64,000 nt of DNA, from contig CAVWEH010000002.1 in the NCBI GenBank assembly GCA_963753975.1, positions 608,001-672,000 of the forward strand, in the 5' to 3' direction. The position numbers and the translations under genes are program-made. Source of the DNA: an uncultured delta proteobacterium (lineage in GTDB: Bacteria > Desulfobacterota > Syntrophia > Syntrophales > Smithellaceae). This document shows, piece after piece, positions 1-64,000 of the stretch. The notes below the pieces were generated by a model. It had not been told where the DNA came from. It did no database searches and saw only the letters and a program-made list of their open reading frames with translations. Positions within the stretch are counted from its first letter, which is position 1. Each line of letters opens with the position of its first letter.

Positions 1-279
1 GATAGAATAGTCGGCTCCGTGCGCGCGTATGCCCAAGGCGATACCTGCTACATCAGCAGATTAGTAGTTCTTCCGGAATATCAGAACAGAGGCGTTGGCA
101 AAGCCTTGATGAATAAGGTAGAAAAGCAATTCAAAAATAATGTTAAGAGATACGAATTATTTACCGGCTCTCGGGATCAAAGAAACCTCTATCTTTATAA
201 TAAGCTGGGATATAAATCTTTTAAAACAGAAAAGCTCAATCCCCAAATAACTTTTGTCTTTATGGAAAAAAGCGCGTAA
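1..279 (+). CDS. GNAT-family N-acetyltransferase (5' partial)
   Basis: Frame open from base 1 (DRIVGSVRAY...). Acetyl-CoA motif RLVVLPEYQNRGVGKALM; NLYLYNKLGY. Confidence 0.85.
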   Translation, partial: DRIVGSVRAYAQGDTCYISRLVVLPEYQNRGVGKALMNKVEKQFKNNVKRYELFTGSRDQRNLYLYNKLGYKSFKTEKLNPQITFVFMEKSA

Positions 280-325
280 AATCATCGGCAACTGAAATGA
301 TCTTCTTTCATAAAGAAAGAAACCG

Positions 326-1915
326 ATGACCGCCGATTTATTTGTAATTATTTATGATTTAATCCTCTTTGCCGCCTTCGCTGTTGTCGGATGGATTGTC
401 ATTGTTACCTGGCGCTGGGGGCGGGCTCCCGGTTCCCGATCACTGATGATCATGATGATTGGAGAAGGATGGTGGACATTATGTTACGCTATCCATCTTT
501 CGAACTGCATTCGGCCGGAACCTTATTTCTGGTCGAAGCTCATGTTTCTGGGTGTGGTGATGGTGCCCGCGGGATTTCTGGTCTGGGCATCCCGTTATAC
601 AAAACGCGACGGCTGGGTGACTAACCGCTCTATAAGCCTGCTTCTCATCGAACCGATAATATTCAACATAATTATCTGGACCGATCCCTGGCATAGATTG
701 TTTTCCGGCAGCTATCCAACAACGGCTACTTTAGGAGTTGCATTCTGGGTACACAGCGCCTATTCTTATATATTGCTTACCATCGGCGGCGTAATGCTTT
801 TCCTCAACTGGCTGCAGGTAACTGACCCCTACCGGAAACAAGCTTTTCTGGTCTTGCTGGGGTTGCCGATCTCCTGGCTCGCTAATATAATCACTATTTT
901 CCAACTTACTTCCGTCAGGAATATTGATTTTTCACCATTGGGTTTTTTTGCCGCCGGTGCAATCTTTACCTATGCGCAACTACGTCACCGCCTGTTTGAC
1001 CTTCTCCCGGTAGCCCATCACACAGTTTTAGAAAACATGCGCGACGGCGTTATGGTGCTCGACACGGAAGATCGAATTATTCATCTGAACAAATCGGCAC
1101 AGGAAATTCTGGGTATAAATATCAATGAAGCGCTGGGCGAGGCGGCAGGTTCTGCCCTTCCCGCCTGGCAAAAAACGGAAGTCCAGTCAGCACTCAAAAA
1201 AGATGCGCATGCCGAATTTCTTCTTGAGGTCCCGGAAAAAAGAAATATAGATCTTTTGACGACAGCCCTTTACGACCGCAGAAATCAGCCCTATGGTAAA
1301 CTGGTCATTTTACGGGACATCACCAATATCAAGCATATCGAAAACGCCTTGAGAGAAACTAATGAAAATCTATCGCAGAAGCTTGCGGAAATTGAAGCTC
1401 TGCAGATAAAATTGAAGGAAGAGGCGATTCGCGATCCACTCACCGGTCTCTACAACAGAAGATTTTTGCAAGAAACCCTGAACCGCGAAATTGCGCACGC
1501 TAATCGCGCGGCCATACCGCTTAGTCTGGCTATGATTGATCTGGATCACTTTAAAAAAATCAATGACACCTATGGACACGCAATCGGCGACCTCTTTCTT
1601 ATTACCCTGGGAAATTTGCTCGCCCAGAAAACCCGCAGCAGCGACGTTTCCTGCCGTTACGGAGGCGAGGAATTCGTTATCGTAATGCCCGCCGCCACAC
1701 TTGCGGAAGCCGCACAGCGCATTGAACAATTACGGGTGGAATTCAGCGCAATTAAAATAGATGTCGGCAACGGGAAAATATGCATCACCTTATCGGCCGG
1801 AGTAGCAGGCTATCCTATGCACGGTGATAACGACAAAAGCCTGCTCGACGCCGTCGACCACGCTCTTTACGCGGCTAAAGCCGCGGGACGTAATCGCGTG
1901 GTAGTTGCTCAGTAA
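326..1915 (+). CDS. Diguanylate cyclase with N-terminal 7TM (HisKA_7TM-like), PAS and GGDEF domains
   Basis: Seven hydrophobic segments, PAS (DGVMVLD...N), DPLTGLYNRR, DLDHFKKIND, RYGGEEF. Confidence 0.92.
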   Translation: MTADLFVIIYDLILFAAFAVVGWIVIVTWRWGRAPGSRSLMIMMIGEGWWTLCYAIHLSNCIRPEPYFWSKLMFLGVVMVPAGFLVWASRYTKRDGWVTNRSISLLLIEPIIFNIIIWTDPWHRLFSGSYPTTATLGVAFWVHSAYSYILLTIGGVMLFLNWLQVTDPYRKQAFLVLLGLPISWLANIITIFQLTSVRNIDFSPLGFFAAGAIFTYAQLRHRLFDLLPVAHHTVLENMRDGVMVLDTEDRIIHLNKSAQEILGININEALGEAAGSALPAWQKTEVQSALKKDAHAEFLLEVPEKRNIDLLTTALYDRRNQPYGKLVILRDITNIKHIENALRETNENLSQKLAEIEALQIKLKEEAIRDPLTGLYNRRFLQETLNREIAHANRAAIPLSLAMIDLDHFKKINDTYGHAIGDLFLITLGNLLAQKTRSSDVSCRYGGEEFVIVMPAATLAEAAQRIEQLRVEFSAIKIDVGNGKICITLSAGVAGYPMHGDNDKSLLDAVDHALYAAKAAGRNRVVVAQ

Positions 1916-1999
1916 ATTGATAAGAAGCCCACTGAATGGAAAAAAGCGTTCAATAATGCCGGGGGTCGTTATTAATTTTCGTCAGGAATCAAAACTTAT

Positions 2000-2215
2000 T
2001 TATGTGTCCCCCTTCGGGCCGAACCAGGGCCTGGTGTTATCCAAAAGATAATCGTCGTCGTTATCGATCATGCATTCCGGACAGAGGTGAACCAGCATGT
2101 TACTTTTAATATGCCGGACAATCAGCAGCCTCGGCCCATTTTGATTGCAGCAAAAGCATCTGTCTGCAACATCCTTTTTATGAAAACGATAGCTTTCTTC
2201 ATCGTAGTATTTCAT
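2000..2215 (-). CDS. Small zinc-ribbon-like protein (two CxxC)
   Basis: 71 aa with CFCC and CPEC; follows the upstream kinase on the same strand. Confidence 0.6.
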   Translation of the reverse strand: MKYYDEESYRFHKKDVADRCFCCNQNGPRLLIVRHIKSNMLVHLCPECMIDNDDDYLLDNTRPWFGPKGDT

Positions 2216-2274
2216 AGAGGTTCTCTTTTTGACTTATTGCGAGTGTACCTGAAAGGCATGATTCTTCAAATGGA

Positions 2275-3412
2275 TCAGCAAGCTTGAAGAGGATTTTTTT
2301 TGGACGTATTTATACTGGCGGGAAACGTCAGTACAAACGTCGTCCCTTCTCCTTCTCTTGACGAAGCTTCTATTCCGCCATTGTGTGATTCCATGATTTT
2401 TTTGCAGAAAGTCAAGCCCGAGGCCGGAGCCTCTGATTTTTTCGTCTTTTCCCTTGCAGCGGAAAAAAGGCTCGAAAATCAACGAGAGCTGATCATGGGG
2501 AATGCCAATTCCCGTATCCGATACGTTGACGGTGGTGTAATATTCGTCGCTTTTAACGGTGACGGTTATTTTGCCGCCGGCCGGAGTATATTTTGTCGCG
2601 TTACCGATAATATTCGTAAATACCCTGACCAGGCTTTCCCCATCTCCTGTTATCTCCGGTAATTTTTTGGGGATATTTGTTTCCAGAGAAATGCCCTTCT
2701 TCCGACAGAGGGGGGTCATCTCTTCCACGCTTCGGGCGATAATGGAAGCCAGGCGCAGAGAGACTTTTTGTTGGGCCAGGGTTCCATTCTCTATGCGGCT
2801 GATGTCCAGCCAGTGTTCAACCATTTCCTCAAGACTCTGGATTCGCTTTCTGCATCGTTCAATGATTTCTTTGACATCTTTATCGAAACTCTTTCCCGCT
2901 ATTTCGTTCAGCGCCTCAATGTATTGCCGGATAACGACAAGCGGCGAACGCATTTCGTGGCTGACGAAGGTGATGAAGTTCTTTTGCATCTGATCTTTTT
3001 CTTCTTTTAGTTTTCTTGCTTCTATTCTAAGAGTGCGATGATCCAATCCCCTTTTAACGAGAACTCTTAACTGGTCGGGATTGAATGGTTTGGGAAGGTA
3101 ATCATGAGCTCCTTTTTGCATTGCTTCCACGGCGGAAACAATAGAGGCATAACCGGTAATCATGATAAGAATTATGTCCGGAATATCCTGGGAAAGAATT
3201 TCCATAATCTCCATTCCCGACATATTAGGCATTTTGAGATCAACCAAAGCCAGTGCCGGCTCATGCTGCCTGGCTAGATTAATGCCTTCGATACCCAGTT
3301 CGGCTGTAAGAACGGAATAGCCGCACTTTTCCAGCACCTGCCTGCATCCATCCCGCAGGGCCTCCTCATCATCAATAATGAGAATCAGAGGTTTTCGAGA
3401 TTGATCGGTCAT
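2275..3412 (-). CDS. Hybrid REC-histidine kinase (apparent +1 frameshift near 2417)
   Basis: REC (IIDDE...DLKMP), H-box SHEMRSPL, N/G boxes. Removing one base after GSGLG restores LTFCKKIMESHNGGIEASSREGEGTTFVLTFP...AC-stop at 2275. Confidence 0.85.
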
Positions 3413-3414
3413 CT

Positions 3415-3807
3415 CTATTTGCCGCTCAGTTCCTGAGCAACGAACCGGAGAAGATCATCCGCCTTTATAGGTTTATGCAATACTTTGTTGACTTTCGGAA
3501 ATTCCGGGGGAGGTTCAAAGGAATTATAAGGACCTTGAAGATCGACAGCGCTCAGCATGAAAAGGGGTGTATCTTTTCCGGTATCGGTGGCGCGGATTTT
3601 GTTCAGTACGGAAAAGCCCTCGCCCCAGGTTTCCATCATCATATCGATGACGGCCAGGTCCGGAGATATGGATTTCCACATCTCCACGCCGGCTTTTCCG
3701 TCTTCCGCCATAAATACCTCGTATCCGCCCTTTTCCAAAATAAGCTTGGTGGCAAATAAAAAGTCTTTGTCATCGTCTATTAGGAGTATTTTCTTTTTAA
3801 TCGTCAT
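3415..3807 (-). CDS. Stand-alone response regulator (REC only)
   Basis: LLIDDD, DMMM, LSA, KP motifs; GGAGGTG SD before the ATG at 3807. Confidence 0.88.
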   Translation of the reverse strand: MTIKKKILLIDDDKDFLFATKLILEKGGYEVFMAEDGKAGVEMWKSISPDLAVIDMMMETWGEGFSVLNKIRATDTGKDTPLFMLSAVDLQGPYNSFEPPPEFPKVNKVLHKPIKADDLLRFVAQELSGK

Positions 3808-3844
3808 GATGAAACACCTCCATAATACTTTTGTGCTATATAAG

Positions 3845-3860
3845 AGCAAGGATAATGCCA
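3845..3860 (-). promoter_or_regulatory. Sigma54 -24/-12 promoter of the REC / hybrid-kinase operon
   Basis: Minus strand TGGCATTATCCTTGCT = TGGC-N7-TTGC. Confidence 0.8.
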
Positions 3861-3865
3861 GATTG

Positions 3866-3878
3866 TAACATATTGATT
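3866..3878 (-). promoter_or_regulatory. IHF site
   Basis: Minus strand AATCAATATGTTA matches WATCAANNNNTTR, between the promoter and the UAS. Confidence 0.6.
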
Positions 3879-3900
3879 TATTTATGAATATTAAAAAAGC

Positions 3901-3938
3901 TGGGGCGCTAAATTCATTTTGAGGGGTAAAATACCCCT
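3901..3938. promoter_or_regulatory. Putative enhancer (UAS) for the sigma54 activator
   Basis: Palindrome AGGGGTAAAATACCCCT (3922-3938) plus a degenerate GGGG half-site 21 bp away; same motif at 5481-5519. Confidence 0.6.
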
Positions 3939-3941
3939 AGG

Positions 3942-5306
3942 TCACGACTCTGTCTTTATCCCGTAGTTGCGCAATTTGATCCTCAATGTCTTTCTGTCAA
4001 TGCCGAGGAATTTTGCCGTTTTATTGATTTGAAAACTAAAGTGGCTGAGAGCTTTTTCGATGTGTTCTTTTTCGACATCGACCAAAGTCACCCTTCCCGA
4101 TGAAGAATCCACTACCGGCGCCTTCGCGCCTTCGCCCTGGCCATAGTAAAAGATATCGGATAAATTTACCGTTTCATGGTCACTCAGAACGCACAGACGT
4201 TCAATCGTGTTTCTCAGTTCCCTGACGTTTCCGGGCCATTTGTAGGACAGCAGCGATTTTTTTGCTTCTTCGGACAGACAGCGCACCTTGCTTTTATATC
4301 TCTTTGTGTACAAGTCGAGATAATGTTCGGCGATAGGAAGGATATCGGCCTTGTGCTCCTTCAATGGTTTGATATCCAAAGGCACGACGGAAAGCCGGTA
4401 AAACAGGTCCTCCCGGAATTTTCCCGCCTCTATTTCCAGCCGGATATCCTTGTTGGTCGCGGCAATAAGCCTGACATCCACCTTCTCGGACGATGATTTG
4501 CCGACCCGCGGCACTTCCTGCTCCTGAATTACCCGCAATAATTTTGCTTGAATATTGAGGCTGATGTTGGAAATTTCGTCGAGGAATAAGGTTCCTTTAT
4601 CCGCCATCTGGAAACGGCCGTCACGTGATTCCGTTGCACCGCTGAAGGCCCCTTTGACGTGGCCGAACAATTCGCTTTCCATCAGGCTCTCGGCGAGCGA
4701 AGAACAATCCACCGGGATGAATGGCCTTGCGGCCCGTTTGCTTAATTGATGAATGGTACGTGCGACAAGCTCTTTCCCCGTGCCGCTGCCTCCCGAGATA
4801 AGAACGGTACTGTCGGCCTGCGCGATTCTCTTGATCGAATCTTTAAGCTCTTTCATGCAGTCGCTGGATCCGATCAACATGGGAATATCTTTTTCATCTT
4901 TATCCAGCTCAATCGATTTAAGAGCATTGCCCACCGCGTCCCTGAGTTGACCCGCGGAGTACGGTTTCGTGAGAAAATTGAAAGCACCCTGACGCATGGC
5001 CTCGACAGCCAGCGGTATGGTTCCGTATCCGGTGATAATGATAACCTTCGCCGAAATGTTATTTTCTTCTTTGAGTTTTTTCAGGATATCCAGTCCGCTC
5101 ATTTTCGGCATTCTGATATCCAGCAGAATCAAGTCATAGTCATCCTTTAGCGCCATCTCCAGGCCACAAACAGCCTCTCCCGAACTTTCAACATGATATC
5201 CTTTTCGCGTGAGAATTTGATAACATCCGTCCCGGATGGATTCCTCATCATCAATAATAAGAATTTTCCTGCTCGTTTTCGCCAATTTCTCCACGAGTCC
5301 TCTCAA
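3942..5306 (-). CDS. NtrC-family sigma54-dependent response regulator (REC-AAA+-HTH)
   Basis: REC, Walker A GGSGTGKE, ESELFGHVKGAFSGA, LFLDEI, FREDLFYRL, WPGNVREL, Fis-type HTH. Real start may be a few codons downstream. Confidence 0.95.
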   Translation of the reverse strand: MRGLVEKLAKTSRKILIIDDEESIRDGCYQILTRKGYHVESSGEAVCGLEMALKDDYDLILLDIRMPKMSGLDILKKLKEENNISAKVIIITGYGTIPLAVEAMRQGAFNFLTKPYSAGQLRDAVGNALKSIELDKDEKDIPMLIGSSDCMKELKDSIKRIAQADSTVLISGGSGTGKELVARTIHQLSKRAARPFIPVDCSSLAESLMESELFGHVKGAFSGATESRDGRFQMADKGTLFLDEISNISLNIQAKLLRVIQEQEVPRVGKSSSEKVDVRLIAATNKDIRLEIEAGKFREDLFYRLSVVPLDIKPLKEHKADILPIAEHYLDLYTKRYKSKVRCLSEEAKKSLLSYKWPGNVRELRNTIERLCVLSDHETVNLSDIFYYGQGEGAKAPVVDSSSGRVTLVDVEKEHIEKALSHFSFQINKTAKFLGIDRKTLRIKLRNYGIKTES

Positions 5307-5480
5307 ATGAGACTATCCGGAATTCTGTTCAAATAACTGCAATCAGACTGTATTCAGGTCGCCACGTAACGACGAATTGTGAGATTGTTATGCTATTTTA
5401 TATGATTGTGCAAGTGAAAGGTTGGCTCCGCCGGAGATGCTGCTAACTGTTTGTGTTACACCTGGATCAAAAAATCACTA

Positions 5481-5519
5481 AGGGGTAATACGACCCTAAA
5501 AAGGGGTGATATTACCCCT
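5481..5519. promoter_or_regulatory. Tandem UAS palindromes upstream of hydrogenase operon 1
   Basis: AGGGGTAATACGACCCTA and AGGGGTGATATTACCCCT, 21 bp apart. Confidence 0.7.
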
Positions 5520-5583
5520 CAGAGCGGCATATATGCTCTACTTAATAGCTCACACATTATGGAAATTTAAGAATAAAATCATA

Positions 5584-5599
5584 TGGCATCAGTATTGCT
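5584..5599 (+). promoter_or_regulatory. Sigma54 -24/-12 promoter of hydrogenase operon 1
   Basis: TGGCATCAGTATTGCT = TGGC-N7-TTGC, about 75 nt before the first ATG. Confidence 0.82.
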
Positions 5600-5675
5600 A
5601 TATATGTGATCCGATATGGTGAGTAGTTAGCCTGAAGCGCTCTATACGTGCCGGAAAAAATGAGGAGGAAACAAG

Positions 5676-7475
5676 ATGTGGGATACCATTAACGTCGGAG
5701 AAACATGTGTGGAACCTGCTATTAAGCAGTTTCTGCCGCCTTGCCAGAAACAATGTCCTGTCAATGAAGATATCCAGCGTACAAACGTACTTATCTCCCT
5801 ACTGCCGGAAGATCCGGCGCAGGCCAAAGATGGATTGATCCAGATCGGGGATTATCTTTTCGAAAATAACCCCCTTTTCCCGATTTGCGGCTACGTATGC
5901 GGCATCTGTGAGATGGGCTGCAATTATCAGAGTAAGGGAGGTGCCATCAGACGCCGGCTACTGAAACGGTTTGTATCCGACTTTTACCTCAATCACTTGG
6001 ATAAGAAAAAAGAATACGATGTCGTCAAGGACAAGGGAAACGTGGCAGTGATCGGCGGCGGTCCGGGCGGTTTGATGTGTGCCTTTCACCTAAGCAAAAA
6101 GGGCTATAGAGTTACCATCTTCGAGGCAACAAATAGATTGGGAGGGGCTCTTTGGCTTATCCCCCACTATCGTTTACCCAAGCTTGTTCTCCAGAGGGTC
6201 ATTGAAAACATTCTGAGAATTGCTGCTATCGAAGTAAAATACAATTCCAGGATCGGCGAAGGGAATCTGACTCTCGAAAAACTCAGGAAGGACGGATACA
6301 AAGCAGTGTTTATTGCCAAAGGCACACCCGCACCAAGGGTGCTTACATTTGGCCTGGAATTTGTGGAAAATCAGGATCTGGAAGGCATCGTGTACGGGCA
6401 GACATTCCTATACGAGATCAGCCGCGGAATCCTGATGAGAGATTACCTTGGTGGTAAAAAGGTTATTGTCATAGGCGGCGGCAACGTTGCCTTCGACGTG
6501 GCGCGATCAGCCAAGAGATTGGGAGGTGATATCACCGTAGTTGCCCTCGAAAGTGAGGACAAGACATCGAAGGACGGCATTCCTGCCGATCATGAGGAGA
6601 TCAGGGGCGCATGGGAAGAGGGTATCAGAATCATTTATTCCCGTGGGGTAAACAAAATACTGGGTAAAAAAGGACAGTTTGCTGGTATCGTATCTCCTAA
6701 GTGCACCCATGTCTTCGACGAAAAGGGCAGATTCAATCCCGCTTTCGACCTCAATGATGCGATCACCATAAATGGCGATATACTTATCATCACTGTGGGG
6801 CAGATTGCAGACAAGGATTTTCTGGAAAAAGAAGGCTTTCTTGATGAATACGGCCGGCTGGTTGTCGATTCCCTTACCCTCCAAAGTAATATCAAAGATT
6901 GGGTCTTTATCGGCGGCGATGTCCGAAAAGTTGGCTTCATGGTGAATGCCATGAGGGAGGGACAGGAAGCGGCGGAGTCTATCGAGCGTTATCTCAAGGG
7001 TCTGGACATCAAGGCAGGCAGGAAAAGGGAATACGAAGGATTCGATATTCCCCAGTTGAAAGATGCCGATTACAAACATGAACCCGATGTCGTGTGGCTT
7101 CCGCCGGACAAACGGATACACTTTCAGATGTACGAAAAAGGGTTTAGCCTCAAAGAGGCCATCGATGAGGCCAAGCGCTGCCTCTGCTGCGGCCCGTGTG
7201 TTTCCTGCAGGGCGTGCGTATCAATAGGCATTCAGGATGAACTGCCCTCTGTCGTCGTTCACGAGGACCTTTGCAGCGGCTGCGGTATCTGTGTTTCCTC
7301 CTGCCACTACGGCGCGGCCCAGCTCAAAGCAGTAAACGGCCACCTGGTATCCTCAACGGACATGTTCAAATGTAAGGCTTGCGGTATGTGCGTATCTGCT
7401 TGCCCGGCCGGAGCCAGGGAGTTGACCGGGTCCGACATGGAAAAGCGCATCTTGGAAATCTATGCTTCGCTTTAA
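5676..7475 (+). CDS. GltD/NfnB-like FAD-Fe/S oxidoreductase with C-terminal HdrA-type 2x[4Fe-4S] domain
   Basis: PPCQKQCP, CGYVCGICEMGC, FAD motif GGGPGG, second Rossmann motif GGGNVAFD, RCLCCGPCVSCRAC, and two CxxCxxCxxxC at the C-terminus. Confidence 0.85.
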   Translation: MWDTINVGETCVEPAIKQFLPPCQKQCPVNEDIQRTNVLISLLPEDPAQAKDGLIQIGDYLFENNPLFPICGYVCGICEMGCNYQSKGGAIRRRLLKRFVSDFYLNHLDKKKEYDVVKDKGNVAVIGGGPGGLMCAFHLSKKGYRVTIFEATNRLGGALWLIPHYRLPKLVLQRVIENILRIAAIEVKYNSRIGEGNLTLEKLRKDGYKAVFIAKGTPAPRVLTFGLEFVENQDLEGIVYGQTFLYEISRGILMRDYLGGKKVIVIGGGNVAFDVARSAKRLGGDITVVALESEDKTSKDGIPADHEEIRGAWEEGIRIIYSRGVNKILGKKGQFAGIVSPKCTHVFDEKGRFNPAFDLNDAITINGDILIITVGQIADKDFLEKEGFLDEYGRLVVDSLTLQSNIKDWVFIGGDVRKVGFMVNAMREGQEAAESIERYLKGLDIKAGRKREYEGFDIPQLKDADYKHEPDVVWLPPDKRIHFQMYEKGFSLKEAIDEAKRCLCCGPCVSCRACVSIGIQDELPSVVVHEDLCSGCGICVSSCHYGAAQLKAVNGHLVSSTDMFKCKACGMCVSACPAGARELTGSDMEKRILEIYASL

Positions 7476-7504
7476 TGCGATATACTTTGCATAAGGAGGA
7501 CAAT

Positions 7505-7900
7505 ATGACGGAGTTCACCCCCAAACTGGTATGCTTCTCCTGTAAGTTCGGGTGGGGTTATCTGAACACCAACGGCTATGAGAAACAGTTGAAAAACCTT
7601 ATTCCGGTTACCTGCAGCGGCAAGGTGGATACCACCCATATCATCGATGCCTTCAAGGAAGGGGCAGACGGAGTGCTTGTTCTCGGCTGTCCCGACAGGG
7701 AATGCCATTTCCAGACCGGCAATTACCAGGCAAGGAAGAGGATTCTGCTGTTGCGTAAAGTCCTTAAGGAATTCGGCATCGATCCCGGACGTCTGAAGAT
7801 TGCATTAAGTATAGACCCTGAAGGAACCCAGATCCCTGTCGTCATTGAAGCAATGAAAAAGGAGATTAAGAGTCTGGGGCCGTTAAGGTCTGCGGTGTAA
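7505..7900 (+). CDS. mvhD: Methyl-viologen-reducing hydrogenase delta subunit ([2Fe-2S])
   Basis: AGGAGG SD before ATG 7505; CFSC...CSGKVD...GADGVLVLGC...CHF...GIDPGRL. Confidence 0.88.
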   Translation: MTEFTPKLVCFSCKFGWGYLNTNGYEKQLKNLIPVTCSGKVDTTHIIDAFKEGADGVLVLGCPDRECHFQTGNYQARKRILLLRKVLKEFGIDPGRLKIALSIDPEGTQIPVVIEAMKKEIKSLGPLRSAV

Positions 7901-7954
7901 AATCGAAAGACAAAAACCGTAACAAAAAGTCTCAAAGTTAGATCGGAGAATATT

Positions 7955-8926
7955 ATGGCAGAAAAACCCAAAGTGGCAATTTACTGGCTGACGGCCTGCG
8001 GCGGCTGCGACGAAGCAATTGTGGATCTGAACGAAGCGATACTCCTGGTTGCCGACGCGATTGATATCGTACTCTGGCCGGTCGCTATGGACTTCAAGTA
8101 TGAAAGCATCCGGAAGATGAAAAAGGGCGAGATAGCGCTGGCCATCCTGCATGGGGCTGTACGAAATTCAGAACAGGAAGAAATGGCTAAATTGCTGAGA
8201 GAAAAATCGCAGCTCGTGCTCGCTTTCGGCGCCTGTGCCTGCTTTGGAGGCACCCCGGGACTGGCGAATTTCCGGTCAAAAGAAGACATTTTCAACTGGG
8301 TCTATCGGGATGCGCCGACAGTGGTAAACCCGAAAAATAACCGGCCGCAGACCGTATTCTCAGTCAACGGGAACAAGCTGACCTTGCCGGAATTCTTTGA
8401 CCGGGTTCATCCGCTACGCGATATCATCGATGTGGACTATTACCTGCCGGGATGCCCGCCGCCGCCGGATCTTATTGCCAATGCAGTGTTTGCCGTCCTG
8501 GAAGGCAAGTTGCCCTCCAGGGGTGCCACGCTGGCACCGAGCAAGCCTCTATGCGACACCTGCTCCCGGAATCAATCCAAACCGCAAAAGATAGAAATCT
8601 CGGAATTTAAAAGGATACACGAAGTGGAAGCAAAGGATGATCTGTGTTTCCTGGCGCAGGGAATTATCTGCCTGGGACCGGCGATCCGTTCCGGCTGCGG
8701 CGAAACATGCATCAGGACGAATGTTCCCTGCCGGGGCTGCTTCGGTCCGGTTGATGGTGTGGACGATGCCGGCGCAAAATTTATCTCCGGGCTTGCTTCG
8801 CTCATCAGTGCGGAAACTGAAGAAGATGCGCAGAAAACCATCGACGGAATTGCTGATCTGGCCGGTTACTGCTACCGTTTCAGTCTCCCTTCCGCATCGC
8901 TGAAACATAAAAATAAGGAGAAGTAA
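7955..8926 (+). CDS. mvhG: [NiFe]-hydrogenase group 3c small subunit
   Basis: CGGCD, GACA, PGCPP, CDTC, CFLAQGIICLGP...C...CRGCFGP. Confidence 0.9.
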   Translation: MAEKPKVAIYWLTACGGCDEAIVDLNEAILLVADAIDIVLWPVAMDFKYESIRKMKKGEIALAILHGAVRNSEQEEMAKLLREKSQLVLAFGACACFGGTPGLANFRSKEDIFNWVYRDAPTVVNPKNNRPQTVFSVNGNKLTLPEFFDRVHPLRDIIDVDYYLPGCPPPPDLIANAVFAVLEGKLPSRGATLAPSKPLCDTCSRNQSKPQKIEISEFKRIHEVEAKDDLCFLAQGIICLGPAIRSGCGETCIRTNVPCRGCFGPVDGVDDAGAKFISGLASLISAETEEDAQKTIDGIADLAGYCYRFSLPSASLKHKNKEK

Positions 8927-8928
8927 AC

Positions 8929-10389
8929 ATGGCGCGAAAAATTACAATAGATCCCATTACCAGGTTGGAGGGGCATGGAAAAATAGAAATTCTTCTCGAC
9001 GAGAAAGGTGAGGTAACGGATGCCTTCTGGCAGGTTACTGAACTGCGTGGTTTTGAGCGCTTCTGCCTCGGCAGACCCGCGGAAGAGATGCCGAGAATCG
9101 TACCGAATATATGCGGGGTATGCCCTTCCGCGCACCATATGGCTGCCACCAAGGCCCTCGACGACCTCTACAATGTGGAGCCCACGCCTGCCGCACGGCT
9201 GATCAGGGAACTGGAATTTAACGCCTTCTATATTGAGGACCATTATATCCACTTTTTCTTCCTGGCCGCCCCCGACTTCGTCGTCGGTCCGGACGCCGAT
9301 CCAAAAGAGCGGAATATCCTTGGCGTCATCGGCAAAGTGGGGAAGGAAATAGGGCTGAAGGTCATTGAGGTCAGAAAAAGAAACCGGGATATCATACGGC
9401 ACATCTTCACCAAGGCGCCGCACCCGGAAGGCGGGCTCGCCGGTGGCGTACCGCGGGGATTTACCGAGCAGGACCGCAAATGGGTGAAAGATACCGCTGT
9501 ATTTTCTCTCGACTTCGCCAAGTTCGCCATTCAGCTATTCAAGGATGTCGTGCTGGCAAATAAGTCTTATGTGGCTCTGATCCTCAATGATGCCTACAAA
9601 CTGAAGACTTACTACATGGCCCTGGTGGATGAGAACGACCGGGCTACGTTTTACGACGGAGTGGTCAAAGTCATCGATCCGGAAGGCAAGGAATATGTGA
9701 GATTCGCCCCCCGGGACTACGATAAGTATATCGGCGAATGGGTGGAGCCGTGGACCTACATCAGGCTTAACCATTTAAGGCAGCTTGGCTGGCAGGGACT
9801 GAAGGAAGGAAACGGCACATCGCTCTACCGTGTCGCCCCCCTTGCTAGGCTTAACGTAGCCGATGCCATGCAAACCCCGCTGGCACAGAAGGAGGCGGAG
9901 ATCATGTTCGATACCCTGGGAGGAAAACCCGCTCATCAGACACTCGCCACCCACTGGGCGCGCCTCATCTGCGCGTTACAGGCGGCGGAAAACAACGTGA
10001 TCATCGCAGATGAACCTCAACTTACCAGCAAGGACATCCGAAACATGAACCTCAAACTGAGAAACAAAGGCGTAGGCTGCGTGGAAGCTCCCCGTGGAAC
10101 GCTCTTCCATCATTACGAAACCGACGATAAAGGCATCCTCACGAAGGTTAACCTCATCGTAGCCACGCAGAATAATGCCGCTCCCATCTGCCTGTCGGTA
10201 AAAAAGGCCGCCAAGGAATTCGTCCATGGCCCGGACGTGAAAGAGGGTTTCCTGAACATGGTGGAAATGGCCTTCAGGGCTTACGATCCTTGCCTCTCCT
10301 GCGCCACACACTCTCTGCCGGGGACAATGCCTCTGGATGTAAAGATCAGAGATCATGAAGGCAAAGTAATCAGGGAGATCAGCCGCTGA
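8929..10389 (+). CDS. mvhA: [NiFe]-hydrogenase group 3c large subunit
   Basis: DPITRLEGH, ELRGFE, L1 ICGVC, EAPRGTL, L2 DPCLSCATH plus a cleavable tail. Confidence 0.93.
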   Translation: MARKITIDPITRLEGHGKIEILLDEKGEVTDAFWQVTELRGFERFCLGRPAEEMPRIVPNICGVCPSAHHMAATKALDDLYNVEPTPAARLIRELEFNAFYIEDHYIHFFFLAAPDFVVGPDADPKERNILGVIGKVGKEIGLKVIEVRKRNRDIIRHIFTKAPHPEGGLAGGVPRGFTEQDRKWVKDTAVFSLDFAKFAIQLFKDVVLANKSYVALILNDAYKLKTYYMALVDENDRATFYDGVVKVIDPEGKEYVRFAPRDYDKYIGEWVEPWTYIRLNHLRQLGWQGLKEGNGTSLYRVAPLARLNVADAMQTPLAQKEAEIMFDTLGGKPAHQTLATHWARLICALQAAENNVIIADEPQLTSKDIRNMNLKLRNKGVGCVEAPRGTLFHHYETDDKGILTKVNLIVATQNNAAPICLSVKKAAKEFVHGPDVKEGFLNMVEMAFRAYDPCLSCATHSLPGTMPLDVKIRDHEGKVIREISR

Positions 10390-10399
10390 GAACAAATTT

Positions 10400-10915
10400 A
10401 TGAAAATACTTATCCTCGGTATGGGCAACCCCATCCTGTCAGACGACGGTGTGGGGTTATTGGCAGCAGAAAAGCTCCGGCACAGAATCCCCGGGGCGGA
10501 TGTGGCGTCAAGCGCCATGATTGGCCTTTCCCTCTTCGATCTGATTATCGGTTACGATGCGTTCTTTATCATCGATGCCATGACCACGCGGAACGGAAAA
10601 CCGGGAGAACTGAAAAAGATCGGCGAAGATGACCGGCACGGCACGCTGCATCTCTTCTCTTCCCACGGTCTGAATATCTTTGAACTGATGGAGCTCGGTG
10701 TTCGCTGTGGTTATGACATGCCCCGACTTTCGGCAGTTTATGGGATTGAAATAGGCAACGAAGTTGCCTTCGGTGAAACACTTTCGTCCTCGCTAAATGA
10801 GAAACTTCCCGCCATAGTCGAAGAAATCATCGACGACATAAACATTATCCTCTTCTCTTGGAAACAGATCAAAACGCCGAACTGCATCATGCTGCGTCAT
10901 TCCGAGAAGCGGTAG
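10400..10915 (+). CDS. Hydrogenase maturation protease
   Basis: LGMGNPILSDDGVG, IIDA, SSHG. Confidence 0.9.
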   Translation: MKILILGMGNPILSDDGVGLLAAEKLRHRIPGADVASSAMIGLSLFDLIIGYDAFFIIDAMTTRNGKPGELKKIGEDDRHGTLHLFSSHGLNIFELMELGVRCGYDMPRLSAVYGIEIGNEVAFGETLSSSLNEKLPAIVEEIIDDINIILFSWKQIKTPNCIMLRHSEKR

Positions 10916-10923
10916 CGACGAGT

Positions 10924-12903
10924 TTATTTCCCATTGTATGCGGGTAAAGATATAATAAAACTCGTTCCAGCGTCCGGGTTGCGTTCCGCATCGATGGTGC
11001 CGTTGTGTTTTTGGATAATTCCGTACACGATGGAAAGTCCCAGTCCCGTTCCCTGACCTGGTTCCTTCGTCGTGAAGAATGGTTCAAAGATGTGAGAAAG
11101 GTGTTCCTCGTCTATCCCCTTACCCGTGTCTGATATGGAAATTCTGACGGAATTGTTCTTCTTACTCAACCCACTAGAAATCTTCAGCTTTCCGCCGCCT
11201 TTCATGGCATCGGCTGCGTTGATAAAAAGATTCAGGAAAACTTCTTCCAGTCTTGATCTGTCACACTTCACTTCGGGAAGATTTTCCGCAAGCTTGGCTT
11301 CGATTTCTATCCCGTGAAACATGGATTGGTCTCTGACCAGTTTGAGAGAGGTATTGATGACCTGATTTATCTGCAGAGGAAGCATTTCGCCTGTCGGCGC
11401 TCTCGCAAAATCCAGCAGACTATGCACAATTTCTTTACAGCGGTTCGTCTGATAGATGATCTTCTGCATATTTTCCCGTGCGGGGCTATCCTCCGGGATA
11501 TCTTCCAGGACGATGTTGCTGTACAGAAGAATTCCACCCAGTGGATTGTTGATTTCGTGGGCGACACCCGCCGCCATCTCACCGAGGGCAGTCAGTTTTT
11601 CGGTTTTTGCGAGTTGTTGATGCATTTTCTGCAATTGATCATTGTGGTCTTTGAGGGAGCTGGCCATGTCATTGAAGGCTGCATCCAGCATAGCAAAACC
11701 CGATATATTATCAGGCGCTAGTTTGTAGTCCAGGTTGCCGGAGGCGATGGCTTCCGTAGCCTTCTTGAGGATGCGTATTCTCTTGATGATGGTGTTACCC
11801 AAATAAAGAGAAATGATAAACGCTATAATCATTCCCAGAGTTGTTATTCCCAGGTTTATCCAGATCATTTCCTTTTGTATGTCCCGGTATTTGGCTTCGA
11901 GAATCCCTGTGTAAAGCACGCCGATGAGTTTTTTATCGATGTTAAAAATAGGGGTATAAGTGGTAATGTACCAGTCTTTCACAACAAAAGCCCTGCCCAC
12001 CCAGTCTTTCCCTTCCTTGATGACCCGGTCATAAACTTCTTTGGAAAGAATAGTGCCAATGGCCCTTTTGTTATCTTTTGTCATAACGTTGGTGGATATA
12101 CGCACACCCCCCTGAAATATAGTGGCCACGCCCATTTCCTGACCTTTGTATTTTTCGTCGTGATACACGGTCTCTTTAATCTTATCCACTATCTCATTGT
12201 CCTTATTAATCAGAACGCCTCCGACCAAAACGCCCAACAACATGTTACTGTTTCTATCCATTACCGGATATGCAACTTTCATGACCATGCCTTCCGAGAG
12301 TTTATCTTCCCTGATTTCGGCGGACAAAGGCGTTTTCACAATATCCATTTTCGCCCGGTCCGAAAGCGCGGGATTTTCTCTTACAATGTTTTTAATGGAC
12401 ATGAGTTCGGTTGAGGAGAGGGGGATTTTTTTTTCTATGCAGTTTTTGACGAGGGGATCCTTCAGAAGGCTGTCCCCTCTGATTGCCGGATTAGACGCCC
12501 TGTACAATACCTTCCCTCCGGCATCAACAAGCGTGAGCATATCAAGCAAAATATGGTCATTCCCAGGCTGTGCTCCTGTCCCGCTGCGGATGAGTGCTTT
12601 CATATAGGCCATGCCGGAGATATCATGCCTGTTGATAAGCTCATTCAGGTCGGACCCCTCGGCGGTAAACTGAATCAGGGACATAATTTTATCGAGCTTA
12701 TTATTATATATCAGCTTGGCCGTATTGATATCGAGGCGCACCCTGTCCTGCACCTCCGCAATAGTGTTCCTGTTGATTGTCCATATGCTGATAATGGTGG
12801 CAAAGATACCTGTAAGGCACGTGACAATCAGAAATCCAAACGCAAGACGGCTTTGTAAGTCCAACTTAAAAAGCCGCCGTATTTGTTTATTATTGATTTT
12901 CAT
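10924..12903 (-). CDS. Membrane sensor histidine kinase (periplasmic Cache-like, HAMP, HisKA, HATPase)
   Basis: Two TM helices, ATIFQGGVRISTNV Cache signature, AHEINNPL, PFFTTK, GTGLGL. Confidence 0.93.
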   Translation of the reverse strand: MKINNKQIRRLFKLDLQSRLAFGFLIVTCLTGIFATIISIWTINRNTIAEVQDRVRLDINTAKLIYNNKLDKIMSLIQFTAEGSDLNELINRHDISGMAYMKALIRSGTGAQPGNDHILLDMLTLVDAGGKVLYRASNPAIRGDSLLKDPLVKNCIEKKIPLSSTELMSIKNIVRENPALSDRAKMDIVKTPLSAEIREDKLSEGMVMKVAYPVMDRNSNMLLGVLVGGVLINKDNEIVDKIKETVYHDEKYKGQEMGVATIFQGGVRISTNVMTKDNKRAIGTILSKEVYDRVIKEGKDWVGRAFVVKDWYITTYTPIFNIDKKLIGVLYTGILEAKYRDIQKEMIWINLGITTLGMIIAFIISLYLGNTIIKRIRILKKATEAIASGNLDYKLAPDNISGFAMLDAAFNDMASSLKDHNDQLQKMHQQLAKTEKLTALGEMAAGVAHEINNPLGGILLYSNIVLEDIPEDSPARENMQKIIYQTNRCKEIVHSLLDFARAPTGEMLPLQINQVINTSLKLVRDQSMFHGIEIEAKLAENLPEVKCDRSRLEEVFLNLFINAADAMKGGGKLKISSGLSKKNNSVRISISDTGKGIDEEHLSHIFEPFFTTKEPGQGTGLGLSIVYGIIQKHNGTIDAERNPDAGTSFIISLPAYNGK

Positions 12904-12957
12904 TGCGTCTGCCTGCTGTTAGAAATTACCTGTACACTAGCACAGATAAAATAACAT

Positions 12958-13086
12958 TATCAAACGTTCTTTGAAGGAGTCGGCACGCAACCTGATGCCT
13001 CCGAAGGAATTGACTCTTTTCTGAAAAAGCGCGAGCCGCAATGGAAGATGTCGGTCAGCCGCGACTTTCCGGATTTCTTGAGATAA
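12958..13086 (+). pseudogene. 3' remnant of an enoyl-CoA hydratase (crotonase) gene
   Basis: Translates YQTFFEGVGTQPDASEGIDSFLKKREPQWKMSVSRDFPDFLR-stop, matching the crotonase C-terminal DAxEGIxSFLxKRxPxW motif; no upstream gene body. Confidence 0.6.
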
Positions 13087-13176
13087 GACAAAGAAAGGAT
13101 AATACGCATTTTTGTTCTTTATTGGGAAAAACGTAGCCAATAATCCAAGGTTTTTTCACTTCCGGGAATAATTTTA

Positions 13177-13244
13177 TTGACAGTCAAGTTTAATTTATGA
13201 TACTCAAACGGCCAAGAAAGATTCATGTGAAATTAGAATTTCAC
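13177..13244 (+). promoter_or_regulatory. Sigma70-type promoter and downstream palindromic operator for hydrogenase operon 2
   Basis: TTGACA at 13177, -10-like GATACT at 13199; palindrome GTGAAATT-AG-AATTTCAC at 13227-13244. Confidence 0.5.
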
Positions 13245-13308
13245 TTAATTATATCAAATACTTTCTTTATTCCAGGAAACGCTGTATTTTTTTGATGAGG
13301 AGCGGACA

Positions 13309-13668
13309 TTGAAACTGCGTGAAGTAAAAGAAATACTCAAAGCCGATGTAATTGTCGGCAAAGAAAATTTAGATATGGAAGTCAAAACAGCGTTTGGAGC
13401 CGATTTGATGAGTGACGTTCTGGCCTTCGCGAAAGCGGGCAGTCTTTTGCTAACCGGGCTCACCAATACGCAGGTCATCAGAATCGCCAATGTTCTGGAC
13501 ATTGCCGCTATAATTTTAGTTAGAGGGAAAAAGCCGACGGCAGAAACTATGGATCTGGCCAAAAAACTTCAAATTCCCATTTTAACGACAAAATATATTC
13601 TATTTGAAACGGCGGGGCGTCTTTACGCCAAAGGTATCGTTGGTTGCCTGGAAAAAGTTGAAAATTAA
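13309..13668 (+). CDS. DRTGG-domain protein
   Basis: GADLMSDVLA, LLLTGL, VRGK; TTG start with GAGGAG SD. Confidence 0.85.
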   Translation: MKLREVKEILKADVIVGKENLDMEVKTAFGADLMSDVLAFAKAGSLLLTGLTNTQVIRIANVLDIAAIILVRGKKPTAETMDLAKKLQIPILTTKYILFETAGRLYAKGIVGCLEKVEN

Positions 13669-13669
13669 A

Positions 13670-14107
13670 GTGTGCGCAACTGAAAGTGCTTTATATAAGA
13701 ATAGTTTTTATATTGAAGGCGGTAATTTTAGCGATGCGGGGACTGTTTCCACCCGTATAAAATCGATCCTCAAACAAATGGGGTTACCCAACGACATCGT
13801 TAGGAAATCAGCCATTATTTGTTATGAAGCGGAAATTAATATCGTTTCTTATGCGAGAAAAGGAAAAATCAATCTTACAGTCACTCCCAAGACTGTCGAA
13901 ATTGAGGTAGTTGACGAAGGACCGGGAATACCCGATATTGAATTAGCAATGCAGGAAGGATATTCCACGGCGAGCCAGCAAATAAGAGAAATGGGTTTTG
14001 GCGCCGGTATGGGACTACATAACATCAAAAGCTATTCCGATACATTCAACATCTCGTCAGAAGTGGCCAAAGGAACTTTCTTGAAAATGATTATTAACAC
14101 CCAATAA
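13670..14107 (+). CDS. Anti-sigma-factor-like Ser/Thr kinase (HATPase_c)
   Basis: YEAEIN, DEGPGI, GYSTAS...EMGFGAGMGL; GTG start right after the previous stop. Confidence 0.85.
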   Translation: MCATESALYKNSFYIEGGNFSDAGTVSTRIKSILKQMGLPNDIVRKSAIICYEAEINIVSYARKGKINLTVTPKTVEIEVVDEGPGIPDIELAMQEGYSTASQQIREMGFGAGMGLHNIKSYSDTFNISSEVAKGTFLKMIINTQ

Positions 14108-14124
14108 CACCCTCAAGGTTTATC

Positions 14125-14466
14125 ATGGATATTGAAACTATTGTTAAAAAATTTAATTTAAAAGTAAGGTCTGCGTCAGACAGACTTAAGAATAATGTCA
14201 CAGGAGGTTACACGGGAGATCTCTTAAGCGATGTAATGGCAAATTCTCACGAGGGAGATATCTGGATAACAAGACAGGTGCACCAAAATATAGTTGCCAT
14301 AGCCACGTTGAAAGAACATGCTGGTATAATTCTGGTTAATTCCTGCGAACCGGCCAGGGAAACGCTGGAAAAAGCCGCTCAAGAAAACGTGCCCATCATG
14401 GTTTCCAACTTGTCCGCGTTCGAGCTGACGGGCAAAATTTACAACTTGCTGGCAGAAAAAAAATAG
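14125..14466 (+). CDS. DRTGG-domain protein
   Basis: GGYTGDLLSDVMA, IWITRQ.HQNIVAIA. Confidence 0.85.
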   Translation: MDIETIVKKFNLKVRSASDRLKNNVTGGYTGDLLSDVMANSHEGDIWITRQVHQNIVAIATLKEHAGIILVNSCEPARETLEKAAQENVPIMVSNLSAFELTGKIYNLLAEKK

Positions 14467-14537
14467 TCGCAGATGTATCGGCTTTTTATTAGAGCCGTCT
14501 GCCTATGGCCATTTTTGGTTAATTCCGAAAAAAGACG

Positions 14538-15278
14538 ATGCTTAAAGTTTTTTATTGTGATTTCCATATTCACACTTGCCTATCGCCTTGCGCCGATCTG
14601 GATATGCACCCCCAAGCCCTGGTAGAAAAAGCCCTCGCAGCAAAACTCGATATCATCGCTATCTGCGATCACAACTCTTCCGAAAACGTACCTTATGTTA
14701 TCAAGGCGGCGGAAGGAAAAAATCTAAAAATATTGCCGGGAATGGAAATAACGACAAGCGAAGAAGTGCATCTCATCGCCATTTTTAATTCCTTGTCCGA
14801 TCTGGCGGCGCTGCAAGTGCTTGTGTATCAACACTTGGCGGGTACAAACGATGAGCAAAAGTTCGGTGTTCAGGCGATTGTCAACGAGAAGGGCGAAGTG
14901 GAAGGAATAAACGATAAATTATTAATCGGCGCCACCGATCTTCCGTTAAATGAATTATTGAATTATTTACATGAACTGAACGGATTGGCCGTAGCGGCGC
15001 ATATTGACAGGGAAAGCTTCAGCGTTTTGAGCCAACTGGGCTTCATCGATGAAAAGACGCATTTTGACGCATTGGAGATAACAGCGGCAACAGGATTTGC
15101 ACAGGCAAGGGTCAAATATAAAGAATTGAGTAATTATTCTTTTATCGTGTCGTCCGATGCCCACTTTTTGAAAGACATCGGGAAGGCGGCAACGAAAATT
15201 GTCCTTGAGGAGCCGACCTTCGCCGAATTGAAAATGGCCTTCGCCGGACAAAAAGGCCGTCACATTCTGGAGCAATAA
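14538..15278 (+). CDS. PHP-domain phosphoesterase
   Basis: DFHIHTCLSPC, CDHN, GMEITT.EEVH, AHIDR, SDAH. Confidence 0.9.
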   Translation: MLKVFYCDFHIHTCLSPCADLDMHPQALVEKALAAKLDIIAICDHNSSENVPYVIKAAEGKNLKILPGMEITTSEEVHLIAIFNSLSDLAALQVLVYQHLAGTNDEQKFGVQAIVNEKGEVEGINDKLLIGATDLPLNELLNYLHELNGLAVAAHIDRESFSVLSQLGFIDEKTHFDALEITAATGFAQARVKYKELSNYSFIVSSDAHFLKDIGKAATKIVLEEPTFAELKMAFAGQKGRHILEQ

Positions 15279-15826
15279 TGCTGGAGCTTGCCGAGCACAT
15301 TCTCGACATTGCCGAAAACTCCGTTCGCGCCGGTGCCAAGATAGTGGAAATTGTCATCAACGAGGATTCGGCAAAAGATTTGCTCACTATTGAAATCAAC
15401 GATAACGGCAGTGGAATGACAAAAGAAGAAATTAAAAAAGTTGAAGATCCGTTTTATACGACAAAAACCGTGCGGCGGGTGGGATTGGGAATTCCTCTAC
15501 TGGCCAACGCCGTCGCAATGGCCGGCGGCTCTCTCAGCCTGAAATCCGCAAAAGGAAAGGGAACCAAACTTACAGCGACCTTTCAACTCAGTCATTTAGA
15601 CAGGCAACCCCTGGGAAATATTACGACGACAATGCTGACTCTTATTGCCGGAAATTCAGATATTGACTTTATTTACAAACATAGGCATAGTGACCGGCGG
15701 TTCATATTGGACACGCGTCAGATACGTAAAGAAATCGAGGATGTACCCATTAATCATCCTGAAATAATTAAGTATATTCGGGGCGTTATTGACGAAGGAC
15801 TTCGCGAAATAAAACCTACGGCCTGA
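15278..15826 (+). CDS. HATPase_c (histidine-kinase-like) protein of hydrogenase operons
   Basis: ELAEHILDIAENS, DNGSGM, DPFYTTK, GLGIP, HLDRQPLG. Confidence 0.88.
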   Translation: MLELAEHILDIAENSVRAGAKIVEIVINEDSAKDLLTIEINDNGSGMTKEEIKKVEDPFYTTKTVRRVGLGIPLLANAVAMAGGSLSLKSAKGKGTKLTATFQLSHLDRQPLGNITTTMLTLIAGNSDIDFIYKHRHSDRRFILDTRQIRKEIEDVPINHPEIIKYIRGVIDEGLREIKPTA

Positions 15827-15850
15827 CTCACCCGACAATCGAGGAGGAAT

Positions 15851-16349
15851 TTGATGAAAGCGGAAGATAATGAACTTTTAAATGATTTTACACCGGAACA
15901 GGTAGCCGAACTCGACAAAATTATCACGCAAGCACAAAGGCAAACCCGGCGGATTGATTCCGGTGCTGGAAGAAGCGCAAGTGGCTCTGGAATACCTGCC
16001 CATGTCCGTGCAAAAAAAGATTGCCCAAGAATTGAATTTGCCTTTGAGCCGTGTTTACGGCGTTGTCACCTTTTATTCATTCTTCACCATGACACCGCGC
16101 GGTAAGCACACTGTCCGTGTTTGCCTGGGCACAGCTTGTTATGTCCGCGGCGGTAAAGCCATTAAGGAAACTCTCGAGAAAGAATTCGGCATTAAAGAGG
16201 GCGAAACCACTCCGGATAGAATGTTCACACTGGAAACAATCCGCTGTTTGGGCGCCTGCGGCCTGGGGCCTGTGGTTGTTGTGGATGAAGATGTGCATGG
16301 CCGGATGAAGCCATCCAAAATCAAGGAAATGATGGTTCAATATAGATAG
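15851..16349 (+). CDS. NuoE/HydC-like [2Fe-2S] subunit (apparent +1 frameshift near 15927)
   Basis: Joining frames gives ...DKII-x-KHKGKPGGLIPVLEEAQ...; CLGTAC and CLGAC motifs. Confidence 0.88.
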
Positions 16350-16388
16350 CGCATTTTTTGCAAGCAAAAAAAATAGGAGGAAACGCCG

Positions 16389-16772
16389 ATGGCGAAATTA
16401 ACTATAGATGATTTAAAAAAAATAAAAGAAAAAGTGCATAAGGAAATGTCTCTGCGGGACGGCGATCGCCGCGTCAAAGTTACAGTTCATATGGGAACCT
16501 GCGGTATCGCTTCCGGCGCCAAAGAGGTCATGGATACACTATTGCAGGAAATTGAGGCCGCCGGCGCGAATGACGTTGTCGTAACCACTTCGGGCTGTAT
16601 GGGATTATGCAGCCGCGAACCTCTGGTTACCGTGGAAGTATTAAACCAGGAACCGATAAAGTACGAATATATGAACCCCAACAAAATGAGGCAGGTGTTT
16701 AAAAGGCACATTTTGGCGGGAGAAATTCAGACGCCCTTTGTTCTGGCAAAAGGCGCTGAAGTAATCAAATGA
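16389..16772 (+). CDS. Thioredoxin-like [2Fe-2S] ferredoxin (HndB/HydD-like)
   Basis: MGTCGIASGA, SGCMGLCSREP. Confidence 0.88.
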   Translation: MAKLTIDDLKKIKEKVHKEMSLRDGDRRVKVTVHMGTCGIASGAKEVMDTLLQEIEAAGANDVVVTTSGCMGLCSREPLVTVEVLNQEPIKYEYMNPNKMRQVFKRHILAGEIQTPFVLAKGAEVIK

Positions 16773-16837
16773 TTTTTTCGCCTATCATGCTTTAGATGCT
16801 GAATGCATGATAATTTCTCAAGGAGGATGTAGGCTAA

Positions 16838-19800
16838 ATGAAGGTTTTTCGTTCACACTTATTGATCTGCGGAGGCACGGGTTGTCAATCTTCCGGCAGT
16901 CATGCCGTAAAAACAGCTTTGTTGGAAGAGGTCGATAAAAGGGGATTGGCTGAAGAAATAAAGATTGTGGAAACAGGTTGTAACGGTTTTTGCGCTTTGG
17001 GTCCCATTATGGTTGTTTACCCCGAAGGCGTCATTTACGTATCTTTAAAGCCGGAAGATATCCCGCAATTAGTCGAAGAACACTTAATCAAAGGAAGGGT
17101 CTTAAAACGGCTTTTATACAGAGAACCCGTTACCGATCAGATTATTCCTACAATGCAGGATATTCCCTTTTTTGCTCTTCAGGAATTGCGGGTGTTGCGG
17201 AACCGCGGATTAATTGATCCCGAAAAAATAGATGAATATATCGCCCGTGACGGTTACGCCGGTATGGCCAAAGCGCTTACGGAAATGACCCCGGAGCAAA
17301 TTATTCAAGAAATTCTTAATTCCGGTTTACGCGGGCGCGGCGGAGCGGGATTTCCCACTGGACTGAAATGGAAGTTTGCCTCCCAGTCCAAAGGTGATGT
17401 TAAATATGTTTTGTGCAACGCCGACGAAGGCGACCCGGGCGCTTTCATGGATAGAAGCGTGCTGGAAGCAGATCCTCACGCCGTCCTGGAAGGAATGGTC
17501 ATCGCGGCCAAAGCCATCGGCTCTCATCACGGATACATTTATTGCCGCGCTGAGTATCCCTTGGCCATTCACCGTTTAAATGTCGCCATTGCCCAGGCCA
17601 AAGAAGCCGGATTACTAGGCAAAGATATCTTGGGCACGGGTTTTGATTTTGATCTGGAGATTTACCAGGGAGCCGGCGCTTTTGTCTGCGGTGAGGAAAC
17701 AGCGCTGATGACTTCCATTGAAGGAAAAAGAGGCATGCCGCGGCCGAGACCACCCTTCCCCGCCGTTGCCGGACTTTGGCAAAAGCCCAGCATCCTGAAT
17801 AACGTGGAAACTCTGGCTAATATCGGCCAGATTATTTTACGCGGCGCCAAGTGGTATGCTTCTGTGGGCACGGAAAAAAGCAAAGGAACAAAGGTTTTTG
17901 CTCTTACCGGAGATGTCGCCAATGTCGGTCTGGTGGAAGTTCCTATGGGAACGACATTAGGCACCATCGTTTATGATATCGGCGGCGGAATCCCCAAGGG
18001 GAAAAAATTCAAGGCCGCTCAGTTGGGTGGTCCTTCCGGCGGTTGTATTCCCGTGCAGCACCTGAACGCGCCCGTAGATTATGAAAAGGTTGTTGAACTC
18101 GGCGCGATTATGGGTTCCGGCGGCTTGATCGTCATGAACGAAGACAAGTGCGCGGTAGATATGGCGCGCTTTTTTATGGATTTCTGTCAGGATGAATCCT
18201 GCGGCAAATGCACTCCCTGCCGTGAGGGAACAAAACGCATGCTGGATATTTTAACCAATATCACTCTGGCTAAAGGCAAAGAAGGAGATATCGAGCTTCT
18301 CGAAGAAATGGCCGGAGTTATCAAAAATGCAGCTTTATGCGGTCTGGGTCAAACCGCGCCTAACCCGGTACTGAGCACCATTCGTTATTTCCGCAAAGAG
18401 TACGAGGAACATATACGCGAACATCGCTGCCGTGCCGCTGTTTGTTCGGCAATGTTTAAATCTCCCTGCCAGCATACCTGCCCCATTGGCATGGATATAC
18501 CTTCTTATATTGCTCTTGTCAGGGCGGGAAGATTCGATGACGCTTATAAAATATTGCTCTTGACCAACCCCTTCCCGTCTGTTTGCGGAAGAGTCTGCGA
18601 CCATAAGTGCCAGAGCAAGTGCCGCCGCGGCAATCTGGACGAACCTATAGCCATCAAATTTCTGAAAAGATTTATCACGGATAATGCCGGCCGCCCGAAA
18701 ATTGAGCTGGTGCCGCAAACGAGAAAAGAAAAGATCGCCGTGGTGGGAGCAGGTCCGGCTGGACTTACCGCTGCGCGCGACTTGGCTTTAAGAGGTTATA
18801 AGGTAACGGTTTTTGAGGAGCTTCCCCAGCCGGGAGGAATGATGTACTGGGGCATTCCTTCTTATCGCCTGCCCCGTAAAGTATTGGATAAAGAAATCGA
18901 CGACATCCGGGCACTGGGTGTCGAAATCCGTTTGAATACGCGCGTCGGCAAAGATATTACGTTTGCCAAACTGGAAAAAGATTTTCATTATGTTTATCTT
19001 GCCTCGGGAGCGCATAAGAGCCAGAAGATGAATGTCCCCGGCGAGGATTTGAAAAATGTTTTTGGCGGCGTGGAGTTCCTGCGCGATTTTAACGCCAATG
19101 AGGATAAATGGTTAAAAGGCAAAAGCAAGCTGGGTAAAAAAGTTGCTGTTATCGGCGGCGGTAATTCCGCCATCGATGCCGCCCGCATTGCCGTGCGTCT
19201 GGGAGCGGATGTAACGATTCTTTACCGCCGCTTAAGGCAGGATATGCCCGCGGCACCGGAAGAAATCAAAGCCGCCGAAGAAGAAGGAATCAAGATTGAA
19301 TATCTCATTGCCCCGTTAAAAATTGAAGGCACTAAAGAAAAAGTCGGCTCTATTACCTGCCAGCGCATGGTTCTGGGCGACTTTGACTCGAGCGGCCGTA
19401 AAAAACCGGCCGCAATTGCCGGCTCAGAATTTACCTTAAAGGTCGATTCCGTTATCGCCGCCATCGGCCAGATTCCCGATATGAGTTTTATTGATAAAAA
19501 AACCGGCATTACAATAAACAAACGGGATTGTTTTGATGTAGGTAATGACTATAAATCACGCACACCTAACCCCCGCTACTTCGCGGGCGGTGACGCCGTA
19601 ACCGGCCCGGATACCGTAATTGCCGCCATTGCCGCGGGACATCAAGCGGCAGACGATATAGATTCAGCTATCCGCAAGGCCAACAATGAGCCGGCTTATG
19701 AAAAACCGGTGCCGGAAAAAATTGATGTGCCCCTGGTTATTGATGAAGAAACGGTTGAAGCAATCCAAATGATAATGCCGGAAATATCGGACTCTAAACG

Positions 19801-19894
19801 TAAAATGAGTTTTGCGGAAGTGGAATTAGGTTTCAAGAAAGCGGACGCCATTAAAGAAGCATCGCGTTGTTTACGCTGTGACGCTGAATTATAA
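16838..19894 (+). CDS. NuoF/HydB-like FMN subunit fused to a GltD-like FAD/NADP(H) domain
   Basis: N-terminal CGGTGC/GCNGFC, GRGGAGFPTG, NADEGDPGAFMDR, ESCGKCTPCREG, then SPCQHTCP, CGRVC..CQSKC, GAGPAG, GGGNSAID..LYRR, RCLRC. Confidence 0.92.
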   Translation: MKVFRSHLLICGGTGCQSSGSHAVKTALLEEVDKRGLAEEIKIVETGCNGFCALGPIMVVYPEGVIYVSLKPEDIPQLVEEHLIKGRVLKRLLYREPVTDQIIPTMQDIPFFALQELRVLRNRGLIDPEKIDEYIARDGYAGMAKALTEMTPEQIIQEILNSGLRGRGGAGFPTGLKWKFASQSKGDVKYVLCNADEGDPGAFMDRSVLEADPHAVLEGMVIAAKAIGSHHGYIYCRAEYPLAIHRLNVAIAQAKEAGLLGKDILGTGFDFDLEIYQGAGAFVCGEETALMTSIEGKRGMPRPRPPFPAVAGLWQKPSILNNVETLANIGQIILRGAKWYASVGTEKSKGTKVFALTGDVANVGLVEVPMGTTLGTIVYDIGGGIPKGKKFKAAQLGGPSGGCIPVQHLNAPVDYEKVVELGAIMGSGGLIVMNEDKCAVDMARFFMDFCQDESCGKCTPCREGTKRMLDILTNITLAKGKEGDIELLEEMAGVIKNAALCGLGQTAPNPVLSTIRYFRKEYEEHIREHRCRAAVCSAMFKSPCQHTCPIGMDIPSYIALVRAGRFDDAYKILLLTNPFPSVCGRVCDHKCQSKCRRGNLDEPIAIKFLKRFITDNAGRPKIELVPQTRKEKIAVVGAGPAGLTAARDLALRGYKVTVFEELPQPGGMMYWGIPSYRLPRKVLDKEIDDIRALGVEIRLNTRVGKDITFAKLEKDFHYVYLASGAHKSQKMNVPGEDLKNVFGGVEFLRDFNANEDKWLKGKSKLGKKVAVIGGGNSAIDAARIAVRLGADVTILYRRLRQDMPAAPEEIKAAEEEGIKIEYLIAPLKIEGTKEKVGSITCQRMVLGDFDSSGRKKPAAIAGSEFTLKVDSVIAAIGQIPDMSFIDKKTGITINKRDCFDVGNDYKSRTPNPRYFAGGDAVTGPDTVIAAIAAGHQAADDIDSAIRKANNEPAYEKPVPEKIDVPLVIDEETVEAIQMIMPEISDSKRKMSFAEVELGFKKADAIKEASRCLRCDAEL

Positions 19895-19935
19895 ATCTTA
19901 TGTGAGCTTATTAAATATTTTGCAAGGAGCAGGAA

Positions 19936-21723
19936 ATGGAGAAAAAAGTACCTTTAACAATAGATGGAAAAAAAGTGGAAGCTTTTGCGGGCCAAACCAT
20001 TTTAGAATGTGCCAATGAAAACGGCATTTTTATCCCCACGCTTTGTAACCATCCTGCACTCTCTCCTATTGGGGCTTGCCGGATGTGTCTGGTAGAAATA
20101 AAAGGGCAACGTAATTTGCAGACCTCGTGTACATTTCCTGTAACCGATGGAATGGAAATACAAACTGATTCCAAGGCGGTAATTGATGCCCGCAAGCTGG
20201 TTCTGGATATGATCTTTTCGGAAAGAAATCATTTTTGTCCCTATTGTGAGATGAGCGGCAATTGCGAGTTGCAGGATCTCGGTTACCGTTATCGCGTTGA
20301 TCACTGGGTATTCCCCACTTATACGAAAGCTTTTCCACTGGATGCCACCCATAAATACTACCTGATGGAACACAACCGGTGCGTCCTTTGCGAAAGATGC
20401 ATTCGTGCCTGCGATGAGCTTGTGGCTAATCACACCCTGGGTTTAAGACAGCGGGGAAGTGAGAGTATGGTTCACGCCGACGGCAATATTCCGCTCGGTG
20501 AATCTACCTGCATATCCTGCGGCACCTGTACTCAGGTTTGTCCAACGGGAGCTCTATTTTACAAAAGAAGCGCTTTTATGGGCAAAGACAGCGTGACTAA
20601 ACAAGTAAAAAGCACCTGCAATCAATGCAGCATCGGCTGTGGTACGGAAATTGTAACACGCGGCGGAAATGTTCTCTGCATTATGGGCGATTGGGATGCT
20701 CCGGTTAATAAAGGGCTACTTTGCAAAATGGGCCGTTTTGAACCCTTATATGACAGCCGCCAGAGACTGACCAAGCCCCTTTTACGCACTAAAGGGAAGT
20801 TCGAAGAAATAAGCTGGGAAAAAGCAATCCAGACGCTGGCCAAGCAGATTAACACAATCAAAGCTCCGGAAATAGGCGTGCTTGCCGGCAGTTATTCCTC
20901 CAACGAAGCACTTTATTTGATTAAAAAATTATTCAAGCAGGAATTGCACGTCTCCAATATCGGTCTCATCAATATGGCGGCACCCAGGATTTTCAACAAA
21001 GCTCAGAGTAAACTGGAAGATATTGCCCAAAGCGATATTATTCTTGTCATCGGTTCCGATCCGCTAAATGACCAGCCGGTCGCTTCCTTCATCATTAAGC
21101 GCGCCGTAGACAAGGGAGCAAGACTTATTGTAGTTGATGATAAGAAAAATGGTTTGGCTCCGTTTGCCTTCCTGAATATCGCTATGGCCGATATAAGCAA
21201 AGCAATGGAAGTTGCCAAAAGAGCCAATAATCCGTTTATTCTTTACGGCGCCAGTATTACCAAACCGGCCCTAGCCGAGCTCAAGAAACTGGAAGATAAA
21301 GCAAAATACATCATCGTCGAATCGGGCGTCAATACCGTAGCGGCAGCGGCATTGGGATTAAATAACGGTTATGATCCCGCCTCCCTCAAACTTGTATATG
21401 TCTTACTGGGTGAGCAAAATTACGCGGGCGACGATCTATTCAAAAAAATTCCTCAAAATGCATTTATCGTGGCACAGGCAAGCTATTTATCGCCTCTCAC
21501 AGAGAGGGCAGACCTTGTGTTACCTGCGGCAATCTGGTCGGAACAAACGAGCAGCTTGACCAATATCGAAGGAAGGATACAGAGTATGAATCGCGCGGTG
21601 GAACCTTTAGGCGATGCTAAACCGGATTGGGAAGCATTGCAATTATTATCAATACAACTGGGCAAGGATATTTCCGTGTCTATAAATGAAGCTTCAGCTG
21701 AAGTGATCAAGTCTCTTAAATGA
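19936..21723 (+). CDS. NuoG/HydA-like Fe-S subunit with a molybdopterin-oxidoreductase-like scaffold and no H-cluster
   Basis: PTLC..GACRMC..TSC, HFCPYC..C, two CxxCxxCxxxC, CNQCSIGC..LC, DLVLPAA..E..TNIEGR; no FeFe H-cluster motifs. Confidence 0.85.
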   Translation: MEKKVPLTIDGKKVEAFAGQTILECANENGIFIPTLCNHPALSPIGACRMCLVEIKGQRNLQTSCTFPVTDGMEIQTDSKAVIDARKLVLDMIFSERNHFCPYCEMSGNCELQDLGYRYRVDHWVFPTYTKAFPLDATHKYYLMEHNRCVLCERCIRACDELVANHTLGLRQRGSESMVHADGNIPLGESTCISCGTCTQVCPTGALFYKRSAFMGKDSVTKQVKSTCNQCSIGCGTEIVTRGGNVLCIMGDWDAPVNKGLLCKMGRFEPLYDSRQRLTKPLLRTKGKFEEISWEKAIQTLAKQINTIKAPEIGVLAGSYSSNEALYLIKKLFKQELHVSNIGLINMAAPRIFNKAQSKLEDIAQSDIILVIGSDPLNDQPVASFIIKRAVDKGARLIVVDDKKNGLAPFAFLNIAMADISKAMEVAKRANNPFILYGASITKPALAELKKLEDKAKYIIVESGVNTVAAAALGLNNGYDPASLKLVYVLLGEQNYAGDDLFKKIPQNAFIVAQASYLSPLTERADLVLPAAIWSEQTSSLTNIEGRIQSMNRAVEPLGDAKPDWEALQLLSIQLGKDISVSINEASAEVIKSLK

Positions 21724-21737
21724 AAGGAGAAGCCTAG

Positions 21738-22283
21738 ATGGCAAAAGTCAAGATAGCGACAGACTGGTTAGCAGGCTGCGCCGGATGTCATATGTCGTTA
21801 CTGGATATTGATGAGCGTATTGTAGGGCTATCGGAATTGGTTGAATTTACGTCAAGTCCGATAACAGACCTCAAGCATCCGCCTAAATCAGGCGTAACCG
21901 TGGGTATTCTGGAAGGAGCTATCTGCAACACTCACAATATTGAAGTCGCCAAGCAAATGCGCGAACGCTGCGATATCCTCATTGCAGTTGGCGACTGCGC
22001 AACATTCGGCGGTGTTCCGGCCATGCGTAATCTGGTGGGTACTGATGTGGCCTTAAAGCGTGCGTATCTGGAAACGGAAAGCACTGTTGATGGAGTTATT
22101 CCGGATTCTTTGGAGCTGGGAAGGCCTCTGGATTTTGTCGTGGGAGTTGACAAAATCGTCAAAGTTGATCTGTTCATTCCGGGTTGTCCGCCGAGGGCGG
22201 ATGCATTTTATTATGCCTTAACGGAGTTGCTTGCGGGTCGCACACCGGTAATATTGCCGCCCGAAGTATTTACATATGATTAG
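21738..22283 (+). CDS. hoxY: [NiFe]-hydrogenase small subunit, single-cluster HoxY/HydS type
   Basis: GCAGCH, GDCA, PGCPP; only 181 aa. Confidence 0.85.
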   Translation: MAKVKIATDWLAGCAGCHMSLLDIDERIVGLSELVEFTSSPITDLKHPPKSGVTVGILEGAICNTHNIEVAKQMRERCDILIAVGDCATFGGVPAMRNLVGTDVALKRAYLETESTVDGVIPDSLELGRPLDFVVGVDKIVKVDLFIPGCPPRADAFYYALTELLAGRTPVILPPEVFTYD

Positions 22284-22295
22284 AGGAGAACATTT

Positions 22296-23724
22296 ATGGG
22301 TCGGAAGATAACTATTGAACCTGTAACACGTATTGAAGGCCACGGACGTGTAACAATACATCTGGATGATCAAGGTGCGGTGGAACAAACTTTTTTCCAC
22401 GTTGACGAATTCCGTGGTCTGGAAAAATTCTGCGAAGGGCGTCCGTATTATGAAATGCCGCAAATTACACAACGCATATGCGGAATCTGCCCGATCAGCC
22501 ATCACCTGGCAGCGTGCTAAAGCCGGGGATGCAATTTCTCGTGTCGAGCCTCCGCGTCCGGCCAAATTATTGCGCGAGTTGATGCACATGGGACAGGTTG
22601 TTCAGTCGCACGGCATGCATTTTTTTCATCTGGCGGCGCCGGATCTGCTCTTTGGCTTTGATGCGGATCCCGCAACGCGTAATGTTTTCAGAATAATTAA
22701 GGAAAATCCAAAACTGGCACTGAAGGCCGTGAACATGCGCCGCTATGGTCAACAGATCATAGAGCGGCTGGGCGGAAAACGCGTTCATGCGAATTTTGCG
22801 GTTCCCGGCGGAGTCAATGCTCCATTGACTGAAGAAAATCGTAAAGCCATAGCATCCGAACTAAAGACGATGACTGCAACAGCTCAGGAGGCGATAAGCA
22901 TAGCTAAAGGCTGGCTCGAAGCCAATCAGGAAACGGCAGCAACTTTTGCCTCTTTTCCTTCCAGTTATATGGGGCTGGTGGATGCCGAAGGAGGTCTGCA
23001 GCTGTATGACGGTGAAATTCGCGTGAAAGACGCGCAAGGCAATTTTCTGGCTCAGTTTAAGCCGGAGCACTATCTATCTTTTATTGCCGAACACGTTGAA
23101 CGGTGGTCCTTTTTGAAGTATCCTTACCTGCGTAAGATGGGCTTTCCCCAGGGTTTCTATCGCGTTGGACCATTGGGCAGACTGAATGTCATTGATAAAA
23201 TCGGCACACCCCTGGCGCAGGAAGAATTCAAACTCTTCCGACAAATCAATAGCGGCATGCCTGTAGAAGGTTCTCTGTACTATCACTACGCGCGTATGAT
23301 TGAAGCTCTTTATGGTGTGGAACGTATTGGCCAGTTACTGGATGATCCGGATATTATGTCCAACAATGTTCGCGCCTATCCGCCGCTTTCGCAGGTTCCT
23401 AGTCAGGGTGTGGGTGTCATTGAAGCACCTCGCGGAACGCTTTTCCATGACTACAGCACAGATGAAAACGGTGTTTTGACCAGAGTTAATCTTATTGTGG
23501 CCACCGGCAATAATAATTGGGCCATGCATACTGCAGCCGGAGCCGTGGCTAAAGCTTGTGTTGACGGCACAAGATTGACTGAAGGAATGCTAAACAGAGT
23601 GGAGGCGGCTATTCGTTGCTATGACCCCTGTTTGTCGTGTTCCACGCATGCCTTAGGCAAAATGCCGCTGGAAGTTACATTGCTCGCGGCAGATGGCACC
23701 GTTCTTGATCGCATCAGCCGTTAA
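22296..23724 (+). CDS. hoxH: [NiFe]-hydrogenase large subunit, HoxH/HydL type (apparent +1 frameshift near 22515)
   Basis: [10 protein letters not shown]1 RICGIC; removing one base continues HHLA-x-AKAGD...; EAPRGTL, L2 DPCLSCSTH. Confidence 0.88.
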
Positions 23725-23790
23725 TAACGGTTATGAACTCCAAAACAAGTTTTGGAAACCACTTCCCGGAATTGGAGTTTCACGAATAAA
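23724..23790 (+). repeat. Internally deleted copy of the modular intergenic element
   Basis: Left-end-like ATAACGGTTATGAACTCCAAAACAAGTTTTGGAAAC joined to the right end CGGAATTGGAGTTTCACGAATAAA. Confidence 0.7.
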
Positions 23791-23804
23791 TACAAATAAT
23801 TTTC

Positions 23805-23842
23805 CAGGCGGATAAGTGTGATGCTTACCCGCCTGTTTTTTT
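23805..23842 (+). terminator. Intrinsic terminator after hoxH
   Basis: CAGGCGGATAAG-loop-CTTACCCGCCTG followed by T7. Confidence 0.75.
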
Positions 23843-23847
23843 CTGAA

Positions 23848-24074
23848 AAATCACGGGTATGAACCTCAAAGCAAGCAAGCTTTGGAAACAAATTCCGCAG
23901 CAAGCTGCGGGGTATTAAACCCTCCGCTTCGCGGGATAATTTCCAATAGCCTTTGGCTATTGGATAGTTCGACTTACAAATTTCATTCTGCTGCGCTTAT
24001 GAAATTTGAGTCTCACTACAACTAACGCTTCCTATAGTCAGCGAGTCTCATTAAATTGGAGTTTCACCAATAAA
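23848..24074 (+). repeat. Full copy of the modular intergenic element
   Basis: First 90 bp match 39151-39236 (2 substitutions, one 4-nt indel); then hairpin modules; ends AATTGGAGTTTCACCAATAAA. Confidence 0.9.
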
Positions 24075-24569
24075 ATGGATTCCAAAACTATTATCATTGG
24101 ATATGGCAATATAGACCGCGCAGACGACGGCGTTGCCTTTGCCGTAATAAATGAGCTGCGCCGTCAACTGGGCCAGAAAATGCTGGAAGAGGGTGATACC
24201 GGTTTGGACGAGCTAAATTCCGAAAATGATTCAATTTTTCTATCCCAGCTGGTACCGGAAATTATGGAACTGCTCACGGGCTATAATAGAATAATGTTTG
24301 TTGATGCTCATGTTGGTGCTGATACGGAAGACTTCAACTGTTCACCGGTTCTGGCACAATACACTTCTTCTTCATTTACCCATCATATGACGCCGTCCAC
24401 ACTTTTGGCATTTCTCCAGACTATGTATCAGTGCGAACCGGAAGCGCATTTAATCTCCATACGCGGTTACGATTTTGATTTTAAGAGAACCCTTTCGCCT
24501 AAGGTGCGGGCGCTTGTGCAACCGGCAGTGAAGGCCATTTTGAAATTGATGAATCAATCACGGGTATGA
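24075..24569 (+). CDS. Hydrogenase maturation protease (HoxW-like)
   Basis: IIGYGNIDRADDGVA, QLVPE, FVDA, THH; ATG at 24075. Confidence 0.85.
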   Translation: MDSKTIIIGYGNIDRADDGVAFAVINELRRQLGQKMLEEGDTGLDELNSENDSIFLSQLVPEIMELLTGYNRIMFVDAHVGADTEDFNCSPVLAQYTSSSFTHHMTPSTLLAFLQTMYQCEPEAHLISIRGYDFDFKRTLSPKVRALVQPAVKAILKLMNQSRV

Positions 24570-24652
24570 ACCACAAGGTAAAGTTTGGAGGCCAATTCTA
24601 AAGCCCGCTGCAGGGTACTTATACGGGATCAATTCAACTAACAGACTTTACT
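24556..24652 (+). repeat. Degenerate copy of the modular element overlapping the protease stop codon
   Basis: AATCACGGGTATGAACC...GTTTGG...GCTGCAGGGTA...CGGGATCAATTCAACTA. Confidence 0.7.
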
Positions 24653-24682
24653 GCTCTGAGCGAAAATGTCTTTAATATAAAA

Positions 24683-24946
24683 TCAACATTTATAAGGATA
24701 GAAATGGCTATGGCAATACGATCCCGGATCACTTTGCGTCAACTCAACTTCTACTGAACATTGTGCCAGTATTTGGCCGGATATTGCTTTATAGTCAGGT
24801 AGTTTCTCCTCTAGTCTTTTGCAGTCCATGCAAATTGCTTCATGATCATAACAGGACAAAATTCTTTCGTCACGGAGACTTAAACTTTTATGGCATCTAA
24901 AACATTCGATTGCACACATAATTTTTTGTTTCCAGTCATCTTTCAT
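24683..24946 (-). CDS. Small Cys/His-rich hypothetical protein
   Basis: AAGGAG SD; CFRC, CYDH, CMDC, CHSH. Confidence 0.65.
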   Translation of the reverse strand: MKDDWKQKIMCAIECFRCHKSLSLRDERILSCYDHEAICMDCKRLEEKLPDYKAISGQILAQCSVEVELTQSDPGSYCHSHFYPYKC

Positions 24947-25196
24947 TTTTTGCTCCTTTCAGTTCTTCTAAGAATATTGAAAAATAAAGCCCGACCTATA
25001 AAATTGCCTCTTAATTTAATGTTCAATGAATACCTTGTCAAGAAGCAGGGAAATAAGCCCCTGCATACTTGACAAATTATCTTGATGCGCTACCAGTCAA
25101 CTTGTAATTAAAAAATATTTCTGTATTTCTGACTTTTCTGTTTGACATAAATACGAAAGTTTAATATAGAGAAAAAAATTATCAAGGAGGTTTCTT

Positions 25197-25760
25197 ATGT
25201 CTGACAATTTTGCTAATCCGGCTCCACTTGGTTTGATGGGTTTTGGAATGACTACCGTTCTTTTAAACATTCATAATGCCGGCTTGTCCGGAATTAGCGC
25301 TGTTATTATGGCAATGGGTATTTTCTATGGGGGAATTGCCCAGATTATCGCAGGCCGTATGGAATTTAAAAAAGGAAACACGTTTGGTACCACCGCCTTC
25401 ACATCTTACGGACTCTTCTGGTTGACGCTTGTGTTTCTCGTTTATTTCAATGGGAAATTCGATATGCCCGTCAACCAGGTGGGATTCATGGCCTGGTATT
25501 TTTTCATGTGGGGGCTCTTTACATTTTTTATGTGGATCGGTACCTGGAAGATCAATCGAGGACTTCAGGTTGTCTTTCTGACGCTGACCATCCTGTTCTG
25601 GATGCTTGCGGCACGTGACGCGTTCGGCTGGACCGGAACATGGGCGATTGTAACCGGCTACGAAGGTATTTTCTGCGGCGCTTCGGCCATTTACTGTGCC
25701 ATGGCGCAGGTGCTCAATGAAAACTTCAAAAGAGTAGTCTTGCCGCTGGGCCAGAAATAG
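25197..25760 (+). CDS. satP: Acetate/succinate transporter (GPR1/FUN34/YaaH family)
   Basis: NPAPLGLMGFGMTT signature, about 6 TM helices, GNTFGTTAFTSYG. Confidence 0.93.
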   Translation: MSDNFANPAPLGLMGFGMTTVLLNIHNAGLSGISAVIMAMGIFYGGIAQIIAGRMEFKKGNTFGTTAFTSYGLFWLTLVFLVYFNGKFDMPVNQVGFMAWYFFMWGLFTFFMWIGTWKINRGLQVVFLTLTILFWMLAARDAFGWTGTWAIVTGYEGIFCGASAIYCAMAQVLNENFKRVVLPLGQK

Positions 25761-25961
25761 TTTTAATGCCAATTCGCTTTGAATGTCCCGCCATAAGTGC
25801 GGAAATTCCCGGTAAGGCCAAGGATGTATTCGGAACATACACCTTTGCTTTTTCTCGGACGACGGCGCTAGCGGTTGTGGGGCGGGCGCGGGTTTGGCTT
25901 CCTTGAACCGCCGAAAAAGCATAAACACAATTGCAATTCTGATGGACACTGATTTTGAAGT

Positions 25962-26000
25962 AAAAAAGACTCTCTCGTGATGCCGGCGAGGGAGTCTTTC
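25962..26000 (-). terminator. Intrinsic terminator between the convergent satP and LytTR genes
   Basis: Stem AAGACTCTCTCG / CGAGGGAGTCTT with an A-run on the left (U-run on the minus strand). Confidence 0.7.
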
Positions 26001-26083
26001 CTTGTTGGAATTATCAATGATTTTTCTTTAATGCACGATCTTTGAAGTGCTCAAGACAGATAATATATACTAAAATTTCCAAA

Positions 26084-26851
26084 TTACATTTGTTTAAAAA
26101 GATATAGGTAGTTTCGGCTCACGGTGAGAGATTCTGGTCTCTTTCTGAGTTTTATAACTCCCCTACCTGTAAGCGACCGACTGATATTTTCAATTCTGGA
26201 TACGTTTACAATAGTTCCCCGATGAATCTGCCAGAATTGCTGAGGATCGAGTTCGCCAGATAGTTCTTTGATACTCTTTTTAATTAAAGATTCTCCCTGA
26301 GCCGTCATCACCAGGGTATATTTATCTTCGGCCTGAAAATAATCAATCTCTTCAACCGGTATCAAGCGGATATTATCTTTGTGTTGCGTTTTGATCCAGC
26401 GCAGATAATTAGCCTTGGCATTTCCCTGCAGGTCAGTAAGAACACGCGTAATCATTTCGGCAAGACCATCCGGCGGTTCCGGAGAAGCTTGAAGTTGTTT
26501 TTTTAAGCGCTGTATTGTTTGCGTCAATCTTTTTTTTGTTACCGGCTTGACTAGATAATCAACCGCTTCGCGCTCAAAGGCCTCTACAGCATATTGATCA
26601 AACGCGGTGACAAATACAATCCTGCAGATACTCGCAATTTTTTCGGCTACTTTAAGACCGGAAAGACCGGGCATTTTGATGTCCAGGAAAGCTACTTGCG
26701 GACGGCAAGATTCAACAAGCTTCAAGGCTTCTTTTCCGTTAGCCGCTTCGCCGCAAATCTCCAAATCCGGCCAGGTTTCGGCAAGCATTGTCCTGAGGTA
26801 TCCTCTCAACTCCTTTTCATCATCGGCAATGATGGCTTTATAAGTCATCAA
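26084..26851 (-). CDS. LytTR-family response regulator
   Basis: REC (FLDIKMP, FVTAFDQYA, DYLVKP) plus LytTR (FWQIHRGTIVN, VSR.Y). Confidence 0.93.
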   Translation of the reverse strand: MMTYKAIIADDEKELRGYLRTMLAETWPDLEICGEAANGKEALKLVESCRPQVAFLDIKMPGLSGLKVAEKIASICRIVFVTAFDQYAVEAFEREAVDYLVKPVTKKRLTQTIQRLKKQLQASPEPPDGLAEMITRVLTDLQGNAKANYLRWIKTQHKDNIRLIPVEEIDYFQAEDKYTLVMTAQGESLIKKSIKELSGELDPQQFWQIHRGTIVNVSRIENISRSLTGRGVIKLRKRPESLTVSRNYLYLFKQM

Positions 26852-27908
26852 TCGGCACCTCGATTGTCACCCTGACACCATGGGGCTTGTTTTCTTCTAT
26901 CTTCAAGCGGCCTTTTTCTCCGAAGAGCAGGGCCAGGCGTTCGCGTACATTGGCAATGCCTACACCGGATTTATTAAAATCAGAGAATCCCAGACCGGTG
27001 TCCGCAACTTCGATTCTCATCAGGCTATTTTCCTCGGTCGCCCTGATCCCGATTTCACCGCCGTCAACTTTAGGTTCCAGCCCATGCTTTACGGCATTTT
27101 CCACCAGCGGCTGAAGCAACATTGGCGGAAAGGATTGTTGCCGCATATTATTCGGAACGTCAATCTTAAAATTTAATCGCTCATCCATTCTTATCTTTTG
27201 AATATTAAGATAAGCCTTGATCATCGCTATTTCCTGATCCAGTGTGGTTTTCTCCGGTAATGTTCGAGATAAAGAGATACGCAGATATTTAGTTAAATCC
27301 AGAAGCATTGATTTGCCCTTTGCCGGTTGTGTTTCGATCAGACTGACGATATTGGAAAGAGTATTGAAAAGGAAATGAGGCTCAATTTGAGCTTGCAGCA
27401 TTCGGAGATTAGCTAAAAGTGATTCTTTTTCCATAGCCATGCGGCTGGTTTTTTCCTGCTCGATCATTTCATTGCGATGCCGTAATCTGGATTTGGTAAT
27501 GAAAAAATATAAAGCGGCACCGCTGAACATAACTGCGGAAAGCATTATTTGCAGCATATGTTTCATTGGCAAATTCAAGGCGATAGAAAACATCTTCTTC
27601 AGAATAAAAAAACCGATATTTAGTCCGATAATTGAACCAGCGATGACGCCTGTAAATATAATTAAAATTAACGTCAGCCAACGCCGCGGCTTGAATACCC
27701 GGAACATAAGAAGGAAAATAGAACAGATTGTCAGGCCAAACGATTGCGATATGATAAAACTGACAATGAAGCGCGTGCTGGGACTGGACAAGGTCAATAC
27801 CAGTGCAATTGCCGTTGATATGACTATGGTATAAAAAAAATCTATTATAATATGCTTACCAGTCAAATAATATTCCGGATTAATTTCGTTTACACATTTT
27901 TGTTCCAT
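26838..27908 (-). CDS. LytS-type sensor histidine kinase
   Basis: About 4 TM helices, LQAQIEPHFLFNTL, LQPLVENAVKHG, GVGIANVRERL. Confidence 0.93.
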   Translation of the reverse strand: MEQKCVNEINPEYYLTGKHIIIDFFYTIVISTAIALVLTLSSPSTRFIVSFIISQSFGLTICSIFLLMFRVFKPRRWLTLILIIFTGVIAGSIIGLNIGFFILKKMFSIALNLPMKHMLQIMLSAVMFSGAALYFFITKSRLRHRNEMIEQEKTSRMAMEKESLLANLRMLQAQIEPHFLFNTLSNIVSLIETQPAKGKSMLLDLTKYLRISLSRTLPEKTTLDQEIAMIKAYLNIQKIRMDERLNFKIDVPNNMRQQSFPPMLLQPLVENAVKHGLEPKVDGGEIGIRATEENSLMRIEVADTGLGFSDFNKSGVGIANVRERLALLFGEKGRLKIEENKPHGVRVTIEVPIDDL

Positions 27909-27949
27909 GATAATCGCCTAAAGCTCATTTTTTAAAGTTCCACAATTTT

Positions 27950-29311
27950 TTACAGAGTATATTTTATGCCGACCATAACATAATAATTCAGGAGATTCAT
28001 GAGGCTTCCCCCAAACTCCGTATCCCTGTCGCCACCACTGACAACACCAAGAGAGAACAATTCAAAATGATTGCCCAGAGAATATGTCATATATGCCGAG
28101 GCTTGACAAGAACCATCATCCAGATTCTGAGTCCAGCGCATGAAGATCTCTAATTTGTTTTTGATATTAGTCTGCGTATATTGCAGCATTGCATAATTCT
28201 TTCGCAGAAATCTCAGCCCCGGATTTATTGTCTGTCCCAGAGTCATCAGTCCTAATGCTCCGGGCATTCCGCCCATATTAAAAGCCGTGGCGCCATTGCG
28301 CCTTAATGTGTAGTACATTTCGGCTTCGTCACTGTTATAGCCGGGTGCGTTATAAGCATATTCCAGCGAAAAAGTGCCGCTTGCTTCCAGAGTATAGGAA
28401 CTTCCGACTAAAATAATCGGTTTAAGATCAGGATCATCCTCGTGGATTTTTTGCATCGAAGCGCCAAGGGGCGACGACATATCCTTTTGGGGGTATAAGG
28501 CATTGCTCCCTTGAGCTAAGCTCCCTTCGCCATAAAGCAGCACCGAGTCAGAAATAGTCCAGCCTCCAAAAAATCCCAATGTTTTTTTATAATCTTTCTG
28601 AGAGAGAATGATTGAAGCATAATTTTCCCGTCCCGTATAATCGGCTTTTAGAGCGTAAGTTTTTTCAAAGGGGTCGGGACCACCGAGCATGTTGCGTCCC
28701 TCGTCGGTATTAACTATGAAGGATGCTGTCCAGGAACCATAAGGGATCCAGACCACACGGGCAAAATCCATTCCGGGAATTTCCAGGAAGGGATTGCTGC
28801 GGCCGTTATCCTGGAAAAAAGGATTGGAAGGAGAAAAAAGAAAAGAAGGGCCCCATTGCAGATTCTCCCGGCCATAGGATACAAAGAGATTTTCCCTGGC
28901 TTTCAATCGCACGAGCCATTCATTAACATATACATCGCTTTTCCATTGAGTATCGCCACTGCGTGATCCTTCCTGCCAGATGTCGAACTCCAACCTTGCT
29001 CTGGGTTTTGCGGAAAACTCCAATGGCTCCAGGTTCAAGCGCAGATCGGGACGCAATTCGACATTTGCAGTGTAATGCGGCAATTGGAGAAAATTATTGT
29101 CTGGATTTTGAGAGGAATTGGTCGGCTCCTGAACAATTCCATAAGTCATAATTCGCCAATCTGCGGAAAAGCCTTCGTTGAATTTCTGAATAATCGATGG
29201 TTTTGTATCTCCGGAATCATCGGCGCCGGCAACGTGCGGCCACGATCCCCAACCAGCAATCAACAAGAAAATGATTACTGAAAGAATCTTTCTTACACAG
29301 CTTCGTCTCAT
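27950..29311 (-). CDS. Exported, probably outer-membrane beta-barrel protein
   Basis: Signal peptide, GRENLQWG..FSPSNPF motif, alternating beta-strand pattern, C-terminal GIKYTL. Confidence 0.65.
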   Translation of the reverse strand: MRRSCVRKILSVIIFLLIAGWGSWPHVAGADDSGDTKPSIIQKFNEGFSADWRIMTYGIVQEPTNSSQNPDNNFLQLPHYTANVELRPDLRLNLEPLEFSAKPRARLEFDIWQEGSRSGDTQWKSDVYVNEWLVRLKARENLFVSYGRENLQWGPSFLFSPSNPFFQDNGRSNPFLEIPGMDFARVVWIPYGSWTASFIVNTDEGRNMLGGPDPFEKTYALKADYTGRENYASIILSQKDYKKTLGFFGGWTISDSVLLYGEGSLAQGSNALYPQKDMSSPLGASMQKIHEDDPDLKPIILVGSSYTLEASGTFSLEYAYNAPGYNSDEAEMYYTLRRNGATAFNMGGMPGALGLMTLGQTINPGLRFLRKNYAMLQYTQTNIKNKLEIFMRWTQNLDDGSCQASAYMTYSLGNHFELFSLGVVSGGDRDTEFGGSLMNLLNYYVMVGIKYTL

Positions 29312-29320
29312 TGGAAAACT

Positions 29321-30086
29321 CTATTTCGTCAGCAGGTTCAGATTGAAAGTGGCATCGGAAACTTTTTTGAGCACAGGTTTGTTATAGTACATGGTCGTTA
29401 CATCTTCTTTTATTATGGCGCTGGTAATAATCATTTTGGAGATAAACTCCCGCGGTTTTTCATTAATTGTGATGCTGTTTTTATATTCGAATGTTGCTGT
29501 TTTAAACATTTTACCGGAAACAGTGTAGAATTCAGCTTTCAGCCCCACGAGACGCTCCTTGGATATCCAGTATTTAATCCGGTCATAAGTAGCTCTGCTA
29601 TCCACCGCTTGTAAGTCCATCAGAAGACAAGCCTCACCGTTCGCTTTACTTTCCGCTGTGTGTATGATTTTGTAATCACCCGCATAGTTAGTGGAGGCAA
29701 TATCGCCATTGGCCGCGCCGCCCATAAGCTTTTGCCGCGGAGAAATGGGAACAGCTTTGGAAAGCCCCGGTTTGGCAAACCACATGTTGCGGTCCTGCAT
29801 CAACAGCTTTTGACCTTTCACATTAGCCGGCGCCAAAGTATCGGCCAGAGAATTATAGCCTCGGGCATATACCCGCAACGTCTCTGTGCTGTTCACGTCC
29901 TCCCTCAATGGAATCAATAGAAATCTCCCACTGGATTCCTTCGGCATTGCCACGGGCTTCATCCGCTTTTTGAAGCATTTCCTTGGGACTCATCTGCGTT
30001 TGGGCAGAGGAAACAGAAAAACTTAGACAATAAATGACTACAAAAATCATTGCCATTAAATATCGCTGTTCGAATCGTGTTTTCAT
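29321..30086 (-). CDS. LolA-like outer-membrane lipoprotein-sorting protein (apparent +1 frameshift near 29882)
   Basis: Signal peptide; joining frames gives ...REQHRTLRVYARG...; ISPRQKLMGGAANGDI, KAEFYTVSGK. Confidence 0.8.
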
Positions 30087-30102
30087 TTTTTTCTCCTATT
30101 TT

Positions 30103-30283
30103 TTTATTTGTGAAACTCCAATTCCGAAAGCGTAGCGTATCGAAATTGGTAAGTTGAATTAATGAAACTCAGATATTACAAGCGCAGTGCAGTTAATATC
30201 TGTAAGCTGAATTAATCCCGCGTGCGAAGCTTAGCGGGGCAATATAATATCCCGCGAAGCGGAGGGTATAATGCCCGTAGTTT
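30103..30283 (-). repeat. Copy of the modular element with two tandem bulged-hairpin modules
   Basis: Minus strand AAACTACGGGCATTATACCCTCCGCTTCGCGGGAT...TTCAGCTTAC[hairpin]GAGTTTCATTAATTCAACTTAC[hairpin]GAGTTTCACAAATAAA. Confidence 0.85.
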
Positions 30284-30287
30284 GTTT

Positions 30288-31526
30288 TTAAACATGTCCC
30301 AGAGCATCCACGATATTTTGTTTGGCTGCCCGTCTGGCCGGTATAATCGCCGCCAATAAAGAAAGCCCAACCATACAGAACATCATGATAAACAGAGCTT
30401 GTGGCACCAGATCCACAGTCAGTGACATAGATGTGGAAATGCCCGGAGGTGTATATTGGGGTGGATAAATTTTAATAATGGCCCATACGCATAAATGCAG
30501 TACAACTCCCATAAAGCTACCAAAAAGACCCAGCAGGGCGCCTTCGATAGAAAAGAGCAGCGATACTCCTCTGCGTTTTAAACCTAAAGCCCGCAGAGTC
30601 CCAATTTCTCTGGTTCTTTCGAGAATGGCCATACCCATCGTATTGACCGTGGTCATTACAACAATGACTATGACAATCGTAAAAAGGAAAGAAAACATCA
30701 TGTCGAGCATGCTTTTCGTTTTCAAATAGGATAAAGATAATTCTTTCCATGTCCTAATTTCACAGTCAATACCGGCAGCTTGAAGCTTCTTCAGCAGCGT
30801 TGTACGCATACGTTCAGTATCTTGCCAGTCTTTCAGCAAGACAACAATTCTTTCCGCTGAATGCGTATCAAGAAGGGACTGAGCAAAATCAAAAGTGAAG
30901 CGCATAAATTTATCATTAGAGAAATCAGAGCCGGTGTCATAGACACCCATTACTTGGATATCCAAAGCATTCATTTGCCCGGTCAGCGTGGAAGCCATGA
31001 CCACCCCTTCTTTACCGGGTGTTAAGTTGAGATATCTGGCCAAATCCTGGGCAATTTCTACACCATACTTTTTCTGATCGTCTAATTCTTTTCCCTTGAC
31101 TGGTCTGAAATTAGCCCAACCTCCTTTTATCGTTTTCTCATCTTTAGGAACGACACCCTGGGCGATAAAAATGGTCGAGGCGATGCCATTGGTTACAATA
31201 CCCGTTACTTGCATCTGGGGGGTAGCTAGAATAACCTCTTTCTCATCCGTAGCGAGTTTGATAATCTTTTCTGTCTCCTCTTTAGAGAACATATATTTCT
31301 CCGGTTCCAGCTTCCCCTTCTCCTGCCAACCGGCTCTGTTGATCCTTAAATGACCCAAGCCCTCTGCTTGAACAGCCATAACCCTTAACCCGTAATACGA
31401 ATTATGGATCCAACCGTAAAAGAGGTTGATCGCGGCAAAGCCCACACCGATTGCGAGCAGTGTGACAAAAGAGCGGCGTTTGTTTCTAAAAATATTCCTA
31501 ACTGCCAGTTTTATCCATTTCATCAT
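30288..31526 (-). CDS. ABC transporter permease (LolE/FtsX-MacB family)
   Basis: RNIFRNKRRS, large periplasmic loop, ERTREIGTLRALG, PARRAA. Confidence 0.9.
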   Translation of the reverse strand: MMKWIKLAVRNIFRNKRRSFVTLLAIGVGFAAINLFYGWIHNSYYGLRVMAVQAEGLGHLRINRAGWQEKGKLEPEKYMFSKEETEKIIKLATDEKEVILATPQMQVTGIVTNGIASTIFIAQGVVPKDEKTIKGGWANFRPVKGKELDDQKKYGVEIAQDLARYLNLTPGKEGVVMASTLTGQMNALDIQVMGVYDTGSDFSNDKFMRFTFDFAQSLLDTHSAERIVVLLKDWQDTERMRTTLLKKLQAAGIDCEIRTWKELSLSYLKTKSMLDMMFSFLFTIVIVIVVMTTVNTMGMAILERTREIGTLRALGLKRRGVSLLFSIEGALLGLFGSFMGVVLHLCVWAIIKIYPPQYTPPGISTSMSLTVDLVPQALFIMMFCMVGLSLLAAIIPARRAAKQNIVDALGHV

Positions 31527-32209
31527 TGCTTTGTTCCTCCATCAACTATCTTTCCGTCTTCCAGGCGCACTAATCGTTTGACCCGGTCCAAAAGCCTTTG
31601 ATCATGAGTGGAAAAAATAAAAGTGATTTCGTCTTTTTCATTCAACTCACGCATGAGATCGATGATCAGACGGGCTGTTTCGGAATCAAGATTGGCTGTC
31701 GGTTCATCGGCAATCACCAAAGAGGGATTATTCACGAGCGCCCGCGCGATGGATACTCTTTGTTGTTGTCCCCCGGACATTTTCGCCGGACGATTATTGA
31801 TCAGGTCGCTTAAACCCACTTCCTCCAGACGGCTCAAAGCCTGCTTCCTGGCTTCTCCTGCCGATGCGCCTTTAATCTGCAGCGGCAGCATTACATTCTC
31901 CAGCGCGGAGAGAACCGGGACCAGGTTAAAACCTTGAAAGATAAAACCGATTGTTTCATTGCGATGTTCGCTTTTTTGATTATCCGTCAAAGATCGGACA
32001 TCCTTGCCGGCAATCGCCAGTTCCCCCGTGGTAGGTTCATCAATGGCACTGATAAGATTCAGGAGTGTGGTTTTGCCGGAACCGGATGGTCCCCATATCG
32101 CCACAAACTCTCTTTTATCAATTTGCAGATCGATCCCCCTTAACGCGCGCACTACCGTTTCCCCCAGATGATAATTTTTAGTGATATTTCTCATTTCGAT
32201 TAAAGCCAT
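31523..32209 (-). CDS. ABC transporter ATP-binding protein (LolD-like)
   Basis: GPSGSGKT, MSGGQQQRV, ADEPTANLD, STHD. Confidence 0.95.
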   Translation of the reverse strand: MALIEMRNITKNYHLGETVVRALRGIDLQIDKREFVAIWGPSGSGKTTLLNLISAIDEPTTGELAIAGKDVRSLTDNQKSEHRNETIGFIFQGFNLVPVLSALENVMLPLQIKGASAGEARKQALSRLEEVGLSDLINNRPAKMSGGQQQRVSIARALVNNPSLVIADEPTANLDSETARLIIDLMRELNEKDEITFIFSTHDQRLLDRVKRLVRLEDGKIVDGGTKQ

Positions 32210-32677
32210 ATTATTTCTCCTTTCAGAAGATCCAGAGATAAATCTACATAAATGCGTTCTAACATAATTTCTCTTTCTCTCCGGAAGTTTAACAATTATT
32301 TACATAAACCTCTGATATTGTAAACCCCCCGGCGACTAAAAGATAAATAAGTCGATAAAAAGGAAATAACGGTAGTGGAGCGGTAAAAATGTATATTGAA
32401 TTAAATATGCATGATAATCTTTAATGATGTTAAAGACAGTCCAGATTTTCATGCATGCATCTAAAACTGGACTATACGCACAACAAGAATCGTTACGTTA
32501 TAAAGGATAGCAGTCACAACCTAGTAGCCACGTTGGCTTATTTAGATCTAAAAAAACATTTCGCAGCTTAAACCTAAACCAATAGCACCACAAGATGATA
32601 AAGTCGCGTGCCTTTGAGCTCATACGCTATTTCAAACGCTAATCCTCAAAATATTTATTCATTGTGATTGTTAATTT

Positions 32678-32706
32678 GTAGCTGTAGTCAGCAAGCACTT
32701 CTTCCT
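32678..32706 (+). repeat. 29-bp direct repeat, copy 1
   Basis: GTAGCTGTAGTCAGCAAGCACTTCTTCCT; 27/29 identical to 38910-38938. Confidence 0.8.
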
Positions 32707-32960
32707 ATAAGTGAGCGTTCAGGATTTTTCATGGACATACTTTCTTTCTTCCCCGCAAATTTTCATTCGATTAACATACAGTATTTTTAATTGTAAGAAT
32801 TAAAGGCAGGGCTGAAAATACACCACATTCAGGCCGCACAGTTCATTCAATTACCAGCCTCTTGCTCCAGATGTTATTAAGCCTGAGTGGCTAGAAAATG
32901 CGGTTTCTCTCTTAAAAACTGGTATAACTTATAGTGGCAGGTTACTTTTGCGTAACATAA

Positions 32961-33587
32961 TCAAGACATGACCGTTTTCATGACGTTCTTCTCGAGCAGA
33001 TTGGCGAGTTCTTTTTTGGAATAATTCTTCATGTTCCAATGACGCAGGGGATATAGTGATAATTCGTAAACAATCATGTTGGCGCTAAAAGAAGTGTCTT
33101 CTAAGTGAAAGATCTTCCTTGCCACGCCTTTCTTCAGGATTTCTTCCATGTGCGCGACAACCTGGCTTTCCCTGGCCAGAATATTCTTAAGCAGGCGTTT
33201 CGGGAGTGATTTGGATTCGCGGTACAAAAGCAAGATTTCGTCGCCATAGTTATAGCCGGAATCAATCAATCCATGAATGATGGCCCTCAATTGCTTGACG
33301 GGATCGTCAATGCTCATTATCCCCTGCTTTTCAAAAAGCTCTAATTCCGGCCTGTGAAGCATATCAAAAACCAAAAAAAGTATTTCTTCTTTGCTCTTGA
33401 TAAAATAATACAGGTTCCGGATATCAATTCCCGTTGCTCTGGATATTTCGCGCATAGATGTTTGTGCGTAACCCTTTTTCATGAAGAGCTGCGTGGCTTT
33501 CTTAATGATCTGCATCTGCCTTTTTTGAAAGAGATCTTTATTTCTCCTCGGTTTGGACTTATTGCCGGGGGCTGTTTTTTTTTCCAT
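32961..33587 (-). CDS. TetR-family transcriptional regulator
   Basis: LFMKKGYAQTSMREISRATGI...LYYFIKSKEEIL HTH. Confidence 0.92.
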   Translation of the reverse strand: MEKKTAPGNKSKPRRNKDLFQKRQMQIIKKATQLFMKKGYAQTSMREISRATGIDIRNLYYFIKSKEEILFLVFDMLHRPELELFEKQGIMSIDDPVKQLRAIIHGLIDSGYNYGDEILLLYRESKSLPKRLLKNILARESQVVAHMEEILKKGVARKIFHLEDTSFSANMIVYELSLYPLRHWNMKNYSKKELANLLEKNVMKTVMS

Positions 33588-33661
33588 TAATGTAATGGCA
33601 ATCCTTTCAATACCATGGACATTTCTATAACCAGTCTGTCAATTTAAATTAAAAATAAGAC

Positions 33662-33712
33662 TTGACAATATAACCCCGTAAAAATATCATACACAACGAT
33701 CGTTGGTTGTAT
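33662..33712 (+). promoter_or_regulatory. Sigma70 promoter with overlapping TetR-type operator
   Basis: TTGACA-N17-TATCAT (33662-33690); palindrome CAACGATCGTTG at 33694-33705 over the expected +1. Confidence 0.7.
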
Positions 33713-33792
33713 AATATTCATGTCATAGCATCATTGCAAGTAAAATTATGAAGACAAAGTTTTTTCATTAACAATAAAAAAGGATATCTGCA

Positions 33793-34478
33793 ATGAGAAA
33801 TTTCTACAAAATTATGTTAGCCGTCTTTACAGCTATGACAATATTTACCGCTCCGGCCATGGCCGAAACGATCAAATGGCGGATGGTTTCCGTCTGGCCG
33901 GCTTACTCGGCAATCTTTCAAAGTCAAACTCGTTTGGTTAAAAGCATATATGAACTCAGCGGCGGACGTTTGCAAATTTCTGTCCATCCGGCAGGAGAGC
34001 TTGTCCCCTCAATGGCTGTTTTTGATACGGTTTCCAAAGGCGCCGTGGAGATGGGCGTGGATTATGCCAACTATTGGGCTAATAAAAATTCCGCGTTTGA
34101 TCTTTTGGGATCATATCCTTTGTTGTTAAGCCAAATGGATTATCTGAACTGGTATTACCATGGTGGTGGACAGGAGCTTGTTGATGAACTCTACGGCAAA
34201 TACAATATGCTTTATTTTGTTAATGGTCTCACTGCTGTCGCGTCAGGCATCCGTTCCAGTATGCCTATCCGAAGCTGGCAGACCTAGAAGGCAAAAAGAT
34301 TAGAATGTCCGGTAAAGCAGCTGGTTACGTCTTGCAGAAGATCGGAGCTGTCCCGGTTATGACGGTACCTACTGAAATTTCCCATGTGGTGGCAAACGGA
34401 ATTATTGATGCAGTTTCATTCAGTACACCTGCTATTGATTGGAGTATGGGGCTGGGTGAACTTAGCTGTCTGATTTGA
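33793..34478 (+). pseudogene. dctP: TRAP substrate-binding protein DctP, frameshifted and truncated
   Basis: Signal peptide, SGGRLQISVHPAGEL, AVFDTVSKG. A one-base deletion near 34272 hides LADLEGKKIR...; DctP-like sequence ends near 34460 (about 228 codons); no dctQM. Confidence 0.8.
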
Positions 34479-34684
34479 AGTAAGTTTTTTTATTTCAAAT
34501 CTATTTTTTGAAAAAAGAAGTGTTTTAGGGTATGTTGAGGCTTAGTTTGTAAGAAGTAATTAAATAGTTGCTAACAAATCTTCTTATAATTGCTTCATAT
34601 TAATAATTCTATAATGATATGAAAACGTCATTTTAAATTTCATTTCACTTTTAAGAATTAATACAATTAAGGAGGAAATTCCAC

Positions 34685-36352
34685 TTGGAAGCAAAATTTT
34701 GGCACAATAACTACGATTATAATGTCCCTACTTCAATCCGTTATCCAAAATTCCCTGTACAGAATTTAGTTCATCTGGCGGCCGCGCAGTATCCCCACAA
34801 AGCGGCTGTGGATTTCTATGGCACCGAACTATCCAACAGCCAAGTTCGCACGCAGATGCTCCGTATGGCTAACGCCCTGGTGAGTATCGGTATTAAAAAA
34901 GGTGACCGCATCGGTATCGCTTTGCCCAATTGTCCTCAATATATTATTGCTTATTACGCGATACTGTCGGCAGGCGCCATTGTCGTGAACATGAACCCTC
35001 TTTATACCCATGATGAGCTCAAATTCATGGTGGAAAACACCGGCATGAAAATAATGGTTACTTTTGACATGGTGCTGCCGCTTATGGGCAAACTGGCCAA
35101 AGATCTCGGTTTTAAACTGATAGTGACAAAGGTGACTGATTATATCAATGGCTTTGGTGTCAGCACAGCCAAGGATCTGGCACTGGAAAAAGAGTGGTAT
35201 CATTTCTCCGAATTGCTCGATAAAACAACCGATTCGCGTCTCCCCAGGGTCGATTTTCAGCCCAGTGACAATGCCTTGATCCAGTTTACAGGAGGGACAA
35301 CCGGCCTGCCGAAAGGAGCGGTTCTCACCCATGCCAATGTTGTTTCCGCCGCTTTCTGTGCTTCTCTGTGGGGTTCTTCGACGGTTATCTATGCGCCCTA
35401 TGAAAAGCGGACAGTGATGGGAATCATACCTTATTTTCATATCTATGCTAACATTTGTTGTCTTAATTGGGGCTTCCTCAGCATGGCTACTCAGATCCTG
35501 ATGCCCAAGTTCGATATGGACGAACTGCTGGCTACTATCGCCCGAATTGAACGTTTTACCTTTTTCCCGACGGTTCCGACAATGATTACGGCTATCGTAA
35601 ACCATCCTAAAGCGGGTGAACTGAAGCTGGCGGAAAAAATCGGCTATTTCTGTTCCGGCGGCGCTCCGATGCCCGTTGAGCTCATTGAGCGAGTGAGCGA
35701 TTTGGGTATCTTTTTCAGCGAGGGATGGGGAATGAGTGAGACGACATCTTCGGGGATCAGTAATCCCGGCCTGAAACACAAACCGGGCTCCATCGGCGTT
35801 CCGTACATGGATCACGATGTCCGTCTGGTCAGCGTCGATAACGGTGTCGATGAAGTGAAACGGGGCGAACCGGGTGAAATTCTCATCAAAGGGCCAACGG
35901 TAATGAGGGGTTACTGGAACAACCCGGAAGAAACCGCCAATCAACTTACCGATGGCTGGCTCCATACAGGCGATATAGGCCAGATGGATGAAGACGGTTA
36001 CATCTATATAGTTGACCGGAAAAAAGACATGATCATTGCCGGCGGGTTTAATATTTATCCGCGCGAAGTGGATGAAGTCCTCTATCAGCATCCCAAAGTG
36101 GCGGAAGCTGTTACAGTCGGCATACCGGATGCCTACCGGGGCGAAACGGTAAAAGTTTTCATCGTCTTGAAACCGGTTGAAAAAGCAACGGATAAAGATA
36201 TTATCGATTTCTGCAAACAGAAACTTGCTGCCTATAAGGTGCCCAAAATTGTTGAGTTCAGGACTTCGATACCTAAATCGGCGGTCGGGAAGATTTTGCG
36301 TAAAGTCCTGCGTGATGAGGAAATTGCTAAAAGCAAAAGCAAAAAAAAATAG
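34685..36352 (+). CDS. fadD: Long-chain fatty-acid--CoA ligase
   Basis: QFTGGTTGLPKG, EGWGMSE, GWLHTGD, DRKKD, PKSAVGK; TTG start with AGGAGG SD. Confidence 0.9.
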   Translation: MEAKFWHNNYDYNVPTSIRYPKFPVQNLVHLAAAQYPHKAAVDFYGTELSNSQVRTQMLRMANALVSIGIKKGDRIGIALPNCPQYIIAYYAILSAGAIVVNMNPLYTHDELKFMVENTGMKIMVTFDMVLPLMGKLAKDLGFKLIVTKVTDYINGFGVSTAKDLALEKEWYHFSELLDKTTDSRLPRVDFQPSDNALIQFTGGTTGLPKGAVLTHANVVSAAFCASLWGSSTVIYAPYEKRTVMGIIPYFHIYANICCLNWGFLSMATQILMPKFDMDELLATIARIERFTFFPTVPTMITAIVNHPKAGELKLAEKIGYFCSGGAPMPVELIERVSDLGIFFSEGWGMSETTSSGISNPGLKHKPGSIGVPYMDHDVRLVSVDNGVDEVKRGEPGEILIKGPTVMRGYWNNPEETANQLTDGWLHTGDIGQMDEDGYIYIVDRKKDMIIAGGFNIYPREVDEVLYQHPKVAEAVTVGIPDAYRGETVKVFIVLKPVEKATDKDIIDFCKQKLAAYKVPKIVEFRTSIPKSAVGKILRKVLRDEEIAKSKSKKK

Positions 36353-36599
36353 CACGGATGCGTGAGTAGTTAATCATTATTGCGGCTTAGCCGATAATCG
36401 TACAATACTCTTGGTTACTTGCTATTTTGCAATTTCAGTATTGAGTTCTTATTCTGCCAGTTATGGCGGAATAATATTTATAAAGTAGTAAAAAAATAAA
36501 AAAGGAGGCGATAATAGGTTTACAGTAGTGACAAAGTGTCAGGTGTAATAAAATGATTTATAAATTTGTAGAAATTATAATGATTAAGGAGGGTATTAC

Positions 36600-37847
36600 A
36601 TGTCTGAAGTAACGAATGGAACTATTGTTGACCCTGCTAAATACAGGGGAAAAGTATTGGGGGCGGCCATTGCCGGATACGCCTTTGACGGTTTTGATAT
36701 CATGGTTTATGCTCTGACCGTGCCCGTGTTGTTTAAAGACTGGTTTGCACAAGGATTCAACATAGTGCAGGCCGGCGCCATCGGCACAGCCATGCTGATC
36801 GGTATGAGCCTCGGCGGCTATATCTTTGGGCCGATTGCCGATAAATTCGGCCGGAGAAAAGCTATGATCTGGAATCTTTCCTTTTTCGGTATTACTACCG
36901 GCCTGACCTTTTTTGCCCAGGATTATATCCAGTTGGGCGCACTGCGGTTCCTGGCCGGACTCGGACTGGGCGCCGAATACGCGCTGGGCGGAACAATGGC
37001 AGCGGAGTTCTTTCCGCCGGAGAAACGCGGCAAGCTCAGCTCCTGGGTACAGAATGGTTGGCCCATCGGTTTTGGCGCCGCTATTCTTGCCCAGTATTTC
37101 ATGCAGCCGATCTGGGGCTGGCGTTCTGTTTATCTCCTCGGCACATCGGCAGTTTTAGTCGCCATTTATATAGCAATCTTTGTTCCCGAATCACCCGTCT
37201 GGCTGAAGGCGCAGGAAGCTAAGAAAAAGGGCATTGTTACTCACGGACCACCTTCGGCAAAATTGTCCGATATTTTCCGTGGTGCTAACCTGCGGGAATT
37301 TCTCGTCGTCAGCATATTCTTTATCTGTCTGCTGACCGTCTACTGGGCGGTTAATACGTGGCTGCCTACTATTCTGGCCAGAGAAAGAGGGATGAGCCCG
37401 AAGGCATTAGCCACTTTCCTGGTAATTTTACAGCTTACGGCCGTGATCGCTTATTTCATCGGCGGAATTCTTGCGGATAAATTCGGCAAACGCAAAGTTA
37501 CGGCTATTGCCGCATTTATTTCTGCGGTAACGGGAGTCCTCTGGCTGGGTTTCGTATGGAGCGATAATGTTTTCTATGCGTTGGGATTCCTTGCCTGGTC
37601 GGTCCCATCGGTTGTCTGGGCAGTGGCGATAGGGCTCGCTGTCGAGCAGTTTCCCACCAACATCCGCGGCGTCGGCTTTGCCAGCGCCTTTTCCACAGGC
37701 CGTCTGGTGGCAACAATCGTACCGATCGCCATGGCGGCAGTAGCGATGAAAATTCCTCTGACGCTGGTTATGGCCGGTGTCACTGGTTTATATATCATCT
37801 GTATGTTTGCCATCCTCTTAATGAGAGAGACAAAGGCCCAGTTATAA
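36600..37847 (+). CDS. MFS transporter (sialate/aromatic-acid-like)
   Basis: 12 TM helices, DGFD, ADKFGRR, GLGAE, EQFPTNIRG. Confidence 0.9.
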   Translation: MSEVTNGTIVDPAKYRGKVLGAAIAGYAFDGFDIMVYALTVPVLFKDWFAQGFNIVQAGAIGTAMLIGMSLGGYIFGPIADKFGRRKAMIWNLSFFGITTGLTFFAQDYIQLGALRFLAGLGLGAEYALGGTMAAEFFPPEKRGKLSSWVQNGWPIGFGAAILAQYFMQPIWGWRSVYLLGTSAVLVAIYIAIFVPESPVWLKAQEAKKKGIVTHGPPSAKLSDIFRGANLREFLVVSIFFICLLTVYWAVNTWLPTILARERGMSPKALATFLVILQLTAVIAYFIGGILADKFGKRKVTAIAAFISAVTGVLWLGFVWSDNVFYALGFLAWSVPSVVWAVAIGLAVEQFPTNIRGVGFASAFSTGRLVATIVPIAMAAVAMKIPLTLVMAGVTGLYIICMFAILLMRETKAQL

Positions 37848-37889
37848 AAATATGATTCTAATTGGATAGAAAACCGGAATAAACCGGCT

Positions 37890-37940
37890 ATCATAAACCC
37901 CTTGTTCCTTTTCTTTTAGAAAGGGAACAAGGGTTTTATG
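37890..37940. terminator. Long hairpin terminator after the MFS gene
   Basis: AAACCCCTTGTTCCTTTT...AAAGGGAACAAGGGTTTT. Confidence 0.7.
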
Positions 37941-38084
37941 ATTTTAGCAATTTGTATTTTCATCTGTTTTATTTTTATCTTGTCAACAGGATACGGTTAT
38001 GATAGCGATATAAAAAGTAATAGCCAAAAGGCTAGTACGTTGCACAAAAAAGAATTAAAATCACACTATTAAAAGGGGGGCTTT

Positions 38085-38489
38085 ATGAAAAGATTTAATC
38101 TGGTTGTTATGTGTTTAGTTGTTTTAGGTTTGGTAGCTTCAGCGTCATTGAGCTATGCGGCACCGAAAAGCAAAGCTGCTGCTAAACCAGTTGCAAATGC
38201 CAACATAGATGGTAAGTGGTATTTTTCAGTTACAACGCCAACGGGTACAGGCAATCCTGTCTTTACATTTAAGCTAGACGGCAATAAATTGACGGGAAAC
38301 TATGCAGGCAGATTCGGAGAGGCACCGCTAACAGGAACCATGAAAGGTGACAACTTTGAAGTGAAGTACGTCCTGGACGGGGCAACTACGGTTTACAAAG
38401 GCAAGATTAGTGGTGACAAAGTATCCGGCACGTGTAATTTGGGAGGCCAGGTAGACGGTACTTTCGAGGGAGACAAAATAAAAAATTAA
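38085..38489 (+). CDS. Exported small beta-rich hypothetical protein
   Basis: Signal peptide; IDGKW...FTFKLDGNKLTG.Y...GTF.G.K pattern. Confidence 0.75.
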   Translation: MKRFNLVVMCLVVLGLVASASLSYAAPKSKAAAKPVANANIDGKWYFSVTTPTGTGNPVFTFKLDGNKLTGNYAGRFGEAPLTGTMKGDNFEVKYVLDGATTVYKGKISGDKVSGTCNLGGQVDGTFEGDKIKN

Positions 38490-38599
38490 CTGAATAGACT
38501 TGAGAAATACTCGAGTTGTTTTAATTGTTGTCAACAAATAGGATTTACCATGTTTTAGAAAAGGGGCCACAGGCGTAGCCTGAAGCCCCTTTTCTTCGT

Positions 38600-38811
38600 T
38601 TTTGGCTCACTGCCGAACTGGAAAAGAAGCTTTGAATACATTTATTAATGATGAGGCTTGGTTTTGCGGCGGCATGCATACGCTGCTTTTGTGCCCGAGA
38701 TGCAAAACCCATCGAAATATTTTTTATAGCTCCCCCAAATCCAGTTTCCATATGACCTTTGAAATGGGAGAAAACAATAAAGCCATCCGCTTGCTCAACG
38801 ATTCTTCCCAC
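38600..38811 (-). pseudogene. Internal fragment of a DUF362 Fe-S protein
   Basis: SHFKGHMETGFGGAIKNISMG..SR..K..MH motif; both ends missing. Confidence 0.7.
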
Positions 38812-38848
38812 CGGTGAAGTTTTCGTTACGGACCGCAGGCAATTACTT

Positions 38849-38876
38849 AATGGGTCAGTATTTCAAGTGGCAATCA
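38849..38876 (-). mobile_element. IS21-family-like terminal inverted repeat remnant
   Basis: Minus strand TGATTGCCACTTGAAATACTGACCCATT resembles IS21 ends (5'-TG, CTGACCCA box) by recall; similar box AATTGAGCCATTTT at about 39092; no istAB. Confidence 0.4.
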
Positions 38877-38909
38877 TCAATTCAATCCCAAACCAAAAAA
38901 CATTAATAA

Positions 38910-38938
38910 GTAGGTGTAGTCAGTAAGCACTTCTTCCT
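38910..38938 (+). repeat. 29-bp direct repeat, copy 2
   Basis: GTAGGTGTAGTCAGTAAGCACTTCTTCCT. Confidence 0.8.
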
Positions 38939-39150
38939 GAAAGAAACAAGTCGTTATTCTTATCGCGTATATTGGACTTCAATCAGTAATAAATACAAAT
39001 TTATACCCCACATTTTGTGGCCAAGATTTCCTGATTAACTGACAATTATTAAGTGGCCTGCCCCCAATGCTTGCACCATAAATCAAGTTCGAATTGAGCC
39101 ATTTTGACCCGGCACTGCAGAACTCAAGACAGTCAGACTAAAACGTATTC

Positions 39151-39294
39151 AAATCACGGGTATGAACCCCAAAGCAAGCTTTGGAAACATATTCCGCAGC
39201 AAGCTGCGGGGTATTAAACCCTCCGCTTCGCGGGATTGTTCAACTTACCAATTCCGCTACGCTTCGCTTTCGGAATTGGAGTTTCAACAATAAA
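39151..39294 (+). repeat. Compact complete copy of the modular intergenic element
   Basis: AAATCACGGGTATGAACC...CCGCAGCAAGCTGCGGGG...CGCGGGAT-TGTTCAACTTAC[CAATTCCG..CGGAATTG]GAGTTTCAACAATAAA. Confidence 0.9.
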
Positions 39295-39311
39295 AAGCCC
39301 CATAAAACTCA

Positions 39312-42114
39312 TCAAATATCTATCGAAAGCATATAATATTCGACCCTTCTTTGCGGATAGAGCGTTGCCATAATCTTTGTGTAACGCTTGAGCTGTTCCT
39401 CATATTTGTACCTTAGTCCTCTCATGGAACCGGATTTATAATCAATGATCGTAATGAGATTCTCCGACACGATCATTCTATCCACTATACCAAAACTTTC
39501 CTTATCCGATATCTGTTGCTCGATATAGACATTGCCCGGTCGGAACATTACGGCGGAAACATCGCTTCTTTCAACAAAACGAACCGCCGCTTCATATTCT
39601 TCATCGTTTAGTTCTCCGTCCGGCGGAAGCGTCGTCCCGATCAACAACCTTAGCCAGCCAGCGGTGCAACCGATCACCTCTCATAATACCGGCCTTGATA
39701 TAGGCCGATATCAGCTCCGGATCAATCTCGCCGTATTTTTCCGGCTCATCATTATGCTTTGCAGGCACACTGAGTATAATTACTGGCTCCGGCTCTTTTT
39801 TCTTGCCGGACAAATAACAAATTTCTTTCTTACTGCCATCCGGTGCAAACCGCAAAAATGTATTAAGCATCGCCTGATGGACAGGCTTGCAGTTTTCGTC
39901 TTTTTTCTTCGGCAGAAAAACAGATAGTGTTCTTATGGCTCTTGTTGCGGCTACATAGAAAACATTCGCCTTCTCCCGACGTAGTTGTTTCAGGTTTATT
40001 TCATGATTCTCAATGATATCTTTGGCTATTGCCGAATCGCTCGCGCCTAGAAAATTAATCTCATCGCCTGAAAATTTCATATTACATTGCCGGGCTTCCA
40101 GATAGAACGGCGACGTTTTTTCATCCTCATTCCAGAAAACAAATACATGTTTGAACTGCAGGCCTTTTGTCCCGTGAATTGTGTCAACTTTAATATTTTC
40201 ACTATTTTCCGACTCCGGCACCTTCACACTAAAACGAATATTGAACATCCTCAGAAGAAAACCATCCACGTCAGCGCCGCCTTCCCTGAAGAAGGACTGC
40301 GCTTCATCCTGCCAGATATCAAGTATTGTCGAGGGCAGTTTCCTGCGCAAAACTTCAATCGCGCAACTAACCGCCATCAACCCGAATGGCTGTGGATACT
40401 TTTGCGCAAACTCCGCCCGGATAGCCTCAATGTTGCCGAATATTTCTTTCCATAATGTTGAATTTGCCGCTGTGGCGATGAACCGTGTCTTATCCTCTTT
40501 CGCCAAAACACCGGCAATGAAAAACATTGCCGCCACTCCTTCCTCTGTTGAAAGAAGCTGTCTTCCTTTTACCGCTGCCACGCCAATGTCGTTTTTTAAA
40601 AGCTCGGCTTCAATCTTCTGCACATGATTGTTGGTCAAAGCCAGCACCGCCATGTCTCCCCAGGGACAGCCATACTCAGCCTTTTTCTTCTTCAGATATT
40701 CTACCATCGCGGAATAGAAAGGGGCTTCCGAATTGCCATCTTTTTCCAGCTCGACGCGATTCACCTCTGTCACACCGTCAAAAGTTTCCAGCTTCTCCGG
40801 CGGTTTCTGCGTTTCCGTTTTTTCCTTTCCGGTAAAGAGATTGGCGACAAGTTCATTAAAAAAGGAAATGAGTAGAGGCGTGCTGCGATAATTGTATTCG
40901 AGCGATCTTTCCGTGATTATTTTGTTCTTGATGTATCTGCCGATGGCTTCTTCCAGAGCCTCGCGGTCTGCACCGCGCCACCCGTAGATCATTTGCTTCC
41001 AATCGCCCACAGCAAAAAAAGACCTTTCGCCGCGCTCACCTCGGCCGGATAAAATCTCATCAATTAAAGGCAACAGTATCGCGATATCACCTTTTGAGGT
41101 ATCCTGAAATTCATCAATCAGCAGATGCTCCGTCCGATCGAGTCCCAGAGAAAAGTAATTGCTCATGAGCTTCGGGCGATCAATCGCTGCCACCCCGTCC
41201 AGTTCAAGGAGGCCTCTGCGCACATCCTGGAAAAAGATCAGTCCTTTCTCGTTTTTCACGGCGTCAGCCGCCTCCAAATATAACTTGCAAAGAGAAGCTA
41301 CAGCCAGTTCTCTAAGCAGTACCTTGTTGATGGACAGCTTCTCGGCAGTCTTTCTGAAATCCTTAAAAATTTTGTTAAGATCCGAATACGGTGTGTTCTT
41401 CCATTCTATCGCTTTGCCCAGGCTCTTGTAATGTTCCAAATCAGAATGGGTTGCCACAGCCCTGGAAATAAAACTGTCATAATCGGCCAAATAATTTATA
41501 ACCAACCTGTTAACATTAGGCGTCACTTGGTCTGCCAAAGTTTTGGCTTTTTCACTGATAGATGTAAGCGTATTTCTTAGAACTCCATTCTCTTTCATCA
41601 GAGCATCAATATCTTTGAGCCTCTCCATATCCATCAGACAGCGTTCGATAGTTTGTTCCTCCGCCAGAGGTTCCCAAAGCGCGTCCATGTCTGTTCTTAA
41701 TATCCTGGCCACCATGATGATCTTATCGGCCCTACCGCTTTTTATTACGTTGTCACGAAAAAGGATTTCTATCTCGCGCAACAGTTCTATTTGCGCCTTC
41801 TCGTCCGCGAGTTTTGGCACACTGCCGGCCGCGCAGCCGGCCGCGGAAAAGAGCCGGTAAAAAAAAGAATCTATTGTCGAATAACCGACGCGCCCTGCCT
41901 CCATAATCAGCCTTAAGCGCTCAAACAGAGGCAGTCCCTTTTTTTCGGCTATCTCTTTCATTATTCGATAGCGCATCTCGGTGGTGGCGGCGCGTGTAAA
42001 GGTCAGCGCTGCAATGAATTTCCCGCCGATAAGAATCCTTTTGAACACCTCTTCGGTGAGTCTTGTTGTTTTTCCCGAGCCTGCCGAGGCTTTCAGTAGA
42101 ATGCTTTTCATCAC
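39312..42114 (-). CDS. addA: AddA-like UvrD helicase with C-terminal PD-(D/E)XK nuclease (apparent +1 frameshift near 39638)
   Basis: ASAGSGKT, TFTRAA, IDEFQDT, VGDWKQMIYGWRGA, NYRS, TIHGTKGL, YVAATRA; next frame IVDR..IIDYKSG..QLKRY. Confidence 0.8.
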
Positions 42115-44501
42115 ATATTCCCCCGGACAGTTTTATAATAATCTTCGCGGCCGCATAAGGCCTGAAACCGGCAGTATTCACACTCTTCGCAATCATGCCC
42201 AGGCAAAAGTTCGCTGCCGCCGATAATCGCATCCAGGCGCTCCTTGATCGCCAACATCAGCGCAGCCGCCTCGACGCTTTCTTTCTCCGGGAGTTTTATC
42301 TCCCGATCTTTTGATGGTTCCTTCAGAAAATAAAAACGCGCGCCTTGAGCGCCCTTGTTTAAGTGCTGATAGATAACAAGCTGTGCTGCGGGGTGCAGAA
42401 TACCTTTTTCTTTAAAACGCTCCAACACGGTTGTTCTAACCGGAGGATTAAACTTGTCTTTCTTTTTTGAATATTTGAAATCAATAACCTCAGTGCGCCC
42501 AGCTATCTTTGCCAATCGGTCCGAACTTCCTGTTATTTTATAGCGTCGGGCGATTGTACCACTGAATTTTTCCTCGCAAGATATGGCATTGTCGGCAAAA
42601 ATTATTCGTTCACCTGATTCTTTCTCGTCCTCAAATATTTCCCTTAAAAATATTTTCGCGTTGAGCATGTAGATATTTATCCCGTCAACATCTCTGATCG
42701 CAGCGTTTTCATCACTAATCCAGAGCTTGTCAAAGAGCTTCTCCCAGTCAGCGAACCTGTCCTTGCCAACGGTTGAGAGCTGTTGCAGGAATTTATGAAC
42801 AAAACTTCCCATCTGCATATTAATTTTTTCGTCATCATCCATAAACGCGGGGGGCTCAATCCCAAGGATATATTGATAGTAAAACAAAAAAGGACAGTTC
42901 AGTATCTTACCTAGGCTCGAAAAAGAATAGGTGAAATCCTTCAGCTTATTCCTTAGATTATCATCAATTTTTATCGCAGGCTTTTCAGCTCTTTGCCTCA
43001 CCGAAAGCGATTCTTTAAATGCCGTTGCTGTAATTGATTTTCCGAATTCCTGCGCCAGCAGGCTCATGAAGTAGCTCGGTGTTCTTTCTCTTATTATATC
43101 GGTTACCGCGACTATCTTGATTTTTTCGCCCTGAGCCAGAATCTGCCGGAAAACAAGATCCTCATATTCAAAAACACTTTTTCTCAGTTGCGGAACATGC
43201 ACCGGATTAATGAAAGGTCCTTCAAAGGGCTGCGAGGGCATAATGCCGCTATCCAGAGAAAGTATCAGTCCCCTGCTGAATTTCTCTCCCGAAACATGGC
43301 CAAAACCGACAACTTGCACCGGCGCTGATCTGCTTCCTGTGACGCGGAATTTTTTAGCTTCTATCAATATTTTCGCGGCATCAGACAGATTAGGCCCCAG
43401 CCTCTCTTTCCACTCATCAAGAAGAGTGGAAAAAGATACTGCCACCTCAAACGCCTCACACTCCTCGCGAACATAACTGTCTCTGTTCATGGATAACTCC
43501 ATCGCACAGGTTGTGGCAAATCTCCTGAAATCGGGCGTTTTTCCCAACGCTTGAGCTTTTTCTACCTCAGCGAGCAGCCTCTTTGCCGCCGCAGTTGTCG
43601 AAAACGGCAGCCAGACGGCAAGATTGACAGCATTCCCGAAGAGGCGCAGCGATCTGTTCCAGAGCATCGGTGTGAGCGACTCATCAAGCAGAAATAACAT
43701 CAACTGATCATTACCTGATTTTTCTTTGAGAAAAGCGGCGACCTCCAGCGTGACAAGGTCAACCAGAGCATGAAGTCCGGCCAGCGAGACCAGTTCAATG
43801 CTCGTTCCTTCCGAAGAAGGTGTAATCCCTCCGCCGAAGGATAAGACAAGATTCTTTGCCGAATCGAAGGGCAGCTTGTCCGGACCGGATAAATCAGTCC
43901 CGAAAAGCGGCTCATCAATGAATAATCTTTCTTTTCTTATTTTTCTGTAGAAGCGCTCGGTAACCGGCGTCATCTCGGGAAGTCCGATAAATACTTCCTT
44001 TTCTCCGGGAGTTATCCCGTCGAGCAGAGATATTTCCAGTTCCGGCGCGAAAAGATTTATCCGAGAGAGCCATTCACGAAAATCCTGCGCGGTTTCCAGG
44101 TATTCCTCAAGCCTATTCCATTCATCCTCGGTAAACCGCTCGGCACCGAAAATTGTATCCCTGCCAATCTTATATTCCGCAAGTCTAGCGATCAGGGGCA
44201 AAAGACCGGCGGCACGTCTGGCGGGGTATTGCTCATCCGGGAATCTTTCAGCCAGGAATTGGATAAATAAAAAAAGCTGCTCTTCACTGGGAACAGGATG
44301 GAGATTCAGTTTATTGCTGATTTTTTTAGTAATGTATGAATCAAGACTTGCGACCTGGGGCAGGATACCGCCAAGCTTGCCGTGTATAAGGTTTTGCAGG
44401 GGGTCTACAGCCCTTTCGTTGGCACAAATTATTGTCCAGGCGGAAAGATCGGGATGATCAATCCGCAGAAGCTCTATTATCTTTTCCGAATATTGCAACA
44501 T
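42111..44501 (-). CDS. addB: AddB-like subunit: degenerate helicase fold with Fe-S-staple PD-(D/E)XK nuclease
   Basis: SFSSL...CPF, G..DRL...IDFKY, QL.IY, CEYCRFQALC; overlaps the addA start. Confidence 0.75.
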   Translation of the reverse strand: MLQYSEKIIELLRIDHPDLSAWTIICANERAVDPLQNLIHGKLGGILPQVASLDSYITKKISNKLNLHPVPSEEQLFLFIQFLAERFPDEQYPARRAAGLLPLIARLAEYKIGRDTIFGAERFTEDEWNRLEEYLETAQDFREWLSRINLFAPELEISLLDGITPGEKEVFIGLPEMTPVTERFYRKIRKERLFIDEPLFGTDLSGPDKLPFDSAKNLVLSFGGGITPSSEGTSIELVSLAGLHALVDLVTLEVAAFLKEKSGNDQLMLFLLDESLTPMLWNRSLRLFGNAVNLAVWLPFSTTAAAKRLLAEVEKAQALGKTPDFRRFATTCAMELSMNRDSYVREECEAFEVAVSFSTLLDEWKERLGPNLSDAAKILIEAKKFRVTGSRSAPVQVVGFGHVSGEKFSRGLILSLDSGIMPSQPFEGPFINPVHVPQLRKSVFEYEDLVFRQILAQGEKIKIVAVTDIIRERTPSYFMSLLAQEFGKSITATAFKESLSVRQRAEKPAIKIDDNLRNKLKDFTYSFSSLGKILNCPFLFYYQYILGIEPPAFMDDDEKINMQMGSFVHKFLQQLSTVGKDRFADWEKLFDKLWISDENAAIRDVDGINIYMLNAKIFLREIFEDEKESGERIIFADNAISCEEKFSGTIARRYKITGSSDRLAKIAGRTEVIDFKYSKKKDKFNPPVRTTVLERFKEKGILHPAAQLVIYQHLNKGAQGARFYFLKEPSKDREIKLPEKESVEAAALMLAIKERLDAIIGGSELLPGHDCEECEYCRFQALCGREDYYKTVRGNM

Positions 44502-44643
44502 GTTGCCTCGCGATGGACATTAATGTTTCTTTTAACCAATTTATTGCTGACGAATATTTTCCTGGCTTTTTTTACTTTCCTATTTTACGTAAATTGAATA
44601 ACATAATTTTTACAAAACCAATATCAATTTTCATTAATAAACT

Positions 44644-45594
44644 ATGGGCTACACATTAAACACTACAGACAGTTACCACATAAACGATTTAAATTCTCTG
44701 GGATGGGAATTAACCGTTTGCAATGCTCTGTACCCGCAAAATAGTCCTTGCCGCAGAGTTTTGCAAACAAAGGCTTCTTTAGGAGTTAACCTCTACCGGT
44801 TTTTAGAAAAGCTTATTCCTATTAAGGAGATACATAATATTCTGGAAGTCGGCGGAGGCCTCGGGTACCTGATGCATGATTTCCTTATGCTTAACCCGCA
44901 ACTTACGCCAACCATGCTCGATATTTCTCCTTATCTTTTGAAAAAACAAAAGGAAAATTTAAAGAGCTTTGAAGTTGATTTTTATGAAAACGATATTTTG
45001 AAAATGGAAATTAATGAGTTTGCAATCTTTGATTTAGTCATTATGAATGAAAATCTTGGTGACCTGCCCACCATGGTTGCATATCCCGGTAAAATATCTA
45101 ACGTGGAAGAAAACCCTGCGTACTACTTGGAAAAAGCAAACTATTTCAGCAAGAAATATAAGATACCTTTTGCGGAAGAAGAAAATATCAATATCGGCGC
45201 TATGGTTCTCTTAGAAAATATTTGCCAAGCTGGAGTAAAATACATATATCTCAGCGAACATAGTTGCGAATCCAGAGTGCCGGAGAGACTAAAGTCTTGC
45301 ATTAATATCGAATCAGCGGGGATTCCTGAAAAGATACCGCTCAAAGGCCATGATGAATACACTCTTAAATTTTCTTACTTGCAAAAAATTGCGGAAATGT
45401 TTCATTATAAAGTCAGGCGCGGGCCGATAGCGGATTTTTTGTCTTTGCAGATCAACAGCAGGGTTTTGGCCGCGCTTAGATTAGTGACGCCTTTTACTTC
45501 CGATCAAGAAATTATCCGGCATTTCATTTATGATCTTTATAAATATGAATATATGATTTTAATTAAACGGAAAAGCAGGAGGAAGCCATCATGA
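44644..45594 (+). CDS. Class I SAM-dependent methyltransferase-like protein
   Basis: ILEVGGGLG, MLDISP, FDLVIMNENLGDLP. Confidence 0.75.
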   Translation: MGYTLNTTDSYHINDLNSLGWELTVCNALYPQNSPCRRVLQTKASLGVNLYRFLEKLIPIKEIHNILEVGGGLGYLMHDFLMLNPQLTPTMLDISPYLLKKQKENLKSFEVDFYENDILKMEINEFAIFDLVIMNENLGDLPTMVAYPGKISNVEENPAYYLEKANYFSKKYKIPFAEEENINIGAMVLLENICQAGVKYIYLSEHSCESRVPERLKSCINIESAGIPEKIPLKGHDEYTLKFSYLQKIAEMFHYKVRRGPIADFLSLQINSRVLAALRLVTPFTSDQEIIRHFIYDLYKYEYMILIKRKSRRKPS

Positions 45595-45956
45595 ATATTA
45601 TGACAAAAGTTTTAGTTGTTTGTTCTATCGCCTTATTTTTTGCCACCGCCGATTGCTGGGCTTTTCGCTGCGGATCAGGTCTGGTGAGCAGCGGCACCAC
45701 TAAAACGCAGGTGCTGATAACTTGCGGGAAACCAACTTCCAAGGAAAAGACATGCGAAAATCGCCAGCAATACACAACGACAGACAAATACGGTAAAATC
45801 AAAAAAATTAGAAAATGTGGCAAAAAATTAGAAATATGGCACTACAACTGCGGCGATATGGATTTCATTTACGCTCTTACCTTTGAAAATAACATTTTAA
45901 AAAATGAGACTACCGAAGGCCGCGGCAAAGGTAAATCAGATTGCAGAGGAAAGTGA
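45591..45956 (+). CDS. DUF2845-like exported protein
   Basis: Signal peptide, FRCGSGLVS.G....VL..CG.P, E.W.YN.G. Confidence 0.75.
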   Translation: MNIMTKVLVVCSIALFFATADCWAFRCGSGLVSSGTTKTQVLITCGKPTSKEKTCENRQQYTTTDKYGKIKKIRKCGKKLEIWHYNCGDMDFIYALTFENNILKNETTEGRGKGKSDCRGK

Positions 45957-45979
45957 ATTATGCTTTTTATGTAAAGCTG

Positions 45980-46101
45980 TAATTGAAGCTCTCCGCGACA
46001 AGCCGCGGAGAATCTTCGCTTCTCAAGGAACAATATCCTTCAGTATTCGGTCGCTTACCCGAAAGCTCGCTACAGGGAATGCTCGCTGTCGAATTCAATT
46101 A
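45980..46101. repeat. MITE-like palindromic element with 8-bp terminal inverted repeats
   Basis: TAATTGAA...TTCAATTA ends; internal CTCCGCGACAAGCCGCGGAG hairpin related to the CCGCAGCAAGCTGCGG module. Confidence 0.6.
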
Positions 46102-46797
46102 TTAAGCCCATCCTTCCGCCGCCAGAGCGTCATGTAATTCGTCAGGATGATGGCGGCACCTATATTCGAGATGACTTGACTCGGCATGAGCTTTGCTGTA
46201 TGGCCATCCTTTAGCCATGCGGTTCCTCTCGTGCAGCTCATGCACGAGCACATAACCTCGTTCCTGTTCAATTATATCATCATCAATCCACACTTCATTT
46301 CCCGGAACAAACTCGTAGACCTTATCATGTCCGCCTTCTGTAAAATCAATATCAAACGTACTCCTCACCAGCCTGCCGTTGACCAGCCAAACTGTGATTC
46401 CATTTTCCAGTTTTTTCCACATTTTTTCGTGCATTTCCTTTCCGTCGGGGAGCTGCTGACCAAGCTTGGTAATTTTTCTCAAATCGCCGGCGCGCCTACG
46501 TTCTTTCCTTTCCTGCTTATCAGCTTCTACTATCGCATCTTCGTATGGCATTCCCTGTTTCATCAAGCGATATTCTACCAGCAAGTGTTCAATAAAAAAT
46601 TGTCTCTCATCTTGATGAGCTTCCTTATCCAGCCACAGTTCTTTTTCCGGTATATAAGAATACCGGAAGTGCTGGCCGAAATTAGTGAACTCCTCATCAG
46701 TATGCCCGCGAATGTAACTGCCGTCGACTATCCAAATCTTAAGATCTCCGCGTTTATCTATCAATTTTATGTAAGGAAGCTTTAGAGTTTCTTTCAT
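46102..46797 (-). CDS. Hypothetical protein made of two tandem homologous domains, the second with a HExxE motif
   Basis: IWIVDG..IR...EFT..G.H..Y..IP..ELWLD vs VWLVNG..VR...DFT..G.H..Y..VP..EVWID; HELHE...AH; GAGG SD. Confidence 0.75.
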   Translation of the reverse strand: MKETLKLPYIKLIDKRGDLKIWIVDGSYIRGHTDEEFTNFGQHFRYSYIPEKELWLDKEAHQDERQFFIEHLLVEYRLMKQGMPYEDAIVEADKQERKERRRAGDLRKITKLGQQLPDGKEMHEKMWKKLENGITVWLVNGRLVRSTFDIDFTEGGHDKVYEFVPGNEVWIDDDIIEQERGYVLVHELHERNRMAKGWPYSKAHAESSHLEYRCRHHPDELHDALAAEGWA

Positions 46798-46905
46798 GGT
46801 AATATCCTCTTTTTTGTTGTATATCGGCTTGTATTATTTCAAAATTGTCTGACTTTTTCAATACCTAAAGCCTACTAAAAGCATAACACTAATTCTTTAT
46901 CTGCT

Positions 46906-49006
46906 TCAGCTCTCCAATAAAGCAATCATCTTGCTTATGCTATTGGTGGGCAATTGGCAGGAGTAATTGGAACAGACATAAGCAGTAGCTTTGCCGCCGA
47001 TGTTTGATTGTGCCTCTAAAAAAGGTGCAATTCTTTCTATGTCCGGAAGAATCTCGGTGGCCGGCCGAAAAAGAACCACCTTATTGGGCACAAAAACAGC
47101 TCTCAACGCCTTCACCATATCCTGCGTATCCTGCTTCTTCGGGTCTCCGGCAATGACCACTTCATATGCTGGCCCAAGAGCAAAATCGAACGCTACAAGA
47201 AGCTGTGTATATGCGACCGGAAACTGGACGACTTTGGCGGAGAATATTTTCCCGATTGCGGCAGACCTACCTTCTAATTCGGTGTTTCCGGTTATCCGTG
47301 CCAGACGAAGAAGATTAAGCATGGAGACGGAATTGCCCGAAGGTACTGCACCATCGTATGCCTCTTTCTGACTAATCAGCAGTTTTTCACCGTCGTCCGG
47401 TGTAAAGTAAAATCCGCCATCTTTTTCATCCCAGAAATGATCCAGGAGATGTTTGTTCAATATGAGGGCAGTATCAAGATGGCCTGTTTCAAATGTAGCT
47501 TCGTAAAGTTCGATGAGGGCCCAGATGATAAATGCGTAATCATCTACTGTTGCCGGAATGGATGCAATACCATCCCGAAAACGGTGTAAGAGTCTTCCAT
47601 CAGAGGTGCGCATGCGGTTAAGAATAAAATCGATTGCCCGACGAGCGGCCTCAGCAAAAACAGGTTCATTAAACACCTGTGCCCCTCGCGCCAAAGCGGC
47701 AACCATAAGGCCGTTCCAATCGGTCAGAATCTTATCATCTTTGAATGGATGTATGCGCTTATCTCTCTCCGCCAAGAGTTTTTTTCTAATTTCGTTTAAT
47801 TGTTCGGTTAATTCCTCTTCAGGAATATTCAACTGCTGGACAGTTTTATGGAGCGGACTTTTGAGATGTGGAATAAAGTGTCCGGCTAGTTCCGGTTCCG
47901 AGATAATACTTGCGGCGGCATAATTTTCAGCTTTAAAAACAGCTAAAAACAAATCGGCATCTTCTTTTTTTAGAATAGCGCGAATCTTTTCTTCCGTCCA
48001 AAGATAGAACTTGCCTTCCACCCCTTCGCTGTCGGCATCTTCTGCGGAGTAAAAACCTCCATTCAGTGTCCGTCATATCACGCAATACATAAGTAAATAT
48101 TTCCCGGACCGTATTTTCGTATTCTTTCTTCCCCGTCGCCTGATACGCCTCAACGTAAGCCATGGCCATGAGGGCCTGATCATAGAGCATCTTCTCGAAG
48201 TGCGGCACGAGCCATTTTGCATCTGTTGAATATCGATGAAAGCCGAATCCAATCTGGTCATAAATACCTCCCCGGCGCATATGCTGAAGAGTCTCTTCCA
48301 CCATTTTTAGCGCTGCGGATTCATTCTTTCTTTTCCAGTATCTCATTAGAAAATAAAGGTTGTGCGGTGTCGGAAACTTGGGTGCATTGCCAAAGCCTCC
48401 GTAACGCCGGTCAAAACTATGGACAAAAGCTTCAAAAGCTTTGTCTAAAGTCTCTTTTCCAAGATTCTGGGCTGGCGCTTTTATGTTCAATGTTTTTAGC
48501 CCGCGGGTAATATCATCGGCTGCTTTTACTGCTTCCTCACGGTGGGTAGTCCATACTTTTCTAATCTGGGGAATCAAGTCCAGCATTCCAATTCTTCCGT
48601 ACATTGTCTCTCGGGGAATATATGTAGCGGCAAAAAAAGGCTTTTTATCGGGCGTCATCAATATCGTCAGGGGCCAACCGCCGCTATGTGTCATCAGCTG
48701 ACAGACTGTCATATAGATGTTGTCGATATCGGGACGTTCCTCACGATCTACCTTGATGCAGACGAACACATCGTTCAGCATTTGCGCCACTTTTTCATCG
48801 GCGAAAGATTCATGCTCCATGACATGACACCAGTGGCAGGTGGAATAACCAATGGAAAGAAAAATCGGTTTGTCCGCCCTACGGGATTTTTCGAAGGCTT
48901 CCTCGCCCCAGGGATACCAATCAACAGGGTTTTGCGCATGCTGAAGAAGGTAGGGGCTTTTTTCATTCTTTAAGCGATTTTGCTTCATGACGCTTTCATT
49001 TTTCAT
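46906..49006 (-). CDS. Thioredoxin-domain / six-hairpin protein, YyaL (SSP411) family (apparent +1 frameshift near 48062)
   Basis: [36 protein letters not shown]; joined [33 protein letters not shown]. Confidence 0.9.
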
Positions 49007-49062
49007 TCAGCGCGCCGTCATTGTGGAAAAAGTTTTTGACTTGCTGTTAAAAAAGTTCTCTA

Positions 49063-50022
49063 CTAACGAATCTGTTCCGCGACAGCCTTCATACCGGCTT
49101 TATCCGAGATAAGAGTGATATGGCCGACATCCGGCACTATGATTATTTCTGCGTGCGGCTGAGAAGATGCGAATACCGGCAGATATTTCTGCGGATAAAA
49201 CAATTCATCATTTTTCCCTACCATTACGGTAAGGGGCTGCTTCGCGTTTTGCATATCAACTTGATAATTGTAATGAGGCCCAAAGTTACTCCAAAGCCTG
49301 TATGAATAAGTCGCGGTTTGATACTGGGCTGTTTTAGGATCGATGGCAAAAGCGAGTACAGGTAAATGACCGAACCATTTTTCGCCGATAGGACCAAGCA
49401 GGGAAAGGCCGATGATCCGCGGAACGCTGGCATCGGCCCACTCACTGTTATTAGGCCTTGTGGTTGGCGCATCGTACCGTAAAAATGGGGCCAAGAGCAA
49501 GTAGCTGGCAAACAACTTCTGCCGGCTGCTTCCGGCAAACCGCAAGGCAAAACCGCCGCCCGCCGAAAATCCAACCAGTGTTGCATCCTGCTTGCCTTTT
49601 AATGCCTGATTAACGAAGTCTTCGAGATCATCTTCGAGTTGACCAACGTAAGCGATATCCCCTTTGCTACCCGAATCGCCGTGACCGCGTATATCAGGTA
49701 CGTACACTGCCATCCCTTGTCCCTGCAAATATCCGGCAAGAGCATGCATGCTTCTACTTGCTCCTGATGAGCCATGTATCAACACTATTGTGTGTTTGGC
49801 TTGAAGCGCAATATAAGCACGATAAGCGAGCTGAGTTCCGTCACGAGCGGTATAGTGGCTGAGCGGCGGCAGATGGGAAAAGTCCATGCTGCGAAACGGT
49901 GCGGCGATTAATTCCATAGTTGGCGGGGACTTGGGTGAAGATAAGGCAATAGCAGCCGCAATCCCCGCACAGATTATAATTATAATACCTATTACTAAAC
50001 ATACCCATGTTGCTATTTTCAT
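49063..50022 (-). CDS. Membrane-anchored alpha/beta hydrolase
   Basis: N-terminal TM helix, HGS, RGHG, GFSAG nucleophile elbow, D and GH triad residues. Confidence 0.85.
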   Translation of the reverse strand: MKIATWVCLVIGIIIIICAGIAAAIALSSPKSPPTMELIAAPFRSMDFSHLPPLSHYTARDGTQLAYRAYIALQAKHTIVLIHGSSGASRSMHALAGYLQGQGMAVYVPDIRGHGDSGSKGDIAYVGQLEDDLEDFVNQALKGKQDATLVGFSAGGGFALRFAGSSRQKLFASYLLLAPFLRYDAPTTRPNNSEWADASVPRIIGLSLLGPIGEKWFGHLPVLAFAIDPKTAQYQTATYSYRLWSNFGPHYNYQVDMQNAKQPLTVMVGKNDELFYPQKYLPVFASSQPHAEIIIVPDVGHITLISDKAGMKAVAEQIR

Positions 50023-50282
50023 TTTTTACCGGGCCTCCTCCATTTGTTTTTCACCTGCCGCACCTTTAATTACAATAGCCGCGGTGTTGTCGGAAAAAAT
50101 TCATATCGAACTTAACTTATCAATCTAATTATTGCAATTATTTTATAAAAATACGTATTGGAGAACGAATACCCCTACTTTATGATTTTTTCTAATTGAC
50201 AATTAAGACGGGGTTTATTATGGGAAAAGCGTATTTTAAGATTAACATCATCCTTAAAGAATCACACAAAAGGAGGTTACGC

Positions 50283-50615
50283 ATGAAAACAATCCGTCAT
50301 CTCGCAGCTTACCTATTATTGCTTACAGGCATACTGCATGTGCCCCCAATAATCAAAAATCCCTCGGACCCCAACGCCCTTCCCATGCTGGTGTTTGGAA
50401 TTGTGTATTTTACCATTGGTGTTCTTCTTTACCTCGACATTAAGTACTCAAAATATCTGGGACTGATCTTCCCGCTCATTGGACTGGCGACAGGCTTTGG
50501 TGTTGTCGGCATAAAAAACTGGACTGCCATGCTTACATTTCTTTTTGCTATTGATGCTGTAGTAGCGATATGTTGTGTTCTGCTTATCCTCAAAACAAGT
50601 GAAAGCCTAGGCTAA
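50283..50615 (+). CDS. Small 4-TM membrane protein
   Basis: AGGAGG SD before ATG 50283; four hydrophobic helices. Confidence 0.7.
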   Translation: MKTIRHLAAYLLLLTGILHVPPIIKNPSDPNALPMLVFGIVYFTIGVLLYLDIKYSKYLGLIFPLIGLATGFGVVGIKNWTAMLTFLFAIDAVVAICCVLLILKTSESLG

Positions 50616-50705
50616 CCAATAGCCTTCGATTTATTCTAATATCAAAGAGTTCAAACAGTAATCAATTTTTTTTGCTGGTCCCAGCAAATTGAAGGAGGCG
50701 GCATT

Positions 50706-50975
50706 ATGACACAGTCGAGAATATTTTTCCTTGTTTCGTGTTTTATCGTGACCTTGTATTTTTTAATTTTCTCTTTTTCTAACATCTCTATAGCGGAACA
50801 AACACGTATAGAAAATTGTATTAATTGTTGCACCAGCAAAGAGCAATCCTGTTTTAATATAAATCCAGATAGGAGACTATGTGATGTCGAATTTCAAAAC
50901 TGCGTTGCCACTTGCAATTCGGAAGGCAATTCCCCTTCATCGTGGGATGATTGTTGGTCTCAGTCCGGCGAATAA
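50706..50975 (+). CDS. Small exported Cys-rich protein
   Basis: GGAGG SD, signal peptide, 8 Cys in the mature region. Confidence 0.65.
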   Translation: MTQSRIFFLVSCFIVTLYFLIFSFSNISIAEQTRIENCINCCTSKEQSCFNINPDRRLCDVEFQNCVATCNSEGNSPSSWDDCWSQSGE

Positions 50976-51174
50976 TCAAATATGAATTAATTACATGGAC
51001 AGTGAAATTGAACATTCTGAACGTAATCTTCAACCTTGCTGGATCAAATATAAGTTAAGCGTTTGTAAATGAAAGCGATAGTCGAGACGAGACTTAATTT
51101 GACAGTGTTTCGAAAGTCAAATATAGTTCAGGACAATTAGTACGTGTAGTATGCGACTTTCTTCGAAGTCGCCT

Positions 51175-51876
51175 TTACTTGCGGTCTTTGATCAGCATTG
51201 TCGCCGGATCAAGGAACAAGACCTTTTTCGCGGAATCGGCCGACTTTCCTTTCAGAACTTTAATATAGACTTCATCAGCCTGCGCCGCCAGTTGCACAAT
51301 AACTTCGAATAAATCGGCTATATGTAAAAAAGAACGCGGTAGATCGTTTTCCGCGCGTTCTTCATGCCGGTGCGCGTGGACGGTAAACCAAATTCTTATC
51401 GAATATTTCTTGGCCAGTTCCTTTAAATGCAAAAGCGGCCCGCGTCCCGATTCATCAAACTTTAATCCGTCAATAATCAAAGTATGCGGCTTAAAAATAT
51501 TCTGTTCCATTAGCTCGGTTAAGCGCTCTTCGAGCCTGGGCACACTGAAGCTTTCCACTTTAAAGATCATGATAAAACGATGCGGCTGAATATTTTCCCA
51601 ATAATCCTTGATTTCCGTCGCACTGAAACTTGCCGCGATATTCTGAAACAGCTCCTGATACCATACATCGACTTTGCTTACAGCGTCGTGAAGGCTTACA
51701 TGCAATACATTTTTTTCCCTGATCATAGTGTTTAGCGCCATTTGCACCAAGAGAGCGGTCTTCCCCACCCCGGCATGCGCAATGACGGCACCAAAACCTC
51801 CATCCGGCAAGATGTCTTCATTTTGATAGCCAATATTGGTCAGTGGATTACGGTAGACGATTTCCTTTTTCAGCAT
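51175..51876 (-). CDS. RecA/KaiC-like P-loop ATPase
   Basis: GAGG SD before ATG 51876; AHAGVGKT, LHVS, LIIDG. Confidence 0.8.
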   Translation of the reverse strand: MLKKEIVYRNPLTNIGYQNEDILPDGGFGAVIAHAGVGKTALLVQMALNTMIREKNVLHVSLHDAVSKVDVWYQELFQNIAASFSATEIKDYWENIQPHRFIMIFKVESFSVPRLEERLTELMEQNIFKPHTLIIDGLKFDESGRGPLLHLKELAKKYSIRIWFTVHAHRHEERAENDLPRSFLHIADLFEVIVQLAAQADEVYIKVLKGKSADSAKKVLFLDPATMLIKDRK

Positions 51877-51958
51877 GATAATATCCTCATAAGTTAAATG
51901 GATGATATTTTCTTCACGGTTTAACGCACTGGTGTTTTTGGACATCTTTTTTAAAGTA

Positions 51959-54047
<2,089 letters not shown>

Positions 54048-54095
54048 TTATCTTTTCCCTTTTTTCAAAAAAATCTTCCTTTCTAATAATTACTA

Positions 54096-54236
54096 AAATT
54101 GAGTCTCATTATCCACATACGCTTCAAACTGCGCTACGCTCGCTGTGGTGTCATTATCCCGCTTCGTACTACTCGCGGGATTAATTCGACTTGCGAACAT
54201 TGCCACGCTGCACTCGCAATGTCCGCGTCTCATTAA
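54096..54236 (+). repeat. Array of hairpin modules of the intergenic element, lying in the fusA 5' region
   Basis: GAGTCTCATTA, TCCCGC...GCGGGA, TTAATTCGACTTGC[GAACATTGC..GCAATGTCC]GCGTCTCATTAA. Confidence 0.8.
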
Positions 54237-54276
54237 AAAAAACCCCTCATTTGGAAGAGTCTCTGCCAGATGGGGG
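54235..54276 (-). terminator. Intrinsic terminator/attenuator upstream of fusA
   Basis: Minus strand CCCCCATCTGG-loop-CCAAATGAGGGG followed by T8. Confidence 0.65.
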
Positions 54277-54315
54277 ATCCACCATAAACGAGTCTTAACC
54301 TTTGTAAGGAGAGCG

Positions 54316-54344
54316 CTTATATATGTTACACTGCAATATGTCAA
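54316..54344 (-). promoter_or_regulatory. Sigma70 promoter directed toward fusA
   Basis: Minus strand TTGACA-N17-TATAAG. Confidence 0.65.
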
Positions 54345-54427
54345 GTTAATATTTATTTTCTGCTACTTCATTGTCGCTACTTCGGTGAAGTCTAATTGCG
54401 GTGATTTGTAATAAGAAAATTGGAACA

Positions 54428-54452
54428 GTAGGGGCCAGTTTCAAACTGACCC
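54428..54452 (+). repeat. GTAG-type REP-like palindrome
   Basis: GTAG followed by GGGCCAGTTT-C-AAACTGACCC. Confidence 0.45.
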
Positions 54453-54532
54453 ACGACCTTTTTACACTATCAACTTGACAGAACTTAGGGAATACATATA
54501 TTTATAATTAAATAAACCAAAGGAGCAGAAAA

Positions 54533-54784
54533 ATGCCCCAGAGAGTTAAAATGTTTACATTGAGCACATGTAGTCATTGTAAAGCAGCAAAGAAATTCAT
54601 GAACGATAACGGCATTACCTATGATTGCACTGATGTTGATTTGCTTCAAGGCGCCGAAAAGGAAAATATTTTACGGGAAGTTATGAAATATAATCCTAAT
54701 AAATCTTTTCCTACTATTATCATTGGCGATAAAATAATTGTCGGCTATAGAGAAAGTGATATCAGGGAAGCATTAGGTCTTTAA
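54533..54784 (+). CDS. Glutaredoxin-like (NrdH-type) protein
   Basis: TCSHC, SFPTIII, IVGY. Confidence 0.88.
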   Translation: MPQRVKMFTLSTCSHCKAAKKFMNDNGITYDCTDVDLLQGAEKENILREVMKYNPNKSFPTIIIGDKIIVGYRESDIREALGL

Positions 54785-55116
54785 TGACTGCCGACGAACT
54801 TTATGACATCTTAAAAAAGGTTCAAGAGCCCAAAGGCTATTTCTTCAATAAAGATAAAGACCGGGTCTTGGATATTTTGCGTGACCTCTTGGTCAATAAA
54901 GAACGCTATGGTTACATGTCCTGTCCTTGCCGTCTGGCTGCCGGAGATCGCGAAAAAGATCGGGATATTATCTGTCCTTGCTATTACCGTCAAGAAGACG
55001 TCAAAGAATACGGAAGTTGTTATTGCAACTTATACGTTTCCCGGGAATGGAATGACGGTAAAATCAAAAATAAATACGTGCCGGAAAGAAGACCAGCCGA
55101 AAAAATTAGTTTTTAG
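54784..55116 (+). CDS. Ferredoxin:thioredoxin reductase catalytic subunit
   Basis: CPCR, CPC, CYC motifs; translationally coupled (TAATG) to the glutaredoxin. Confidence 0.9.
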   Translation: MTADELYDILKKVQEPKGYFFNKDKDRVLDILRDLLVNKERYGYMSCPCRLAAGDREKDRDIICPCYYRQEDVKEYGSCYCNLYVSREWNDGKIKNKYVPERRPAEKISF

Positions 55117-55278
55117 CCATTTGCTTTTGAACGGCAATATGCAAATTTTTTTGCAATTTTTCTTGATTTCTAAGAATTAATCATTATCCTTATTCAGGAT
55201 AAATATTTATATTGGCAAAAACAAATAAAGAAAAATAGATTTGGCAAACCTATTGAATACCAATGAGGGGTTAACTTC

Positions 55279-55563
55279 ATGATCAATATTTATAAGTGTA
55301 AGAAAAGAATGACTCTAATAGGCGAGGTATGCACTGACGGTACTTGCGAATGGCGCTTAAAAAACGAGACTTTTTTAAACTGCACATGGGTTGCCTGTAA
55401 TTATGGGCCGTTTACATTGGAGGAAGTAGGTGACATGATGGGAGTGACCCGTGAAAGAATCAGGCAAATCGAAGCAAAAGCTTTAAAGAAACTCCAACAC
55501 AAAAAGAGGAGAGATCAGCTAAAAGATTTTGCCGCACCGGGAAATGACTGGGATAATATATAG
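55279..55563 (+). CDS. Stand-alone sigma70 region-4 protein with a Cys-rich N-terminus
   Basis: TLEEVG...[18 protein letters not shown]; five Cys in the first 40 aa. Confidence 0.8.
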
Positions 55564-55574
55564 ATTAATGTTAT

Positions 55575-55679
55575 TGCTCCCGCTTAGTTACACTCACGGG
55601 ACAAATTTCAACGTGTGACTTCGTGTGACGTTCAGGTTATTAGGTTATGCGCTTCGTTTTTGAAATTCGAGTCTCATTA
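55575..55679 (+). repeat. Degenerate copy of the modular element
   Basis: TCCCGCTTAG...CGGGA-CAAATTTCA...TGAAATTCGAGTCTCATTA. Confidence 0.65.
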
Positions 55680-56453
55680 TTATTTTTGTTTTTTCTTGCG
55701 TGATTTTTCCAAAGACAACATTTCGTTCATTTGAACTTTGCGTTCATCACGGGCAAAGAGCAACGCGCATATCGACGATTCAATATCCAGTGCAGCCATC
55801 TTATCCATGCGCGGCACAATAGAACAAAGATTTTTTAATTCTTCGATGGCCTTCGCCGAACGTTTCGCTAACATTTCAGCCATGCTTTCCGCCACCTGCA
55901 TAAACTTCTCCGGGGGTGCAACTTTATTGACCAAACCGATTTTTAACGCTTCATTAGCACCAATAGGTTCACCCAGCATTACTATTTCTTTTGCTTTGGT
56001 TATACCGACAATTTGACTCAGGGGATAAAAAAAGGGGTTAAATCCAAATTTTAACTCCGGATGACAAAAAATAGCGCTCTCAGAGGCTACGACAAGGTCA
56101 CAAATAGTCACCAAATTAAAACCGCCGCCTAAGGCAATACCTCCTACAGCCGCGATTACCGGTTTTTTACACGAATATATCTTTTTCAAATACTTCATCA
56201 TTGATAAAAGAAATTCATCACCTTCCTCACTGGAGAGGCTAGACATTTCTTTTATGTCCATGCCTGCTGAAAAAACATATTCTCCACCGGTAAGAATTAT
56301 AACTCTAATTTCAGAGTCACCCTCCAAAGCGACAAAAACCGCATACAATTCCTGGCGCATTTCTTTGGAAATTGCGTTCATCTCATGGGGACGGTTTAAT
56401 TTAACGATAGCGTAACCATTTTTCTTTTCGATAATTATTGTTTTATAGTTCAT
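55680..56453 (-). CDS. Enoyl-CoA hydratase/isomerase family protein
   Basis: LNRP..MNA, FSAGMDI, KPVIAAVGG.ALGGG, PE. Confidence 0.9.
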   Translation of the reverse strand: MNYKTIIIEKKNGYAIVKLNRPHEMNAISKEMRQELYAVFVALEGDSEIRVIILTGGEYVFSAGMDIKEMSSLSSEEGDEFLLSMMKYLKKIYSCKKPVIAAVGGIALGGGFNLVTICDLVVASESAIFCHPELKFGFNPFFYPLSQIVGITKAKEIVMLGEPIGANEALKIGLVNKVAPPEKFMQVAESMAEMLAKRSAKAIEELKNLCSIVPRMDKMAALDIESSICALLFARDERKVQMNEMLSLEKSRKKKQK

Positions 56454-56743
56454 CTCTTTTTATTTACCATCTCGCGCAGTTCTTTCCCCGTTTTGAAAAA
56501 TGGAACTTTTCTTTTTTCCAGTTTTACTTCGACGCCTGATTTTGGATTTCGTCCGAGACGCGGTTTTCTCTCTCTAATTGTAAAATTGCCAAAACCCCTT
56601 ATTTCAATACGCTCGCCATGTTTTATTGCTTTGATCATCGAATCAAATATTATGTTTACGGCGTAAGCCACATCTTTATATGAATAAGCTTTCAAATTCT
56701 CCTGCACTTCTTTGATTAAATCATTTTTGGTCATAACTTTCAC
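56450..56743 (-). CDS. ihfB: Integration host factor beta subunit
   Basis: IEIRGFGNF, GRNPKSG, PFFKTGKELRE.VN; follows rpsA-sppA. Confidence 0.88.
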   Translation of the reverse strand: MKVMTKNDLIKEVQENLKAYSYKDVAYAVNIIFDSMIKAIKHGERIEIRGFGNFTIRERKPRLGRNPKSGVEVKLEKRKVPFFKTGKELREMVNKKR

Positions 56744-56746
56744 CGT

Positions 56747-57655
56747 TTATCTGTAAGGATAATATAAATAACTCACTCCGCTCCAACTTTCTATTCTTTC
56801 TTTCAGGGATTCGTTCAGTTGATTGGCCGCACTTTCCATTAAATAATCAAAGATTGATGCGCGCTTTTTGACGGGGTAAACCAAATCATATTTTCCATCT
56901 TTTCCCGCTAACTTACTGGCCAGTTTTGCCGCAAAACTCATATCCCCAAGATAATCTACCAGCCCATATTCTTTTGCCTTACGGCCTGTAAATACGCGGC
57001 CATCGGCAATTTGTATAACTTTAGCATGAGAAATCTTTCTTTCCCGCGCCACTACATCAACAAACTGATTATAAATGTCATCAACCAAATCTTGGATAAT
57101 TTTTTTCTCCTCGGGAGTCATATCTCTCAGCGGCGAACCGATGTCTTTAAACTTACCGCTCTTAACTACCGAGGATTTCAAACCGATTTTTTTGAGCAAT
57201 CCCTCGATATTGGCAAATTGCATAATTGCCGAAATACTGCCGGTGATGGTGCCCGGATTAGCCACAATTTTATCTGCTCCGCAAGCCACGAGCAATCCAC
57301 CCGATGCGGCAATTGAGCCCATAGATGCTACCACCTTCTTCTTTTTCTTTAATTCTAAAACAGCATCGTAAATTTCTTGAGACGCGGCCACCCCTCCGCC
57401 GGGAGAATCGACCCGCAAGATAACGGCAATAATGGAATCGTCTTTGCCAAACTCGTCTAACTGCTCCGTTATTTTTATGGAATCATAAATGGGACCATCT
57501 ACACTGACAACCCCAATTTTGTCACTCAAAGAAAAACCTTCACTTTTACTTGAATGTGAACCAACTTTATAGAAAAAAACATAAAACAAAATCCCTATGG
57601 CCAGAAGTATAATTACTCCCCAGATCGCCGGATGTTTTCTCATGTTTTTATTCAC
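56747..57655 (-). CDS. sppA: Signal peptide peptidase (S49)
   Basis: DSPGGGV, AASGG, TGSI, SGKFKD, DGRVFTG. Confidence 0.9.
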   Translation of the reverse strand: MNKNMRKHPAIWGVIILLAIGILFYVFFYKVGSHSSKSEGFSLSDKIGVVSVDGPIYDSIKITEQLDEFGKDDSIIAVILRVDSPGGGVAASQEIYDAVLELKKKKKVVASMGSIAASGGLLVACGADKIVANPGTITGSISAIMQFANIEGLLKKIGLKSSVVKSGKFKDIGSPLRDMTPEEKKIIQDLVDDIYNQFVDVVARERKISHAKVIQIADGRVFTGRKAKEYGLVDYLGDMSFAAKLASKLAGKDGKYDLVYPVKKRASIFDYLMESAANQLNESLKERIESWSGVSYLYYPYR

Positions 57656-59417
57656 CTTTTTGATTATTAATCTTTACGTCGGCCAGGGCTTGACCTAAAT
57701 TGGATCCAATATTTTCCTGATTGTTTATGTATTGATTGGATGCCGGAGATGGTGCCGGAGCCTCCATTTCTTTTATGCTTAATCTAATTTTCTTGGCTCT
57801 AGGATCAATACTCTTCACTATGGCCGATACCGTGTCACCGATCGCATAAAGCTCCGATGAAGTCTTGACGCGTTTTTGGCTGATTTCGGAAATATGGACA
57901 AGACCTTCGATTCCTTCTTCAATCTCCACAAAGATTCCAAAATCCGTGAAGTTGGTTATTTTGCCTGTTACAACGCTGCCGGGAAGATACTTTTGAGATA
58001 ATTCATCCCAAGGGTTTTTCTCAATTTGTTTTATGCCCAGCGAAAATTTCTCGTTATCCACATCCACATTTAAAACTACGGCTTCAACTTCCTGCCCTTT
58101 TTTAAAATATTCGGAGGGGTGAGTTACCCTGTGCTTCCATGAAATATCCGATACATGTACCAGTCCGTCAATGCCCTCTTCGATTCCTACAAAGACTCCG
58201 AAATTAGTAATGTTTCTGACTACGCCTTTAACGGTTGTCCCTACTGGATATTTCTCTTTTAGTTTTTCCCAGGGATTTGGCGCCGTTTGCTTCAAGCTTA
58301 AAGAAATTCTCTTGGATTCCGGATTTACTTCCAAGACTATAACTTTTATTGTTTCGCCGATATTCAATACTTTGGAAGGATGTTTTATTTCTCGGGTCCA
58401 GTACATTTCGGATATATGGACTAATCCTTCGACGCCCGGTTCCAATTCCACAAAAACTCCATAATCAGTCAAATTGACGACTTTGCCTTCGATAATTAAA
58501 CCAACCGGATATTTTTTCAGAATTTGCTCCCATGGATTATCCGTTAACTGCTTTAAACCCAAAGAAACTCTCTCTTTCTCGCGATCAAAAGAAAGAACCC
58601 GGACGGTAATCTTCTCTCCTTTATGAAAACTTTCCGCAGGCTTGGCTATTCTGCCCCAGGAAATATCCGTAACATGAAGCAGTCCGTCAATGCCTCCCAA
58701 ATCAATAAAAATACCGTAATCGGTAATATTTTTTATCACACCTTCCACAATGTTTCCTTCTTGGATAGAACTCAAAATATCTTTCTTTTCCGTCTCTCTC
58801 TGCGAAGCTACAATTGGACGGCGCGACAAAACTACATTACTCCGTTTTCGGTCATATTTTAAAACTTTGAAATCCAAGGTTTTGCCGACAAACTTATCTA
58901 AATCTTTAATTGGACGGGTATCAACCTGAGAACCGGGAAGGAAGGCGATAATTCCAATATCAACCGAAAGGCCTCCTTTAACTTTTTCGACGACAGTGCC
59001 CTTGATGGAAATATTATTTTCGCAAGCTTTTTTAATTTCATCCCAGACTTTGAGTTTGGCTGCTTTATTTTTTGATAAGATTAAATTGCCGTCTGAATCT
59101 CTTTTATCAATAAATACTTCTATATCATCGCCAACGGAAAGATGAATATTTCCCTGGGCATCTTTCAGCTCCCCTATGGGAATAAAACCTTCGGTCTTCC
59201 AACCGACATCGACCATAACCGTATCGGCCGTGATTTGCACGACTTTACCCCTGGCAATATCTCCATATTGCAGTTGGTTAAGACTTTGCTCATAGAGTTC
59301 CTTGAATCCTAAATCATCTTCTTTAGGTTGAGATGGTGGACTAACCGAACCTTTAGCCGAAGAGTCTGCTTGAACCTCCTTTTTTTCTGTTAAGTTTAAG
59401 TTATTATTGTTAACCAT
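57648..59417 (-). CDS. rpsA: 30S ribosomal protein S1
   Basis: Six S1 repeats (AFLPGSQVD, GLLHVTDISW, GLVHISE, ISLSLKQ). Confidence 0.97.
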   Translation of the reverse strand: MVNNNNLNLTEKKEVQADSSAKGSVSPPSQPKEDDLGFKELYEQSLNQLQYGDIARGKVVQITADTVMVDVGWKTEGFIPIGELKDAQGNIHLSVGDDIEVFIDKRDSDGNLILSKNKAAKLKVWDEIKKACENNISIKGTVVEKVKGGLSVDIGIIAFLPGSQVDTRPIKDLDKFVGKTLDFKVLKYDRKRSNVVLSRRPIVASQRETEKKDILSSIQEGNIVEGVIKNITDYGIFIDLGGIDGLLHVTDISWGRIAKPAESFHKGEKITVRVLSFDREKERVSLGLKQLTDNPWEQILKKYPVGLIIEGKVVNLTDYGVFVELEPGVEGLVHISEMYWTREIKHPSKVLNIGETIKVIVLEVNPESKRISLSLKQTAPNPWEKLKEKYPVGTTVKGVVRNITNFGVFVGIEEGIDGLVHVSDISWKHRVTHPSEYFKKGQEVEAVVLNVDVDNEKFSLGIKQIEKNPWDELSQKYLPGSVVTGKITNFTDFGIFVEIEEGIEGLVHISEISQKRVKTSSELYAIGDTVSAIVKSIDPRAKKIRLSIKEMEAPAPSPASNQYINNQENIGSNLGQALADVKINNQKGE

Positions 59418-59533
59418 TAAACCGACACCCCCTAATTTTTATAAAGCTCTGTAAGTATTAAAATTTAACATACTCAATATTAAATAGCAACATAAATCCA
59501 GTGCATTCCCAAGCTCTGCAGTCTATATCCGGT

Positions 59534-60211
59534 CTATTTTACTAAAATATAACTTGCGACTTTCTCCACGACTTCTTCTGCGGACAAATCAGTGGAGTCA
59601 ATTATTATTGCTCCATCGGGAACTTTCAAAGGAGCAAGTTGTCTTTGTCCATCCTGCTTGTCTCTAGTAAGCATATCTTGTCGAACAAACTGATATTCAG
59701 CCACGTTACCTTTGCCTATAATTTCTTTGTATCTTCTTTTTATTCTTTCTTCTGTTCCGGCATCAAGATAAAATTTATAATCAGCATTCGGAAACACTAC
59801 CGAACCCATATCTCTGCCTTCTGCAACAAGACCACCGTGAACGCCAACCTCTCTCTGCAGGTTAAGCAGACTTTCTCGCACGACGGCATAAGTGGATATT
59901 CTGGAAGCAGCCAAACCTACTTCTTCGGTGCGTATTTTCTCCCCGACATCCTCTCCATCCACATATACATTTAATTTACCGTCAATGTATTTAAAAGCCA
60001 CCTTGGTGCGGGAACAAAGATCAGACAAGGCGGATTCGTCATCAATAGATATTTTTACCTGAAGCGCTTTATACGCCAATGCTCTATAAAGCGCTCCTGT
60101 ATCCAGATAAATGTAACCAAGTTTTTTTGCCACGGCTTTGCTTACCGTACTTTTACCGGCACCCGCCGGGCCATCTATAGTTATAATCTTTTTCTTTTCC
60201 ATATAACTCAA
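59534..60211 (-). CDS. cmk: Cytidylate kinase
   Basis: IDGPAGAGKST, DTGALYR, EGRDMG, RD..D..R..APL. Confidence 0.96.
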   Translation of the reverse strand: MSYMEKKKIITIDGPAGAGKSTVSKAVAKKLGYIYLDTGALYRALAYKALQVKISIDDESALSDLCSRTKVAFKYIDGKLNVYVDGEDVGEKIRTEEVGLAASRISTYAVVRESLLNLQREVGVHGGLVAEGRDMGSVVFPNADYKFYLDAGTEERIKRRYKEIIGKGNVAEYQFVRQDMLTRDKQDGQRQLAPLKVPDGAIIIDSTDLSAEEVVEKVASYILVK

Positions 60212-60300
60212 CTCATTTGCGCATTCTTAATGCTCTAAAAGCAAGACTTGCCTTAAAAGATAATATAAGATAGAAAAGACCTTGTGATTGAAAACTGCTT

Positions 60301-61722
60301 ATGCGTAAACTAATTCAAAATCAATACATTTCTTTTGTTTTTGCCCTCTTCATCTTGTTGTTTTTCACCAACATTTGCTTGGCCGAATTCACTATCGATG
60401 ATGAAAAAAAACTGGGCAAAGAGTTTTATGATAAATTGGAAAAAAATCATTTTCTCCTTGAAAATAAACAACTTAACAGTTATATCACCAGTATCGGCAA
60501 TTTAGTTCTGGCGCAAAGTCATAAAGCGCCCTTTGATTTCCATTTTTCAATTGTGAATAGTTCGGCCATAAACGCTTTTGCCACACCCGGCGGGTATATT
60601 TACGTTCATAAAGGTCTGATTAATGCCGTGGAAAACGAAGCAGAGCTGGCCGGAGTTATTGCTCATGAAATCGGCCATGCCAATGCCCGGCATGTTGCCA
60701 GCATAATTGAAAAATCACAAAAATTGAATATCGCCACACTGGCCGCTATTATCGCCGGCGCCTTCTTGGGCGGCGGCGGAGAAGCCACCGCCGCTATTGC
60801 TGCTTTTTCGGTAGCCGGCGCCAGCAGCCTAACATTGAAATATCAGCGGGAGCATGAAGAAGAAGCCGACCGGCTGGGAATAAATTACCTGGCAAGCGCC
60901 GGTTACTATCCGGCAGCAATGGTCGATTTTCTTAAGGTGATAAAAAAATATGAGTTTTTATCCAAGACCATTCCTTCCTATTTACTAACACACCCGGGCA
61001 CTGATGACCGCATTTTTTATTTGGACAGTCTTATTCTGACCCAATACCGGCAGAAAGGAGCAAAAAAAATAGTAGGCAACTTAATGAGAATGCAAACATT
61101 GATTCCTTTAGATGAAGCTGATCTGAATGCGCGACAAAGGCAACTGACAGAGGCGTTAACCAAGGAACCGAAGAATGTCGATTTACTTTATGCCTTGGCC
61201 TCAACCGAAGATGATCTCGACCAAACAAGTTTAGCGCTCGAACATCTGCAAAACGCTCTTAGTTTGTCGCCGCGGGACGAAGATGTTTTAAAAAATATCG
61301 GTCTGCTTTATCTAAAAATGGGCAAAATTGATCAGGCAGAGATATACCTCCAAAGAGCTGCCAGTATAAATCCTAACAACGATGAAATTACTCTTGCTTT
61401 AGGTAATACTTATTTTGCTTCGGGTAATTATCAAAGCGCTCTTAACAGCTATCTCAGGCTGAAAGATAAAACTTTTGATGATGATACTGATATAAATTAT
61501 CATATTGCCATGGCCTATGGAAAACTTAATAATCAAGGTGAGTCCCATTACTATTTCGGCTTATTTTTTAAAAAATCCCAGAAAAAGGAAAGCGCCCTTT
61601 TCCATTTCAAAGAAGCTCTTAATTATTTTCTGCAAGGTTCGGAACGATCGAATACAATTAATAATGAAATTAAAGAACTGAGTATGGATTCACCTCCACA
61701 GTCAAAAAGCAAATCGAAATGA
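60301..61722 (+). CDS. M48 zinc metalloprotease with TPR repeats (BepA/YfgC-like)
   Basis: Signal peptide, NAFATPGG, AHEIGH, EEEAD, LLTHP, C-terminal TPRs. Confidence 0.92.
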   Translation: MRKLIQNQYISFVFALFILLFFTNICLAEFTIDDEKKLGKEFYDKLEKNHFLLENKQLNSYITSIGNLVLAQSHKAPFDFHFSIVNSSAINAFATPGGYIYVHKGLINAVENEAELAGVIAHEIGHANARHVASIIEKSQKLNIATLAAIIAGAFLGGGGEATAAIAAFSVAGASSLTLKYQREHEEEADRLGINYLASAGYYPAAMVDFLKVIKKYEFLSKTIPSYLLTHPGTDDRIFYLDSLILTQYRQKGAKKIVGNLMRMQTLIPLDEADLNARQRQLTEALTKEPKNVDLLYALASTEDDLDQTSLALEHLQNALSLSPRDEDVLKNIGLLYLKMGKIDQAEIYLQRAASINPNNDEITLALGNTYFASGNYQSALNSYLRLKDKTFDDDTDINYHIAMAYGKLNNQGESHYYFGLFFKKSQKKESALFHFKEALNYFLQGSERSNTINNEIKELSMDSPPQSKSKSK

Positions 61723-61847
61723 TGAAAAAAATAATCCGGTAATCTTATAATAAACTTTTCATTTTATAAAATCAGAGTTTAACCTTGACATTCAAACCCT
61801 CCCTGCCTATTTTAGAGTTGTAATTATGGGTTGAAAAGGAAAAGATT

Positions 61848-62048
61848 ATGCCGATTTACGAATTTTGCTGTAAAAAGTGTAAAAATATCTTTGAAACTTT
61901 GATCTTCTCAGCAGAAAAAGAAAAAAATCCTTCTTGCCCCAAGTGCAAAGCAAAAACAACTGAAAAGATAATGTCTGTTGTTGCCGGCGGGAAAGGCGAT
62001 TGTTCATCAGGCGCACCAACCTCTTCCTCACCGGGTTGAAGCAGCTAA
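61848..62048 (+). CDS. FmdB-family zinc-ribbon protein, probable selenoprotein (UGA at 62037 read as Sec)
   Basis: MPIYEF.C..C...CPKC; ...SPG-TGA-AGC-AGC-TAA with a SECIS-like hairpin 12 nt after the UGA. Confidence 0.75.
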
Positions 62049-62051
62049 GAA

Positions 62052-62068
62052 AGCGTCAGGCTGACGCT
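62052..62068 (+). promoter_or_regulatory. Candidate bacterial SECIS element
   Basis: AGCGTCA-GGC-TGACGCT perfect stem, G-containing loop, no U-tract after it. Confidence 0.6.
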
Positions 62069-62165
62069 AAGCCAACATTTGATCATTCTTTTACCATTGC
62101 GAAAAAAGAAACAATGCATTATAAGACTCCAACTTTAATATTTTTTAGGAAAGGAGTCTCTAAAA

Positions 62166-62837
62166 GTGAACATTTTAATTTTTGGCCCTAATGGCAGCGG
62201 CAAAGGAACTCAAGGTGCCGTAATACAAAAGAAATATGGCGTACCTCATATTGAAACCGGAGTTATCTTCCGGCAAAATATTTCCCAAAAAACTCCTCTG
62301 GGAGAAAAGGCAAAAGCATATATAGACCGGGGCGAATTGGTCCCTGATGATATCACCATTCCCATGATTTTAAACCGGCTGAAAGAAGCTGATTGCAAAA
62401 AAGGCTGGCTTCTCGACGGCTTTCCTCGCAATTTGGCTCAAGCCGAAGCTCTTTGGGAAGCGCTCCAAAAAGAGAAAATGAAACTCGACTATGTCATTGA
62501 AATCGATCTGGACCGCGAGACCGCGAAGAAGAGAATCATGGGTCGCAGGCTTTGTAAGAAAGATAACAACCATCCTAATAATATTTACATCGAGGCCATT
62601 AAACCTCGGGAACTAAACGGCAAAATGGTTTGCCGTGTTTGCGGCGAAGATCTTTCCACCCGCGCCGACGACCAGGACAGCGCCGCAATCGATAAGCGCC
62701 ATAATATTTACTACGATACCAAAACAGGCACTCTGGCTGCTGTCAATTATTTTAAGAAAAGAACAAAAGTGATTTCCGTCGACGGAAGCGCCGGGGTAAA
62801 AGAAGTTTCGGAAAAACTTTTAAAGAAACTTGCTTAA
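62166..62837 (+). CDS. adk: Adenylate kinase
   Basis: GPNGSGKGTQ, GELVPDD, LLDGFPR, LID domain, RADD. Confidence 0.95.
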   Translation: MNILIFGPNGSGKGTQGAVIQKKYGVPHIETGVIFRQNISQKTPLGEKAKAYIDRGELVPDDITIPMILNRLKEADCKKGWLLDGFPRNLAQAEALWEALQKEKMKLDYVIEIDLDRETAKKRIMGRRLCKKDNNHPNNIYIEAIKPRELNGKMVCRVCGEDLSTRADDQDSAAIDKRHNIYYDTKTGTLAAVNYFKKRTKVISVDGSAGVKEVSEKLLKKLA

Positions 62838-62859
62838 GCTCCCAGGAAATATTCATCAT

Positions 62860-62894
62860 AAAAGCCCGCCGGTATTCATTGGAGGGCTTTTTTT
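62860..62894 (+). terminator. Intrinsic terminator after adk
   Basis: AAAAGCCC...GGGCTTTTTTT. Confidence 0.65.
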
Positions 62895-62905
62895 GACACA
62901 AAACT

Positions 62906-64000
62906 ATGGAAAACATTAGAAACTTCAGCATAATTGCCCATATCGATCACGGCAAATCAACGCTTGCCGACCGGCTGATTCAATTCACCGGAGTCTGCGA
63001 TGAAAGAAATTTTCAAGACCAAATTCTGGATAATATGGATATTGAGAGAGAACGCGGAATTACTATCAAGAGTAATGCCATATCCCTACCCTACCGTGCT
63101 CATGATGGAAAAGATTATATCCTGAACCTGATTGACACCCCGGGACACGTTGATTTTTCCTATGAGGTCTCTCGCTCACTGGCCTCCTGCGAAGGAGTTC
63201 TTCTCCTAATCGATGCCGCTCAGGGTGTGCAGGCCCAGACTTTGGCCAATCTTTATCTGGCCATGGAACACAACCTGGAAATTATACCCGTAATCAACAA
63301 GATAGACCTTCCTTCGGCCGATGTCGACCGTGTCCTGGAGCAAATTGAATCCGAGCTGGGCCTCGATCCGGATACTCACTTAAAGTGTTCGGCCAAGGAG
63401 GGAATAGGTATAGAAGAAATTCTCGAGGCAATCGTCAAGCGTATTCCGGCGCCGAAGGGCGATGCCGCCAGTCCATTAGCGGCATTGATTTTTGATGCTC
63501 ATTACGATTCATTTCGCGGCACGATCATTCACTGCCGCGTCTTTGAGGGAACACTCAAAAGCGGCGATATCATCAAATTTATGTCCAGCGGCGCAACCTA
63601 TAAAGTGGAAGAAGTGGGACACTTTCTTCTTACCCGCTCCAAACGTGATAAACTTTCCGCAGGCGAGGTCGGCTATATCATCGCCGGCGTTAAAACCGTC
63701 GCCGATGTGCGTACCGGCGATACGATTACTTTACAGAATAATCCCGCAGACCAGCCGCTACCTGGTTTTAAAGAAGTCAAGCCCGTAGTTTTTGCCTCCA
63801 TTTACCCCATCGCTTCCGACGATTATCAGGATTTAGCCGATTCGCTGGAAAAATATAAGCTCAATGATGCGTCGTTTATTTACGAAAAGGATTCTTCCGC
63901 CGCTCTGGGCCAGGGTTTCCGCTGCGGCTTTCTGGGGCTTCTTCACCTGGATGTGGTTCAGGAGCGCCTGGAAAGAGAGTTTAACCTTTCCATAATTCTT
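62906..64000 (+). CDS. lepA: Elongation factor 4 (3' partial; absent from the ORF track because it runs off the window)
   Basis: [60 protein letters not shown]. Confidence 0.97.

Follow-up and report, generated by a model that had tools for sequence, protein, structure and literature searches.

Which electron acceptor is served by a methanogen-style MvhDGA hydrogenase when a flavoprotein gene stands in for the heterodisulfide reductase genes? This question is raised by an operon in the 64,000-nucleotide stretch of DNA from an uncultured delta proteobacterium of the Smithellaceae that was analysed here (the window). On the plus strand, positions 5676-10915 encode an iron-sulfur flavoprotein, MvhD, MvhG, MvhA and a maturation protease, all five genes being intact and colinear, and open reading frames as well as domain matches locate them where a preliminary description had put them. 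The flavoprotein (599 residues, 5676-7475) is followed by the [2Fe-2S] connector subunit MvhD (7505-7900; Pfam FlpD, PF02662), the small subunit MvhG (7955-8926; VhuG model, 205 bits, and Oxidored_q6), the [NiFe] large subunit MvhA (8929-10389; VhuA model, 375 bits) and a hydrogenase maturation endopeptidase (10400-10915; TIGR00072, 86.9 bits, cut-off 47.45). The mvhD reading frame as listed starts at 7379 and overlaps the flavoprotein gene; ATG 7505, with AGGAGG just 5' of it, is the likelier start and gives a protein of 131 residues. The N-terminus of MvhG (MAEKPKVAIYW...) carries no Tat signal, indicating that the subunit is cytoplasmic. MvhA is intact, showing both the CGxC and the DPCLSCATH motif as well as a C-terminal tail of 25 residues, and its best PDB matches are 7t2r_D and the methanogen proteins 9sw2_F, 9sfi_g and 5odc_F, the latter three with E near 1e-98.

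The flavoprotein was characterised by Pfam and NCBIfam models, HMMER alignments, an AlphaFold2 model and a phylogenetic tree. It consists of an N-terminal cluster domain (Fer4_20, residues 21-105), a GltD/NfnL-type core for FAD and NAD(H) (Pyr_redox_2, 122-429) and an HdrA-like C-terminal 2x[4Fe-4S] domain (dicluster Fer4, 526-581), with an extra Cys motif, C502-C514, and hence has two separate cluster-bearing regions, one at either end. The top NCBIfam model, PRK12771 'NAD(P)-binding protein', reaches only 328 bits against a cut-off of 516, and HdrA models cover residues 518-590 only. Calling the C-terminal domain HdrA-like proved fair, as no single PDB domain matches residues 480-599 better than the HdrA C-terminal ferredoxin domain (9sfi_A 573-635, 51.6 bits); MvhB polyferredoxin outscores HdrA on this tail only when several repeats are summed. 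Tail residues 525-586 align with positions 571-628 of the HdrA2 model and MvhD with positions 645-774, so that the two genes run colinear with the HdrA2 C-terminus. MvhD itself has a family-specific set of cysteines (C10-x2-C13, C37, C62 and C67). In the N-terminal domain six cysteines are conserved and the first C-x2-C of NfnL is missing, the number and type of clusters being putative.

We next consider whether the protein is a fragment of HdrA or HdrL, an explanation that was ruled out by length conservation and phylogeny. Among the 120 best database matches, all at least 63% identical, 119 are 594-616 residues long and one has 559, and the family is recovered as one clade (ultrafast bootstrap 96, SH-aLRT 89, monophyletic in 97% of bootstrap trees), with the genome's own NfnB, the NuoF-GltD fusion and all 11 HdrL inserts lying outside it. 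The flavoprotein is thus a full-length member of a family of its own, neither an HdrL fragment nor nested among the sampled HdrL inserts. The next-best matches beyond the family are HdrL-like giants at 35-42% identity. Linkage was counted on 22 distinct contigs of relatives with at least 52% identity, 20 of which could be judged: mvhG adjoins the flavoprotein gene in 20/20 and mvhA is present as well in 19, the contig of locus L108 stopping inside mvhG, and MvhD was found at all judgeable loci. MvhG or MvhA occurs within 6 kb in none of 77 loci of relatives at 38% identity or less. The mvhDGA linkage is therefore conserved and specific to this family. In three more distant relatives (P0126, P0137, P0144) a GltD-like core, a dicluster domain and MvhD are naturally fused.

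The design of the operon is thus real and assembled from known parts, a methanogen-style hydrogenase and a flavoprotein of apparent NADH type replacing heterodisulfide reductase. We consider it moderately likely that its product is a non-bifurcating, heterodisulfide-independent H2:NAD+ oxidoreductase. The minimal heterodisulfide-independent H2:NAD(P)+ oxidoreductase proposed initially agrees with these data in all parts open to computation (family, linkage, nucleotide site and Hdr loci), its activity being inferred; literature searches returned no study and no assay of an enzyme from this flavoprotein family.

Whether such an enzyme would bifurcate electrons depends on the flavin and its clusters. 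The AlphaFold2 model is confident (mean pLDDT 89.5, pTM 0.87) and has its best fold matches in NfnA and StnC of Bfu-type NfnABC/StnABC (9n5u, 9bov, 8oh5), with TM-scores on the query of 0.72-0.73 over about 613-638 alignment columns, and 9n5u_A is also the best sequence match (E 2.6e-59). These NfnL-like modules share with the flavoprotein the L-K-R-F motif and a C-x2-C after the core, and resemble it as plain nucleotide ports feeding a cluster chain, as far as the available excerpts on them go. They are, however, NADPH-specific (Y-R-R) and fused to NuoG/Fdh-like domains in a NuoF-based bifurcating complex, whereas the flavoprotein stands alone, carries A-L-E and would exchange electrons with a [NiFe] hydrogenase via MvhD. 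NfnB/NfnL of NfnAB (NfnSL; 5jca, 4ylf) is similar in fold, FAD site and N-terminal cluster domain, but the operon has no gene for an NfnA/NfnS partner, and the flavoprotein differs from NfnB/NfnL in having A-L-E for Y-R-R, Lys for the Glu ligand, no first C-x2-C and extra C-terminal cluster domains. The lysine, K97, is at least 90% conserved, and its L-K-R-F motif lies opposite L-K-R-F of NfnA and L-E-R-F of bifurcating NfnL; from this alignment we infer that K97 occupies the position of the cluster ligand.

The homology of the core to NfnL, whose FAD bifurcates, together with two distinct cluster modules, which may be arranged as branches around the flavin, would allow an electron-bifurcating or confurcating [NiFe] hydrogenase that, in the manner of HydABC-type enzymes, couples NADH and reduced ferredoxin to H2, and an enzyme of this kind would fit a syntroph. 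The GltD-type FAD would then sit between N-terminal clusters leading to ferredoxin and C-terminal clusters leading to MvhD. We regard both this activity and this layout as unlikely, as the best full-length structural relatives are the non-bifurcating modules of NfnA and StnC and the lysine at the ligand position is that of NfnA, not the glutamate of bifurcating NfnL. Moreover, by our thermodynamic reasoning H+/H2 is no high-potential acceptor that could pay for electron transfer from NADH to ferredoxin, and the window already contains a second hydrogenase cluster, of NuoF/NuoG-type [NiFe], that looks like the Bfu class.

The choice of nucleotide was assessed by HMMER alignment with solved Nfn proteins, which placed their Y-R-R opposite A290-L291-E292, so that the earlier reading of this strand as VVALES rather than YRR was right. 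A five-residue insert follows relative to the solved proteins, and L291 and E292 are conserved in at least 90% of 62 aligned relatives. The glycine fingerprint, GGGNVA (GxGxxA), has the pattern of NADPH-dependent Nfn proteins and is taken as NADP-type in the available text of PMC12054007. Since NADPH-dependent Nfn proteins share this pattern, it is the acidic residue, not the fingerprint, that carries the NAD assignment, and sequence comparison supports a predicted site of NAD type rather than NADP type. The same four-subunit complex might instead use NADP(H), like group 3b sulfhydrogenases, in line with the fingerprint and with the Y-R-R kept by three more distant relatives (P0126, P0137, P0207). 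This is distinctly unlikely given that both arginines are gone and a conserved glutamate ends the second β-strand, followed by the family-specific insert, whereas another GltD-like module of the genome, that of the NuoF fusion in the second hydrogenase cluster, retains ILYRR.

Compared with the MvhADG-HdrABC and VhuADG-HdrABC complexes of hydrogenotrophic methanogens ([NiFe] group 3c; 5odc, 9sw2, 9sfi), MvhA, MvhG and MvhD are homologous, and the tail resembles the HdrA ferredoxin domain. The initial premise that MvhD docks on this C-terminal domain of HdrA found no confirmation in the passages available. The operon lacks the HdrA flavin core, HdrB and HdrC, in its MvhD the N-terminal Cys pair is shifted and a short stretch is deleted, and its partner flavoprotein is of GltD/NfnL type with a pyridine-nucleotide site; heterodisulfide-directed bifurcation is not possible in this complex. 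In HdrL, too, ferredoxin domains of HdrA type occur together with a GltD-like NAD(P)H module and MvhD lies next door, but HdrL has a complete HdrA core, 1100-1500 residues and usually HdrBC alongside; a Bathyarchaeota type III hdrA cluster includes mvhADG according to the available part of PMC12054007. The absence of hdrB and hdrC from the window, noted before, was confirmed by a CCG-domain search, which found no match on C2, the 755-kb contig with the window, all 12 matches in the genome being on contigs C1, C4 and C5.

The genome does hold genes that resemble HdrB and HdrC, along with two HdrL-like loci, and MvhD is a known modular connector (PMC12350162, in the text available), raising the idea that flavoprotein and Mvh are a mere electron-input arm that docks on HdrBC-like, HdrL or DsrC-type partners encoded elsewhere. 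This is very unlikely: every Hdr-like locus comes with an HdrL and an MvhD of its own, the flavoprotein lacks the thioredoxin-reductase core of HdrA, CCG-domain genes are missing from the contig, and no Hdr genes came to notice in a non-systematic inspection of the family's loci. Transfer of H2-derived electrons to a non-nucleotide acceptor, such as a glutamate-synthase large subunit or polysulfide (SudA), is extremely unlikely even though GltD-type subunits work with many partners (PMC5736913 and PMC12018979, each in part), as no such partner gene occurs in the operon or its conserved neighbourhood and the second Rossmann fold is complete and conserved.

The H2:NAD+ oxidoreductase would be a soluble, cytoplasmic four-subunit [NiFe] hydrogenase of MvhA, MvhG, MvhD and the flavoprotein that interconverts H2 and NAD(H). 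Electrons would pass from the [NiFe] site of MvhA through the MvhG clusters and the MvhD [2Fe-2S] cluster to the two [4Fe-4S] clusters of the HdrA-like tail, then via a possible extra cluster at C502-C514 and two putative N-terminal clusters to FAD, which would exchange hydride with NAD+. At the very low H2 pressure under which a syntroph lives, the complex would probably run towards NADH re-oxidation with release of H2, and with abundant H2 it could work in the direction of uptake. The proposed net reaction is shared with NAD-linked hydrogenases, none of which uses MvhD or an HdrA-type tail: group 3d Hox (5xf9) has a NuoF-type FMN diaphorase, and the putative 'glutamate synthase-linked' group A2 (HydDB, PMC5037454), which likewise joins a hydrogenase to a GltD-type protein, and the Syntrophomonas wolfei enzyme are [FeFe] instead of [NiFe] hydrogenases. 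The latter, described as NADH-dependent and ferredoxin-independent in the accessible portion of PMC5626996, is an example of a non-bifurcating NADH hydrogenase in a syntroph.

The operon is probably switched on via a sigma-54 promoter by a neighbouring NtrC-type activator and its kinases. A -24/-12 element, TGGCATCAGTATTGCT (5584-5599, plus strand), lies 76 nt before the flavoprotein ATG and is present in 8/8 close upstream regions and, in relaxed form, in 10/15 further family loci; a second, TGGCATTATCCTTGCT (3845-3860, minus strand), lies upstream of a regulator/kinase pair. These are the two matches to TGGCAYN5TTGCW in the window, against 0.24 expected by chance, and rpoN is present in the genome. 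An inverted repeat, GGGGTAATA...TATTACCCC (5478-5522; two 19-nt arms with 84% complementarity and a 7-nt spacer), is kept in 8/8 aligned upstream regions and is probably the site bound by the enhancer-binding protein. The gene for an NtrC-type sigma-54 enhancer-binding response regulator (3942-5306, minus strand; Pfam Response_reg, Sigma54_activat, HTH_8) is divergent from the operon, with homologs in the flanks of 10 of the 22 related contigs. The flanking signalling module further comprises, on the minus strand, a single-domain response regulator (3415-3849; Response_reg), with homologs of 85-92% identity in 5/7 close loci, and a Receiver-HisKA-HATPase hybrid histidine kinase (2234-3412; Response_reg, HisKA, HATPase_c), with a homolog at the same position in L014, L015, L017, L018 and L019. 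Convergent with the operon is an sCache-HAMP-HisKA-HATPase sensor kinase (10924-12903, minus strand; Pfam), whose homolog adjoins it in the same five loci and lies near it in several more distant ones. The regulatory module of promoter, palindrome, NtrC-type and kinase genes is thus partly conserved in relatives. Contigs from four wetland RNA libraries, which stem from relatives rather than from this strain and may include DNA, cover operon relatives that are about 90-95% identical; several of these contigs span the flavoprotein-mvhD junction, a weak hint at in situ expression of operon relatives.

The hydrogenase operon is real, conserved and specific. Its most plausible product is an Mvh-type [NiFe] hydrogenase that is linked to NAD(H), works independently of heterodisulfide and probably without bifurcation, and is under predicted sigma-54 control. 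The gene set of the preliminary description was recovered in the ORF listing and by domain scans as a colinear row of five genes on the plus strand, comprising a gene for a 599-aa flavoprotein (5676-7475), mvhD, mvhG (7955-8926), mvhA (8929-10389) and a maturation protease gene (10400-10915). The mvhD ORF as listed starts with a TTG at 7379, overlapping the flavoprotein gene; the ATG at 7505, which is preceded by AGGAGG, yields a 131-aa protein that aligns end to end with its relatives. The source genome amounts to 2.43 Mb in six contigs, with the window located on contig C2, and the closest public relatives of the locus are MAGs labelled Smithella, Syntrophaceae or Syntrophales. The assembly seems to contain frameshift errors, as HypD, a [NiFe] large subunit on contig C5 and the large subunit of a second hydrogenase cluster in the window are split between frames. 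Unlike these genes, the operon at 5676-10915 is intact, without any frame split, and its G+C content (window positions 6001-10000) is 0.50-0.54 as compared to 0.39-0.48 in most of the window.

MvhA contains both nickel-iron ligand motifs, NICGVCPSAHH in the N-terminal and DPCLSCATH in the C-terminal part. Its top structure match is 7t2r_D (365.9 bits), with 9sw2_F, 9sfi_g and 5odc_F matching at E values near 1e-98, and it scores 375 bits with the NCBIfam VhuA model, below the cut-off of 800. Similarly, MvhG, which lacks a Tat signal, matches the VhuG model with 205 bits, below the cut-off of 450. The ligand motifs together with the likeness to MvhA/VhuA are those of a group 3c (Mvh/Vhu type) large subunit, and the accompanying MvhG and MvhD are both present, MvhD matching PF02662 (E 7e-30) with five conserved Cys residues. 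The C-terminal tail of MvhA, comprising 25 residues, is taken to be the substrate of the maturation protease. The association with HdrABC is the group 3c feature that was not found in the genome scan: the lack of hdrB and hdrC noted earlier for the window extends to the whole of C2, which has zero CCG-domain (HdrB-type) genes, all CCG-domain matches of the genome (12/12) being located on C1, C4 and C5.

Three domains were recognised in the flavoprotein: residues 21-105 form an N-terminal cluster domain of the DPD/GltD type (Fer4_20), residues 122-429 a core with two Rossmann folds for FAD and NAD(P) (Pyr_redox_2), and residues 526-581 a C-terminal dicluster ferredoxin domain. The N-terminal domain holds six Cys residues (C23, C27, C71, C75, C78 and C82), the first C-x2-C of NfnL being missing, and the core is followed by an invariant R501-C502-x2-C505, to which the close family adds C508, C511 and C514. 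The HdrA, HdrA2 and hdrA_Methbact models match at residues 518-590 only, and the thioredoxin-reductase-like FAD core that HdrA and HdrL combine with cluster domains was not found in the flavoprotein. Neither does it conform to GltD, with scores of 153 bits for TIGR01318 (cut-off 483) and 113 bits for TIGR01317 (cut-off 448) and with a gltB-type large-subunit gene being absent beside the flavoprotein gene. With NfnB/NfnL it shares the GltD-type fold, the FAD and the N-terminal clusters (5jca_L, E 1e-51, Foldseek TM-score on target 0.78). However, NfnL of NfnAB has a Y-R-R motif and a Glu ligand on the proximal cluster, whereas the flavoprotein has A-L-E and a lysine, K97, aligned to the Glu of L-E-R-F. 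A gene for a PyrK-like NfnA/NfnS partner is absent from the operon, and the true nfnAB genes of the genome are located on C1.

The nucleotide site differs from the NADP type, as had been proposed from the end of the second Rossmann strand. In HMMER alignments the Y-R-R past the second Rossmann β-strand of NfnA (9n5u) and NfnL (5jca, 5vj7) corresponds to A290-L291-E292 of the flavoprotein, directly followed by a five-residue insert. Conservation of L291 and E292 among 62 sequences is 90% or higher, and (A/C/S/T)-L-E plus insert is found in all 36 close-family rows (36/36), Y-R-R being kept in three distant relatives. As a control from within the window, the GltD-like module fused to NuoF (16838-19894) reads ILYRRLRQD at the same position. 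An acidic residue at the end of the second strand is the classical signature of NAD(H) binding. The site is thus predicted to be NAD-type, which we regard as likely rather than certain because NADPH-dependent Nfn proteins have an identical glycine motif, GGGNVA.

Both by sequence and by whole-length fold, the latter searched with an AlphaFold2 model (mean pLDDT 89.5, pTM 0.87), the flavoprotein comes closest, among solved structures, to the NfnL-like modules of NfnA and StnC. According to excerpts of PMC12018979, two paths do not meet at the FAD of NfnA, which serves solely to feed NADPH electrons into the cluster chain; the ligand of the cluster beside the flavin is Lys in NfnA, as opposed to Glu in the bifurcating NfnL. 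K97 of the flavoprotein is part of an L-K-R-F motif that is at least 90% conserved and aligns with L-K-R-F of NfnA and L-E-R-F of NfnL, and from this alignment we infer that K97 occupies the cluster-ligand position. The fold and the Lys at the aligned ligand position agree with the NfnA/StnC modules, and a non-bifurcating flavin at the end of a cluster chain, as described for NfnA, is probable; a fusion to a NuoG/Fdh-like domain is absent. A forked arrangement around the flavin is less probable. An unlikely reading of this kind is a hitherto unrecognised electron-confurcating [NiFe] hydrogenase, in which the GltD/NfnL-type FAD would merge electrons from NADH and reduced ferredoxin. The N-terminal clusters would then form the ferredoxin branch, electrons would reach the [NiFe] site by way of MvhD after passing the HdrA-like tail, and the enzyme would be a nickel-based counterpart of HydABC for syntrophs, based on an Nfn-type instead of a NuoF-type flavin.

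The pairing of the flavoprotein with Mvh was examined in related loci. Three locus scans yielded, among the matches listed, 22 distinct contigs encoding a flavoprotein at least 52% identical, i.e. the loci L014-L020, the loci L021-L023 and 12 new contigs among L101-L116, where four identifiers repeat earlier contigs. L103 and L114 were left out of the pairing count as these contigs end at or just past the flavoprotein gene. Among the matches listed, the flavoprotein gene adjoins mvhDGA in 20/20 judgeable contigs: mvhG is adjacent in all 20 and mvhA in 19 of the 20, the contig of L108 ending inside mvhG, and MvhD is present in every one. The identity of MvhD is 67-98% in Syntrophales-type loci and 52-56% in L115 and L022; in L023 it is 36%, and the gene is placed after the protease gene. 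In 77 loci of the wider superfamily (identity of at most 38%, among the matches listed) no MvhG or MvhA gene was detected within 6 kb. As these loci stem from an alignment-based scan with one generic pattern, which samples the superfamily and not the family, they are usable as a negative control only. In eleven of the 77 (L025, L026, L028-L031, L040, L058, L071, L079 and L092), an MvhD-like gene follows within a few kb downstream, which we read as probable HdrL-type context.

In three more distant relatives from the database (P0126, P0137 and P0144), a single polypeptide unites MvhD with a GltD-like core and a dicluster domain. In the HdrA2 model, comprising 777 positions, the matches of the flavoprotein tail (571-628) and of MvhD (645-774) are consecutive; the two genes together would correspond to the C-terminal part of a fused HdrA-MvhD protein. 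Some family members with 55-58% identity are longer by about 130 residues, namely the database protein P0123 and those of genomes G328, G386, G440, G464, G233 and G537, where the open frames comprise 729-742 aa. In P0123 the flavoprotein is extended at its C-terminal end by the receiver domain of a response regulator, suggesting that the electron-transfer protein may be under direct phospho-control in those lineages. Some Syntrophales MAGs carry about 750 nt between the flavoprotein gene and mvhD (L104, also L016/L102, L021, L105, L107 and L112); the L104 insert contains a 208-aa ORF (7842-8468), which does not represent a conserved subunit.

The genome has three MvhD genes, and the presence of a separate MvhD connector at each Hdr locus counts against a sharing of HdrBC with the cassette, without disproving it. 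The MvhD gene on C5 follows further HdrL-like pieces. The one on C1 (G000:C1:245004-256694; L012, 5004-16694) follows an HdrL-like gene, which consists of a 1301-aa ORF and an overlapping 260-aa continuation in another frame, and the row continues after MvhD with genes for an Fe-S protein, HdrC, HdrB and AsrA/AsrB-like proteins and with nfnAB. In some HdrL-type loci, canonical MvhD genes next to HdrL-like genes contain an in-frame stop, located in the N-terminal Cys motif in L025, L026 and L079 and at the later G-C position in L040, L058, L071 and L092. These stops are most simply read as selenocysteine, which has been described in MvhD proteins of Desulfobacterium autotrophicum (PMC2702500). 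The Mvh-linked MvhD of the flavoprotein family has Cys throughout.

The flavoprotein is no fragment of HdrA or HdrL, an origin named earlier as contradicting the proposal, since it comprises 599 aa as compared to 1100-1500 aa of HdrL-like proteins and forms a clade of its own. The best 120 of 6274 significant matches, at least 63% identical, are 594-616 aa long, with one exception of 559 aa. An exhaustive search of representative proteins placed the family in a few clusters, followed by HdrL-like giants (1100-1500 aa, 35-42% identity) and assorted other fusions as next-nearest proteins. We calculated a maximum likelihood tree of 49 GltD-like cores (IQ-TREE, LG+C20+F+G4, 415 columns), the rows being hand-chosen from database matches plus HdrL, NfnB and the NuoF fusion of the source genome. 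The 10 Mvh-linked rows form one clade (ultrafast bootstrap 96, SH-aLRT 89, monophyletic in 97% of bootstrap trees), and a quick tree agreed. All 11 HdrL inserts are located outside this clade, as are NfnB and the NuoF-GltD fusion, and the tree thus rejects an origin of the family by excision of an HdrL insert. The position of the MvhD-fused P0126 as sister of the clade is weak (73/59).

The operon also has the elements expected for sigma-54 control, which we predict from a -24 GG/-12 GC element with the appropriate spacing, an adjacent gene for an enhancer-binding protein and the presence of rpoN (C2:595329-595805). The promoter element, TGGCAT-N5-TTGCT, is located at 5584-5599, 76 nt ahead of the flavoprotein ATG, and is one of only two sigma-54-type matches in the 64 kb vs 0.24 expected; the other one, at 3845-3860 on the minus strand, precedes a regulator/kinase pair. 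The element is kept in 8/8 aligned upstream regions (the window and L014-L020), and a relaxed form is present in 10/15 further family loci. An inverted repeat with 19-nt arms (5478-5522) is kept in the same eight regions. The gene for an NtrC-type activator (3942-5306) is divergent from the operon, and a homolog was found in the flanks of 10/22 related contigs among the matches listed.

The flavoprotein occurs in 11/151 sampled genomes of the same order, including the source genome, and in 8/62 genera, and was not found in the one other sampled genome of the same genus (98% complete). In the phylum sample 18/401 genomes have a match with an E value of 1e-100 or better, 12 of these with at least 55% identity. 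Source names among the close matches include Syntrophobacteraceae, Deferrisomatales, Chloroflexi and a Methanolliviera MAG. Lateral transfer of the cassette is possible and would agree with its patchy spread and high conservation. Relatives of the operon with about 90-95% identity are represented among RNA contigs from four wetland libraries, including contigs across the flavoprotein-mvhD junction (e.g. 892 nt spanning 6925-7794, and two more at 7227-7517 and 7310-7509). Such contigs reflect presence only and no expression level, and uncovered parts carry no meaning; because these libraries can contain DNA, the cover is weak evidence of expression.

In openly accessible full texts we found no paper on a stand-alone GltD-type flavoprotein partnered with MvhDGA. 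In genomes and metagenomes, group 3c hydrogenases are usually annotated as heterodisulfide-reductase-linked and bifurcating. The worked examples in the HydDB excerpt interpret group 3c matches in the same way, and the putative glutamate-synthase-linked [FeFe] group A2 mentioned there is among the nearest published systems (PMC5037454). Excerpts on S. fumaroxidans mention in passing 'Mvh1 (Sfum_3535-37)' and 'Mvh2 (Sfum_3954-57)' with 'FAD and NAD+-binding oxidoreductase' subunits (PMC5947623; also PMC8691401 and PMC10787695); none of the related loci listed is an S. fumaroxidans record, and the likeness of Mvh1 and Mvh2 to the cassette is one of description only. For the Dehalococcoides 'cytoplasmic Vhu hydrogenase' the relevant passages mention only VhuA and VhuG (PMC6005880). 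Our results show that a recognisable subset of bacterial Mvh-type enzymes has a different partner, and this subset probably catalyzes a different, simpler reaction, that of H2 with NADH. A gene upstream of mvhD for a flavoprotein of about 600 aa that reads A/C-L-E in its nucleotide site may serve as annotation marker to distinguish this subset from true Mvh-Hdr systems. NADH-driven H2 formation is thermodynamically feasible only at the low H2 pressures kept by syntrophs. The re-oxidation of NADH to H2 is central to the energetics of Smithella-type syntrophs, and an NADH-linked [NiFe] hydrogenase under sigma-54 control would be a concrete candidate for this step. For Syntrophomonas wolfei, a ferredoxin-independent NADH [FeFe] hydrogenase is reported in an excerpt of PMC5626996.

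A second cytoplasmic [NiFe] hydrogenase cluster is located about 6 kb downstream of the operon (16838-23724, plus strand). Its first gene (16838-19894) encodes a 1018-aa fusion protein in which a [2Fe-2S] domain and NuoF are joined to a GltD-like module with NADP-type ILYRR; genes for a NuoG/HoxU-like protein (19936-21723), the small subunit (21738-22283) and the large subunit (about 22290-23724) follow on the same strand. The large subunit gene has a frameshift near 22470, its first 73 codons being in a different frame from the other ~380; as HypD and the C5 large subunit are split as well, an assembly error is likelier than a pseudogene. The cluster resembles NiFe hydrogenases of the NuoF-based (Bfu) type, to which a port for NADPH would have been added. 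A 246-aa ORF (14538-15278, plus strand) located between the two hydrogenase clusters has a match to the model of a TrlF-family AAA-like ATPase (944 positions) that is confined to the N-terminal part of the model, and may be a defence or mobile-element remnant.

Follow-up and report, generated by a model that had tools for sequence, protein, structure and literature searches.

A HydB::GltD fusion in a [NiFe]-hydrogenase operon of a member of the Smithellaceae and its distribution across the Syntrophales

The operon described here on balance probably encodes a cytoplasmic multimeric [NiFe]-hydrogenase similar to that of Acetomicrobium mobile, predicted to connect H2, NAD(H) and NADP(H) with no site reserved for ferredoxin and most likely to operate by confurcation toward H2. 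It is located in a window of 64,000 nucleotides (assembly GCA_963753975.1, contig CAVWEH010000002.1, positions 608,001-672,000) from an uncultured delta proteobacterium of the Smithellaceae, a peat-type syntroph. The genes at 15854-24569 on the plus strand follow the order HydC/NuoE, HndB-like protein, HydB::GltD, HydA, the small and large NiFe subunits and a protease (Table 1), and the NuoE, thioredoxin-like, NuoF-GltD, NuoG-like, HoxY and HoxH genes named in a preliminary description of this DNA are all present at the places and on the strand given there. The five conserved, putatively accessory genes that precede them recur ahead of the fusion in 56-66 of the 80 related loci. In metagenome contigs, depth spikes at the repeat-containing stretch between hydL and the protease gene, and joints fall there too.

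Table 1. Features of the hydrogenase operon and its upstream genes; positions are those of the window.
Feature	Position	Strand	Evidence or remark
DRTGG accessory gene	13309-13668	+	Pfam
HATPase-like accessory gene	13604-14107	+	Pfam
DRTGG accessory gene, second	14125-14466	+	Pfam
PHP accessory gene	14538-15278	+	Pfam
HATPase_c accessory gene	15278-15826	+	Pfam
hydC (NuoE/BfuC-like, [2Fe-2S] C1 site)	15854..16349	+	PF01257, E 1.7e-48; frame-broken, two reading frames (15851-16105 and 15954-16349)
hndB-like, thioredoxin-fold protein, 127 aa	16389-16772	+	Only three Cys (38, 70, 74)
hydB::gltD fusion, 1018 aa	16838-19894	+	BfuB residues 1 to ~540, permuted GltD ~541-1018
hydA, NuoG-like Fe-S subunit without H-cluster, 595 aa	19936-21723	+	Pfam
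hydS, NiFe small subunit (HoxY/MvhG-like), 181 aa	21738-22283	+	PF01058, E 2.7e-28
hydL, NiFe large subunit	22296..23724	+	RICGIC and DPCLSC motifs; frame-broken, two reading frames (22296-22520 and 22366-23724)
Intergenic, dispersed short repeat inside	23725..24005	.	50 blastn matches across the genome
Hydrogenase maturation endopeptidase	24006-24569	+	TIGR00072, E 2.3e-16

Residues 1-542 of the fusion align one-to-one with HydB of A. mobile (7t2r_B, E 3e-243). The motifs CGGTGC (11-16), CNGFC (48-52), GRGGAGFPTG (166-175), NADEGDPGAFMDR (194-206), GGPSGG (397-402), DKCAVD (436-441), CGKCTPC (455-461) and EEHIREHRCRAAVC (523-536) are located in this part, and Pfam domains cover the fusion as Complex1_51K (161-329), NADH_4Fe-4S (441-525), Fer4_20 (529-617) and Pyr_redox_2 (632-934). 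The FMN/NAD(H) site, represented by GRGGAGFPTG and NADEGDPGAFMDR, is retained, as are the ligands of the B1 [4Fe-4S] cluster (C455, C458, C461 and C501), the N-terminal [2Fe-2S] site B2 (C11, C16, C48 and C52) and the Cys3His site B5 (C438, H525, C531 and C536), among which H525 and C531 recur in 90% or more of the 40 sequences compared. The GDPGAFMDR segment is identical to that of the bifurcating A. mobile HydB. The motifs from which features of a bifurcating HydB had been read in the NuoF part were all recovered in the 1018-aa protein. The C1 site of HydC consists of four cysteines at positions 57, 62, 98 and 102 of its C-terminal fragment.

Neither Pfam nor the alignment places a Fer4 dicluster (B3/B4, the C-terminal 2x[4Fe-4S]) after residue 540 of the fusion. 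A canonical BfuB has the pattern CxxCxxCxxxCP...CxxCxxCxxxC at this point and, unlike the fusion, both proteins used for comparison, the 614-aa BfuB of the Por-Bfu cluster in the same genome and P0128, contain the B3/B4 domain. The alignment to canonical BfuB confirms the earlier statement that the NuoF part runs directly into GltD where HydB has its two [4Fe-4S] clusters, and the GltD module begins seven residues past the last B5 cysteine. In the Bfu models now in use, electrons leave for ferredoxin through B3/B4 (PMC12018979). Compared with the Bfu family and its BfuABC core (Schut et al. 2022), the locus contains a BfuC in the form of HydC, the FMN/NAD(H) site with B1, and B2 with B5, but not B3/B4.

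Among solved structures, the GltD module is closest to the inserts of this type in StnC and NfnA (9bov_A, 9n5u_A and 8oh5_C; E 5e-107 to 1e-94). As in StnC, the module is circularly permuted, with the canonical N-terminal 'EA.RCL.C' segment placed at the extreme C-terminus of the fusion, which matches positions 2-30 of the Fer4_20 profile. Two [4Fe-4S] clusters are predicted at Cys 544, 548, 583/587, 591, 595, 1011 and 1014; C544, C548, C591 and C595 are invariant across 40 sequences, and the remaining cluster cysteines and the FAD/NADPH motifs are conserved. Lys 610 (FLKRF, 608-612) occupies the position of StnC K170, where NfnB has a Glu. A putative FAD site is present, as are the NADPH-type motifs GGGNSA (773-778) and LYRR (795-798). 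An Arg pair (YRR) is a mark of NADPH specificity. Together with the GxGxxA motif, treated as a mark of nucleotide specificity in the available text of PMC7483475, it suggests that the site would prefer NADPH over NADH. Judged from its residues, the module is a complete, circularly permuted GltD of the Stn type, with two [4Fe-4S] clusters, an FAD site and an NADPH site. Structure prediction, which the preliminary description had proposed as a check, gave a mean pLDDT of 90.6 and a pTM of 0.85 for the fusion (AF2), and a Foldseek search returned no single chain spanning both halves (best TMq 0.52) and went no further than the sequence comparisons.

All five core subunits have their best PDB match in the NiFe-HydABCSL of A. 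mobile (7t2r/7t30), which is the best solved relative of residues 1-542 of HydB and of HydA (7t2r_A, E 1.3e-93), HydC (7t2r_C, E 2.4e-43) and HydL (7t2r_D, E 6.9e-135). HydA contains the Pfam domains Fer2_4, NADH-G_4Fe-4S_3, Fer4 dicluster, Molybdop_Fe4S4 and Molybdopterin, and the domain search gave no Fe_hyd_lg_C domain in its 595 residues. One operon thus combines an H-cluster-less NuoG-like HydA with the two NiFe subunits, small and large, as is characteristic of NiFe-HydABCSL, and in both systems such a HydA feeds a BfuBC core with B1, B2, B5 and FMN. However, HydB of A. mobile has the ferredoxin-like B3/B4 domain at its C-terminus and passes electrons to ferredoxin, whereas the locus has GltD there, an extra HndB-like subunit and a HydA of 595 rather than 692 aa. 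As to the choice between the HydDB [NiFe] subgroups 3c and 3d, HydL is placed between the VhuA/MvhA-like proteins (NF041785, E 3e-96; 5odc_F, 3e-88) and the NAD-reducing SH (5xf9_D, 7e-95), with A. mobile HydL as the closest match. A group 3d Hox enzyme (HoxEFUYH) was rejected because neither the HoxE model (162.2 bits, cut-off 224) nor the HoxU model (238.2, cut-off 333, covering only residues 6-218 of 595) reached its cut-off and HydA has 595 residues.

The Stn/NfnABC enzymes (8oh5, 9bov and 9n5u) share with the locus a BfuBC-type core and a permuted GltD NADPH/FAD module with a Lys at the proximal cluster (K610 here). In these enzymes, GltD is inserted in the NuoG-like BfuA, where it feeds the mid-potential entry, and BfuB retains B3/B4 for ferredoxin, whereas in the locus it is BfuB that carries GltD, fused where B3/B4 would be, and the BfuA (HydA) carries the hydrogenase and has neither Pyr_redox nor Fer4_20. 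The published accounts of bifurcation by Acetomicrobium NiFe-HydABCSL and of GltD in Sporomusa Stn agree with what had been cited from them. An NfnAB (NfnSL) assignment does not fit, as the operon contains no NfnA-like gene and has Lys, not Glu, at the ligand position. In the PDB, the HndB-like protein best matches StnB/NfnB, in their N-terminal domains (8oh5_B, E 1.4e-12). In the Hnd enzyme of Solidesulfovibrio fructosivorans (HndABCD), the genes encode, in order, a NuoE-like subunit, a small thioredoxin-fold subunit, a NuoF-like subunit and the catalytic subunit, and the locus matches both this order and the presence of an HndB-like subunit. The homologies of the Hnd subunits are mentioned in PMC7483475. 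However, the catalytic subunit of Hnd is of the FeFe type, its HndC is canonical, C-terminal clusters included, and the enzyme bifurcates to NAD+ and ferredoxin (PMC10084766). A GltD/NfnB-type NADPH module that interrupts a ferredoxin domain is also predicted for the HdrA of ANME-1, which, in the accessible text of 10.1101/2021.09.25.461819, is an archaeal protein of another, FAD-based family (HdrA) and known from prediction only.

The architecture had been put forward as one not known to be biochemically characterised, and this stands: no described or characterised BfuB::GltD (NuoF/HydB-GltD) enzyme was found in the accessible parts of the literature, although the clade tables of PMC9304861 may list such proteins. 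The fusion is absent from the available text of PMC9304861, PMC12018979, PMC10482914, PMC7483475, PMC7311640, PMC6405883, PMC6288185, PMC7382037, PMC11406978, PMC5736913, PMC5037454, PMC6037941 and 10.1101/2021.09.25.461819. The HydDB classification rule, as far as its text was accessible, reads 'GltD ... but not NuoF', which hints that its authors had met NuoF-GltD proteins.

Our sample of the Syntrophales comprised 301 genomes, of which approximately 225 gave a best E-value of 1e-100 or lower for the fusion in a hand count. Among the 150 matches listed, open reading frames of about 1018-1070 aa that span the junction, with 78-95% identity, were found in approximately 148 genomes. The HydC-HndB-HydB::GltD module is thus nearly universal in the order, being present in most of the sampled Syntrophales genomes, and is newly recognised here. 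The HndB-like gene is present in 79 of 80 related loci, and a HydC with the C1 cysteines is kept in 75. The module is not specific to the NiFe operon: its neighbours are an FeFe hydrogenase (in most loci), a formate dehydrogenase, a NiFe hydrogenase (in a minority) or none. Since 19 of the 79 classified loci have no adjacent catalytic gene and 14 of 20 NiFe cassettes in the Syntrophales are located away from the module, the module is not linked specifically to this hydrogenase and may serve a separate purpose.

In the proposed electron path, electrons from H2 would pass from HydL via HydS and HydA to B1/FMN, where the FMN would exchange a hydride with NAD(H). Electrons that other Bfu enzymes send from C1 through B3/B4 to ferredoxin would here be rerouted through the GltD clusters and FAD to NADP(H), and for that reason H2, NAD(H) and NADP(H) would be linked in a complex that has no site of its own for ferredoxin. 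We infer this coupling from the composition of the complex. In a syntroph, the reaction would most likely run toward H2, with NADH and NADPH co-oxidised by confurcation; by arithmetic, H2 formation would be feasible up to about 145 Pa at E' of -280 and -380 mV, as against about 3 Pa with NADH alone. As physiological context, the genome also encodes PntA1A2B and NfnAB, and no match to RnfD/E was found in this 95% complete genome.

Coupling may, however, have been lost rather than redirected, because the loss of B3/B4 marks the non-bifurcating HydB of S. wolfei. The BfuBC core would then not bifurcate and GltD would be an independent entry for NADPH, so that the hydrogenase would depend on NAD(P)H but not on ferredoxin and would have a transhydrogenase side activity between FMN and FAD. 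We regard this as a less probable, though serious, alternative. The models for such a core are Hyd1ABC of Syntrophomonas wolfei and HydAB of Syntrophus aciditrophicus, both non-bifurcating and NADH-dependent; they share with the locus a syntrophic origin and a flavin subunit without B3/B4, and the locus enzyme would likewise be independent of ferredoxin. According to the sources, B2-B5 are missing from non-bifurcating homologues and B3/B4 from HydB of S. wolfei, and syntrophs use ferredoxin-independent NADH hydrogenases below 60 Pa H2 (PMC7311640). The Stn-like FAD environment of GltD, with Lys and not Glu, is consistent with a plain electron-transfer flavin, and stand-alone modules without a catalytic neighbour occur. 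However, B2, B5 and GDPGAFMDR are kept as in the bifurcating A. mobile HydB, whereas the characterised non-bifurcating enzymes lack them, those of S. aciditrophicus and S. wolfei being, in the accessible accounts, FeFe enzymes without B2, B5 or GltD; the retention of a C1-bearing HydC in so many of the loci also argues against an uncoupled enzyme.

It is improbable that ferredoxin is still a substrate, docking on the [4Fe-4S] clusters of GltD as it does on NfnB, so that the complex would combine a hydrogenase with an Nfn-like transhydrogenase joining H2, NAD(H), NADP(H) and ferredoxin. In NfnAB, ferredoxin is indeed reached through the pair of [4Fe-4S] clusters in the GltD-like subunit (PMC10482914), and the genome encodes ferredoxin-producing enzymes (the Por-Bfu cluster). 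However, the module is of the permuted Stn type with the Lys ligand and, as far as the accessible sources describe StnC, its clusters serve as an internal wire and its FAD is non-bifurcating. The NfnA of this genome is encoded elsewhere, beside its own unpermuted NfnB in a canonical NfnAB.

Returning to confurcation, the distribution of the module allows a broader, tentative proposal that we consider possible but doubtful: HydC-HndB-HydB::GltD may be a ferredoxin-free confurcation plug, universal in the Syntrophales, that pools electrons from NADH and NADPH for whichever cassette is attached, whether FeFe hydrogenase, NiFe hydrogenase or formate dehydrogenase. Proton-driven PntAB would raise electrons from NADH to the level of NADPH, and the two together would stand in for Rnf and ferredoxin in the reverse electron transport by which syntrophs form H2 and formate. 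By what route syntrophs, working at the thermodynamic limit, pass electrons from NADH to H2 or formate is a long-standing question, tied to whether reduced ferredoxin and reverse electron transport are required, and HydB::GltD is a concrete candidate for ferredoxin-independent confurcation of NADH and NADPH. As a natural variant of the Bfu core, with an NADP(H) module in place of the ferredoxin exit in most sampled genomes of the order, it amounts to a natural experiment on the destination of the low-potential branch in Bfu enzymes. Genome-based metabolic models in which these genes are labelled 'bifurcating HydABC', 'NuoF' or 'Hox' would assign the wrong electron carriers.

No sequencing run that was found contained more than 0.17 of the sequence words, and the two frameshifts were therefore judged against contigs of relatives and the genome-wide rate of breakage. 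Compared with the related loci L001 and L002, there is one extra base near 15929-15932 in hydC and one near 22514-22516 in hydL. The extra base in hydC is absent from every covering contig of the relatives in three DNA runs, and in four runs the extra bases are absent from the relatives' covering contigs, except at the hydL site in X1, where the absence accounts for 2.9 of a depth of 5.9. Both frameshifts are most likely assembly errors, because breaks of this kind affect about 13% of the assembly's long genes: 10 of 79 long open reading frames of a close, 92%-identical relative are split across frames here, some genes three times, while the reverse comparison yielded a single case among 76, an artefact at a locus edge. 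The preliminary description had taken them for errors pending confirmation, and this now appears most likely, though not proven. That they are instead real pseudogenising mutations in hydC and hydL and the operon is dead in this organism is a reading to which we give little weight; both extra bases stand in the deposited sequence and neither is located in a homopolymer. However, isolated one-nucleotide insertions of this kind are a general feature of the assembly and virtually absent in the reciprocal direction, CstA is likewise split into at least four pieces, and the rest of the operon is unbroken, its genes sharing 93-99% identity with those of L001.

The hydrogenase genes lie in a single co-directional string at window positions 13309-24569 (+), which opens with five accessory genes and ends with a maturation protease (see table). 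The best protein matches carry the names Smithella or Smithellaceae, and the motifs quoted in the preliminary description were all found where it had placed them. The best PDB matches of HydC (7t2r_C, 2.4e-43), HydA (7t2r_A, 1.3e-93) and HydL (7t2r_D, 6.9e-135) are all subunits of HydABCSL from Acetomicrobium mobile, and the HoxE and HoxU models scored under their cut-offs for the window subunits. The HndB-like protein, with three cysteines, is similar to the degenerate N-terminal domain found in StnB/NfnB; 79 of 80 related loci encode it. A short dispersed repeat with 50 blastn matches across the genome is located in the spacer that separates hydL from the protease gene, and metagenome contigs showed a very high summed depth and numerous joints in this spacer.

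Features of the hydrogenase operon, sites in the HydB half of the fusion, and further loci of the window and of the source genome (G000)
Feature	Position	Strand	Details
Accessory genes			First five of the string, in order: DRTGG, HATPase-like, DRTGG, PHP, HATPase_c
hydC	window 15854-16349	+	NuoE-like
HndB-like protein	window 16389-16772	+	Thioredoxin fold, 127 aa
NuoF-GltD fusion (HydB::GltD)	window 16838-19894	+	1018 aa
NuoG-like protein (HydA)	window 19936-21723	+	595 aa, without H-cluster domain
NiFe small subunit (HydS)	window 21738-22283	+	
NiFe large subunit (HydL)	window 22296-23724	+	
Spacer	window 23725-24005		Repeat-bearing
Maturation protease	window 24006-24569	+	
B2 [2Fe-2S] site	fusion C11, C16, C48, C52		Kept
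FMN/NADH motifs	fusion 166-175; 194-206		GRGGAGFPTG; NADEGDPGAFMDR; kept
B1 [4Fe-4S] site	fusion C455, C458, C461, C501		Kept
B5 site	fusion C438, H525, C531, C536		Cys3His; kept
Second NiFe hydrogenase operon	window 5676-10915	+	Cytoplasmic
Sensor kinase and response-regulator genes	window 10924-12903	-	
Sensor kinase and response-regulator genes	window 1-5306		
Sigma-54 activator	window 3942-5306		
Por-Bfu-type cluster	G000:C5:728074-734166		L089 4074-10166
NfnAB pair	G000:C1:254453-256694		Canonical, NfnB unpermuted
PntA1-PntA2-PntB	G000:C5:49722-52642		Complete membrane transhydrogenase

The first 542 residues of the fusion and of A. mobile HydB form a gapless alignment (7t2r_B, E 3e-243), and the iron-sulfur sites B1, B2 and B5 and the FMN/NADH motifs are kept. 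Past the aligned region, canonical BfuB proteins (the 614-aa BfuB of the source genome and P0128) continue with the pattern CxxCxxCxxxCP...CxxCxxCxxxC, and the fusion continues with seven residues, followed by SPCQHTCP and a full GltD module. The canonical BfuB of the source genome, with its C-terminal 2x[4Fe-4S] domain, is encoded in a Por-Bfu-type cluster, where it follows the subunits of a 2-oxoacid:ferredoxin oxidoreductase and BfuC and precedes a Fer4 protein.

The best solved relatives of the GltD module are the GltD inserts of Bfu-type transhydrogenases (9bov_A, 9n5u_A and 8oh5_C, E 5e-107 to 2e-94), with NfnB/NfnL as the next best. The module and these inserts have a circular permutation in common: the segment that opens the canonical GltD/NfnB proteins (...FxEVxLGY...EAxRCLxC) forms the last 40 residues of the fusion and ends with RCLRC at residues 1010-1014, and positions 2-30 of the Fer4_20 profile match this C-terminus. 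The source genome's own NfnB is unpermuted. Eight cysteines of the module are available for two [4Fe-4S] clusters, and there is no variation at C544, C548, C591 or C595 among 40 aligned sequences. K610 is placed at the position of StnC K170, which is a cluster ligand and corresponds to a glutamate in NfnB (PMC10482914). The FAD motif GAGPAG is located at residues 637-642, and the second nucleotide motif, GGGNSA at residues 773-778, fits the pattern GxGxxA, read as NADP(H)-type by Kremp et al. (PMC7483475). The YRR at residues 796-798 is conserved in close relatives.

The AlphaFold2 model of the fusion, based on a 40-sequence alignment, has a mean pLDDT of 90.6 and a pTM of 0.85, so that the two halves are predicted to form one defined body. 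In a structure search, no PDB chain spanned both halves (best TMq 0.52), and no NCBIfam model spans the whole fusion, with two half-models under their cut-offs. The component parts are known families. The preliminary description knew of no characterised enzyme with this architecture, and a GltD module that replaces the ferredoxin domain of BfuB was likewise not found in the parts of the literature searched and has no representative in the PDB. Schut et al. (PMC9304861) assign NiFe-Bfu enzymes to a small sub-clade of Synergistetes and to Halorhabdus, and the main text of that study mentions neither GltD nor fusions. The operon is judged to encode a new form of Bfu hydrogenase.

In Bfu enzymes, a mid-potential donor delivers electrons to B1 and FMN, where NAD+ takes up a hydride, and the low-potential electrons pass from C1, the [2Fe-2S] cluster of BfuC, via the ferredoxin-like B3/B4 domain to ferredoxin, which docks between the C-terminal domain of BfuC and the ferredoxin-like domain of BfuB (PMC12018979). 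The GltD FAD of StnC is a non-bifurcating entry point for NADPH (PMC10482914). The cofactor sites of the fusion and their order along the chain were read from the sequence. Since GltD is attached where the missing B3/B4 domain would be anchored, its clusters would take over this branch and lead it to NADP(H), and we infer that the enzyme would thus link H2, NAD(H) and NADP(H). The main rival explanation is that the loss of B3/B4 ended the coupling, as in S. wolfei, and that GltD serves as an independent entry for NADPH; the retention of B2, B5 and HydC argues only weakly against this explanation. For an enzyme joining H2 to both nucleotides, we combined E(H+/H2) = -414 - 29.6 log10(pH2/bar) mV with the physiological potentials of Schut et al. 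(PMC9304861; NAD -280, NADP -380, Fd -500 mV), and by our own arithmetic the ceiling for H2 formation is about 145 Pa if NADH and NADPH are co-oxidized and about 3 Pa with NADH alone. The source genome (2.43 Mb, 6 contigs, 95% complete) encodes a canonical NfnAB pair and a membrane transhydrogenase and gave no match to the RnfD/E family, a combination that is compatible with a route centred on NADPH without proving one.

The hydC and hydL genes each contain one extra base, near positions 15929-15932 and 22514-22516, respectively. Over 11 kb aligned with the nearest related locus, L001 (92% nucleotide identity), these are the only single-base indels within genes, the remaining indels being intergenic, plus one 6-nt in-frame difference. 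The hydC stretch showed exactly one gap in 54 of 60 printed alignments to other loci. Contigs from three DNA runs and one RNA-library run, aligned at a likeness of at least 90%, derive from relatives and not from the source (best word share 0.17); every covering contig had one base fewer at the hydC site, as had all covering depth of runs X4, X5 and X15, and 2.9 of 5.9 in X1, at the hydL site. When 108 long ORFs from 177 kb of a relative's genome (G001) were compared with the source genome, 79 matched at 80% identity or more, of which 67 were intact, 10 divided between frames (in some cases three times) and 2 partial. In the reverse comparison there were 76 matches, with 71 genes intact, 4 partial and a single split one at the edge of a locus. 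The source genome's CstA is broken into at least four pieces. Isolated 1-nt insertions are therefore frequent in the assembly, and their rate predicts two in 8.7 kb. The preliminary description had asked for confirmation that the two frameshifts are errors, and given their absence from L001 and from most of the relatives' contigs, together with the breakage rate, they are very probably assembly errors. The operon is real and intact by design, and gene calls from this genome need frameshift-aware handling. RND-type genes, for example, have three frame shifts each; broken genes are located, among other places, at G000 C2:702920-708819 and C5:734560-736343.

One genome of each GTDB species was scanned with a pattern, which gave 350 confirmed relatives. 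The best 80 of these (78-96% identity) are all from MAGs; most bear the name Smithella, Smithellaceae, Syntrophaceae, Syntrophales or Deltaproteobacteria, and a few bear other names. A junction query of 227 aa (fusion residues 475-701) matched 296 of 301 sampled genomes of the order at E <= 1e-40, and by hand count the best E was <= 1e-100 in about 225 of the 301. All of the 150 matches listed span the junction, with 78-100% identity in about 148 genomes, and their open frames are mostly 1014-1071 aa, some being shorter, down to 530 aa. Among clusters at 50% identity there are at least nine additional full-length fusions (34-55% identity). The more distant fusions have the same junction and degenerate FMN and B1 motifs. 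Seven distant NuoF-GltD fusions with these features (P0123, P0126, P0136, P0139, P0150, P0174 and P0201; 34-43% identity), some named Desulfobaccales, may represent a separate lineage that does not bind NADH. The wider significance of the operon lies in the order-wide HydB::GltD module.

The gene downstream of the fusion was classified, with Pfam checks, at 79 of the best 80 loci. It was FeFe HydA in 35, accompanied by HydF at 31 of these, FeFe HydA together with FdhA in one, HydF only in three, a selenocysteine-type FdhA in ten and NiFe HydA-S-L in two; 19 loci had no catalytic gene within 2-7 kb, and at nine the sequence ended less than 1.5 kb further on. Even close relatives disagree, as L001 (fusion 96% identical) has the NiFe cassette and L002 (95%) the selenocysteine-type FdhA. 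Nothing catalytic is located behind the fusion in L020 and L023, L063 contains FeFe HydA and FdhA, and L104 contains FeFe and NiFe genes in tandem. In L023, yaaH follows the fusion, and it also follows the operon in the window. The arrangements in L002, L020, L023, L063 and L104 suggest that catalytic cassettes have been exchanged at one locus. Full-length HydL at 70% identity or more was present in 58 of 300 other genomes. Six of 20 fetched HydL cassettes are found close behind the module, in one case after an FeFe HydA; the other 14 lie away from it, and in the genomes checked the fusion module was found at another place.

The first gene of the second NiFe hydrogenase operon in the window encodes a GltD/NfnB-like protein of 599 aa whose C-terminus carries a 2x[4Fe-4S] domain (best PDB matches 9n5u_A and 5jca_L); the next genes are those for MvhD, MvhG, MvhA and a protease. 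Each of the two hydrogenases of the window is thus associated with an NADP(H) module of the GltD type. Genes for sensor kinases and response regulators, a sigma-54 activator among them, are located next to the two operons and between them, and possibly serve in H2 or redox regulation.
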